Under the pieces are notes generated by a model. It saw only the letters and a list, made by a program, of their open reading frames with translations. It was not told the DNA's origin and searched no databases. A stretch of DNA of 64,000 bases from Klebsormidium nitens (lineage: Eukaryota > Plantae > Klebsormidiophyceae). Shown here one piece after another: positions 1-64,000 of the stretch (position 1 is the stretch's first letter; every line of letters begins with the position of its first letter). The position numbers and the translations under genes were made by a program. The stretch lies in assembly GCA_000708835.1 (NCBI GenBank), contig DF237333.1, positions 26,001 to 90,000 on the forward strand, given 5' to 3'.

Positions 1-180
1 GATTTGCTTTGCTGCCTCGTTTCAGCACGCAAACCTGGGACGGTCACGTAAGCTCTGTAAAGATCTCGATCAAGTTGTCGAAAACTCTCAACAAGCGCCC
101 GGACCCGAGACTGGACTCTCCAACGCCCTAAGCTAAACCCGAATTTGCATGTGAAGGGGACTTCCGTTTTTCTTCCATAC

Positions 181-514
181 GATGTCTGTTCTCGGCGCTC
201 CTTTCGCGACTTTTAACTGGCTGGTCCACTTGAACATTGAAGTTTTCATTGTTTTCCATTTGGCTGAACAGTTGGCACCAAGATACAGATCGTTAACCAC
301 TTTGTCCCGAATCCTGCAGATATTCTGACCGAGGTTGCCGAGCAACACGCCGGAATGAGAATCGGTGTCCTGGCCAGCGGACCGACAGAGCTTGTCCACA
401 ACGTCGTCTCGCAGTGCCGCCGGAAGAACGGAATCTTTACCGGCGGACAGAACGGGGCGTTCTTCGATCTGCACACCATTAGCTACACTCTTTAGATTAT
501 TGTACTTTGGCCGT
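181..514 (-). other. Possible exon or decayed coding fragment of unknown identity, perhaps part of a gene continuing left of the window
   Basis: Seen: ORF 133-522; candidate acceptor GTGCTTAG|A at 514 and donor ATC|GTATGG at 181. No recognisable domain; upstream frames are interrupted by stops. Confidence 0.2.
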
Positions 515-2482
515 CTAAGCACGCGTGGATTGCACAGATTGTTAATCGATTGAATGTAGACGTTCTTAGATGGAACCAGTAACTTGAGAAGCGAGCTTGA
601 CGAGCCGGAACAAGTCTGTATAAAGCTTCGAGGAAAGGGAGCTACTTTGCAAGGCTCTAGTCCAGTCAGTAGGGCTCATTTCAGGGAATGCAGGGCTAAA
701 ATGAATAGCTAGGCGGGTTGAACAGAAAGGGGCAGGTGTCTCAATAAGGGTTCCACATTAACAGAACGTTGAGACCAACTTTGGTACGAACTGGCCGTAA
801 AATGTTGCTCACTAGATTCTTGAGGATTTTACGGTCAATAAGAAGTCGAACACTCGAGGAGGTAGACGTGAATTGTTGCCCTTGAAGCTGTGGTAATCCG
901 TCCATACCCGCTGGGTGCATATGTGCGTTGTTGAGTCGTCGGATATCGATACATACATCACATTATAAAGCCCGTACCGAGGCATGGGGCTTAATTGAGT
1001 ACATGGGTTCGGGGCCGAGTTCTACCTAACAAGCTAATTGATCTACATGATCTGATCTACCTGCAAGCAAGAGCTTACATGGCATGGTTCCTCCTTATGT
1101 AGGGTTCGTTAAGTATTTCCTTACTGCAGAGTTCTAACTGTGTCTCTCCTAAGCGGCTAGCGTCGTACAGCTAATTTGTTTGACCTATCATGCCTACACT
1201 GCCCATTCTTCCAGGTCCTCCATAATAGTGCTCGTTGAAACTGTAGAATTTGGTGGGGCACTGTGTCGGTGCTTCGGAGGTGTGCTTGCGAGCAGGCGTC
1301 CAACTTGTCGGTTCGGAGCCAATATCCCATTACTCAATTCCTCCGAGGGCATCCCTTAGCACAAGCCGCATGCGGTTTTACCACAGTTGATCGCTGCCAG
1401 GATTTGCAAGCCGCATAGTTCCGTATTCGGAGGGAATTTTCCTTCTTGTTCGATTCATACCCACGTCCATTGCAGCATCAAATCAAATTCGGAGGTTAAA
1501 TTGGTCTACCCGGTTTCTATTGAACCTTTGCAGTTCTTAAAGAGTAATTATTATATAAAGCATGTTTAATTATGCATTGGTATCTGCGTTGATATGTAAC
1601 CCCTTCCGATTTGGAATATGAAGTGGTATCGACATTGATCTTTACAACTCGATGGGTTGGATAAACAGGAATCGAAGGATGGTATAGCGACAGAATATGA
1701 TGAAATTACCCAACTTACCATCCAGATATAGTAAAATTTGTCAATCATGCCCCGACGAGAAATTATGCCTAAGGTTAGCCTGCAGATGTTTCACAAGTAG
1801 TTCTATGGTATCAGGAAATAACTCGCATGTACAGCGATATAAGCAAATAAAGATGTATACATGTGCAGATCAACAATGTTATTGCATATTGACGTGTGAG
1901 GTTAGATTGGCAAATAATAGAAAGTAGCTAATGATGATGGGGGAAAAGACTATGACCAGGTGGATTTGTAAGGTTTTGAATTACTGAGTGAATCAATTCA
2001 AAAATATGGGTGGCAGTAAATGTACAAAGGTATCGTCCAGAATTTACCAACAAATATATCATCCGACCCCGTCGCGGCTTGAACATATCTATCATTCAGT
2101 TTGTATACGAAGATAAGTACAAAACTCGATTTGCTTATGAATGTGCGCGCAAATGATTGATCTCGTCCTTACAGATCTTTCATTATGGTACAAGCCGTAA
2201 GAAAAACCCCGCCTTGCTCTTGTATTCCTCCGTTTGACCCATTCCGCTTGACCAACTTTCGCCTCGTAGAAAACTAGCAACCTAACTGCTCACCTCCTCG
2301 TGCAAATAAGCTCCAACCACCCCACTACTCCTCAACAACCCACCGCCCGTCACACATATCGATTCGACCCTTACCATCCCTCTCGCGCTGTATACCGCCC
2401 CCATACCGCCTTGTACCAATCGATTCTAAAATTCTCCCTTCACCCTTCATTCTAGAGAGCAAAGGCTTAACCCTGGAAATCC

Positions 2483-5400
2483 TTAACCCTCATCCTCTGC
2501 GTCGTAAGAGGGATCCACCGCCCCGACCATGAGCTTCACCAGCCAAATCTCAACCGTCATGTCAATTCCCTTCCGCTTGAACTCCTCAGCCTCCAGCTCG
2601 TAGTATGACGTGCAATCGATCACATCGCCAACCTCCGGACTCTTGTCCAACTTCTCCAAAAAGTGCTGCGCGCGCTGGTCACGTCCGACCTGCAGAGACA
2701 GCGGGGCGCACTTTTCAGTGAATATGTGAACGAAAACTTCTCAAAAAGTGGCTGCTTTAGCGTCTTTTTAGTCAGCGTGACATTGAAGATCATTCCCGGT
2801 TACTCACCACCACCTCGGGGGCTTTATCGAGTCAAATTCAAACAGCGAAGCATCAAAATATATCCCGTCTTGCAGGAACGGTTGGCGAAGAAAGATGTGA
2901 ACCACTTTTTGACTTTTTGAAACCAAGCAAACCAAACAGTGGTTCTCGCAGATTCAGTTCATCCACCAGTGATAGGAAGCTTAAACATTATGTCAAAATG
3001 AAAGCAGAAACAACTTTTCTGCGAATGCAATCAGTGTCTTTGCCCAAAAGGTCACCAACAATCCGCTCCACACACAGTCGCACCTCGCAAAGCTCTTTGA
3101 CAGCACAATTTGCGGGAAGCAACCTCACCTGCGCAAACTGGAAGGCAACTGCCTTAGGTCCATACTGCGGCGCAAGCTGCCTCCTCGCGTTTGCAATGAC
3201 CTGCAAGATCGCATCGCGCGGGCTATCTGACGGCTCCCCGTCTGTGATGGTGATAACTAGAACGGGCTTCGCCAGCTGACCGGACCGCGCCAGATTGAAA
3301 ACCACGGGCTCCAGCACGTGGCTCTGCATGCTGCCGGCGAGAGGAGTCAGGCCCTGGAAGCGGACTTGCTTCACGATGCCCTCAGCTTCCTGGGCATTCC
3401 TGCAAGCAAAAAGAAAGCAGCGGTTGAGGAGTTTGCATATGGAAGGATTGCAGATTTTGTACACAGATGCGCAGTAAGTAGTGCACAGGAATCGTATGCA
3501 AGTACTAAAGGGGCGCTCTGTAGACGAGTCTCACTGCGCTGATCAACATGATTCAGATTGAATGTGTATGCAAACAAGGCAGCAGTACACATAGAGCTGC
3601 AGAAGGGATCTTCGTCGCTCCAGCTTTGTGAATGCATTCCCAAAAGAGAGTCTCGAAAGTTATTTTACATAGACGTTGGGAGGGAAACAGACAAAGACCA
3701 AAGAGGCTCTGGAGCCAGGGAATCAGTTGCATTGTGAATTATTTGTAGAACCAAGACTGCTCGCTTCACCTGATGCCATTACCCTGGACGTTGGAGTTGA
3801 GGAAACGAATCAGGATGCCGTCTTGGTCGAACATGGTGGCCACTTCGGCAACTTTGCTGAGTACCAGCTTCAAGTCCTCAATGCGCTCGCCCTGCTCCTC
3901 AAAGGACATCGAAGAAGAGTCGTCTGCCAGGATGACGATATCGTAGAGCCCAAGGCAGGCCAGGTCGATGGCCAGCTCCTTAGGCATGCCCCACCTGCAG
4001 ATCAAAAAGAATATATGTTAAGAGTCTTGGTTAATATCAACCTTGGCAAACAGTAGAACATTCTGATCTGAAGAAACACTTGTGACAAAGCATGATGACT
4101 CCCAAAATCGACCTGAGATCAAGAGGTAACAAGTCGAAAGACACAAAGATGGAATATAAAGAGTAATAACAGAAAGCTGCCATATCGTGGTACAATGTTG
4201 AATCAAGTCGTTCAGATCCTCCAGTTGAACAAGCTCATGATCAGAAAACATATGGAACTTCGTTACTGCATGCAAACCAACTTTAGCATTCTGAACGCCT
4301 TGTTTGATAAGTTCGATTGGCAAGTTAAATCACTGAACAAACAACCATACAATGCAGACACCCCTCCATTTCCACTCTACCTGCAACCAACTTGCAAAAT
4401 GGTATATACATCAAAAGATGATACATGTATTACAACATGGACAAAAGACATGTAACTTTACCTAGCAGCCAGCGCATTGAAGTCCACCGTCTGCTCAATC
4501 CTTTGGGCAAGTGTTTGCAGCTGCTGAGGCTGGTAGAAGCGATGAAGCTGGTTGACCTGAACTATGCTCTGCAACTTGGCCAGAATGCCCTGGTTTTGGC
4601 CCTGGTTTTGGCCCTGAGCTTGGCCTGCATGCAAACGACAGAGCTTTAGGTTTATAAGGCGCGCTCAACTCTGGTAAAGAGCAATTGGTAAACAAAACGT
4701 AACACTCATGTTTCCTCCGGATCTCATCAAATTGCCTGCTCTTTATGCTTGTTACACCACTTCACACACGAGCAAGATCATCTGCCAAACATAAAGATGA
4801 TCAAGGGTGGTGGCTTTTTGACGACGCGAGCCAATGTGAAATGGTGGGAGAAGAACTGCATGCAGCGGAAAATGCAAACTGAATGCTTATTTCGAGGGGT
4901 AAACCGTTACAGGCAGGTAAGCTGACTACATTTAGACATCCATCAGAAAAAGATCAATTCGTAAAATATAGCCTTCAGTAGCAAACTTTTGAACAAAACC
5001 ACAATCAAGACCCGGTTTTAATGCAGCAAGTAAGAAGATTGCTGAGAACTCGTTTCAGAATCTTCTTGGATGACTCGAAATGGAACACTCGCAAATTCGA
5101 GCTCGATCGTGGAAGAGCTAGGCCAGAACCAATGTAGCTAACCTTGCAACTGAGGTACACCCATCTGGTTCTGGCCTTGACCTTGATTGTAAGCATGAGA
5201 GTACTGCTGCGGCTGACCGAACTGATTGTAACCCTGGGAGCCGTACTGTGGCGGCTGACCGTACTGCTGCAGGAACTGGCCTTGAGTCTGGTTATAGCCT
5301 TGAAAGTACGGTGGCGGCTGGCCATGCTGCTGCAAGAATTGAGCAGCCTGAGAGCCTCCATAACCCCCATACTTACCCTGCTGCCCATACTGGCCACCCT

Positions 5401-5860
5401 GTTGGCCGAACTGGCCCCCCTGCTGTCCCCCCTGCTGACCAAACTGGCCGCCCTGCTGGTTCCCCTGCTGTCCAAACTGACCATTCTGCTGTCCAAACTG
5501 GTTTCCCTGCTGACCGAACTGGCCGCCTTGCTGACCGAATTGGCCGCCTTGCTGACCAGACTGGCCGCCTTGCTGTCCAAACTGGCTACCCTGTTGTCCA
5601 AACTGGCCTCCTGGCTGTCCGTAACCACTCTGGTTTCCTTGCATGTTGGCACCCTGCATGCCTCCATGCTGCCCGGGCTGAGCACCATAGCCGGGAGCAG
5701 GATACGCTTGGGTCGGCCCCCCCGAGCTGGGTGGAGCACCGTATTGCTGCTGCTGCTGAGGGGCGGCCGGAGGCGCAGATGGAGTGAAGCCCCCCGGAGC
5801 GCCAGGTGGCGCCCCGGCAGGCCCCCCAGCAGGCTTCTGCAATTTGCTGGCAAGTCCCAT
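2483..5860 (-). CDS. von Willebrand factor A (vWA) domain protein with N-terminal Gly/Gln/Pro-rich low-complexity region
   Basis: Seen: exons 5860-5143, 4624-4462, 3994-3770, 3399-3129, 2689-2483, all GT-AG and phase-consistent (the exon-1 donor could alternatively be ~18 nt earlier, same phase). MIDAS DxSxS motif (ILADDSSSM), later ITITDGEP, C-terminus ...VKLMVGAVDPSYDAEDEG*. Family assignment from these motifs. Confidence 0.85.
5375..5620 (-). repeat. Coding tandem repeat, ~21-bp unit encoding GQQGGQF, about 10-11 degenerate copies
   Basis: Seen directly in ORF 5138-5860 (GQPGGQF GQQGSQF GQQGGQS GQQGGQF ...). Confidence 0.9.
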
Positions 5861-7481
5861 CGGAGAAGTCTGAAGCTGGTCTGAAATGCAAAGCCTCTCT
5901 CTTTAGTGGTGCACGCGACAATCGCTTGTGATGAACGGTTGGTTGGTAGTAGAAAATCAAGGACAGTTGCTGGCGCAACAACTTAGTTGTAAGCTCCTTG
6001 TTTGCTGAAGCAAGAAACTTTGAAAGCTGGAATTTTGGTTTACGAAATGGTCTCGAAGATGGAGGACCTTCCTACTTTATGGCCAACGAATTTTGTTCAA
6101 TGCATTGTGATCGAGACTCAAGAGTCGATATCTTCCTGCCCAGTGCCCCAGAGCTACCCAATTTAGGCTCTTCAGAGACTGAAATCAGTTGTAGAGCATT
6201 CACGAGTCTAAGGCAGTATCTACTGGGCTTCTTGGAAGGCGCCCTTAGAGGTGTGACCTAAGGCTTCGCCCCGTCGGAAAGCGGCGAATCCCAGCTCGCC
6301 CAATCACCGGCTTCCAGACGCCTACGTGGAAGCTTCTCGGGCCTTCGCAGTGCGAACGAGATTCACGCCAGCTGGGGGACAGCACCCGCCACGTGTCTGA
6401 GTTTCACGCTGTTTCGACTTCGAAGTGGCAGATGTTCACAGACCGAATCTTTGAATCTTGCATGGTGGCACACACCGAATCGTAGTCTACCAATAGCGTG
6501 CGACATGCAAGGGATTAAAGCGTCAGACTCGTGCAAAGATCTGAACCTACCGGGGCCGCGGCCCGGGCGGCGCCGGGCCTGGGGTATCCCGATACGCTAT
6601 GATCCTAGTCGTTCTAACGTACCGGTACGGTTCCTGTCGATCGACACTACCGGTCACGCATGAGTTAAATACGATCTGTACATCCGCTTGTTCGGAAATT
6701 GTCATTTCAATACAACGGATGTAGCAAGTTCGCGAAGTGCAAAATGCAGGCTGATTAAAAGATACCTACGTTTGCGGCAACTGACACTTCGTGTCAATAG
6801 AAACACGTCATTTCACAAATGAAGAATCGAGATGGCCCAACAATATAGCCCAAACTTACGCGCGGCGGCATGAATCACAACCTCGATGGCCAAGCTGACT
6901 GAAAAGTACCAGTATCATGGCTGGTGCGCCAATATGCAGATGCGGAGGAGGATTCTTTCTCTTTCGCCGCCGACCTTAAAAGACTTTCCTTATATGTACA
7001 AGAGCATGTTTGTCTTGGCTCGCATTTCCAAATCTCATCATGTCGGTAAGCTGTTGATATCTATCCAGCAACCGAACTCGATGTCTATCTTGGAAGTGAG
7101 AAAGTCCCTAGCTTGACTCGACTTCCACAATTCGCACGCCTGAACTCCTTATGCTACTTGCGTTTTATGCAAGCGTTTGTACCCGATCAACCTTCCCTAC
7201 GATACACATCTCCTTCAACGTATTCCTCCATCCAATCAAGGGTTTGAACGTCGAACGCACCATTCTATTCACATCCATAGCCGTCCTTCACATACTGGAT
7301 AGCGCAGCCACTTCGAAATTGCAGGTTACAGGCCTACACATAGGCTAGGAGATTCTTTTCCTTGACCACACTGATCAGTGCAACCAGCCAAACCTTAACC
7401 TACTTTTGACCATCCTCCAATCAAGGCTTAAGCCAGGAAACATATCTACATACAGAGTGGCTTCTATGAGCCGACTTCTTA

Positions 7482-8941
7482 TTACACATTCTGCACGGCG
7501 ACGCTCTCCTCGCGGAGCTTTTGCAGTAACAGCAGTGCGGCACTCTGCTTGGCGCGCTTCAGCGATGGCAGCACTTCCCCAGCGGCACATGCCACGGTCT
7601 GCTCCTCGAAGATGACACGCGCCTCGTAGCCGTACCTGGCAGAGAGTGACGTAAGCGGTGCGTCAGCCAAAACATCCTTGAGAGGCCATGTGCTTGGCCG
7701 CAAAGACTGGAGCGGTTCGAAAGTCAAATGCATCTATACTAAGATACGGACCTCGCATGTGAAGAAGACAATTTCCAGCATCAAACTAGCTTATGGTACC
7801 AATTCGCCGACAAGTGCGGTTCAGCAAAAGATTTATTCATCGAAAAGGTCAACATCAGAAAGGTTAGGAGACTTCGGACAACTTGCTCAGGGTTTCGAAG
7901 CTGAAAGAGTAAGCCGTATCATCAGCTATGAGGCCCATCCGGGGGTTCGCAATCTCCTTCACATAAGCTTTACAAAGGGCGGGCAAGTGGATATTGCTCG
8001 ACTTACCTGAACGACGGCGCGGCCCCCTCCTTGACGACCTCGAAGTAGCGCGGCCGCGGCCAGCCGCGCTTGATGCACTCCTCGCGCAGCTTGAGCCGGA
8101 TCGCGCCGCGCCGCCGCTTGCGCTCCTCGGGGCTCAGGTCCGGGAGCGCGCGGCCCTCGCGCACTTCGGCTTCCTCCACCGATTGCAAATAGTCCAGGGC
8201 CTGCGGAACAGACGGAGACATACTTTCAGAAAGTGACGGTTGTTGGACGTATGATGGACGAAGGACTTGTCAACTTCGTCCTTCGTGTTGTCTGACGTCC
8301 TGTGAGCGACTTATGAGTGGACGAAGAGTCCACTCCGTTGGCTTCTTTTGAGTTGAAGTGAGAAGAACGTTATCCGGCATTTCGATCAGGAACGTCACGC
8401 TGTTCCGTCTCCCAAAAGCCCGCGGTATCCCTTACGTCTGAGACCAATGTCGCTGTTGTTGCCGGATGCACTGATCAACGGTGTGGCACTAATCAGAAAC
8501 TGAGAAATTGTAAGTGTCTGTTTGCCACCGCATCTCTCTTTTTGTTGACGTCCTCATGAAAAAGGCTTCCCTTTTCAGCGTCCAACAAACTGACCTCTTT
8601 GCAACCAATCGAACAAGTCAAAGCAGAGTACATCTTTACCGGCAAGACAGTTCTCGGTGTCGGTTTTTTCCTCTTCTCAGCCTCGCCTCAACCCCCCAAA
8701 AGAATCAGACCCCACCTACCTCTTTGGCGGCGACCTTGCGCGCGGCGTCGACGCGCATTCCGGTTCCGCTGGCGACCCGCTCTCCGTCCAGCGAGATGTC
8801 CACCCGGAACATGGTGCCCACTTTGGCGCTCGCGTAATCGATGTCCAGGCTGCGCCGCTGCGCGCGCTCCTGGAGCTCGCGCACAGGGTGCACGCGCAGC
8901 GTCTCCGGGGTCACGATCGGCTGCATCAGCCGGCGGAAGAC
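7482..8941 (-). CDS. DCL1: Dicer: two C-terminal dsRNA-binding domains (3 exons)
   Basis: Seen: HPVRELQERAQRRSLDIDY...VAAKE; KLREECIKRGWPRPRY...AKQSAALLLLQKL*. Confidence 0.88.
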
Positions 8942-11900
8942 CTGCCGGGGACGAGGAGGTGACGTCAGGAGCGGGGAAGAGTGACGTCAAAAGAGACGTG
9001 CTGATCAATAGCATCCGAATTTTGCATGTTCACTTGGATAGAGTTCGTAAGCTTCGCGCGAGGCGGCTCCTGCGCTGTGCGGGAATGACTTTGAGCCGAA
9101 AGGCTTCCAAAATTTGAGTAGACGCGAAAGGTTCGTGCTCATCCCATCAGAAAACGTTTGGTGGCTCCGCAAACTCTTTGCGGCAGAGGACGCCACTGAG
9201 AACTGCGGCGGCCGCTGTACAAACGCTCTATCTATTGGTGCTCAAAACTGGTTATAATTCAGTTGGTGTCAACCTCTTGAAGCACAGAACCAAAGCGTCA
9301 GCAGACCAGGCTGGTGGGCACTATCAAAAGCTCCGTGGAAGCAGCCTCACCTTCCAGACTTGGTCATGGTCGAGCTCCGAATCGAGGAGAACGGCGGCAG
9401 CCACGGACTCGACAAGGTCACCCAAAACCTGCAAGAATGGGCAGATCGTTCAGCTTTGATGCAGACGCGGTTGACGGGATCTTTACGGGAAAAGAGGACC
9501 TTGCTGAAGGATGGCCAGTCACCAAGCAATTGACGAGAACCGTGTGCCCTTTGAAGTCCACACAATCGGAGTGAGCCACGCTCAATTGAAGCGTTTCGGC
9601 TGTCATCTGCGCCGTCAATTATCCGGAATCTCACGAGCCAAGTGCCCCGAACTTTCTCACGATCGTTGGGTTTTCTTAGCTACATCCTTTCCAAGGCTGC
9701 GGCCAACAAAGTAAGGATTGGATCAACAAGGGACTAGGGAATCTTGTGTTTCGCAACAAAACAAAAGATTCAATCTGGAAGCACATCAGCTCCCGGCGAA
9801 CCTTTAGTATCACAATCTATCAACGCGGCCCCCAACAACTAGCAACGCGCGCGGCGCGCCCGCGCGCCCACCTTGGGCGCGTGCACGATGGCGATGCCGA
9901 AGGCGGCGCTGCCGAGGTCGGGGTCGCGCTCCGCGGCCGCGACACGCGCGAACTCGGTGACGTGGCGCAGCAGGTCGGAGGAGCCGTGACGTAAGTGGTG
10001 CTGGAAGCCGAAGCGCAGGCACAGCCGTGCAAAGCGCTCGTTGTTCACGGCCGCCTGCCGCAGGTACGTCAGCACGCCGGGGCTGATGTCTGCGGGTGAC
10101 GTCAGGCAAGAGGTTTCTTTCTGCGGCAAGACTTTTCGCGAAAAGACTTTGACTGACGGGCCGGGGTAAGTATGTTTCATTGCGCGCAGGGAAACTTGGT
10201 CTCCAGTAGCCGGAAGTGGCGTGGAGCCAGAGCCGTCATCAAACGACGGAAAGGTTATCCAGCTAACAACCGGCAAACATGTTTATTCTGGACGCATTGT
10301 GGGAGTCATTGTCAAGTTTCATGGAGGCAGATTGCACGTCGGTAGGAAGAAGAGACTGAATACAGTCACGTTGCAGGGCGCAATCGGCCTTCCAAAAGAT
10401 AGAAAGGGCCGCCCGAAAGAGTTAGGCCCGTAACGTTCTCAGGCCTTACCCTTGTGCTCGTCGAAGAAGTGGCGCGTGATGATCCAGTCGATGAGGGCGT
10501 CGCCCAGGAACTCGAGGCGCTGGTAGCACGCCACGTGGCTGCTCTCCATGTACGACGGGTGGGTCATCGCCTCCAGCAGCAGCGACATGCGCTTGAACCT
10601 GAGAGGGACGAGCGCACTGCTCTCTTACACCATTCCACAGAAGCACTTTCAAATGTTGGTTGCCAGCACGAAGAAAGTGGTTGTAGTGGTTGCGCGGCAT
10701 GAGATAGGATATGTCCTCATCTCCTCACAGCAAAGTATTTGCAGCTGTTGGCCAGAGCGTCGTTCGTCGAACTCTGCGCCAAAGTCTGTCGTTACTATTA
10801 GACCGGCAACTGTGAGAAACATAAGAACGCTTTTCGATCCTCCTATTGTGGTTTCTGAATGCTCACGAAGCGTCGCTCCTTCGCCGTCCGTCCAACTGCA
10901 ACCACGCACCAAGAGTCGCAACACAGACACCTGGTAACAGGACCAACAAAACCTAAGTATTGTTTAACTGCCCACCTGTATCCGATGGTCTCCTCTAGGT
11001 TTTCCAGCCCCGCGCGGCGCGCCTCGACCGCCGTCGCCTCCGGCGGCGCGCGCGCGCGCACGTCCAGCAGCCCCTGGTAGGGCGGGCTCTCGGTGATATT
11101 CCCCGGGGGAAGGTCCACCGGAATCCCCATGTAGCGCATGAAGTCCTCCGCGGCCGCGGGACCGCCCTCCACGTGGTGCACTCCGATCAGGGCTTCCACC
11201 ATGTCCGCCAGAAGTTTCCGGCCGAGCACCTGCGGCGNNNNNNNNNNNNNNNNNNNNNNNNNNNNNNNNNNNNNNNNNNNNNNNNNNNNNNNNNNNNNNN
11301 NNNNNNNNNNNNNNNNNNNNNNNNNNNNNNNNNNNNNNNNNNNNNNNNNNNNNNNNNNNNNNNNNNNNNNNNNNNNNNNNNNNNNNNNNNNNNNNNNNNN
11401 NNNNNNNNNNNNNNNNNNNNNNNNNNNNNNNNNNNNNNNNNNNNNNNNNNNNNNNNNNNNNNNNNNNNNNNNNNNNNNNNNNNNNNNNNNNNNNNNNNNN
11501 NNNNNNNNNNNNNNNNNNNNNNNNNNNNNNNNNNNNNNNNNNNNNNNNNNNNNNNNNNNNNNNNNNNNNNNNNNNNNNNNNNNNNNNNNNNNNNNNNNNN
11601 NNNNNNNNNNNNNNNNNNNNNNNNNNNNNNNNNNNNNNNNNNNNNNNNNNNNNNNNNNNNNNNNNNNNNNNNNNNNNNNNNNNNNNNNNNNNNNNNNNNN
11701 NNNNNNNNNNNNNNNNNNNNNNNNNNNNNNNNNNNNNNNNNNNNNNNNNNNNNNNNNNNNNNNNNNNNNNNNNNNNNNNNNNNNNNNNNNNNNNNNNNNN
11801 NNNNNNNNNNNNNNNNNNNNNNNNNNNNNNNNNNNNNNNNNNNNNNNNNNNNNNNNNNNNNNNNNNNNNNNNNNNNNNNNNNNNNNNNNNNNNNNNNNNN

Positions 11901-14900
11901 NNNNNGGAGGTTCAAACTTATTCGCTGCCGCGGGGCCGCCCTCCACGTGGTGCACTCCGATCAGGGCTTCCACCAGGTCCGCTAGAATTTCTGGCCCAGA
12001 ACCTGCGGCGGAACGGAAGGAAGTGGAATGGAATCGGGGCAAGACGTGAAGTTGCCTCGGCCGCGGGCCGCCTTCCACGTGGTGCACCCCGAGTAGGGCT
12101 TCCACCTTGTCCGCTAGAAGTTTCCGGCCGATCACCTGTGGCGGAACGGAACGAAGCGAAATGGAAACCAGGTGCGGAGAGAAACAGCGCCGTGTGCATG
12201 CAGTTCGATGAATCTGGAAGACCTCGACTAAGGACGTTCAAGAAGATTTTGAAGCTTTTGGCTGGAGAAGGATCTAGTTTCCGATGAAACGCAGTGACGT
12301 CTGCTCCGAATAAGGCGTCAAAGCGCTTGCCTGGCCCCCCAGAATGAAGTCTCCGAATCCCTCCCTCTGCTCCTCCCCCTTAGCCGCGCCGCCGGCCGCC
12401 TTGCCAGCCGTCCCCCCAAACCCCTGGCGGCTGTTGAGCCGCGCGCGACCGACCGCGGCCCTCCTCGCGCCGCCGAAACTCTGCCCTCCGCTGCTCCGAC
12501 TGCTCTCTCGTGCTTTTGGCTCAGTTTCCGGTGCCTTTGGACTCTTCTCCGATTTGTCTTGTTCCTCCGATTCGACCTTTTTCTCGGCGACGTTCTCAAC
12601 ATTTCCAGCCCCCACGTTGGCCGGGCTGAAGGCCTCGTTCACGCACCGCGTTCCTCCGGTTGCCGAATTAACCGAGCGGTCGCCTGTCTCTCCCGTGCCC
12701 TCTTCGGCTATCGTTTCGAGCCCGGTTGCCTTCCCCTTGGGAGCGCTCACGGCGACCGGGAACTTGGCATCGTAAGCACTGCTGGCCGCTCCCTCCTCTT
12801 CTCCGGTCGCCCCTTCCTCGTTTGCCTCTGCTTCCTCCTCGTTTTCCTCGTCCCCTTCTTCCTCCGATTCACTCCCCTCTTCGTCAACCTCTTCCTGACC
12901 TTCTTCTCCAACCCCTTCTAGACCCTCTTCCTCTTCGCTGCTCAGCTCTGCCTCCTCGATCGCGGCCTCATACTCATTCCGCGCGACACGTGCCTCGTCC
13001 TCAGCGCCGCCACGTGTCTCCTCTCCCCTGCGGGCGGCTGCCGCATCGTCCGGGTTTGCCACTGAGATCTTCTCTGTGTCCATACCCACTTTCTTGCCAT
13101 CAGAACTAACCGGCAAGCTTCTTGATTCCGCACCCGCTTTTACTACCGCCTTCGCTTGAAGTTGCGTCTCTTCTTGCTTCTGCTTCCCGTTCCCGCCCAA
13201 ATCCGGCCGCTCTTCATCGCCATTTTTACCAACCAGTACTTTTACCGTCTTCCCGTCGCTTCCGTCCTTCCTTTTCTTCGCATCCGACTCCGATTCCGTA
13301 CTTTGCTCCTCCCCATTCTTCCTCTTCTTCTCGTTCTCCGCTAGGATCTCCTTACTCGCCGCGGTTTCCCCACTCGCAGCAGTTTCTCCCACTCCATCTT
13401 TCTCCCCCACCTTCGGGACGCCGCTGGTCGTCTCGCTCCCCGCCGCGCGCGCGCGCGCCGCGGCCGCCTCCTCGCGCATCTTCTGCCACTTCTTGTACCG
13501 CGGCACGCGCTTCTTCTTCTCGCGCTTCGGCTTCCCGCGCGGCGGTGCGCGCCCGGCCGCGTGCCAGTTGCGCAGGTCGAACGCGCGCGTCAGCAGGAAC
13601 CCCTGCAAACCCCGCTCGAGCGCGCGCGCGTACAGCGCGTCGTTGGAAACCGTTGTATCGAACGTGGCGGTCAGCCAGCCCTCGTGCTGTTCTGGATGCG
13701 CGAAAAAGAGGTGGCGCCGTACAGCGAATTTGAGGTACGCGTCGCCCAGCATCTCCAGCCGCTCGTAGCTGTAGCCGGCCGCGCACGAGGTCGCCGTCAG
13801 GGCCTCCAGGATCTGCCACGTGGCACGCGGAGAGGTGTCTTGGCTGGTTTTCGTGCAGTCGTTTCAAGCAGCTTTGCGGACCGCTGGAAGGTTCAACGTC
13901 ACTCGCCCGGTCTTAAGAGCCTTCTACCAACCACGCTAACCACCCACAAAGAACTATCTTCTGTCGGGAAGGAGTTCACATAAGGCCTGCGCATACGTTA
14001 GCATCAACCGAAATGACGTTTATCTGCACCTGTTTCTGGTTTGGTCAGAATCTAACACTTGCCCGGGACAGCTCTTAGCCTCAACTCAAATCTGTCCGAT
14101 ATCTTCTGTCCCTTAAATCTCCAATGGCCCAATGGTGGCATGCACGCTGCTCCTCACCCTGCGCCGCAGCTTACCTGGACACGTCCGCGACAGCTCTTTT
14201 TAAATACCAGCTTTTTCCAATCCGCCCAAAACTTTTCCTTACAACCTTACGTGAGTTTTCTGTTGAAACCTTGATCCTCAACCGCCACCTTGGTGGCGTG
14301 CATGTTGCAACCCCGCCTTACGCCGAACTTCTTGATTTAGGTTTGCCCGAGACCCGTCTTTTCTCCTCCTACACTTCTTAAATCAATAGTTGAAACTAAA
14401 CTCAAATTTGAATGTTTTAAGTCACACCTTGGTGGCGTGCACGTTGCTCCCCGCCTTGCGCCGCAGCTTCTCCGCGAGCAGCACCTCCTCCAGGCGGTGC
14501 AGGAAGCTGGGCAGCCGCTGCGCGCCGCGGTGCGCGCGCGCGGACGAGCGTGCGCGCACCACGCACAGCTCCGCGGGGACTTCCAGCAGCCGCCGGCTCT
14601 CCTTGTCGGCGGCCGCGTCGAGCTTCTCTTCCTCCGCTTCCTGACATGGGCAGAAAAGAGCAGCAAGGAATGATGAGACGGCTGTTCGGTTTCTGCAGAG
14701 TGTTGTGTCTGGCGTTCTTGGTGTTCACTACCTTAGGCAGAAGTTAAACCTGGCCCCAAAAATGGAGACAAGGGGGGTAGACAGTCCTCCACAACGCTAA
14801 TGTGTCTGCTGGTGCTCGGTCTCATTCGAGATTCCCGTCTCTTCAGTTTATGACCGGCTAGCGCTTTACAGACACCTCAGCCATGGTGGATGGATGTTTA

Positions 14901-17900
14901 AATCGTGTTTAAAGGTCAAAGAGGCCTGGAACACTTTCAATCAGAGACAGTCAGCGGGAACAATCAGCTTTAAACCCCCCGTTGTAGAAATAGCAGTTCT
15001 TTGAACTGAGTTACCCTACCTGCTCGCTAGTGATCTCCTCTTTTTTCTCAAGCTTCGGCTTCAGCAGCGCGGCCGCCTCTGCGACGGCCTGACCCTCGTC
15101 GTAGGCCTCCTCCCGTTCCGAACCGCCGTCCGGACCATCTCCCGGGCACTCTGCTCGCGTATCATCAGCGGCCGGGGCGCTTGTCCGGGGACCGGTTTCT
15201 TCTGCCGGGGGCACGTTTGGTTTGACTGGAGAGAAAGGAAAGGCAACTTCCATTTTTAAATCGTTACTTTTGACATGCTTGCTTTCGTTTAGCACGAGCA
15301 GGGGAGTCGAGGATGCTGTCGAGACTTCATATTTTTGAGAGGGTGAGACCCGATTGAAACAATTATCTTTGTTTTGAACGCTGTTGCTCACCGTTTCGGG
15401 GCACGCCCCAGAGAATGATCTCGGATTCGCTCAGACAACAAAGGTTGTCTTGAACACATAGGGCACGGAACGTCAGCGGTTTTGAATGATCTACTAGAAG
15501 TGACCAGTTCTCAGGTCTCCGTGCAAGACTTCAACAAGACTCTCTAGTAGAACTTTCTTCATTCAGTGACTCCCACGATGAAACGTTCACAAAGGTGCTT
15601 GGGACAACTCATCGAGGTCCTGTGGAGCCCACTCATCGGAAGGTAAATCTGAATATGAAGGGGACTGAAACCTGGCAAAAACGACGTGTGTAACAAAACT
15701 GATCACCACTAAATTAAGTCTCCGCAAGATCCTCAAAAATACGGTGTCGAAACCTCACCAAAAGTCCTGCGGCGCCCACTTGGCAAACGGTTATACGGAT
15801 CTGAGAGGGTACTGAAACTCAGCGGAAAGGACGTCAGTCACAAATCTGATCACTATATTCCAAGTCTCCGTATAAGCTCCAAACATACGCTGTAGAAAGC
15901 TCACCGAGGTCCTGCGGCGCCCACTTGTAGGGGTCCCGGTGTGGGTTGAGCAGGCCCCGGGCGCGCTTCAGCGGCTTGCACTGTAACAGGGGCTGACGCG
16001 GATACGACATGGCCAGCTTGCGCCTGCGCGGGTTCGTAAGTTGCGTGAGAGTCGTTTGTAAGCCGAAGGAAATAGAAGAGATGCTTTCTATCATCAGATT
16101 TAAGAAATTGGTTCGATGACTTGGGTCGGAAGCCTCATATTACATAGCCTCGAGACGACACAAACGCAAGGATGAACGTGGTGGAGGAGATGAAGTAAGG
16201 AGCACTATACACGTGCTTGCCAAGTGTCTTCCCTGAAAATGAAGAGTCGTTTAAAAAAAGCCTTAGCCGCTTTCCGGCAACGGCGCCCTCCCTCTGGGAG
16301 ATGTACCATCACAAGGAAGCAACGTTTATTTGTACCAGCCAGTCAGTTCAAACTGATCTCATTGATCTCTTTTTGTTGAAAAGTCTCGCTTCTTCACCGC
16401 CGGATACAGTTGATACCTAACCAGAACTTTCTACCCAGCTGCATTACGAAGGACTTTGTAAGCCGGAACTTCCTGCCGACCCACTCACCTGGTGCGGTAG
16501 TACTCCGAGAAGGTCGTCCACTTGCGCCGCTCCTCCCGGTGCCGGTAGATGAACGGACTGTCCAAGCAGGTGTCCGTTAACACCCGGTACAGCCGGTAAT
16601 CTTTCTTGGTGTGAATAGCCGTCACCATCGTCTCCCCCTCCCTCAGTTCGGACACGTCCACCAGACCGTCCGCAGTCATCAGCTGTCCGGGAGCGACCCA
16701 CTCTATTCGCACCGAAGATTCCTTCTCCTCTCTTTCTGGCTCTTTCGCCTTTTCGGTGCCAGCGGAAAAGACAAACGGCGCGGGGGTTCCGCTCTCGCTT
16801 TGCACGGAAGCTTCCTCTTTCAGACGGTCGCGCAATTCCTGGCTGTCCGAAACCCCCAAACCCTCGCCCTCCGCGAGCGGCGTCGGCTCTTTCGCCGGCC
16901 GGATCGCGTCATTCACAACCGCCCAATCGATCTCCACGCCCGTCTCGTCCCCCTTATTCCCACCCGACCCTTCAGCGGGCAAATCGCTGGTGTGAACGGC
17001 CTCGGTCGCCGTTTTGGGCGGAGTTCTTTCCCTGAGCGGCAGCACGAGGTAGGCCTTTTCGGGCGACCAGTACGGCTCGACGGGCGGCGTCACGTGCTCC
17101 CAGTCCAGCACCCAGCCCATCAGCTTCACGTGGTACTGACGGGCTGCCTCCAACTGCACCGCCAGAAATTGGTCAGAGATATGGTCAAAGAGATATGGTC
17201 AAAGAGATATGGTCAAAGAGATATGGTCAGAGATAGAAAATTTGCAGCGAACAGATTGAACCGTGGAGTGTCTTGGAAATGGAAGGAGCTCATAAGTGAG
17301 AGCTTGGTGAAGAACAGCAAACAGGTTAGGCCCCAGGTATTGTCGGTTGTAAAAGGTGCAAGTGATTGGTAACAATTCTTCAACAATAGCATTCTGACAA
17401 GCTATCTACCCTGATAGAACACCGCGACCGGCGCATGCTTTATAGAAGTCGATTGCTCACCTTTCTAACACTCAAATCTTGACAACAGAAAACCACGTAA
17501 GCAAGAGAATTCCACAGCAAACAAGCAGCCCACTGCTTACATCAAGAAGCGGCAAAGCGGTGCCAACTCTTATTAAGTGTCCCACACCTGGAGTCTCCAT
17601 CTCTTAGACAGGTCCAGTTTATAGGTCCTTACCTGGCTCTTGCTCAAGTATTTACGACCGCCAAACCCTAGGTTCCCCCACACAGTCTCCACATCCTCCC
17701 CCCTCGGCATATATAGTTCCACGCTCATCGGCAAAATCGTGTCCAGGTTCTTTTCCGTCACCAGCACGAATCCGCCGGCATCCGCTTCCTCTGGATCGCC
17801 CCCCTCGCCGGACCGGAACGTGATCGAGTACGAGTGCACCGCGATCGTGTCGGGTCCCCGCAGACCCCGGGCAGAAATCGTTCCGCTTGGCTCTTCCGCT

Positions 17901-20900
17901 TCCGTGTGGCCCAGTCCTCCAGAACCAGCGGGCTTAGAATGAGCGAATTGTCCCTCCTCGTCTTTTTCAGCGGGGACCGTTTCTATTTCTGTAACTGCAA
18001 ATCCTTTCTTTACGGCGTCGTTCTTGAGGGAAGTCTCTGTCTCTTGCTCTCCCCCGGTGCTACGAACCGGTTCCTCCAAAAGCGCTTTCCGCGCGTTGAT
18101 ACCACTTTCTGCTTCCGGCGTTTCCGCTCGGGGCGGAACACCGGGCGCTGCTTTCTCGTCTTCAGCCAAGCTGGCCTTGAGCTGCATCAGGATCCGTTCA
18201 GTCTCCTCCTTTCCGTTCCGTTCAAAGACCGGAATGACGACCCCAAGCGCCTGCACTCCCCAGTCGGTCCCCCAGGTTACCTCAAACAAACCGACTTTCT
18301 TAACCTCCAATTTCGGCTCCTCTCTCTGCGCCGAGATGACTTCCGCTTCCGCTCTGCTCTCCGGCGTTCCGCTCCTGCTTTCCGTCGTTCTGCTGGAGGA
18401 AGATTCCGGCGAATTCCGGGGCATGCTCTGGCCGAGCCACTTTCCGTGCAGCAGCGTGGGGCGCTCTTCGTCGTAGACTGGCAGGTTGGGCTTGGGGGCG
18501 GGGTAATGCCAGCGGGTGAAGCGGAACGGGCGCCGCGCCGGAATCTCCTGAGCGGAACGAGGGAACCCAGTGTGAACATACCAATGGCAGTTGTGACATT
18601 AGCGAAGCGCGGGAGAAAGAGATATTTGACGCTATAGGGAGCATCCAAAAGATGAGACTCACGTTGGATTCTCTTCATCGAAATACTCCCGTCAAGAAAT
18701 CCTGGCTTGCTCTTTCTTGAAGGTTCGAGGTTTCCACTGCGGTCTATTAAGGTTTGTGTTTCAAAGCCAAACCAGAGTCGCAGTTAGGACAGGCGATGTG
18801 GCTTCTGCGGGTGAATATATAATACCTGAACCTTACCAGAGATAAGCACACTTTGAATCTTAGTAGTGGACGTTATCATCTGAAAACCAGATGAGCGTTC
18901 ACTGATCGTCTCCAAAGACTGTGTGCCAATTGATTGACAAAGTTGGCAGAACTGCGCAATCAAAGGTAAAGCGCGTGCCTTACAACTTGGCTCAGAGAGC
19001 GAGTGCTCATGTTTGCTGGATCAATATCCAGCGGTCACAACACTCGTTACTGCCCCACATTGGAATGGATTCGGAAGAAAAGCTTACGGCTTGTACAGGG
19101 TTCAGATTGGCTGCTAGCAGAAACAAAGGACTTCTTCTTATGCTCATTGAGCTCGAATGTCGCATGAACGCAAGAACTATAGCAAAGCGCTCGAAACAGA
19201 TAATCACCGATGCCCGGAACGGCAAGGTACGAGATTCCGCGAAGGAAACGGAAAGGTCCATCACGCCTGTCGCAATAATCCCGCAGCTTCTGTTCGGGTA
19301 GAAAATGCTGTTCGACTTCAAAACGTTGAGTCGACTTGGCCTTTGCCTATGCCGGAAATTCGTTGCAAAGACCGAGGCTTAAGAGCAAGGGATACGAATG
19401 GCACTGAGGACTCTGTGACTGTTCCCCGTTTGTTGCTCATCATTGCCGCTTTTCTTGCACGTCGAGAACATGTTGCAGTGGGCCCGATTACGTGAATTAG
19501 ATGGTCGTGACATTGATTGTCGGGCTACTCAGAAAGTGCTAAGAAGGGCAGCCGTGCGCTGTTTGAATACGGAACAGAATCAGATGTCTTGACAGCGGCA
19601 ATGAGCAGATGCGGTCTGCCGTGCGTTTTCTTGGAGCGCACTGTGGATTCAAAACGCGCCAACTCGACAAACTCGGAACGATATGGAGTCTGGTTTAAAG
19701 TACGGTAAGCCAAGTCTGAGCAAGCGTTAATGCAGGACTTAGGTTCAGATGAATGTTTTTGGTTTGGATTTGTCACGCAAAGATCTGCCACAAATCACTC
19801 AATGTCGAGACGAGGGGAAAGCAAGCTATTGCTCAAGAAAATTCTCAGATGTGTTCAAACCAAATGGGAAAGGTACACTCAATGATTAAAACCTGGCGGG
19901 ACAAGACAAAGGCTTCTCGTGCTTTTGAAAGTCCCCACGCTGCTGCAAAGGGCATCCAACCTCCAGTCAATCTTCACAATGGGCAGCAATCTGGTTGAAA
20001 CCTTCGGGATAAGCAGCGGAAGCGAAAATCGCAAAATAATTCAAGGCCCAAAGTAGCTGACAAATACTACTCCAGAGCTAGTTTGCTGAACTCGCGGCTC
20101 TGTAAGAAACTGTGCCATCATTTGCTCAATGTTCTTGGGAAGCCTTCACTCCCAGCAGTTTCACATCATGACCGCAAAGCGAGAGCTACAGTGGGCTCGT
20201 CATGAAACTAGAAATCAGTAAGTACATGCATCATTGGGCTCACAATATTGGCACCCTGAGTGGCACGCGGAAGTTTGAAAACGGGCAGCCAAGAAGCTTG
20301 TACTAGCCATCTGCTCGGAGCAAAATATCAGCTCATTGCAACACGTCCGGCTCAGTCGATGCACTCAAGTGATGCTGTGCCCTTTTGAAACAGAAGGCGG
20401 CCAAAGGAGGATTGAGTGCCGTTACATCAAGGCCAGACTGGAACCCCGCACTCTAAAGTCCTTCAAAAGACAGTGCAGACAGATCCGAAGAGCTCAGCCT
20501 GTGGTCCTGCCGGGCTCGAAGAGCAGCACCTCACTGCTGCCGGTACGCGGTCCAGTCAGCAGGCGCATCACTCATTTTTGCCCCAAACCTTGCAGAGGCT
20601 CAACTGGTATGTCTACAAGATTCTGTTGAGGAACCGTTCAGTTTCCAACTCGCGCGGTTTTTATCGAGGTCCACGTCATGAACTATACTTGATCGCATTC
20701 CTCACAACGTGTCCGTAACAAGTCAATGTAAACACCCATTCCCTTTGCGGCTCTGAGGCAATGCTGGGAAGTGATGGATCGCTAGGCTTGTTTCAAGCGA
20801 TCGCCGTCATCCTGGCCGCCGCGACTTTGACCAAGACCGCAAGAAAGAAGTGCAGAATGAGCTCTTAATTCAAGGCTAGTTGCATGCTTCCAGGCGGAGC

Positions 20901-23900
20901 GGTTCGCTGGAATGCACCATGAACGGGGCTATACTGAACACTCCTACCTTGTGCTCTCTCTTCCACGCCAAGAACATGATTGTGAACAGCGCAAAGCGTT
21001 CTGTGGTGCGTGACAATGCCACTGCTCAGCCCAGCCAGACTTGGAAGGCTTTGAACTTCAGCGTGAAAGTAACGTCCAGAATACCGCAATAGCAGATCGC
21101 GATTCACGACAACCTGCTGCCTTTTACGCAGGAAGCCAAATGATATTTTGAATTTCGAACTTTTGACGAAAACACTAATCCCGCCTGCGTTCAAAACTGC
21201 GAAAAGCGCAAAAGCGAGGCAAGGAATGGTAATCGTACTTGCCTAACCTCTTCCTCCAAGATCTGGAAAACGTGATTGATTTTACCCAGTTGACCTGGCT
21301 TTCCACGGTAACATTAGCCAGCTTCTAGAACCCAAAAACAAGCTATACATTTACAGGGCCTCACCTCGTCCTCCATCTTGGTACTGGGCAGCAGCCGGTC
21401 GGTGAGGGCCCTGTATTTGTGCAGCTGCCGGATCGCCTCCATCGCGGCCGCGCGCTTCGCCTCCGGCCGCGACGCGCGCGCGGGGCCTTCCACCGTGCGG
21501 ATGCGCGCGTTGATGGGCAGGGTGATGGTGCACGAGAAGCGCCCGGGGGATCCCTCGGGGAACTCGAACAGGGGGCGCAGGACGGTGAACCTGGCGGGGA
21601 GGAACTGCGCGTTAGAGTAGCAGTCAGGCGCCTGATGCGAGAAAGGACTCTGCGCAAATGTCCAGTTGAACTTCTCTTCTCAAGGAAAGAACAACACCTA
21701 AAGATGCTTCGGACTAATTCAAAAGCTGCTGACTTCACAAATGAGATGAGAGCAAGGCAAGGAGCCAGACAAATGGAGAGGGCGGGCTCATGAAGTGATC
21801 AAAGCGACCAAGCTATCCGTAGATAAGAAGGAAAGCTGTGCAAAAATGGATACGAAGATTGTGCGACGGGTTTACAAAGGCGCTACCTTAGAGGCACTTT
21901 AAAGAAGGAAATAGGCCACAGGTTGGAAGTTTTTCGGCAAGACAAACCCAAACACAGCTGTTGCAATCGGCTGACTGATACACCAGCCCGAAGCTTGATA
22001 TTCCGAAGAAAGAAACATCCCGTACTTTTCAACAGATTTTCAGTCGACTCTCATTACACTTACTGGTCTCCCGGCAGCTTGGCGCAGTAGCGGTGCAGCA
22101 GCCCGACCGCGGAGTCGCTGCTCGCGCGCGCTCCGGTTCCGTCCACGACGTACACTTCCGGTTCCGCTTCCGGCGCCTCCAGGCAGCTCTCGATGTCCTC
22201 CCGCGCCATCCGGTCCTCCGCCTGCTGCCGCATTAGGGCCTCGCTGGCTTGAATGGCCACCAGCATCGCCTCTTGCGCGTCGTTGTGCCTGCGCAAAACA
22301 GGGCCTCTCGGGGTGATCCTTCTGGTGACCCGTTATAGAGCACGGGGCGGAGAGGAAGCGGTTTGCCTACGTCGTAAGTCTCTCTGATAAAGTCTGCTCT
22401 ATTTCTCATCTGAGGGAACTCATGGACTGTTTCGGGACATGAGCCTGTCCGAGTCGAGAAACTCCCGAGTCAAGAAGACGAGCAAAGCAGCCGTTGAGAT
22501 TCGCGATATTCAGCCGGCAAGCGTCACCAATACACATGCCTGGCACGACCATCATACGATGCCAAATCTGCAAACGATCTCGCGCATACTTCAGCCGTCG
22601 CTCACCTCTCCACCATGAGAACGTAGTCCGACCCCGGGCGCCGCGCGCGGCCGCGCGACTGGATGTGGCCGCGCACAGTGGTCGGCAAGTCGAAGCGAAT
22701 CTGCAACACAAGATGTCGAGTTCTGAACCCTGCCAAATTCTTGCAATCACGCGGGCACATCGTTCTGAACAAGGCGCACCTGGGCTCCACCCCGGAGCCA
22801 AACCGGGGCCGGACGTGAGCAAGTTGCTTGGAAAAGTGGGGCGCGCTAGGCCCGGCCAGTTCGAGCCCAGTTTGCTTGCCCGGAGCGAGGTGCTCCAGCT
22901 CTGCCCCGGTTTGACTCCGGTTCGCAGCCAAGACGCCCTGAAACCCATCCCTCGTCTTTGTGACCCTCAAGAAAGCCTGTCCTTAGTCTTGCACGTCCAT
23001 GCAGAAGCAGACGTGTTTTGCAGACTTCACCGCTGTTTCCAAAAGCTGATTGTGGCCCGCATAAACGATATTCACATTGGAGTCTAAAGCAATCGCTTCC
23101 TCACCACGGAGTTGCAGCGCTGGATGTCGAGCCCCTCCTCCGCCACGTCCGTCGCGAAGAGCAGGGACACGTGGCCCGTCTGGAACCGTGCGATGATGCG
23201 CTGCTGCTCGTGGCTGTTCATGCTGCCCGCGCGCACGAGCGCGTCCAGCTGCGCGTCCGTCGGCGCCACGCCCACCTGCGCCTTCACGTTGCGGGACCAC
23301 TGCGAAAGAGATGAGAGGTCTGAAACGACGACGAGAAGAGCACATACGTGCTCCGAAAGTGGAGAGCTTGAGCCTGATGTTCAACTCCGTGATCTTTTGA
23401 GGTTAGAGATGCTGGTTGATACGGATTGCCTTCAGGGGGGCATTGAACAGCAACGAGGAGAATTAGTGCACCTTAAGTAGAGGGCGTGACCTCTGGCTTG
23501 AGATTGCAACTTTGTCAAGTGGACCGTCTTCAAATTAGTCAGGGCTGTTTGACTTTTCCCTCCTGTAACTGTTTTTGTTTCTTTGAGGCGGCGCCTCTGT
23601 CTACGAGGTACTCAGTTTTTGGCCTTCACAAACTAGAGCACCTTGTGAAGAATTGGCTGTACATGCACGCAGAAAGGAGCCGTCTTTAATCCCTGGCGTC
23701 AGACGACAGAACGTCTGAGCCTATGCTCAGACCTTGTGTCTTTCTTGCCACAGGAGAACTCGTCGCGCCCCTAAGAATGTTTGCGTCGTGTGACAATAAC
23801 AAAGGCTTCCCCCGAGCACGTTAACAAATCGGAAAAATCCTGTTGACAAGGCCACGTCCGTAGAACTGCAAGCTCTCGAAGCAGAAGAATATTCTGCCTG

Positions 23901-26900
23901 TAGCAAACATGGGGGTTCGGAAGAAGAGCTAGCTTCCATTCGGCCGAGTTTGTGCGGAACAGGCTAGGTCGGGGGACATGCCGTGCCGCATGAAGCTTCC
24001 ACAATATTGTACAATTTTGCAAGGAACCCATCGTCGGACAGGAGAATCCACGTTGGTGAACAAGATCTGGCCATATTTAGAAAGGTATTGGATCATGTGA
24101 CCTTGGAGGGATTATTAATCTGGGCAGGTACGGCGCCAAACGCCTTGTGAGGACGTATTTGGGTTTCAAAAATGCATCCTACTGACGAAAACCGAAGTTG
24201 GATGGAGCACGGCAAAGAGAGTTGTGGTCACGCACTACTTTGAAGTATTCGACTTTGTGATTGACAATTGAGGTACCGAAGAAACTCTATTCAATCCAAC
24301 AATATCGACAACAAGCCATATATTTACCTCGTGAGAGTTCCTATAGTGTATCGAGGACAAAAACTGAACGGCGCGCACGTGACGAGCGACGGTGGCATCA
24401 GATCGCACTCGCCCTCCCTTGGCAACTGCCGTGGACTCTTGCATCTTCATCGCCACCGTTGGATTGAGTTTTCATCTCATACGAACTTCAGAAGGAAAGT
24501 ATATGCAAGTTCCGCCATCGTTTGATTCCTTGAAAGAAAACGAAAAGAGGCAACCGCCACATTAGCCAAAGTGACGGACCCAATGAGCCTAACCCAAATG
24601 GAACTCCCACCTTGCTGTGTCCGGTCAGAGCTGCGGCGCGCAGTCCCCCCATTGACGTCATGGTCGTCAGCAGGTCCGTCAGCACTTGCGCGGTCAGCAC
24701 CCGGCTGACGAACACGATACACTTGGCGCTCTCTGGGCGCTCCTCTTCCCCGGTCACTTCTTCGTCTCCCCCGGGCAGGTCCTGGCTGTCCACCGTCTCA
24801 GAATGGGAGTCCTCGGGGGATCCCCTGGGCGGAGGGGGATCCCCCAAGCCCCCAACGCCCTTGCCCTGATCCGAAGCTTGGTTACTTTCCGGAGCGCCTT
24901 CTGTGACTATTTCTGGGGGGAATTCTGCGGTGCTAGTGGCCCCCCCCGGAGGAAAGGGCGCATCGACGGCTGTGGGTGTCCCCTCGGGCTCGGGCGTAGC
25001 GCGGATCTTGTCCACGTGGCGGCAGAGCGCGGCCCACACGTGGCGGCGATTGCGGAAGTGGTACTTGTTGAGCTGGCGGAGGAGTTGGGCGACCTTGGTG
25101 GAGAGGAGCCCGCCCTCGATCAGCCGCGGCAAGTCGCACTCATCTGCGCCACAAGGATCGAAGTAGGGGATATGTCTCAGAAATGAAAGCAAAGTGTGTA
25201 ACAAATAGCTCAAGGTAAAGCCGACCTCAAGAAAGAGAAGCGACCGTTGTCTTACATGTAAACCAAAGTGAAAAGGAAATCTGCTTTTTGAAACTCGACG
25301 CCACGGCAGTCTCCTGCTCAGAGTAAGTAAGTCCTGAAGAGGTTTCTGGCGCGTCTGAGTTGGCGCCATTGAGCTCACTTCACCGCAGTCTCGAACACAA
25401 AAAGGACGCAATGATCCTGAGGGCGAACATGTTCTCGGCCGAATTTTCGGGTCCGAACGAAAAGGAAGGGAATGCGCGGCGGACGAAGAAGAGTACGGGG
25501 AGCGGGAACCTCCATCCATTAGGCAGTGAAAAGGTAGAGGACCGAAATCAGCCTCGCTTGAATGCAATACGGGCTGCATCAAAGAAGATAGAGCTGCTTG
25601 TTGAGCGAGCTTTACTTTCAATCAGAATAAATTTCTGCTCTGAAGAAACCTATCCTCGACCGGCTAGCAAGAGGGCTTGCCCAACACCACTGCTGCGACT
25701 CCACAGATATTGGCTTCAGAGTTACAGCCCAACATTCTATTGCGCAGACAAGCACAACAGCTGACGTCATCCACGCCGTTCTGAGCAAATCCAAAAAAGC
25801 AACCAGCGAGAATACAGCGCGAACATAAGGGCCGGCTATGGGAGCCTTTCAGGTTGAATCCGACGTATTATCGTACAAGCGCGTGGACATGAGAACCCTT
25901 ACACAGGACTTCATAGCATGAGAAGAAAAGCACAGAATACCTTGCCGGGATGATTCCGAAGTTAGTAGACGGGGAGGCGATTCGACTGCCTCCCTGCTGG
26001 AGGCCACCTCAAGCAGTGACGTCAAAGGACGCAACGTGCGACCTGAAGAGTGTTCCCAATAATCTAACAAAGTGCTTTGGAAACAGCTCTGAAAACCTTT
26101 GGAAACAGCCCTGAAAACCCAATCTTGTGCATCATACGAGGTCATCGAACATTAAAAGACGAGGCCGTTTGAGCAACCTTCAGAGTGTCTACGGGCAAAA
26201 TATAGAGTAAAAGCTACTATGAGCATGTTAAAGTTGGCAAATACATGCGGCTAAGTGCCGTGACAGTGTGGACGGTTTTCTTGCAACGGAAAAGACATGA
26301 AACGCACAAGAGACTTCGGATCGACAAGTGTGCGGTTATCAGCCAGTCTTTTCTGTGTGACTGGTTGGTTCGTCGTGCCCGACATGAGGTGCCTCGCGAT
26401 CGACCTTGAACTCAATTTTCTACCTCGTTTCTCTAAAGGAAGATTTTGAGGGGCTGCAGGTCACCCGGGAAGTAACCAACATGGCTTCGGATAGCTAGGA
26501 CAGACCCGTCGTGAGCCCAGAACTTCTGAGCCCAGTCACAGCGTCGTCAGAGCCGCTGTCTCGCCACAAGGGCCAGAATGTCGGTGCTAAAAGAGGTTCA
26601 TAAACGACACATGAGCTGTAAAGCTGCAAAATTGGATATCGTCTTGCGGCCACAAGCACTGGGTCACTTCAAGAAGAGAACCCGAAAGGAGTGGATAGAT
26701 GGCGATCAGAAGAAACACTGAGGGGCAATATTTTTCTGTGCCGTTTTCACTGCCATTTCGTAGGGGTCCAACGACAGGTCAGCTTCTAGCAACACGCCAC
26801 GAGTCTCGCACGAATTGCACAAGCACAAGCCCTCTGTGACCACTTCGCCTCGTCATGCTTCTCAAAACGTCGCTCCAGATTCATGATGCTAGAAGGCGCC

Positions 26901-29900
26901 GGCCAAGTTTACCAGCCACAATGATCCTTACAATGATCCGTACACCGAACGTCCTATTTCCCTTCACAGTCAAAGCACACTTCCAGCATATGAGACCGGC
27001 GGTCTCAAAGATGTTCGGAGGACCGCAACGTTTTCGTGAATCCAAGAGAAAGCCCGCTGCAGCCTAGAAGCCCAACTAGAAGGGGAGGTCTGAATAGGGC
27101 CATTTTGATTCTGCTATTGGCCTACTGATGGGAAGTCTACTTTTTTCCTGCCAGCAATACAACGAGTACTGAATCCCTGCGACAGCAAAGGTGAAGCATC
27201 CGAGCCCATTCTCGAACTAGATGAGCTTTAAAGCTCGGGCAAATGCTCTTCACTGCCCAACAAACAGCTTCGCTCATCTAAAACGCGTTTAAGAAAAGGC
27301 AGGTAACGTCAGCAAGTACTCTATTTAGACAGGAGCTTGCTGTTCCCAGTCTTGTGTATAGGAAGCAAGCAATGGATAGCGTTTTGCGCTATAATTGAGA
27401 GTAGTGATCCACTCACCGCTGTCAACAACATGGGCATAAAGATCGACAGACCTTGAGACGGCAATATCGGACCCGATTGGTTGAAGAACTTAAAACACGA
27501 CGTGTCCCACGAAAAAAATCAGACCTCCATTCTTTTCGCAGCTTTAGCCCTGGCGCACGGCAAGTGGACCGTCGCTCAATCCGTTTGCTTGTAATCTTGT
27601 GAGCAAACGAAGCAGGCACGTAAAGCATTGCTGTTAAGGGAGTCGCAAGATTGCAATTCAAAACTGCCCGCTTCAATAGGCAGCAGGCAGCAGCACAGCC
27701 ACACGTTTAGAAGCTTGCTTCAAAAACCCTATGATCCGACGGCTCCGACAGGGCCTATGAGATGTCTTCTAGTTCCGGGCTGGTTTGGACGGTGCAAAAG
27801 CGTGGCGTCTCGACCTGGAATTGGAGTCTGTTCTGAAACTCAGGTCGGTTTTGAACATACGTTACCGCGATCGTAGCCACGTGCAGCAGAAGCAGCCCAG
27901 CAGAGACCGGGACACATATCCGAATACGACGAGATGAAAAAGAAAAAGAGAATCCCAAGCGCTTTTGGGACTCCCTGGAAGTGTGCAACCCGGGAAGAAA
28001 CAGCATCGGAGCTCCATGACACGAGACAACGACGAACGGCACCTTCCGCTGACAGAAAGAGCGCTCTTTGCGATGATCAAGTACGTGCATAAGGGCACGC
28101 TCAATGAGCGCCAGCCCTTTTTTCCATCTTCTGATCAATCCTCCTCTAAGCCCTAGAATGAATCAAGTGTTTTCCAAACATGCTACTTCCAAGCCGTTTC
28201 AACTTCGCATGAGAACTAGCGGCGAAGGCCTCAGCAAAAGAAAACCAAAGGTCGCTAGAGTATTCAAGACCCAGTAACCACGTCACAGTGCCCCGGTGCC
28301 CAAGCATAGAGTCTCGTCTTGCTGAGCAGACAGTCGCAAAAAACACACTAATGGAGCGCAAGCTTGTGACGCATCTGCAAGACGAAACTGGCCCTCTGAG
28401 ACAGCTCAAACTGCTAACGCACTGAGTGGCAAGGGGAACATTCCGGTAAGGGGAAAGACGCACACATCTGGGAAGGAGTATTTCGGCAGAGCGCAGTCCG
28501 TGGACAAGTGAAGAGGAGGTCTTTGAGAGTGATTCGGAGGGGGTATTAACCAAGAGGCAGGAGCTACAACTTGAGTCTACAGCCGTACAGGACGTACCTC
28601 CTGGAGTGGCACCAAAGAAAAAACACTTCGACGCCGGTGCTTTAGGAACTAAGCAGAAAAGCTCGATACAGGTGTCTACGCGGCCTTGGAAGACACGGTT
28701 TTTCAGAGCATAGTTGCGTACCTCCTCTCCTCCAAGGGCGAGTGCGCTGTTTGAAGCATGAGGGATGATCACAAATCCACCCAGCAAGCAATCCAAAATC
28801 ACTGCTGAGTACAAATTGCGGCGAGGAAAGTCTGAGAAGGACCGAGCCGACTGGACGTCGAGACTCGATCAGGAATAACAACCGGAAGAAGTTGTGCTGT
28901 CTGAAATCAGATCAAGATTGGAGGCGTCGGACGAGGCTGCTTTGTTTCCCCACCTCTCTTGGCTCTGCTCGGATCAGGCTACTTTCTTGCCCGCGACAAT
29001 ATCACTACTAGTCGCCATGCTAATATAAGAGAAACGATTCCAAAGCGACAGCATTGAATGAGAACCAAACAGACCAAGTTCCGAACCGCAATTTTGCGAT
29101 TGGACGTAAGCAATTTCCAGGAGCACCCACGGTCTATGACGGAGTAAGAAACATCGACTACTCTTCTTACGCCTCGATCTTCTGAGGCATGTTAGGTATT
29201 CTTTTAATCTATGCAGCACTTTCAGCGTATCTGGATTGCTGTAGGGACAAGCGGCGGGGGCTCGGTATCCAGGGAAATGGAAAAGAAAGCCTGTGAGCCT
29301 TGGAGGCTCACTCAATGAGACACATCACGGCCGCCCAATTCTGTCATTTGCACAGGCTTAACGATTCGGATTTGGTGGTTTCGGGCCCCTTCGAGCAACG
29401 GTCCTCGTCACTACGGTCTCCATTCAAATGGAGAGCTGACCATGTCAGCCCGTGCCGAAGCAAGTCCCATGAAACGGCTGTCTCCAAAACTATCCTGAAA
29501 CAATGTGAACCACCCGTTGCCTAACAAGGTAGGGGCTTGCACAATCGACAATCTGGGCACAAGAGTCCCACATGGCACGATAACCATTACAAGCTTCACG
29601 GTCGGCCCAAGAAGAGCCGGTTCTCAACAGAGCTTGGCCGAAGCCCTAAGTTAGTCGCTATCCAGGTTGCTTCGCAAGCATTTACTAGTACTAGCAAAAA
29701 TAGGAAACGCAAGTTCTCAAATCTGCTAATTTCGTTCCTCTGAAATGAGGGCCGGTTCAAGGTGTCCATGCGCCCATTAAAATGACCGGCATAAGAAACA
29801 AGAAAGAAAGGAGCGTAGAGATACATAAGCCCAATCCGGCCAACTGACTGCACAGGTGTTCGAGCACGCCAGGAAGGTTTTGAGCACCATCTGATTCCCA

Positions 29901-32900
29901 CTGTTTCATCCCTGAGATCGGGATCAGACTGTATCAGATCTCTTCATATAACTGAAATGGTTGACCCACTTTCCCAGTCTAGGGTCAGTTGGTACGTAGC
30001 CGAGAGTCAACATCCGATCAGATCATGATAAGGCTTTGCGTCTGGATGCCGCCGATGATACTTGGACAAAACATAACCAACGAGATACGGCTGTGTGACT
30101 AGTGGGTGCGACATGGAGTGGTGAGCAAACAGCTCATTAGTGCACTAATCACGGCCGTCTCCAGAAAGGAAAGACGTAGACTACGTAAGGCTCAATACGT
30201 GACGTCGACTAAAACCAGCTTTTGATGGATTCGTGGACATCCCCATTGCGAAAGTGAGCTTTCGATTGCTTGGGCCTTGGGCAGCCAAAAGGATCAAGAG
30301 AGTCCTTAACGTAAGAGAATTACTCAAGGCTTCAAAACCAGATAACTCCAAGAAGTGGGCCGAAAAGCCCACTAAGTACCGTTGTCATTACCGTGTAGAA
30401 TTGCCGTCCAAGCACTCGGAAAATATGACTAAAACACGGCCGATAAAGAGCTTTTCTGAGTAAAGGCTCTCAAAAGAACGTTTTTTTGAAGGAAAACTGA
30501 TTCCGGAATAGACGTCCAGCAACCACTTCTTTGCTGCCGGTTTTCAGTTACCATGCCCTGGTCAAGGATGGTGCCCTGAGAAGGCAGACACCTGGCTAAT
30601 GCTTTTTGCAGACGTGCTGTAGCTTATGCTTGTCAGGAATCAGAATTTGCGAAGACCAGCTTCAAGCTCTACGGGAAAGAGAAGCAGATTTCAGCAGAGC
30701 TCTAGAAAGGACATGCTTGTACCGACAGGCCTGGTGGGAGCCAACTGTATCGAGTTACGATATGGAAGCCAATTTCACGACTAGACGTCTGCTTAAGGCG
30801 ACAATCCTGGAACGTCCTGCAATTCAGTATGGATTTGGCAGGTTTGACCGGTAAGGACTCGAAAAACGCCGACGCTCATCCTGTTTGAGCGCAACCCTCG
30901 ACATCTCATTGCACATTGTTGAGTGTGGAACCCGAGAAACCTTCAAGCCCCAAGCCTTATAATTGCAACGTATTGAGAAACCCTTCTTGAAACTCAAAGC
31001 TTAAGCTAGAGTTGTCGTGAGGAGAAAGTGGGCGGCTGTTGTGGGTCCGCTTCTCATTTCGAAAAAGGATACCAAAGCTATTGCGGGGTTCAGGGCATCA
31101 AGCTGGCTGCATAAAAACTAGCGGTACTTTGGGCTCAAAATATGGAAGGATTATGCTTGGGCCACTCGGGCCCAGCCCATGGTTCTTCACGGCCGTTTTT
31201 TGCGGGTCAAAAGTTTTACACACCACGTACCGCAATTCCTGTGGACCTAAGCATTGGCCTTTTCGGAGAATGGGGTTCGAAATGGATGGAGTAAATCCAA
31301 TGTCGGCCAACTGACGGTACTCTTGGTGTTCTCGAGCTTGGTTAAGGCGTGCTTGGTAACCAAGCATCTTATCAGAAAAGCGCGGATACGTTCAGAAAGA
31401 TATGGGGCAAGTTTAAGTGATTTGCGGCGAACGTAGTCAGATTTGTTGGCTCGGAGTTTTTCACATGCATCACCTCTGAGCTCGAAAGTCTCAATAGGCC
31501 CGGTTCATATTTGCCGCTATCTATTTCATAAAGGAAAATGAATGGTCTACACAACAACCTGGAACCAGAACATGGAGAATCGTCTTCGAAAATCGTGCCG
31601 CCGCAGGATGAACTCGCTTAGCGCACTGGTCGAATGTAGGAGGAGGCGCTTTCAGCGGATAGCTTTGGGCTGTACTTTCTCAGACCTAAGGCATTACGGT
31701 CTCAGGATTATATCGAAACATCCTGACAAGAAGGACTATGCGTGTCCGGAGACACTCACTGTAAAATGCTCTCTGAGCAAGAAAACCAGTAAGCCCCTCA
31801 AACCCATTTGAATTTGACGCATCTGTACATGATATTCTTTGAAAGACAGCAAGTGTGCCCGCTCAGGCAAAATAACCAGAAGATCCACGGCATAAGGTTC
31901 TAATTCAACAGGACGACTTTCCGTGTGCATATGTCCAATCTTCTGCCCAGTCGAAGGGCTGCAGGGAACTTGATTCGCAATGCTCTCGTACCAAGACGCA
32001 GATGACTTTGAATTGCGCCTCTTAAGATGAACCTCACCCACAGCTCACTACCCCGGCAATACTGACAGTTATGTCAGCTTCGCCCAAATAATCTTTGCTA
32101 CCATCGGTCGACCGGTGATGAAAAGTAAAAGAGGTCGATTGGTGCTTTCGAAAGCGAAGCAATATGCTAGGGAGTTAAGGTGTTGTACAGAGATCTCTAA
32201 ACCTGCAGAAAATGATTCTTGGGAGACGCATCCAAGAGAAAACTTTCGAGAGGGGCTTTTGCGTCTGTTGAACGGGTAGAAATTTGCTGGCCACCGGACT
32301 CTACGATTGCAAAGCTGACGTCAGCTGAGCTGGCATAGAATGCAAAACCGGAATCCACAATCAAGGTCACGTACAAAGCCGTTACTCTGCGACTTGAGGA
32401 ATTTTCTCTAGAAGCTACGTAGGACGATTGTCAACGAAGGCGTCGCCATTGGTAAGACATACTCTTTCGTTGAGCTGAAAAGCTCGTCAGCGGCTTCTCA
32501 TGGCCCTGTCAGCGGCAACTCAGCACAAATTCGAAACAACCTCCATTCAAGGAGACCAATTTACTCGAAGTAAGCTTGAGACGCCAAGCCCAACAGAGCC
32601 GACTCCGGTGTCGGGATAGGCCGTCGACAGTAAAGGGCATCTATATACGGTGAGCAGTGGTTTTGTTGAGGAAGATGGATTTCGGACACATGGGCAAACG
32701 TGAAAGGGAACGGTGAGAACTGTTTGAGTCGAAGGCACCATCTGCATCCACTGCTTCATCCCTGAGCCACGGATCAGACCGTTTCCGCTTTTCTCAATTT
32801 CAAAGCAACCGCGTCTTTTCTTTGGGCACAGGAAACTTTTGAAAAGTGCGTTGTGCTTCTTCAGCGGAGTGAATCTGCGACGACCAGAAGCAAACACACG

Positions 32901-35900
32901 GATCTTGAGAAGCGTTCTGGCAAGCTTTCAATTTCGTGCTTCAAGCAGGGGCTTTCAGAAGCTGTGCAAAAAACAGAACGGTCTGAAGGCCGGAAACTTG
33001 CATGGCAAATTCGCTCAAACAAATCCTGGGCTCCCCTCATGGGCAGGTTCGAAAGAAAAGCAAGTGGGTTCTCACACGAAGGCTTTCGTGGCTTTGCCGC
33101 TCTCAAGATGCACTCAACAAGCTCAGCGTAATTCTCATGAAACGAAATGGAGAAGACGATCTTAACGATGCCCTCGAACATTTCAAACGACCAATATTCC
33201 AACAGAAAAGCTTTTCGGGCGCTCCATGTACTTTCACTCGAAACCCAGTTCAAAAATGGTCTTCCTTTTGGCTCAGAACCGACCGGGAGGTTGAGCGACA
33301 GAGAAAGCCCATGCTGCCTGACGCTGGATCATTGCCAGTTACTTTCGTCGTGGTCAAAACGTGATATTCACAACTACTAGTAGCAAGTAAGATTTTTTTG
33401 CCAGCTGTACCTGTCCGAGCTTTGTCTGATTCATTCTTCATCAAAGAAGACAGGTGGCAGCGCCAACATGTGGCTTACAACACATTTCCATCAGACATCT
33501 TTAAGCCCCTTCGAAGCTTTCAGAGCGAGCAACCGTGACAGCCGCAAAGTAGTAGCTCGTAAAGGACGTTCCGCTTCCGTCACGACACATTTGTTTTTAA
33601 TACGACTATATCACTGCATATAAGGGCGTCAGAACCGCGCCGCGCCTGCTTTGACCTCGGAAGGTCGACGGTGGGCGCTTCGTTCCCTTCGACAGGGTCT
33701 TCCGGGAAACGCCAGATACAGAACGCCTTGAGAGGAAGCGCGCACAGTAAAGGAAGTAGATGTGGAGCTTCTAGAACTCTCTAGCTACTTCGATGTGACT
33801 GGCGTCTTGTATCAAAAGAACGCGGATGACATCCACGAGTCACCAGGAAACACGTTCCGGTGGAGACGACGGGAGAGCGAGGCAGGTCTTGACAATGTTT
33901 TGGGACATGTCGCAACGTCCTGATTGACCGTTTTGTAAGGCACACCTGCATCTGGTTTTCTTGATCACTAAAGCCGATTCTGTCTGTTGGTTGAACCGCT
34001 GCCCGACCAGACTCAAAAAAGGGCTTTCATGCTTTTATGGAGCTTGCAATACTAGACTCTATGCAGCAGGAGTCGCAATTGTGTGGAGCTCCCTGCATTA
34101 TACTTTCTATAATTCTGAAAGCAGGCTTTAAGACACGAAAGCCGCGTGAGCGAGAAAGCTCAGGTACGTGGCCGGTTTCACCATTGCCTTGGCAGCCCAT
34201 TGGGAAAAGAAGGATAGCGATATCTCAGCAAGCGACACCACCGCATGCAGGAACTCGCAAGATTTGGCTCTCTTACCGACAGGTTTGTTTGAGAAGGAAC
34301 TATTGTATCACCAGCACTGGCTGTTTCTCAAATCCCTTCCTTCTTCTGATAACTCGCAACGTTGCTGCTGGCGATGTTACAACCATTGCGAGCACATGAA
34401 ATATTCCGGGAAAAAGTGGTTGTATTCAGGAAACTGTCGGTAGCTCCACATTCCGGCAATCAAGCATGCACGAGCGCACTGAGACGCCGAGTCCAGCAGC
34501 GGACTCGTCATACACAAACATCAAAACCGTGCAAATCGGAAGCACCATTTTCTCTTCAACTGAAGGCTTTGCAACACGTGTCAACGCACCGAAGCAGCCA
34601 CTGTCTTGAGGGCTGGTCGGCGCACGAATCGAGGCCTGACGTCATTTACTTGATTATGAGACGAGTATCTACTCCCTTCTCAACGGAAGAGTATGAAAGT
34701 GCTCAACCGAGTAAAAGCGAACACATGGCATCAGTCGAGGTGGCAGCAGTCTTATGAGACTGCAAAAATCCAGAGAAGAGTCTCTGTCATAAGCAATTGA
34801 AAGGCGAGCTTAAGCAAACTTTTTATGACGGCATCAGAATGCCTCAAAATGCTCTTGAGCACAACGCTTAACAAGCTCATGGTCAACATTGCCGCCTTAA
34901 AACACAAGCAGTCCGAGTACAGGGGCAGCTAAAAATAGTTCCTAAAAGCATCCTCGCTCTTACAAACGAGGACTTGACGCACCTTTGAGTCCGCAAACAT
35001 GCAACCCACTCCTAGTGACGGCACCCAAGCCGTTGGATACGCCTTAAATTGAAAGGATACTGCTTAACCAAGTATTGACTCAGGACCGATTGGCTTCTCA
35101 TCCGGAGGCTATTGTGAACGAAGTTGTTCAAGTGTGATCCAGCCGCTTCAAGGCTGAAATTTGTTTTAAGGACTGAAGTAAGCAAGGGAAGCCTACATTA
35201 AGTCCGCGACAAGCTCCCATCGGGCTCTCGCTATGTTGGGAGGCGAAAGGAAGGAAGCAAGGACGCTTGAAAAGCCACGACATTATCGCCTTCGCTTCTT
35301 GTAAGCATCCGACTTTAGCCGCTACTGCGTGAAGTGGATAGACAAGCTTAATGAAGGTCTTTTTAAGGTGCTCGATTCGCGACAAGCTACCGTTCCGATC
35401 GACCCGACAGCCTACTGGTCTTTGACATCTTGATAGCGGAACCAGGTTGCGGAAGCCAGGATATTCACATAAAATCTGGATTCATTTTCGCAGAAAGAAA
35501 GCCAGCTTGTGAACACGCATCTGGCTGCTGGTAAAAATAGGCTAGAGGTAAAACGCTGGGCAGTCTGCTCAAGCAGCGCCCTGATTCGTTTCGGGTAAAG
35601 GAGAGGCATCAAGATTAGAGTCAATTTCATGGCTGAGTTCGAGTGCTCAGTAGTAGCTTTATCCCTGCCCGACAGCGAAGAGTGGGGAATCTAGAAGATC
35701 AACCGGAGGGGTTTTCCAACACTCAGCGGCACAGATCAAAAGACAGAGCGTTCAACTTTGACGGTGCGAAGATTTGCTGAGTCCATGACCGAAACGGGAT
35801 CAAACGATGCAGTCTGGCAGGCAAGAAATATATGGACTTGGGCAATTTTGGGCTGTCGCGCAAGCGGATCAGAAAAGAAACAAATGAGACCACACGTGTT

Positions 35901-38900
35901 CGCAGCCCTTTGAAACTTGCTAACAAGGGCATCAGCGCAATACACTGATGAAGACTGAGATTTGAAGCTCAGAGGATGGTTTTCATTGCCCCTAAAAAAG
36001 CAGAAAATTTTGCATGAGCATTAGCTCTTTTAAAAGCTTGCTACCATGATGGATAGCAAGTGCGAAAGACGCACCCTTTTTATAGACAAAGTCTGTCTTT
36101 CAAAGTAGGTCGCAGAAATGCCCTCCAAAAAGCCCCGAGCCCCGCGCCTTCCGGCGCGCGACAACCACGACAGATTTGCTCAAGGTTTGGTCAAAGTTGC
36201 GCTTCCCTTCGACGTCCAAATTACCCTGTGATACCAGACCTTCAAAACCTATTACTCGCGCTCACAGGCTTCGAAAACACCTCCAAACTCGAAAACCTAC
36301 GCGCGCGCGCACCTTCTTGGAGCTCGCTCGCGTCGCACTCCAGAAGCGTCCGCGCGTGGCCCAGGAACCAGCGCTGGACCGCGCGCTCGTGCCGCGCCCG
36401 CCCGACGTCCAAACCCGCAAACACCAGCGCGTCCGCGGCCGCCTCCTCCGACAGCTGCGCCAGAAGCCGCTCCGTCGCCTAAGAAGATAGTAAAAAGGGG
36501 TTGATTGTGTCAACCGGGTATACTATTTGATTCGAGAGAGCGAATGGACGGGACCAGAAAGAAGCGAGCTGCGTGGTGCAGACGACGGGCGGAAGCATGT
36601 CTCCAAAACTTGCTGTAGGAACGGCCCGTTGTTTTATCTCGTCCGACCTCAGGGGTGAAAGCTGGGATATTGAGTAGCGGTGCGTCGAGAAGGAAACTTT
36701 TAGTGTAAGCAAAAGATACTCACTTGGATTCAGCTCATCATGCCCGCTGAGAATATGAAACCGCAGACCATCCTGGCACACGTGCAAGGATGGTTTGCCA
36801 ATTTTTAAGGAAAATTAAGGTTTCCTGCACTTAAAATCCCCACGCCCCTCTCCTCAAAGAGCGAAAACGCAATCCACCTCCTTGTAAGACGCTCTCAAAC
36901 CATACGGATGGACACCTGTGACTCCTACCTTGAAGGCGCAAAATTGCCCCAGCTCCTCCCACGTGTGCTTCACCCGCGTCAGCAGCCTTGCCGCCAGCTT
37001 TCCGGCTTCCGCTCCGATCGGTTCCGCTCCGCCCCACACGGCATTGCAGCTACTCTCGTCCGGCTTTTCGTCCCCATCTCCATTTTCCGCACCACCTTTC
37101 CGCTTCTCAGCCGCAAACTTTGTTCCGTCTGTCCGATCGGCTTCCCCGACGACTTCGGTGATCGCCCGCCTCGTGACTGCTTCTGGGTTAGCCGGTACCT
37201 CCGCCGCTTTGACCGCTTCGTCACTTTGTCCGTCAGTTCTGGCCCCATCCACGGATCCGGAACACTCAGCACTTTCTTGCTCTTCCGGCTTGGCTGCCTC
37301 CTTCTGCATACTACCTTCGTCACCTCCTTTCGCAGCGGCTTCCATTCCGGTCGCTTTCCCGGGTTCCGCCGCTTTCCCGCCCACTTCATCCCCGTCTTTC
37401 ACTCCTCGCGCGTCCGCTTCCGCTTCCGATATCTTTTGTTCCGCCTCCGCCTCAACTCTCTTCTGTTCCGCTTCCGCCGCCCGCCTCTTCTCCTCCTCGC
37501 CGGCCCTTTCCGCTCGGTGAATCAGCTTCTGCAGGCGTCTCATCAGGCCGGAATCGACGACCCCCTCCGAATCGTAATGCAGAACGATCTCGTTGGGAGT
37601 CGGGGCGAAAGTTTCGATGCTGTCCCGGTCCTCGAGTGCGAAGATGGTGCAGTCCAGCGTGCGCTCCAGCGCCGCCATCTGGCGCGCGCAGTCCTTCAGA
37701 TCGGTGACACCTGGCGCGACGAGAGTGGGACGACAACTTCACTTAGTTTGCGGCCCGTCGACCTTGTGCGCCTTGTAGGGGGCGCTTTAGACGGATGAAT
37801 TCACAAAACGAGGATTGACAACACCCTTTTTCAACCGTTCGTCTGCTAGCCCTATTTTAAGACCCTTCCAAAGTCACAGCTCAAAGCACTTAGCACTGAT
37901 CAGAAAGCGACGTAGACCGCCTCTAACACAGCTCTACCTTTCCTTCGAGTTCGACTCTTGCTGAGAAAGCTCGATTGCACAAATGAAGCACGCTCGCTCG
38001 CCTTTTTCGGCCAACCAAGAAGATCGTACAATTCACAGTTCAATCTCCAATCATCCCACCGCCAGCCCCACCTTGGGTGTTAACGGGCGATGCCGTCATG
38101 CCGAAAACTGCCGGCCGATTCGCCACGTCAGCAGCGTGGTAAAACTCGGTGAAGATCTGGCGGTACGGGTGGCGGCCGTGCGCGTGGTGGCACTCGTCCA
38201 CGATCAGCAACCGCAGCTGGGCCATGCGCAGGAAGCCGTGGCGAAGGGCGTTCAGCAAAACTTGCGCCGTGCACACCAGGACCTGCGGAGGGACACGTCA
38301 GAGGACACGTCAGCACTCGGAGGTGAAAATTCGGTAGTTTATTCTAAAAGTTTCCATGTGTCGGTGGGTCGGGTGGAATCTGCAAGGCGATGCGCAGGAA
38401 GCCGTGGCGGAGAGCTTTCAGCAGAACCTGCGCCCTGCACACCAGGACCTGCAAAAGGACATGTCAGCAATTTCAGAGATAGGTCAGCGGGTAGTCTCGA
38501 TGACACGACAGCGGGTTGTTCTAGATTCATCTGATGCGCAGGAAGCCGTAGCGGAGGGCGTTGAGCAGAACCTGCCCAGTGCACAACAGGACTTGCGGGT
38601 GGACACGTAAGCGATGGTCAAGTGACACGTCAGAAAAATCAGGTGGAAAGCCAGCAAGCTACTTCGAAACCCTACATGTGTCAGTGGGTCGGGGTATCGT
38701 TTGTGAAACTGATGCGCAGAGACCGTGGCGGAGAGCATTTATAGCACCTGCGCCGTGCATACGAGGACCTGCAGAGGGCGCTCACGTCATTCTAGACGTC
38801 AGCAGGCAACTGTGTATACGTCAGTAGGTCTGAACTCCAGCAGAAATAAAAGACGGCGTTGCACAGAGGTGTTACTCACTTGCACCAATTATGAACGGTG

Positions 38901-39849
38901 TTCAGAATGGATGAGAGGAAGATGTCATCGGAGCAAAACAAAAATGACGTCGTGAATACAAGCTTGAAATACTTTGTAAGGGATCTTGCAAAAGGAGTCG
39001 TGGTACTTTCAGAAAGTCACCGAAGCTTTTAAACCGTTGAATTCAGTTCACTCTTAAGACACCTGCCATTTTGACGAAAGTGGCTGGTAGAGCAGCCAAG
39101 CTTTCTCGCTCACCTGGTTCTTCTCCATCTCCTCCGCCCACCGTTCCGCTTTCCAGAAGTCGACGCCCATGTCCCCGTAGTAGTGGCCCACGCGCAGGTC
39201 GGTGTGAACACGAATCACTTCCGCTTGCTGCACGATATTTGCATTTCTTAACCATTTGCACGAAATCCTTCCAGAGAACAACTCAAAGAAGTTTGACTTT
39301 TGCAACGCCATTCGACCGTACTTCGTGCGTGCCATGACAGCGAAACTGGCTTCGCGGCTTTCTGGTCGATACAGTATCCTGCCACAAGATTCTAAAGCAC
39401 TTGGTGCGCACTTCTCGCGAAAGGCGACTCCTTTCTGCCATGAAATAATTGGCAGGAGAGCGACGAGAATCCCACATTTCTCCCGTTTCTGTCTCATTGA
39501 GATTGCCTTTTACTTATTAAAACGCTCCCTCAGCGGGTTGCCAATCGTTTGCGACCAAAACATACGCTGCCATGCGCTGCCAAGACCTCGCTCCAAGCAC
39601 CACGTCCTGCTTTGATCCGCACCTGATGCACGAGCGGAACGAGCGGAACGATGAACGCCGCCAGCTTCTTTCCGTTTCTCTTGCGGAGGTCCGCCGACAG
39701 CGCCTTGATGAGCAGCACCGAGATGAGCGTCTTTCCGGTTCCGGTCTCAAGGTACGCGATCGTGTTCCGCTGCCTGGCCTCCGCCAGAATCTCCAGCTGG
39801 TACTTGCGTGGCGCCAGCAGGTCGCGCTCGCGCTGGCTCGCCTTCCCTT
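7482..39849 (-). CDS. DCL1: Dicer-like ribonuclease III, DCL1-like (DExD helicase, helicase-C, DUF283, PAZ, 2x RNase III, 2x dsRBD), ~2550 aa; start-codon exon not resolved
   Basis: Seen: 23 phase-consistent exons: 39849-39623, 39227-39114, 38282-38072, 37710-36929, 36478-36313, 25143-24611, 23299-23105, 22700-22606, 22288-22064, 21590-21365, 18547-17633, 17153-16489, 16023-15905, 15225-15020, 14640-14428, 13812-12331 (GC donor), 11229-10976, 10598-10450, 10089-9872, 9428-9351, 8941-8720, 8200-8007, 7635-7482. DCL1-type signatures recalled from the Arabidopsis protein: RGAQRLPS, QPIVTPETLRVHPVRELQER, GEVLPSLKRAKQSAALLLL. A tentative phase-1 upstream exon lies at 40661-40580. Confidence 0.93.
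9351..10598 (-). CDS. DCL1: Dicer: RNase IIIb domain (3 exons)
   Basis: Seen: YQRLEFLGDALID and PKVLGDLVESVAAAVLLDS; catalytic acidic residues intact. Confidence 0.93.
10976..13812 (-). CDS. DCL1: Dicer: RNase IIIa domain split by a ~400-aa acidic insert
   Basis: Seen: YERLEMLGDAYLK...HEGWLT...VSNDAL in exon 13812-12331; RKLLADMVEALIG in exon 11229-10976. Confidence 0.9.
11238..11905. other. Assembly gap (668 N) flanked by tandem repeat copies
   Basis: Seen directly. Confidence 1.
11906..12160 (-). repeat. Two ~133-bp tandem copies of the acceptor plus 5' part of Dicer exon 11229
   Basis: Seen: copies start at 12135 (VIGRKLLADKVEALLGVHHVEGGP) and 12002; both match 11229-11150. Confidence 0.9.
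14130..14330 (-). repeat. Two decayed tandem copies of the 3' end/donor of Dicer exon 14640-14428
   Basis: Seen: CTTGGTGGCGTGCATGTTGC at ~14289 versus CTTGGTGGCGTGCACGTTGC at 14428; older copy at ~14131-14172. Confidence 0.75.
15600..15930 (-). repeat. 146-bp-period tandem copies of the 3' end/donor of Dicer exon 16023-15905
   Basis: Seen: GTCCTGCGGCGCCCACTT at ~15909 and ~15764; GAGGTCCTGTGGAGCCCACTC at ~15614; flanking intron sequence is also repeated. Confidence 0.85.
15905..17153 (-). CDS. DCL1: Dicer: platform end and PAZ domain
   Basis: Seen: YWSPEKAYLVLPL, GQLMTADG, MVTAIHTKKDY, TTFSEYYRTR, QPLLQCK. Confidence 0.82.
17170..17235. repeat. Minisatellite, 14-bp unit AAAGAGATATGGTC, ~4.5 copies, in the branch-point region of a Dicer intron
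   Basis: Seen directly, ending ~17 nt upstream (minus-strand sense) of acceptor 17153. Confidence 0.9.
21365..22288 (-). CDS. DCL1: Dicer: DUF283 (Dicer dimerisation / dsRNA-binding fold)
   Basis: Seen: SAVGLLHRYCAKLPGDQFTVLRP...CTITLPINA...AKRAAAMEAIRQLHKYRALTDRLLP. Confidence 0.9.
22606..25143 (-). CDS. DCL1: Dicer: helicase C-terminal domain (3 exons)
   Basis: Seen: CIVFVSRVLTA, LLFATDVAEEGLDIQRCNSVIRFDLP, IQSRGRARRPGS. Confidence 0.93.
22771..22940 (-). ncRNA. Candidate intronic pri-miRNA-like foldback in Dicer intron 22701-23104
   Basis: Seen: 18-nt arms 22792-22809 and 22903-22920 are reverse complements with one difference, which is a U:G wobble on the minus (pre-mRNA) strand; imperfect pairing continues inwards and outwards. 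Function is inference. Confidence 0.5.
38072..39849 (-). CDS. DCL1: Dicer: DExD/H helicase N-terminal domain (3 exons)
   Basis: Seen: RKYQLEIL, NTIAYLETGTGKT (Walker A), LIVDECHHA (motif II), FGMTASP (motif III). Confidence 0.95.
38283..38800 (-). repeat. Three decayed tandem copies of the acceptor plus first ~60 nt of Dicer exon 38282
   Basis: Seen: copies start at 38448, 38592 and 38768 (spacings 166, 144, 176 bp); each repeats ATGCGCAG...GCCGT..CG...GCAC..CAGGAC. Confidence 0.92.
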
Positions 39850-42146
39850 CTAAACGAAGTGAAACGCGATATGATGTGACGTCAGCAGAACGGCAATAAG
39901 CAAAGATCCGCAAGACGCGACTGGATTGGGAGGAGCAAGCTTTAGTTTTAAGGACAGCAAGGTCTTTGTGGTGTGACCAGCAATGATGGAACACAATGAC
40001 GAAGGCGTAAAGGTGAAGTTAAGCCTCGAGAGATTGTCAGAGGAAAAACGCCTATGACTCAGATGAATTGCAGTTTTGGCTTCACGTTATCAGCACTCTC
40101 ATTCTTTTTCACATGCTTTCATGGTAAAGGCCCGACCTGGTGCAGTGGATCTTTTTTGGCGTATGACTTGACGGAAAGCTTTGACTTCAATAAAGCGCTG
40201 CAGTTCCGAGGAAGCAGTGAGTTGCTCCATATATCTGCTTGACACGTTGTCGTTCGCGCGAGCAGTTCACACAGCGAAGCAACCTCAGCCACCTTTGGTA
40301 CATGAGCCAAGGACATTATTGCAGCATTCTCAAGCGCATTCTGTATTCAGACAAATAGGGTTCCGCCTCAAGTTCGTTTTTCACACTCTTGAAATTGGTT
40401 CACTGCATCAGGGAATTGAAAGAGACCTATCCAGGGGCTTGTGAGAAGTCTGAGGGACTTCTGCAATAACCACGAGCTCGAGACGAGAAGGTGACTTCTT
40501 TCTTCCAATCGAGCCTTTCAAACGGTTTATATATCCTCCCACTTCCTATCCTCGACGTTCCGCCCAATTCCGCACTTACTGCTGCTCAGCCCTTCTTTTT
40601 GTCGATACACCGCTCTCTTTCTGTAAAGTCTTTTGAGCTGCTCTGCAGCATGCAGCGCCATGAGTTCAAACGTCGGTCTTTGCAAATTACTTTTTCTCAG
40701 CAGACTTTTGCAATTCTCTTTCTTGACATCCGCGCAGAAGCCACCAATTGCCAATGATTCAAAACGAAGAAAGGGGACAGCAATTTGTCCACATACCTGG
40801 CATGTCTCCCAGTCTGTGCGCATTCCCCTCCATCCTGCTATCTATCAATCACGCACAGGAGCCCCTCCAGGAACGAGCATGCACCAAGCGAAAGCTCTAG
40901 GCGACCCTTAAAGAAATCTGAACAAGCGGAAGAGAATCCTAGAAAAGGAGCAGAAGCAAGACAGGGTTCGCTCAATACTTTCTTCTACGGCGGCGGTTCC
41001 AACGCGCTCAAGCTTTTGCTGCTATATGCTGGGAAGGACCTGCTCTAGGTATCTCCCCCTCTCGGCTTTCCCCATGCAAGGGTTTCGTGTCCGGTTCTAG
41101 AGCGCTGTGAGCCTTGCCTTTACGCCATGGACTTAAGCCTACGCCGCATCTCGTCTATTAGGGCATGGGCGCTCCCTCTGCGCAACATTGTGAACGAACA
41201 CCTCATCCCGCCAAGTTCTTTCGTGTGACCTATCGCGTCGGCCAGCGTGACCGTGAGCACATGCACCCTGCATCATCAGGCACTCGTGATGACGATGATT
41301 GGAGCTTCCCCTGATCGGCTTCAGACTGTTGATCAGCGCGATCTGAATGCTACAGTCCAGCTTGATGAAAGTGTCGGCCACCTGACTTACTAGGCGTAGA
41401 CGAGGTCGAAGCTGGGGGCCAAGTTAAGAAAAAATAATAAAATCTTATGTCACGTTCGGTAACTCGATCGTCACTGCATAACGACGGTACCAGGCCATAT
41501 AAAGCAGTTTGCATCTGCGAGCCACTCTTGCACTCCATGGACTTTCTTCAAAGCAACATGACAAATAGAGCTTTCGAGTCTCATCTGCATGGCGTTGGAC
41601 GCTGCCGGGACAAGGGCAGTGCATGCAGTTGTTGTGCCGCATCGGCTTGAAGACGGCAGTTAGCGCATTCGAAAGAAGGCTCTAGTGACTTGCACGAGCT
41701 AATGCGCGCTGCTTAACGTGGAAACGCAGCTCCAACCCGAAGGGATGGCGGCACGGCTCTCATTCAGATCCCAATCAGACCAGAAGTTCACGTACAGCAA
41801 GACAGGCTCCGGCCGCGCCTACACTCGGAGACCTCTCATAAGCATGGGAAGTTTAAGCTTGACCGCAGGGAGGCATTGAAATACTTCCAAATGTAACTAT
41901 CTGCAACCACTTGTACGTACAAGCATACTTTATAAATTACTTACGGAATTCAGCAGAACACCGTATTCTCCTGAATTGATTGTATCTGAGTTTGGGCACT
42001 GATCGTCGTGTCATGGAAGCAGGGGTGACTACTGTGACTGCTTGCGGCAAACATTGTCCAATGAAAGATAGCGTACAGATCCGGTAGAAAATGTCAGAAT
42101 CGGGTTTCATTCTCAATATGTTACAAGACAAACTCGTAAACCAGTC

Positions 42147-45100
42147 TTATGGCGTCAGAAACGTCACGGTACTGTTAGGCTTTTCGTTCACTCGTAATGA
42201 CAAGACATCGGGCCGCGCGTAGTGGCCCACAACGTCGAAGTCAAACTTGGCTCGCACTATATCGCCCAGATCTGCAAACGTGCATAAGATTGATCAAGAT
42301 CTCTGGGCAGCGTCGCGGATTATCCTGAACGAAGTGCTTCTTAGAACAGCCACAATGGCCAGTTCCGATCGCACTGCTCGAGTCAAAGTCGCGAACAAAG
42401 AACATCAAACGAATGGACACATCGCCGGCTTATCAAGGACTCCAATGCATGGGGCGTTGTGAGAAATAAAGTTGGCCGCGCACCTAATTCGGCTGTTACG
42501 AGGCCCTCTCCGTCATACTTGGGTCCCGCCAGAACTTCGCCCGACGGGGCAATGATTGCGCTGCCCCCTCGGCACAAGACGCTGCAAAGAGCGACAAATT
42601 GGGACGTAAGCGCAGCAAAATGAGCAGATTGTGTTCGTCACGTATGCTGGCCAAGCTATATAGCACAGGTGATCAATTCGACCATCAGCGAGCGGACCAG
42701 AACCTACAGGCTTTCCACAGCGTCCGCAACAACAGAACCGCACCAGTATCCATGATGGTCGCTGAGCCCTTCAGGACTCCAATCTGAAGAGCAGCAATGG
42801 ATAAGCACTTCAATGAAAACAGATGCACGTTTCCCTTGTGGATCAAAAGTCACCAGGAAAATTTCAGCAATCTCGACAAATTGAGAGGAAGAAGCGCACA
42901 GGTGGCGACGCATAGACGTAGACATGGAAAACGCTTACACCAGTCAAGCAATGTCGGACGACGAACCGTCGAACGAGAGAACAACCGAACAAACTCTAAT
43001 TCCACCGGGACTCGAGTTTGCTCTAGACCTCGACCTGAAGCCCCCTCACCTGCTCTCATCTTTAGCCTCCCCTGACGTTTCTGGTAGGAAGGGGTAGTCG
43101 GATTGCCTGCAGAACTGGTTTGCGGACAGGACGAAGCAGGCGCCCTCCATCGCGATGTGGCGGACGGTGGCAATCCAAGAGTCACGGGCGTCCGCCGTGG
43201 GGGCGCAGTAGATCTGGAGAGGTTAAGAACGACAACTTGACTGCGTGACTCGCAACAAATGATTTCGCAGCTTGCTGTGTCCTGCGCTCTTAACCAGTAT
43301 TTCAAAACAGACGGAAAGGCAATAGCAACATTCCCCTTGCAGTCCGTTTCTGGATAAGTCCAGTGTTAGGTTGACAGTCGACGATGTAACAAGAAGCTCG
43401 AAAGTGCACTCTGCGCCGCTGAGGAGCTGCACGACAGCTGAGCACGGGCAGATGACTCAGGACGAGTCGACTGGCTCCGTTTCGTCATTCCAAGGGTGAC
43501 CTATGCAGGTTCGTGCTCAGATACAAAGCAGCCAAAAGCTTCGCTTTACAAGCGGTCTGCTCGCACCCCCTTTCGACCAGCCCAATAACGAAAGATGAAT
43601 TGTGCCCTTAAAGAGGGCGGAGAGCATATCACGGGGCGGTCTAAACTGTCAGCACCGGTCATCTGTTCGCAACATTTTACGGTCGCGGACGAAAGTGGGA
43701 CCCTCTGTCTTCCCGCGAAAGACATGCGGAGGGGCACGTTGCGCAGTCAATCTGTGAATCATCTGTGCTCGCTCTCATGAAACCATTCTTTCGCATGTTT
43801 ACGTACCTGGATGCCCTTTCCGTACATGGCCGTCCTCAGCAGCGGCATCCGGTTCTCCCAGCAGATCACAGCCCCGATTTTCCCTACTTCCGTATCAAAC
43901 ACTGGTAACGTGCTTCCGTCTCCACACCCCCAAAGGTACCGCTCCGCTGCAGTCGGGGTCAGTTTCCGATGCTTTCCAAGGTATCCTTTCAGGGGGTCGA
44001 AAAAGGCCACCGAGCAGTAGAGAGTGCCCCCCTCCCGCTCGATCAGGCCCATGACGAGAAAGACGTTGTGGTTGGCAGAGAGTTGCGCCAGGGCGTCGGA
44101 GGCGGGCCCGGGGAGCTCGACCGCAGCTGCGTGGTATTTCCTGGGGGATAGATGACAGGGCGTCAACCAGCATGTAGCTGATAAGTTACAGGTTATAACT
44201 GACGGCTATGAGAGGGAAAAGAGTATGAAGATACCCGGATTATGGAGACGAGGGGAAGGGGGCAGAATGGGTTTCTGACCTGTGCTGAAGGGGCATAAGA
44301 AGTAGGCCTTCCAGGGACGTGCAAACAGGTGATTGTTATTTTATGCGGAATCGAAGTGGGTGCAAGAGGAGTCCCTGCCCGCGACGAACTTGTAAAGATC
44401 TTGATGAAAGTGCCATGATATGGAGTGCATTGTAATTATGGACCTGATAAAGGGCGTGTCAGCTGGCATCCGCAACCAGATTCCTTCACTCACTCGACCG
44501 CCTATCCATTAATGGCAACATGTCTCCCCTTTTGACTCCTTAGCAAACGGCGACAAGGTTATCGCACAGTGGTGCCGGCCCTTTGTCACAAAGTCCAACC
44601 CGTCAACCGCTCTACATATCTTTAACCAACTGTCTAATGATGACGCCTCGAACCATGCGGCATACCTGAACTCCTCTTTTCCTTCCGGGGACCGACTGCC
44701 CATAACCACTCCAAAATTGGAGCCCCGGGGGTAGCCCCCAATGAAAGCCTCAGGGAAAACAACCAGCTGGCAGCCATGGTCAGCCGCCTCCTTGATGAAG
44801 CGCTCAGCCTGACAGAATATGGGGAATTTTGGCATCATCGACTGACACCAAACTTGATATTCGAATTACTATTCTCTGCAACAATCTGACCAAGTAGAAG
44901 TATTCTGAGTGTGTCCGAAATGTCTATTGATGATGAACTTCAGACGAGCACAAAGGAAACAAGGAGGAGAATCTGGATATTACCAAAAATGTTCAGACTT
45001 CAGCATTGTTTTGTCTAGATGCATTGAAAGTCGCTAGATCACCACAAGGGCAGCCCAAACACTTCATACCACTAAGCATCAAACCGCTCACCTTTTCTAG

Positions 45101-45193
45101 AGTGGCTTTCAAATCGTAGAAGACAGTGGCTGCTTGCACAACCGCCACCTTCACCTTCTTTGAGTCTGAGGGACCGTTGGGAATGTTGTCCAT
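42147..45193 (-). CDS. NIT4: Nitrilase, NIT4-type (beta-cyanoalanine nitrilase/hydratase family)
   Basis: Seen: exons 45193-45092, 44808-44666, 44140-43807, 43213-43050, 42581-42484, 42271-42147, phase-consistent. Catalytic triad E (VFPEAF), K (KHRKLTP), C (ICWENRMP); C-terminal [19 protein letters not shown]4 subtype from resemblance to plant NIT4 as I recall it. Confidence 0.9.
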
Positions 45194-45471
45194 TGGGATT
45201 GACCACGGAAGTTTGCTTATACCCTACTTTCTCTGCCTGCACTTGAAAAACTTTGCAACGAGCCCCCTTGCTTGTTATCTACTAGTAAAAGGCATGATTA
45301 TGAGCAATAGTGCATCAGGGGAGTCCTTTGACATTCCCCCAGGCCAGTGTCTGCGCCACAAGAGCTGGCTTACTTCTGAAAACGCCAACCTTCCAGGTGG
45401 GGGTGCGCATCAACTTGGTTGGGCATGATATTAATCAGTGACTACCATGCTGCTTGATGAACTGTTGGCTG

Positions 45472-45663
45472 TCAGCAATCAGAGCTGCGCCAGCTAGCCA
45501 GCTCCTTGAACTTTTTGATGCGGATCTGCGATTCTGCACGGGCCTCGTCCTTCTTTTGCCACATCTTCTCACGCCCATAGGCCATCAAAGCGAGCCCCGA
45601 CAGTGCCCCTAGTGCGGTTATGATACGTCCCTTATACTTTTGTAAGTTGAAAATAAGAACCAT
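45472..45663 (-). CDS. Small 63-aa ORF with one predicted hydrophobic helix, upstream of nitrilase
   Basis: Seen: MVLIFNLQKYKGRIITALGALSGLALMAYGREKMWQKKDEARAESQIRIKKFKELASWRSSDC*. Protein-like layout (basic, hydrophobic, charged helix); no homologue recognised. Confidence 0.4.
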   Translation of the reverse strand: MVLIFNLQKYKGRIITALGALSGLALMAYGREKMWQKKDEARAESQIRIKKFKELASWRSSDC

Positions 45664-45917
45664 GCTGCATCTCAGATGATTTGTGAAAAGTGGATTTTCG
45701 GCACCAATCAAAAGAAACCTTTTTAGAAGGACAATCTCCAGCTCACGCACTTGAAAGTGATATGAAAGGCAGCCCCCACCACTCATGACAATGATTTGCT
45801 AACAGCATTTCCGCCTCCCAGCATTTCTTTTCTTTCTTTTCCACTGCCACTGCCAGGTTCGCCAACTTGAAAAGCCCAACACCAGGTAGGGGTTTGTGGG
45901 GGTTTTCAAGTTAAAAT

Positions 45918-45925
45918 TAGGGTTT
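45918..45925. promoter_or_regulatory. Telo-box (TAGGGTTT / AAACCCTA) in the divergent promoter region
   Basis: Seen: motif ~95 nt before ATG 46020. The telo-box is a known plant promoter element, but a single 8-mer can occur by chance. Confidence 0.3.
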
Positions 45926-46019
45926 TCAAGAATGGACAATGTGAAGGGCTTCGTGGGCGCCATTTTCTGCCCTTTGAACCCGCTGTGAAGGCGCCTCCAA
46001 CTTTTGATCAGAACGCATC

Positions 46020-46770
46020 ATGCCGGGGGTGGGGCAGATTGCGGTTGAGCCCCAGGTGGGGCGCAATGCCATCCACATTGAGCTTGACGCTTCCGAGCTT
46101 GGGGAGACTTTGCGGCTGCTGACCGCGGCCGTGAAGGCAATTGAGAAGCAGACGGGAGCGCCGGTGACTGTGGAGGTAGGTTTTGAAAAGGAAATGTTGG
46201 TTGACTATGAGAAACTAGAAACATCTGTAACGAGATTGCTGGGGGTTTCTTTGGTCGTGACTAAACACACGAGACAGCATTGCACGGAGGTGGAAAATGC
46301 ACGACTTACATATGCTTTCTTCTTTCAATTATTCTGCAGTGCAACCCTCTGAAATGTGAGTCAGAGCTTGGGACTGGTGTTCACACTGCTGTCTGCTCCA
46401 ACTTTGTTCAATCTGGCAGCTTTGCTCAATTGGGAGGTGAAGCATTTTAAGGCTCTGAAAGGATGCATGCCACTTGGGGGTTTATGGACGCATGAAGTGA
46501 CAGATTGAAGGTTCATGAGGGAGTTGGAGCAGAAAGGGGCAAAGCTTGAATTAAGGGAGTTGGCGGATGCGAGAAATCTGAAGGTTCGCATTTTGTGTCA
46601 AAAGGCTCTCTTTCCTCGTTAGTTGGTGACTTCTAATGTTCACCACGTCGCTCCAGTGTGTATCCGCAACCCGTAGCAGCTGCTCGTGAATGCAGCGCAG
46701 CAGCACCACCAGGGGGAGCCTCTGCGTCACGCTGCACTCGCTCTCGGGGGACAACTTCTTCGACTACAAG
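46020..46770 (+). pseudogene. Truncated, internally deleted duplicate of the WD40 gene (exon 1, part of intron 1, part of exon 4)
   Basis: Seen: 46020-46175 encodes MPGVGQIAVEPQVGRNAIHIELDASELGETLRLL..., versus 54800-54955. Intron-1-like sequence runs to ~46660, then jumps to exon-4-like sequence at 46662-46769 with a TAG, an extra G and donor GT changed to AT. Confidence 0.85.
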
Positions 46771-47771
46771 ATGAGCCGAGTTTGCTTGCGGTCTCTTCTC
46801 CTTGGCTAGTCATCTGGTTTTTTCTAAGGGAAAGACGATTCCCCTTGGTTGTTCGATTTTCTGTCCATTTTTAGGTGCTTTTCTGCCTTTCTCGAGGACT
46901 TGAGAGGGGTCCTGTCGCTGCTTCGCAGTGTACGCTCCTGCCTTCAAAGGTGATTGGGTTCGAGCTTTTTGGTGTAGGACGGTTGACCTGCTCTTCGGGC
47001 TGACTGACGATCTCTTTAAACGAAACATTTTGCCTATACTGAGACAGGATGATGCGCGCATCAAGCCTTGCCCACAGAGTTGTGGGGCTACTTCTTTCAC
47101 GGACTGCAGTCTGATGACCAAAAAGGGCTTTTCACTTGTTCCCTGTCGCGATTAGGGTCCAAAGGGTCCAGAGGGTTTGAGACTCAGGCGAAAAGCAGAT
47201 TGTCTATGGCCAAGCCTTCGAATGAGACTTACGCAACCTTGATACGGAGAGCTCACAAAGCGCCAAACCACTTCTGCTGGCGGGAATGCTGCCTAAGAAT
47301 TTGCTTTAAGATCCACTTTCAGTTCCACCTCAATCTCAAGGGCAACCTCTCATAGACGAACGCCGGTCTTCAAGCTCCGAGTTTCGGACGTTAAGCTTTG
47401 CTGTCAATTGGTCGCAATAAGTATCAAAAGATGGACCTGTGAAGGTCGGTAAAGTTCAAACCAAAAAAGTCAAGGAAGCAGCGATTCTTGTCGAGGATGG
47501 CGTCTTCAGAGCCGGAATGAACGGGCTCACGTCTTTCCAGTAGCGCTGTACTACTGAACTTGCGCGGATTGCTTGTGATGTGATGGTGAAAAAGTAAACA
47601 GTTTTGAGGTTCAATTGCCCAACTCCCGCCACACAAACCCAGGCCCAGGTGTACGCATACCTTACAAACGCGCGTACGGTAAGAGGCAGGTGCGCAATCG
47701 TTGGTATGCGGATTGAAGTTGTTATTGTGGTCTCGTCCGTAGTGAATGAGTAATCAAAGCCTTGTCTAACG

Positions 47772-47978
47772 CCTGGAGGGAGTGTAGATAGAGTAGAGCT
47801 TACATTAGTTGATAGATGATTGCTGGTAACTTTGACCATTTCGTTCTTCAATCATTGAATTAGAAGTAGGCTAGATCCGTCATTTGCTGCAATTAGCCTA
47901 CTTCTAATTCAATGATTGAAGAACGAAATGGTCAAAACTACCAGCGATCATGTCTCTCAACTAGCTCTCCCACCAGGG
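47772..47978 (-). ncRNA. Long hairpin: candidate MIRNA/hpRNA precursor (alternatively a foldback/MITE remnant)
   Basis: Seen: 58-nt arms 47816-47873 and 47894-47951 with 3 differences (43-bp perfect core), 20-nt loop; bulged pairing extends to ~47772/47978. Two of the three differences are G:U on the minus strand. Confidence 0.6.
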
Positions 47979-48073
47979 TTGTCTTCAGGTTTACCGCTTT
48001 AAAGCCCGTAGGTGAGACAGCTACACGTACTTCACCACTTCGAGGTCACGAATTGAGGATGTAGTTATCTGGC

Positions 48074-48083
48074 TTTATATAAA
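48074..48083. promoter_or_regulatory. TATA box (TTTATATAAA; reads TATATAAA on both strands)
   Basis: Seen ~100 nt upstream of the extended hairpin in minus orientation; no nearby coding start explains it. Confidence 0.4.
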
Positions 48084-49582
48084 TATGGATAATCAAGAGC
48101 CTACTCCACCAAGTTTTCGCTTGCCTACTGCTCGATCGCTGGGCATGTGATTTGTATTAATAAGAGGTCGAATCCGTTTAGGGCGCAGCAGGCGGCATGC
48201 AGCCCGGGGACTAGCCCTTTGACCTGAATCGTGCATGATGTATACTAAGCATGTTGCACTGTCTTCTTGAAGTCTTTTTGTGTGTGCGCTCGACGATGAA
48301 ACTACGTGGCCACATGAGCGGACATGTGTGGATCGACATTGACTATCAAACTGTAGCTTTAGATGATTCAAGCTGCTCGCGGCATGCGCACCGCTGGGGT
48401 CATGCGGTATGCCCGTGAACAGAGTACATGACAGCTTATACGGGCACAATGTAATGATGCAGACCCATATTTCGATTGGTCCTGGGCTTTGAAGCACTAA
48501 GCGGTACAAGACGCGGCCACGGCCTCAAATCAAGTATCGCAACGGTCGCTGTCATGTGACTGATTTGAGCTAACGCGAATTGCAAATATGTTTGCTTTAC
48601 AAATTAATGACGTACGGTTCCGCATGATCTCATGATATTTACATACGTACCGTACGTGATTTGTAAGTGGCATGTAATTGTCGCATGCATGTTATTGAAC
48701 TTCATGCATCCGATGATACACTTGGCTGAGGATAAACGCAAGCACTCTCACTACCTGCGGTCCCAATGATGCCAAGAACGTTCATGATTGGTTACCGGCT
48801 TAACCCAGTTTACGAACGGTTTTGATCTATGTTAGTCACCCACTAGCTAAATTCGAATCCAGAGGCTGAGTATATCTGTGCAGACAACTGGAGCCAGCTA
48901 CATCATTTGCGAGGGCCGCTGCACTCTCACCGCACTTCCATGCCAACGCCGACTACCTATGCACTCGCCTTTGACCGCACACTTGTCTGTTTAACCCCTG
49001 CACTGATACTGAAAAGAGAATCATACCAGTCCCTTGCAACGGAACTTCAACGCAAACTGGTTTGCAAGGTTGGGTGCATGACAGTAGGTTTGTGAAGTCT
49101 CAGTTTCGTACGCTACTTCGTAATTACTGGGCCGTCGAAACAATGTCAGGCTAGGGACCAGGGAAGCGCATGGCACAGCGACCTGGGGGTGGAACCTCAG
49201 CTCTTCTTTCAAGTTCATGTTGAAGCTTAAATTAACGAAGCAACGAGGTGTCATGAAGGTCTACCTCAAAGTCTGCCGCGCCAATGAACACGGCTCCACA
49301 TTGTCTGCTCTCAAATCCCGTCAGCGCAATTGTCGCTCAGATAATTAAAGAAGAGTCGAAGCACCTATTTTTAACTCAACATCGAGACTTGTGTCGATAG
49401 ACACAAGAGAAACGAGCTCATGTCGTCTGTACATTCCGACAATCCGCGCTCTCCACTTTCACCCCCCTTTCACCTTTCAATCCAACGGACGCCCAGCTTG
49501 CTTCACCAGAAGATTCCACAGACGTCAGCAAACTTCACAGGCGCCAATATCGTATTCATTCCGCTCCAACGTCCTTTCAGAC

Positions 49583-52150
49583 TCAGCGGACTTCGTTTGC
49601 GCCGACATCGTACAACCCTCCCTGCGGAGTTTGTCCCCCAAAGAAATCCGTTCCAGGGGGTCCCGGGCTGATGCCCAGTGATCTCAGATCTACCCCGGCG
49701 TCAATCACCGGGGACCCCCCCTGCAGCCGCCACCCCCCCAGTTTCTCCTCCAAGGAATCAATCTCTCCGATCCCAACCACTTCTGAGCTGTACGCGCCCG
49801 ACTGAAACAGGGGATCGCCGACTTTCCCGGTCGGTTTACCGTGGAAGGACTCCCACCCCGTAACGCCCCGCCACGCGGCCACCGAGGCGTGATTCCTCCC
49901 GCCTTCCTGGAACCGGGGCGTTCCGCCAACCGTCCAGAAGGCGTTTCCGGCAGCATTAACCGTATTCGCTGGCGACCCCAACCAGGCCTCCACCACCGGA
50001 AGGTCGCCCTTGACCACCACCAGGTTGTTATACACCCCCCAATTCTTCAAGTACGAGAGAAGGTAGATTTGCCCCAGGGGCTTCGCAAGCCGGCTGACGT
50101 CAGCAAAGATGGTGTTCCCGTAGGCGGCGCTGTCCGCCAGGGGCCACGTGGCGCTCTCTCCGTAGCCCCCCACCCCGAGCCCGTTGTTCACCGACACGCA
50201 GTAACGGATGACGTTGCCCCGGAACTGGACGCCTGCCCCGGCGTATGACGTCATCTGGAACCCCGCGCCCCAATTGTCGTGGGCGTAGCAGTACTCGATG
50301 ACGCAATTAGTCGAGCCGCCGTCGATCAGGAAGCCGGCTGCGTCACGTGCCGCTGTCGTGGTGCGGTACGCCTCACAGTGACGGATCGTCACGCCGTCTG
50401 CTTCCTGTGTGACGGGAAAACGAAGAGCACTTTCGAACTTTTGTACAGATCTACCTAGCAATTAGCATTCAAAAATCTGATTGATGCCGCGGTCGTGGTG
50501 CGGTGCGCCTGGCAGTGACGGAACGTCACGCCGTCTGCTTCCTGTGTCAGGGAGATGCAGCGAGCACTTTCTGACTCCTTGCTAGATGAATTGCCAAAGC
50601 TTGTCTCCTGGACACCGGTAGACTGCACAACGGATACGACGGAGATCGAACGCAATATGGAACGGGTGACGTTGAAGGGGACGGATCATCGCAAGGCCGG
50701 GGGGGCACGACTTTACAGGGAGACAAAGGGGCGCGGTTGCTTCGACTTTACATATGGAGCAGAAGTGTTGCAGTTCCTCTAAAGAATGCCGCGATCCCGG
50801 GCCTGCGCAATATTCCTTGCACTGCATGGCATGGAAAAGGGTTGCCGCAAGCGTGAGGGGAAGCGATCTTAAAGTGCCGGCTTCAGAACGTCTTTGAAAG
50901 TTTTCGAAAGATGCAATCCGAATGATACGTGCCAAGACGGTAAAGATACCGAGAACGTGATATGTCCATTTGTTCAGCCTGTAAGCATCGAAGCAAAGAC
51001 AACAGGTGTCTACTCTATGGTCAGCGTGACGTTGGATCGAATTAGCCAAAAAACTTAGTCAGAGAAAGGCAGCGGCCGACTGAATAAGATGGAGCAGTCG
51101 AACTCAACTTCAAGGGCCATAAAGCTGGTACAAGGGTCAAATCTCTCAACAATACCACAGAATTCCTATTGCATCGAGCGAAGGATGCAACGGAAAGGTA
51201 AGGCGTTGGTTCCTACGGACTTCCATCAAGAGCCCAGATGTACCTTAACGTACATTGCTTACCGAGATTTACGTCCAATGAACATCCTTCACTAAGAGCT
51301 CGTGTTTAGGAGCTCATAGTCAAGAGCTCGTAGTGAAGCGCCCAGAGTCAAAAGCCCAAGATTCACGACCCATTGGTAAGTTTCCGGACTCAAGAGCCAT
51401 ATTCGGGACTCCCTGCATAGGGGTCCCATGATCAAAGAACGTTCAAAGGTTTTGGGCAACTTGCCTGCACAGCGAAGGCCTGGGGGTGGGAGCTGCTTCC
51501 GCCATTATCGTGCGCAACGCTCCGCTCCACTGTCGCAGCTGCCACGTGGAACAGATAGAACCCGTACCCGCGTTCGCCCGCGTGATTAAAGGCCTCGCAA
51601 TGGCTCACGTAAACGTCAGCCAAGTCGCCCCGGTTGATTCCTCCAAGGAACACTCCTGTGTTTGCGTTGTCGTGCAGAGTGCACCAAGTGACTCGCACGT
51701 CTCGGAAGCTGTTAACCGAGCTCTGAACGTTTATCCCGACCGCAAACCCGGAAACCTCTAGCTCACTGACGTATAAATGCTGGAGCCCCGGGGAGTCGGC
51801 ATACGCAATGAGCCCGTCGGCCGCGGCTGTCCCCACGCCAGACAAAACCAGGTTACGGATCTCGAGATACGCAGAGTTGTAAACGAAGATGCCAGGTGTG
51901 TTACCGTCTGGCGCGCGAAGGATCGCTCGCCCGCTACCATACGAGCCAACAACGACGGGATTGGCGGCAGTTCCGACCAGGTTCCGGAGGGTTAGTCCAC
52001 CGGTGAAGGTTTTGCCGCCCTCAAAGAGGAGGCGGTCTCCGGGGTTAAGCTTACCCTGGTTTGCTCGGGAGATGGTTTGCCAGGGGCTGGCGGGCCAAAG
52101 GCCGTCGGAGGCGTCATTCTCGCTGTCGCTGACATAGTACGTGGCAGGGC
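49583..52150 (-). CDS. Bacterial-type right-handed parallel beta-helix (pectin-lyase-fold) protein, probably secreted
   Basis: Seen: exons 52150-51465 (GC donor CAG|GCAAGT) and 50404-49583. N-terminal TYYVSDSENDASDGLWPASPWQTISRAN...LNPGDRLLFEGG, repeated 'HCEAFN / SVAHDNG / CYAHDNWGAGF' coils, C-terminal SPVIDAG...DFFGGQTPQGGLYDVGANE. Upstream exon uncertain: signal-peptide-like 53622-53529 (MVALIHRLSLLVIVTTIALAAVSATAE, weak donor) or an exon ending at 52844. Confidence 0.8.
50455..50570 (-). repeat. Decoy copy of the acceptor plus first ~60 nt of beta-helix exon 50404 (137 bp upstream)
   Basis: Seen: EADGVTFRHCQAHRTTTAA versus EADGVTIRHCEAYRTTTAA; in-frame stop at 50455. Confidence 0.9.
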
Positions 52151-52770
52151 CTGCACGATGAGGAAAGAGCGATCGGCAAATTTTAGTTGGAGAAAGTGTG
52201 GGCGAACTTTCACGCAGTCACGGAAGGGTTCGTTCATGTGAGGACACTTTCATTGACAATATCACGACAATCTACAGGACGCTTTTGACAGTCTGGGATT
52301 TGTGCAAGATGACAGCAGAATATCGTAACTTAGCAATCAAATTGTGAATCGGGTCCTGGCGTAGTCAGAGGTTAGAAAGTTCTCGAGATCAGAGACTTGT
52401 CATGATTAAAGAAATAACCAAAGTCGATTTTCATTGTCCCTGGCCAAAAGAGACAAACCAGGATGTACAGGGACAGAGCCGAATCAGTGAGAGATCGAGT
52501 TTTCCAAGTCAAACAACAAGCTATCAGACCGTCAATAGTGGCAGCTGCTCGCTTCCGTTTTTGGGTGAGTGGCTTTTAGCTGAGCGGGGGCCTCGCTTTC
52601 AATTGCACCCTACCACGGAGCCGATACATTGGATGCAAAGACAATTACGCGACTCATCTAAAGCAGATCTCTCGGCAAACTGAGTGGTTCAAGCCTGAAC
52701 GTAACACTGAGTATGCATTGAGTAGGTTGTTTCTTTGAATTGGGCCCTTGCTGTCTGGTGTTACAAATCT

Positions 52771-52808
52771 GTTGCGTCCAGATTGGGTGTCCTCAATCTG
52801 GACGCAAC
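52771..52808. repeat. Perfect 15-bp inverted repeat with 8-nt loop
   Basis: Seen: GTTGCGTCCAGATTG-ggtgtcct-CAATCTGGACGCAAC. Confidence 0.9.
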
Positions 52809-54799
52809 TTCTGGTCATTCGGCGAAAGCTGATGCATTCTCACCTGTGCTCTGCTCCAGTGTGATGTTGCCAATAGAAGAGGTTAGCTTGGCTGATGGTA
52901 AAAGGTCTAGGCCCTTGATTTTGCCAAGAACTACCTTCCCTAGACCCAAAGGTATGGAGGTGACTTGATACCTTCTTGGAGTCTGCGCAAAAGAAATGGA
53001 AGGACTGGTCAAGCAGTCAAGTTGAACAGCCTTGTTTATTGTCTTAGGTCAGGTACTGAGTGCGTGCTTTATAACGCCCCAGCAGAAGAGACACTAGACT
53101 CTTCTAGTGGCTCTATACCAACTTGGAAGGAGCATTTCCACAGAAACCTAACCCAATGGGGCCTCAAGCAGTCGGTTTTTGCTGCAGTCAAAATCTCAGA
53201 GGGAAGAGGCGCCTGCAATGGCCCAGTGAGCTTAACGTCTCGATCCAAAGTTTGATGAGCAGCTACTGCATGAAAAATACTATGGGGCTGAGGGGTTTGG
53301 CTTTCACAATGAGTTCGGATATAGGCTGGCCTCTTCTTCCAATCACAAGAGCTCCTCATAGCTTGCGCAACCTGTTAGGCAATGAATGAGCTGGAGCAGC
53401 CTGCAACCACTTTTTGCCTTTTTAATCAGACATGATCGCGTCGATGAAAACTACCAGTTCAAACGTCAGTCACCGCAAAGACACCAGGTATTGAGCGAGG
53501 CTTACTTGCAGGTCCCCTCAGATGCCACCATCGCTAATGCTCTCAGCAGTGGCAGAAACTGCAGCTAATGCAATAGTCGTCACAATGACCAACAGGGACA
53601 GCCGATGAATCAGTGCCACCATGATTGCACCTGCGCTTTAGTTATACATTACTGCTTCTGCAATGAAACCCGTTGGCAGCAAGAGGCCCTTGTCGTCAGA
53701 TCGATGCAGCGCTCCCGCTGGTTAGTAGAGGCACGTCTGGCTTCTGACCTGATCAGTTGGAAATGCCTGTTCGAAAGAGTGTGCTTTGAGCCCTCGACCG
53801 ACTTTGCCAGTTTCCAGGACCCTAGCACTGCAGCTGTACGTAAGAAAAGAGCAAGCTAGCTTTTCGAAGAGAGCACCTCAACTCCGTCGTTTTTGTTTAA
53901 GAGCAAGAGAGAGATGATTGGACCAGTGTGCACCAGATCACACGTTCATATTATCTACTGATCAGTCTTTTGCGTACGACGTCTACCTGTAGTCCGCGCA
54001 TAGTAGAGGTCACTATCAGACGAAGCCCTGTTCTGAAAGGGCGTACTTCCTGACTCTTTGCAGAGAGTCATGAGAGTTCTGAGTAGATTGGTCGAGCAGC
54101 TCTTCATTCAGAGCCAAATGCTGACCGACTGCTTCGGATCAGAGCTTGTACCATTTTGCGACGATGTTAATCCCTTCTCCAATAGTAACAGCCCGTGCAC
54201 TACCTATCAGAGGCATGGGGCTACGGTGGGGCAATTGTACATGCATCCATTCCTAAGCATTCTATCTGATTGACTCATAAGAACCATCATGAGTGCACAT
54301 GCACATTGAAAGAATGTAGCCGGTTTTGCTTTCCCGAGGTCTTCGGTCCGGGAGCTGGGCTCCGGATCTCACATCATGTTGCTGGCACTAGTGCTGCGCC
54401 GTCCGCGTCTCGTCGCCATCTTGATTGAGCTGAAGACTGTTCAAAGTTTCAAGAGCGCACTGAGATGTACCTACTGCAGTGCGACAGTGTATAATGTACC
54501 TGTGCCATGTGGGTCTATTTTGGTGATGTTTACCTACTTACTTCTAGGTGTGTCCCCCGCAGTGATTATGCCGTGATATGCGCAGAAGAGCTGAGAGGGA
54601 CGCGGCCGGACGCGGCCGGGGCAGGCGGCGGCCCAATGGCCGCGGCCGCCAACCTGTCTAGCCGCTCGCGCTCGCGCGGGGGTCATGCATAACTCTATCC
54701 TACAGCTACAGAAACTGAGCTGTTATAATAGTTGGCGGCACCACTTTCGGCGTTTTGAAGCGCTTCCTCCTGCCCCTCGTTCAAGTTTCAATACGCATC

Positions 54800-57700
54800 A
54801 TGCCGGGGGTGGTGCAGATCCCCGTCGAGCCCCAGGTGGGGCGCAATGCCATCCGCATTGAGCTTGACGCTTCCGAGCTGGGAGAGACTTTGCGGCTGCT
54901 GACCCTGGCCGTGAAGGCATTTGAGGACCAGGCGGGAGCGCCTGTGACTGCAGAGGTAAGGATTTTCCTGGAAAAGAAGTCTTGGCCTCGGGCATTGAGT
55001 TGTACAACAGTTGTATGGATTGCGATTGCTGAATGTTCTCTGGTGGCATTGAGGCTTACTAACAATGTAACATTTCAGACGGCATTGAATTGGTGGTGTT
55101 TTATGCGCAATTGCTTTCAAGTTACACGTTTTTCCCAAAGTCGTGAACGAAACTTTTTCAACTGTCATTTAGAGCTAGGAAATGGTCTCTAAACTGCTCT
55201 GTACTCCATTTTTGTTCTATCCGGCAACAGACCATAGAAACACATTGCAATGCTCTGAGAAGGGGAGTGTATGCCTTTTTGGGGTTAAAGTACGCATGGG
55301 TTGAGACATGATCTACAGGAGAAAGTTGGAGCAGAAGGAACAAAGCTTCCGGAGTCAGCAAACAGCGAGAAGTCTTAAACCTTGCGTTTTGAAGTCAGAA
55401 GTCTGCTTTCCTTCCTGAAGTGGGATGGTGGTGTTCCCACCTCGCTGCATGGTGTATCATTCAAGGAAAACATTATATCAAGAATAATTTCGTAATATCA
55501 ACCACTGCTACTCTTCATTTAAAGATCAATGCCTTGATAGGTAATCTACAGAGGACAGACCTGATATTCAGTAACCACGTCGTTGCACTTTGGAGACTTG
55601 CTGTTACAGTAGCGTATGCCTGCACCACCACGTTCTGAGCACGGACTCAAGGGTCATTTTGATCTGCTAGAGTAGCTGTTAGCAACTGACACATCACTTG
55701 CTTCGTTTGATCAAGTTGACATACTTCAAGGAGCTGTTTAGCCCTATTGTTCGACTCCACTCATTGCTGAAGCTAGGTTCTCCCTTTCGCGCAGCCGCAG
55801 CCTGCTCCTCAGGCCATCCCATTCTTGACCCAGATCCCCGTCAGCAGGCTCGCCTCTCCCGCCCAGCGTGCTCCCACCCCCCCTGCTAACCACCAGCCAG
55901 CACCCCCTTCCCAGAGCTTCACTGCACAACCAATTCAGAGCTTTGCTGCGCCGCCGCAGTCCGTCGCTCCACCTCCAATCTCATACTCCCAGCCAGAGAG
56001 CTCAGAGGCCTCCTCATTCAGCTTTCCGGCCGTAGTTTCCCCTCATGCTCAAGGCCACTCCTTCCCGCCTGCCAACCAGCAATTTCAAAAGCCAGCAGAG
56101 CCAGCCCCAGCGGCCTTGAATGGAGTCGTCAGTGGGGCCGTCAAGCAGATCCCGCCGCAGGTATCCTGTCTTCCGTTTTTTGTGTTGAGCTTATAAGTGA
56201 TCCATATTCTTCCAGTCTCTGAAGCCGTGCATCAGACACTGGTCAGCTTCTTGGACTACATGAGCTTGCTCCTCAAAGCCAGGTTCGTCCATGCAGTTGA
56301 TGAAAAGTATTTAATACACCGGAAGGCATTGAACAGCTCATGCACTCAAACATGCACCACAGAAATGTACCTGTATGCTTGCATTTGCTTACGATTTAGA
56401 TGGCCATACCACTCCAAAGTGCTCGGCACCTTTCCGTGCCTCTGATCAACAAGCTGCAGCTAAGGAAAGCCTCTCCCTCTGTTCTCTCCCACCCTGCACA
56501 CCCAGTTTTCAGGTTTTAAATCCTTTATTCTACCACCTCATCGCATCCTTCATTACAGGCCTCTCCCTGGAAGCGCTGCTGGGTGACTGCGGCCGAGGAG
56601 CACAACCGCCACCCCGTGACTGCCATGCTGTACTCGTCGTCCTACCAGGGCCTGGCTGACGGGGACGGCCACGCCGGCTGGCTGGTCAGCGCATCCAACC
56701 GCCTGCTGAACCTGTGGGAGTGCAACGCAGGGGGCGGGGTCGCAGGGGAGCCGTCGCTACAGGTGGGGTGGAGAACCGATTTGAAGCCAGATACAGTATT
56801 AGCCGCGTGTTTTGTTCCGTTTTCTGGCTGAAAGGCTGGCCAAGAGGAAGCCCTTTCGGGCGATCGGTATTGACAGCTGATGAGGTACAGTCAATCGGCT
56901 CAGGGATAGCGTGATACCTCTGGTTTGGAACGTCTTCTCTTGCCTCCTACAATGCTTCTTTCTCTTACCAGACCATATCGAAGGTACGTGTGTTGGTAGA
57001 AGACCCCTTGAAACCGTCGTTGTCTTCTGCTTAAAACATCTGATCAAGCAACCTAGCAACCCGCACAGGAAAACGCTGAGAAAGGACGTTCTTCATCTCC
57101 CCCAGGTGATGCACAGCCAAGCGACGGACTACCAGGTTTTGGGCCTCGACCGCGACCCGCAGCACCAGTTGCTCGTGAGCGCCGCGCAGCACCACCAGGG
57201 GAGCCTCTGCGTCACGCTGCACTCGCTCTCAGGGGACAACTTCTTCGCCTACAAGGTGCGGTTATCTGTTTTCTATCTGCTTCGTCAAAGTTGCTGACAT
57301 TTGATTTCGGGTCTGACGACTGCTTACAGTAACCCGGAAGCACCTGCTGCTGTTCTGCTGTCGGCACGATCTCGTTTTGACGAACGAGGGGTTGTGAATT
57401 CACTCAGTGGTGTTGTCGGGCTGCTGGTCTTGAAAACTAAGGTCCGGGTTCAAGAAAAAGATATGGTGAGGTTTGGCTGACGCCGGCGATGTTGAGTTGT
57501 TCCCGGGTACTTTACGGAAGCTTTGACGTTGATGAAGATGAGTTGGACGATGAGCCAACATCGTCCTGATGCCAACGCTTCTAAGGTGCCTCACGACTTC
57601 CTGTAGCCTGGGATGCATTGAATTAAGAACCGATCAACTTTGATCCCGCCCTATCTCGATCACGCCTTCGTCGGATCTGCAAGTGGCAAACATTATTACC

Positions 57701-60700
57701 TTCTGCGGTTCCCCTCCTGAAGCGGGTTCCGTAGCAAGCTCGTATCGGTTGCAAGAACGCTCTCGGGGCCGTCTTTTTAGACCGCTCTTGCTCTGGCTGC
57801 TCGAAGCTGGTTATCACGAGGCTCTTACAAACAGAATAAACTACTTCAAGCTCTGCTAACCTTTTTAATAGCCACTGGTGATCGCAAGCATCCGGCCATT
57901 TACCACCCAATTACTAGCATTCTGGTTGACGTGCCCCTGTCAAATGGGTTTCGTCGCATTTGTCATTTGGAACGGCTGCCCTTTCCTTTGATCCATGAGA
58001 AGCGGCTCTTCTTTTTTTCGTGTGCCTGGGAGTCACCGGTTTCATTTCCAGCCACTAGCCACATTCTGCACTGATCTCAATGATGGGATCAACTCCGTCA
58101 AGAGCGATTTCAGCTGTCTAAATCCCCATCAGTCTAAATTGATGAGGCTTCCCCCTTACTTGCGTGTAGTTTATCAATGTCTCTGGGCGAGCTTGGAACA
58201 GTATGGTATAAGATCAAGGATTGTCAAGCCGTCGCAACTGCAAATCCGGATACGAGCTTGTCGTTGCTATCAGAACAACCCGTGCATTTTTCTTGAAACT
58301 TTCGAGACGACCGATCATTCTTTTGAACTTTGTGGCCTCGCAGGCCGTCGCAGGCCGTATCTGTTATCATTTATCCCTTTTTGTCAGCATAAATGATTTA
58401 TCCCTTTGGTCAGCAAAAGTCTTGAAAGTCTGTTCCCGCCCCTCGGTCTGTTAACTGCAGAAAGTGAAAAAGTTCGCGGACTCTCAAGGGGCAGTACTTG
58501 TCGGTCACTTCGGTCGTGAGATATTTTTATCGTGCCCACTTAGGGAGGCGGGACCTGCGGCCGAGGGTTTCAAAATTACCCCGACGCTTCGTAGGTGTGG
58601 GGAACGCGATGTGGATTGAGCTACTGCCTTTTCTGTCTGTTTGAGATTGTCTATGTTGCTGTAAAACCTAGATCTTGTCCTGTCGTTCTTTCGGGTTGCC
58701 TGTTGGCACCGCCTCAGAATTGCAGCTCGTGATTGTAACTCAGAGAAACCGTACCTTAGCGTGTGAGACGCAACATGATTCTGAGTGAAAGGAAAAGTGC
58801 CTGCTCTCAAGTAAAGCTGCAGTCTCGGTTAGCTGGTTTTGACCTTAACTCAAAGGCGATGATTGGATGCAGTCGTGGCGATGAAGCCATTTGGGTATTG
58901 AAGCATCCTTTGATGCCAACCCAAACTGTCAATTTGAGGACGTATCGGGAACTGCCAGCTTCCAACAAGCGTAGGTCCTTTAATCCGCCAGGTCGTCAGC
59001 AGATCTTCAAAGTGAGGGCCTTGCATTTTGAGAAAGTTTGCTCTTCTGGTTCCTTTTTTGCGCTTCCTAGGCGTTCTCAGGGCCTTCATTTGGAAGACCC
59101 GCAAAGGGCCTGCAAAGCTCTGCACTTGCCTGTCGCCGTCCTTTGAGATCATCTAGCAGGCTGAGCATTCGTCGCTTAGGAAGAGACGTGCGGGGCACCG
59201 TTCTGTGGCATCAAATTAATGTCAAATTTGTGCTCGCTCAGCGAAGGAACCTCTAAGGGTTGGGTAATGATGGCATTAAGCCTGGCTCTTAAGCCAGCGC
59301 TTAAGGGGAATGTCTGATGCCTGGCAATCCTGTGCAAAAGCTTGTATTCCTGAGAATTTCCCTGCCCCCTTGAGCTGATCCTAGCATTTTATCCAGATTG
59401 GCAGTCTCGAGATTGATTGCGAATGTGTGAAGTTGCCAAAGAGAATTTCCGACGAAATTGCTGCAGCGCTAACAAGGACAGGGCAGAGGGCGGGGAAAAC
59501 GCCCCTCCCTATCTCGTGAAGTGATCATCCCTGTACTGGCCGGCGACATGGTAGCAAGATTGATTTGCAGCCTGCGGTTCACAAGTTGCTGTTTCGCCCA
59601 GACGCTGTCACCGTTGGCAGGCGAAAGAGTACATACCTGGGCCTGATTGATCGGGATCGCTTCAGCCCCCGAGTTTTTGCTCAGCCTCCTCTTTGCGTCT
59701 GGATTATATTTGTCTACCCTTTTCCGCACGGCTGAGGATAACAATCCCTTCAAGAGTTGCTCAGTGTCGTGTGAGCACCACAAGTTGAGCGTATCGGCTA
59801 CTTGTGTGGCGATCCATCCAGATTGTGCCACTTTGCGTGTTCCAGCCCTATTGAGCACTTAGTAGAACGGCAAAATTGCATTGGCAAGCAGAAGTGTAAG
59901 CCGCAAGGATATAGGTTGATTGAATCACCAGCATTGAAAAACGGCCCCTTTGGCAGCGGGCGAAAGCCGTTGAAAATGTTAAGGACCGTTTGGGAGCTGG
60001 TCCTCAATTTACAGTCAGGCTGTTCATTTGATCGATGCCCTTGTCTGGCAATTCACGTTTCGTTTGGTCGTCATACTTCGTGTGAAAACCCCTTCAGTGG
60101 ACTACTCTGGTCTGCGCCTGGCGAAGACGTGTACATCCGGGGTTGCTTCCCAATGCGACTTTTGTCCGCGATCTGAGGCCAGGTCCTTTTAATGCCGCAC
60201 TCAGATGTTGCTCCTTCCAAGTAGGCCCAGAAAAAACCCCTCGAGATCCGACCTCCAAAGAGATCTCAGGGGATTAGGATGCCCCCCTGCAAGCCATACG
60301 CGGGCGGTTCTAAGCGTAGTCAAAACGAGACAAGAAAGCACCGCCACTTCTACTGTTTGAATATTTGGAACGGCCGTTCGCTGATGATTTTCTTCTTTGC
60401 GCAGGGCTTGATCCGCGTGACGGACCCCGCCAAGGCGCTGTCGCTGAGCCAGAACCACAAGCAGGCGGGCGTGGTGGGGCTGCCGCTGATGCACCTCGCG
60501 TCGCTCAACCCGCACGGGGGGCCCCTCAAGACCTCCGTCATTACCACCGTCGCAACTGACGTGGTGAGTGGTTTTCCCAGTGAAAGGGACAGGTTGTTGA
60601 CCGATTGAAGTTGGTGTCTTGCAATCATCGACTGAGGTTCGTCTCGTCGAAACAATGGGGGATCCCTGGGTTCCGCGGAATCTTGGAGCGGCTCCCAACC

Positions 60701-62785
60701 AAGTGTTTGGACATCGCGAGACGGGCAGAATCACAACCTCGTGCAGTGAAAGTTGACGTTCAATCTTACTAGGTCATCCAATTAGTTGCTTAGAACCAGG
60801 TTGAGCGCGCAGGATTCCGTAATTTACAAACTGCTCGCTCGCATTCTGCATTACTCTAATATCTGAAAGCTTACGGGCCCGTTGCCTGCAAACGTTTGGG
60901 TAGTTCTTGAGCAGCAGTGAATGATCTCCGTTTCCATACAGTACGTGTATGACATCACCAAGGCGGCCGGCACCGCGGGCCCCCTCCCGACGCTGACCAA
61001 GGCCACGTGGCGGGCCCACGAGGGACAGATCACGGCGGTGCACCGCAGCGCGTTTGGAATCAGCCTGCTCACGGCGGCAAGCAACGGCAACATCAGAATG
61101 TGAGCTGAACGCCTAGTCGGCCTGCTTAGTGCTACTTCTTTATCACAGTTGAACAGCAGGAGCCGTCGTTGGTTGGAAAGTGGCCGACAGGGGATTGGAG
61201 GGTTGCCTTGTAAATCGAGCTCTAGTGTAGAGCTTTTTGTAAGAGAGTCTGAAGACTGCTTTACACTCTCGCGTCGATGCCTCGAGACAGTGCTCGGCGG
61301 TCGAACACGCTCCTGCTTCGAAAACCTTGATAACGGTGAAAACGTGGATGAAACACTTCGGATTGTAACCTTCACTACTCATCCTGTCCTCTCATGTGAA
61401 CGAGTATGCCACTTCAGACGACAACTCCGATTGATTCCTGTCTCGTGTGTCTGCCAGCTGGGACCTGCGCGCCAAGCCGAGCGCCCCGCAACCTTTCCAG
61501 GACAGTCTCCAGGTTGAAGACGTTTCGAACAATTTAGACGTTTATGTCAACAGAGTGTGACTGGTTACAAAGCGCTCTGACTGTTTCTTCTCATGTGCGT
61601 GCCAGCTGGGACCTGCGCGCCAAGCCGAGCGCCCCCGCCACCCAGTTCCAGCACGGGCGGTCGCTCGTGACGGGCCTCGATCTGCTGGACCCCAACCGGC
61701 TGGCCTCCACCTCCGCTGACGGCACCATCTGCTTGTGGGACATCCGAGGTGAGCGTTTTGTAGACTTCTGGATTTGGTGTAACGGACACTATGCAGATAC
61801 CCTGACGCTTGCAGACGTAGGCAGATGCTGCCGTGCAAGTAGTTCTTCGGCTGGACAAGATATGTCACAGACGAAGCCTCTTGTTGTTGACATCGACGAG
61901 GAGTGTGCAGCGGACACTTAGTGGCTTCTTGGTTCATCGTCCTGGACACACTCGAAAAAAACACTCTTTTCCGCTAGGGGACTCACTTATCTCTTTCGGC
62001 GGGACCGCGGCCAGCTGTCTCGGTGGTCTCTTGAACAGTGGCCGACGACTTGCTTTTACTGGATCGGACCGGGGGACGAATAAAGGCTTGGTATGCTGAT
62101 TGCTGCCGGTTTTCCACGCAGGTGCCGCGTCCGCCACCCAGACTTTGACTCCCGACCAGAAGCCAGTGACCCGCCTGTCTGCCAGCCCGCTGAAGGACGC
62201 TCTTGCCATTACCACTGGAAGAGGTATGGCCAATTTCATTCTGCTTTCTTCTTAGTGGCAGCCCGACAGAGCTTTAGGCTCAGGAAGTAGGTCCTTTCCC
62301 TTCAGCTTAGGGATAGACGCTCGTAACGAAGTCAGCACAAGTTGGTATCTAGTTTTTAGATTCCTTGTCCTTAGCATCCAGCGTGTTTCGCTTTCTGGAT
62401 TACATGCTGGCATTGTTGCTTGGGCGAAGACTCTGCAAAGAAAGCATGGTATGAATATAGCGGTGTCCTTATTGGAGGGTCTTCACGATCTCCCTCGCTC
62501 CATGCGCAGCCCTCTTAACAGCTGACCGCTTTCTCAGGTAAGCTTGTGCCCAGACTCTGTTCTCCAACGTATCTACTTGCAGGACATTCAGGATCACCTT
62601 CTTCCATCTTTGCAGGGCTGTACTGCCTCGAGCTGTCTGAAACCAGCGACTCTCCCCCTGCTTGCTGCCCTCTGTCGCCACTCCCCCCGGTCGGTCCGAG
62701 CTTGGGGCTCCGCTGGAATGAGCGCACCGGCGAGATCTACGTTTCGAACCCGGATGGCACAATCACAGTCTACCACAGGAAGTAA
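54800..62785 (+). CDS. WD40-repeat protein with short N-terminal domain and Pro/Ser/Gln-rich linker, ~522 aa
   Basis: Seen: exons 54800-54955, 55834-56160, 56559-56762, 57106-57255, 60405-60563, 60942-61099, 61606-61748, 62122-62223, 62616-62785, phase-consistent. WD motifs AHEGQITAV...AASNGNIRIWD and LASTSADGTICLWDIR. Extra exons in intron 57256-60404 cannot be excluded. Confidence 0.85.
61440..61500 (+). repeat. Decoy copy of the acceptor plus first ~35 nt of WD40 exon 61606 (148 bp upstream)
   Basis: Seen: GCCAG|CTGGGACCTGCGCGCCAAGCCGAGCGCCCC at 61458 and at 61606. Confidence 0.9.
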
Positions 62786-64000
62786 AGTCGTTGAAACAAG
62801 GAACTTTCGAGGGGAAGATTGATTGTATTACGGAAGGAGAACATACGCAACGTGCGTTTGTTGCAAGTCAAACTACCTTAGGAACTTTGCACGTGTAGAA
62901 TCTCGGTTGCGCTGATGAGTTTGAAAGTCTTCGTTGCTGTCATTGCTTCGCATGTTGTCTTCGCATCTTGCTCAGCGGCTGGCGAGTTCTGATGGCGTGA
63001 TGTGCGTGGGCTCTGCCCGCTTAGCGGCCTGGTTTGAGTATGATTGCAAATATGGCCATGTCTCTGGATGCACCTTGTAAGGAGACAACATGCCGCTCGC
63101 TTCGGTTACCGTGCCCCCCGCTGAACAAAGAAGATTGGTCACATATATTGATCAGCCCACGGTGTACTGTTTTGTCACGCGGCCTGTTTGCTCAAACCAG
63201 CCTGTGCTTTGCCAGCCCTGTTGATGTGTCCTTGTGTATAGTGGCTAAATATGGCCAACTCATCTTACCAAGAAAAGAGTGCAGATCTTAGTGCACGTCC
63301 AGCTTCGAGATACTGGATGAGGAATTGCATGAGGAATGCTTACACATGTAGCTCTATAAGCATAGGACGTTCATAATAGCTGCTGGACTGCATGATTGAA
63401 TGCGGGGCGCGCTGGCGCCTTGCACGGGCAACTTGATGCTGCAGCACTATCAAAGCGAACCAACTCAAGAACACACATGCAGGCTGTGCACTGACCGCGA
63501 TCGAGCTGCTCAATCAGGCTGTATCGCAACCTGAGATCTGATACACCTACCTACCATGAGGATCGCGGCATTCCACTTCCACGAGAAGGCCTGAAGTGTG
63601 CATGGGAGCTAGCCCAGTACTGCAATCAAGAGGCTCCAGTGCCGCTCGATGCGACCACGGCGGCGGAGCTAGCCTGTGTTTGAAAGGATTCCGCCGGATC
63701 GTGCAGGCGCGTGGAATGCGGCCAAAATTCGAGTTCCGGCTGTCCCCTTTCCGTCCAACGGCCTCGACCGGACTGAAGGAATTGGATAATATACATACAT
63801 ACATCTTTTTTTTGTTTTGGGGTTGACCGTCTAGCACATGCAGCTCGTCAGGTGGAAACTGCAGACTAGCATACGCCTCAAGGGCAGAGCCTACCGGTGT
63901 ATCACACCGATGTCAGTGCAAAGGTTTCTTTCAGAATATGGGAGCACGTATCATATTGTCCGGGAGTCGATGCGACGCCGTTTGGTCTGATGACCAGTGA

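Follow-up and report, generated by a model that had tools for sequence, protein, structure and literature searches.

A GC-rich foldback in a spliced intron of a Dicer-like gene of Klebsormidium nitens

An intron of a Dicer-like gene in the alga Klebsormidium nitens carries a 170-nt, GC-rich (67.6%) imperfect foldback, located at 22771..22940 on the minus strand of the window, as we call the whole 64,000-nt stretch of contig DF237333.1 analysed here. The foldback is clearly non-random and, judged by comparison with orthologous introns, is specific to the species or to a narrow lineage. With moderate confidence, we regard it as a lineage-specific intronic hairpin that is removed by splicing and has no demonstrated function. 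The original prediction had seen in it a candidate microRNA through which Dicer cuts its own pre-mRNA, in a feedback loop that could be either ancestral or convergent. Our analysis contradicts the ancestral version of this loop, and we consider the convergent version unlikely.

Results

The gene that hosts the foldback can be identified over positions 7482..25145 on the minus strand, and its mRNA extends at least 1.5 kb further in the 5' direction. Its predicted domains confirm it as the Dicer-like gene that had been proposed: a Helicase_C domain (23105-23287) and a Dicer_dimer domain (21314-21493), both detected with Pfam, are followed by a PAZ-like region in an ORF at 16485-17159, whose nearest Atlas cluster is the streptophyte (Streptophyta) 'Dicer homolog 1-like' cluster, by RNase III sequences at 12274-13752 (Pfam Ribonuclease_3) and ~11159-12143, and by two dsRBDs (Pfam dsrm; 8705-8926 and 7482-7733), all of them encoded on the minus strand. 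Sequence similarities further suggest that the gene is DCL1-like. When the PAZ-region ORF was compared to solved structures in the PDB, Arabidopsis DCL1 (7ELD) was the sole match (E 1.3e-4), and the helicase exon matched AtDCL1 with a better score (E 1.7e-7) than DCL4 (E 4.2e-4), its Helicase_C region aligning up to AtDCL1 residue 744.

The foldback lies within a GT..AG intron of 404 nt (22701..23104, minus strand), where it takes up positions 165-334; 164 nt separate it from the 5' splice site and 70 nt from the 3' splice site. This intron is efficiently spliced. Its joint, 22700/23105, is present in spliced RNA contigs of the three runs X1, X3 and X4, which belong to two studies; in these contigs 404 nt, bounded by CT..AC on the plus strand, are skipped. 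The upstream exon (23105..23299, minus strand) encodes 65 amino acids of the Helicase_C region and ends in ...DIQRCNSV, while the downstream exon (22605..22700, minus strand) encodes 32 amino acids, starts with IRFDLPTTVRGHIQSRGRAR... and contains helicase motif VI; the two are joined in frame across ...DIQRCNSV|IRFDLPTTVRGHIQSRGRAR.... The spliced contigs thereby bear out the 404-nt intron that the original prediction had drawn into the helicase-C coding region (...RCNSV|IRFDL...). Overall, the intron has a GC content of 57%, which by simple arithmetic leaves about 49% for the part outside the foldback.

RNA contigs define exons of the gene at 21364-21588, 22062-22287, 22605-22700, 23105-23299 and 24611-25145 (all minus strand), and the four introns seen in RNA range from 317 to 1311 nt. 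The contigs, like those of all 24 runs listed, are assemblies with k=31, which are blind to 20-24-nt RNAs, to RNA ends and to RNA levels. In evidence of this kind, the foldback is not covered by any contig, and no contig terminates at the borders of its intron. Other introns of the gene do contain a few low-depth RNA contigs, at 23809-24003 and 25191-25483.

On the minus strand, which is that of the transcript, the foldback has an MFE of -96.7 kcal/mol (z -5.07), a value matched by 0 of 200 dinucleotide shuffles; for the plus strand the MFE is -86.8 kcal/mol (z -3.28), with 1 of 200 shuffles as good. The GC-rich imperfect hairpin of about 170 nt announced for 22771-22940 is present. Read from base to tip, the minus-strand fold consists of a 16-pair lower stem, an AA/GG internal loop, an 18-bp core and an apical region of ~93 nt, the stem as a whole comprising 37 pairs, of which 6 are G:U. 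The apical ~93 nt form a three-way branched structure with three small hairpins, so that the foldback is not a simple hairpin but a long stem topped by a branched region. Its stem is retained when the entire intron is folded.

The core is formed by CCGGAGUCAAACCGGGGC, the 5' arm on the transcript (22903..22920, minus strand), and GCCCCGGUUUGGCUCCGG, the 3' arm (22792..22809, minus strand). The two arms are complementary throughout except for a single position, where the plus strand has a C.A mismatch and the minus strand pairs G with U; as the original prediction had it, the 18 bp are fully paired on the strand of the Dicer transcript only. A search with the arm pattern returned 2 matches in the 64-kb window, namely the two arms themselves, against 0.05 expected from whole-window shuffles. 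Outside the core, many of the differences between the arms had been described as wobbles as well, and this was not confirmed: over 60-nt arms we count 5 G:U and 3 A.C differences against 11 of the transversion type, and 49-nt arms are 71% complementary at the DNA level.

How unusual such a structure is within the window was gauged from 5040 windows of 170 nt, placed across the 64 kb on both strands at a step of 25, with the folding energy regressed on GC content. Against this background, the foldback in its exact frame reaches GC-adjusted z values of -3.8 (minus strand) and -2.5 (plus strand), and it is the second-ranked structured locus in the 64 kb. Its MFEI, 0.84, compares to a window mean of 0.52 (sd 0.09); the cut-off commonly used for plant pre-miRNAs is 0.85. 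The top rank is held by an AT-rich, near-perfect hairpin at 47811-47956, 25 kb away, which has a z of about -8.4 against the background and of -17 against shuffles, and which shares no sequence similarity with the intron foldback. The presence of two strong foldbacks in one window means that a chance hairpin somewhere in the Dicer introns, which add up to roughly 20 kb, is not far-fetched. The foldback is, moreover, only weakly specific to the transcript strand. The minus strand is favoured by 9.9 kcal/mol, and 30% of all windows show a difference between strands that is at least as large, whichever strand folds better; after correction for G+U content the advantage of the transcript strand amounts to a z of -1.75; the strand bias is not significant.

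Related Dicer genes were collected by a word search with the PAZ-region ORF, which returned five related fragments representing three loci. One of these, L001, comes from a Logan assembly and is 87% identical at the amino acid level, while the other two, L002 and L003, come from one JGI metagenome and are 57% identical. An exhaustive phmmer search with the same ORF recovered 4 of the 5 fragments and found no annotated full-length relative, and a protein word search with the intron-adjacent exon found only L002. In L001 and L002, the orthologous intron sits at the same codon boundary and in the same phase (...AAC TCC GTG | GTGAG ... CAG | ATC CGC TTC GAC), whereas L003 stops aligning with L002 before the helicase region and is therefore uninformative on the intron in question. 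The orthologous introns of L001 (311 nt, 43% GC) and L002 (402 nt, 44% GC) fold with -26 and -28 kcal/mol per 100 nt, respectively, compared to -40 kcal/mol per 100 nt for the intron of the window (404 nt, 57% GC), and they contain neither the foldback nor any sequence similar to it, nor another strong hairpin. The exons of the window share 87-95% nucleotide identity with those of L001, while the introns can be aligned only over the 14-37 nt beside the splice sites. With exons this similar and introns turned over to this extent, a constrained element within an intron would stand out, and none does. A sliding fold along the transcript strand of the three loci yielded nothing below a z of -2.6, so that no other hairpin in the gene takes the place of the missing one in the relatives. 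The lack of the hairpin in the orthologous introns of L001 and L002 excludes a loop inherited in common with land plants and contradicts the ancestral Dicer loop entertained in the original prediction.

The structure of the foldback by itself is compatible with a plant-type miRNA precursor. A candidate 21-nt duplex would comprise the 18-bp core with its single G:U pair and the adjacent symmetric AA/GG mismatches, with ~16 pairs below and the branching above. The 2018 criteria of Axtell and Meyers reportedly call for a foldback of at most 300 nt, for a duplex with no more than 5 mismatches, up to 3 of which may lie in asymmetric bulges, and for the absence of interrupting secondary stems; beyond structure, they are said to ask for miRNA and miRNA* in small-RNA sequencing, for precise processing and for independent libraries. 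With its 170 nt and the candidate 21-nt duplex, the foldback lies within the structural part of these criteria, an agreement that concerns structure only. Like MIR838 and MIR1047, it is a sense-strand hairpin inside a real intron of a Dicer-like gene. Rfam showed no similarity to a catalogued miRNA family, which a novel MIRNA need not have. For none of the 21-mers of the arms did we find a plant-style target site (score <= 4.5) elsewhere in the 64-kb window, including the Dicer exons, indicating that there is no miR162-like self-targeting within the window. In the paper library searched, neither the arm sequences nor a small-RNA catalogue for the Klebsormidium lineage was found.

Based on these features, the foldback might be a young, species-specific intronic MIRNA or hairpin-RNA precursor, at which the Dicer-like protein would cut its own pre-mRNA in competition with splicing and thereby lower the level of its own mRNA, in convergence with MIR838 and MIR1047. 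We consider this unlikely, if worth taking seriously. Its appeal derives from the sense orientation of the hairpin within a confirmed intron of a DCL1-like gene, from a fold with a z of -5.07 and an MFEI of 0.84, and from a candidate duplex that stays within plant MIRNA structural limits and has about 16 pairs beneath it. There is precedent, too: independent origins of such loops are known, the one in moss has been functionally tested (PMC4429486, PMC10721683, PMC11799827), and in Chlamydomonas coding RNAs give rise to most miRNAs, through their introns and UTRs (PMC4817775). However, the hairpin is absent from two orthologous introns, with no substitute in the related Dicer loci, its apical region is branched, its MFEI falls just under the 0.85 cut-off, its strand bias is not significant, and a trans target is missing from the 64-kb window. 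The location in a Dicer gene could, moreover, be a coincidence, picked out afterwards from among many hairpins.

A different origin would make the foldback one copy of a dispersed family of small foldback or MITE-like elements that happened to land in a Dicer intron. Its size of 170 nt, the contrast in GC content to the surrounding intron and its absence from the orthologous introns would all fit such an insertion, yet searches for further copies speak against it. No second copy of the arms or of the 93-nt centre turned up in the 64 kb of the window or among 52 kb from related loci. In metagenome contigs, a degenerate 18-mer of the arm gave 58 single matches, roughly the number expected by chance, and none of these had both arms or was similar beyond ~32 nt. 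The centre does not contain a telomere-like G-rich core. At the ends of the foldback, the terminal inverted repeats are imperfect, the arm termini being poorly complementary at the DNA level, and there is no convincing target-site duplication. Taken together, we regard membership in a dispersed family as distinctly improbable. An Rfam search of positions 20000-26000 at E <= 1 returned no family match for the foldback, and only a chance lncRNA match outside the intron. An origin from a tRNA or a SINE was rejected, with no tRNA-like gene found in the 20-26 kb region, and a 171-nt repeat in the window (D2) proved to be a duplicated exon and not an element.

Finally, the stem might serve as a splicing aid that joins the two halves of this efficiently spliced intron and shortens the effective distance between 5' splice site and branch point, looping out 170 of the 404 nt while the splice sites at either end and the final 70 nt would remain free, but this seems very improbable indeed, as the relatives splice the orthologous intron (311 and 402 nt) without such a structure and a length of 404 nt is inside the 317-1311 nt range of the gene's four RNA-seen introns.

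Discussion

In the reading that we prefer, that of a lineage-specific intronic hairpin with no demonstrated function, a GC-rich imperfect inverted repeat would have arisen in the intron once the lineage had separated from its nearest sampled relative, probably through a local inverted duplication or through the insertion of a small foldback-type element. As a segment of the Dicer-like pre-mRNA, the foldback would be transcribed and then spliced out normally along with its intron. Its GC content of 67.6%, compared to about 49% in the rest of the intron, fits the insertion or the duplication of exon-like sequence, and we infer that the foldback is selectively neutral and originated in the proposed way. 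In weighing this reading, we counted in its favour that the foldback is missing from orthologous introns that are conserved in position and phase, that arm complementarity outside the core is poor, that the strand asymmetry is ordinary and that splicing is clean; to these points can be added the lack of a target in the 64 kb, the lack of an Rfam match, and the fact that strong foldbacks are not rare in the window. Counted against it were the z of -5.07, the rank as second-best locus in the 64 kb, a stem geometry that would suit a plant-type DCL1 substrate, the precedents for intronic MIRNAs in DCL1, and the z of -1.75 that remains for the transcript strand after G+U adjustment.

The precedents in land plants, on which the original prediction had built, are sound: MIR838 resides in intron 14 of AtDCL1 and miR1047 in intron 7 of PpDCL1, and the two differ in sequence and position and have independent origins (PMC4429486). 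miR838 seems to be Arabidopsis-specific (PMC4053937), which means that non-conservation does not exclude function. Processing of the hairpin competes with splicing (PMC10721683), and moss in which the miR1047 loop has been abolished is salt-hypersensitive (PMC11799827); for the functional test of this loop by deletion, both PMC10721683 and PMC11799827 cite Arif et al. 2022.

Compared to these systems, the Klebsormidium foldback resembles a DCL1 feedback loop only in anatomy, namely in its sense strand, its real intron, its DCL1-like host and its stem geometry. With Arabidopsis MIR838 it would share the nature of a lineage-specific, sense-strand hairpin in an intron of a DCL1-type gene (PMC4053937, PMC4429486). 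However, MIR838 is known from sequenced small RNAs and truncated DCL1 transcripts, whereas the foldback is known from its sequence and from spliced contigs; the introns also differ, that of the foldback interrupting the Helicase_C region, and there is no sequence similarity, as judged by the missing Rfam match. With Physcomitrium MIR1047, in PpDCL1a intron 7, the foldback has in common that it is an intronic hairpin in a DCL1-type gene, MIR1047 being one that competes with splicing. The number 7 that the original prediction gave to the Klebsormidium intron is a putative count, the exons upstream being too short for placement by ORFs, and agreement in such a count would not amount to positional homology. 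Common descent of the two is excluded, because nearer relatives of Klebsormidium lack the hairpin.

Similar anatomies occur outside land plants and outside Dicer genes. The DCL3-dependent miRNAs of Chlamydomonas, like the foldback, are algal, GC-rich and embedded as hairpins in introns of protein-coding pre-mRNAs, but they were defined by small-RNA reads and by their loss in a dcl3 mutant, and their hosts are not Dicer genes (PMC4817775). Intronic MITE or foldback elements, too, are short, compositionally distinct inverted repeats that are missing at orthologous sites; the foldback differs from them in having no other copies in the sequence searched, and neither clean terminal inverted repeats nor a target-site duplication. 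In the autoregulation of Drosha-DGCR8, a processing enzyme cuts a hairpin in a transcript of its own complex, the DGCR8 mRNA. The DGCR8 hairpins are found in animals, where they are conserved and lie in the 5'UTR and the coding region, in contrast to the intronic location of the foldback.

That the foldback represents a third independent origin of Dicer self-regulation through an intronic hairpin, this time in a streptophyte alga, is in our view highly doubtful. As it stands, it is a real and unconserved structure, whose value is that of a cheap and well-defined target for small-RNA work, not that of a finding. The class of Klebsormidium is the earliest-branching one for which DCL1 has been reported, and according to a 2021 study knowledge of small RNAs in this lineage is almost non-existent (PMC7994812); if a self-regulatory role were true, the foldback would provide a handle on miRNA biogenesis there. 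It would also imply that the DCL1 pre-mRNA was a recurrent evolutionary trap for negative-feedback hairpins already before land plants, and a further independent algal case would suggest that any lineage with a DCL1-type enzyme can readily evolve such feedback.

A hairpin outside the Dicer-like gene

An AT-rich, near-perfect hairpin lies at 47811-47956 (context 47790-47980). Its 63-nt arms are 92% complementary and enclose a loop of 20 nt, and it folds with a minimum free energy of -107.7 kcal/mol (z of -17 against shuffled sequences), with the same fold strength on either strand. Sequence comparison found it to be unrelated to the foldback in the Dicer intron (22771-22940), compared to which it is a far better candidate for a hairpin RNA or foldback element.

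Organization of the Dicer-like gene

While no RNA contigs were found inside the foldback intron, the Dicer-like gene does have some in two further introns, at 23809-24003 and 25191-25483, both at a low depth of 2-3x. They could be left over from pre-mRNA or represent small transcripts in their own right.

The exon carrying the RNase III signature (..LLADMVEALIGVHHVEGGP..) is present three times between 11159 and 12143, with copies at 11159-11237, 11933-12011 and 12065-12143 that share 76-89% identity, and a 668-nt assembly gap (N, 11238-11905) falls among them. In L002 and L003, two related Dicer-like loci from one metagenome, this exon is single-copy, and the AAAEDFMRYMGI continuation, as found in relatives, follows only the copy at 11159-11237. 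Either the exon was truly triplicated locally, or the extra copies are an artefact of assembly.

Low-complexity sequence occurs at two places in the gene. In the exon of the first RNase III domain (12274-13752, minus strand), the same open frame continues through a low-complexity stretch of about 400 aa that is acidic and rich in Lys/Glu/Ala/Gly, and the helicase exon at 24611-25145 holds a second low-complexity insert, the length of which differs from those in L002 and in L001, a related locus from a Logan assembly. From the PAZ region onward, L002 and L003 share 72-83% identity over kilobases, in the introns as well; upstream of it their collinearity is lost, apparently with some 6 kb of additional sequence in L003.

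Repeats and a beta-helix open frame

Two pairs of direct repeats, 46008-46178/54788-54958 (89% identical, with a GT donor at its end) and 46713-46773/57198-57258 (95% identical), lie 8.8-10.5 kb apart and have the look of exons from genes duplicated in tandem rather than of mobile elements. A tandem array at 5355-5642 comprises 11 overlapping copies with a period of 21 nt, the minus-strand translation of which would give a Gly/Gln-rich heptad repeat.

At 49583-50461 (minus strand), an open frame of 292 aa encodes a right-handed beta-helix domain (PF13229). Its nearest Atlas protein clusters are bacterial without exception (Bacteroidota, Acidobacteriota and Pseudomonadota), and the algal nuclear genome may here hold a gene that descends from bacteria.
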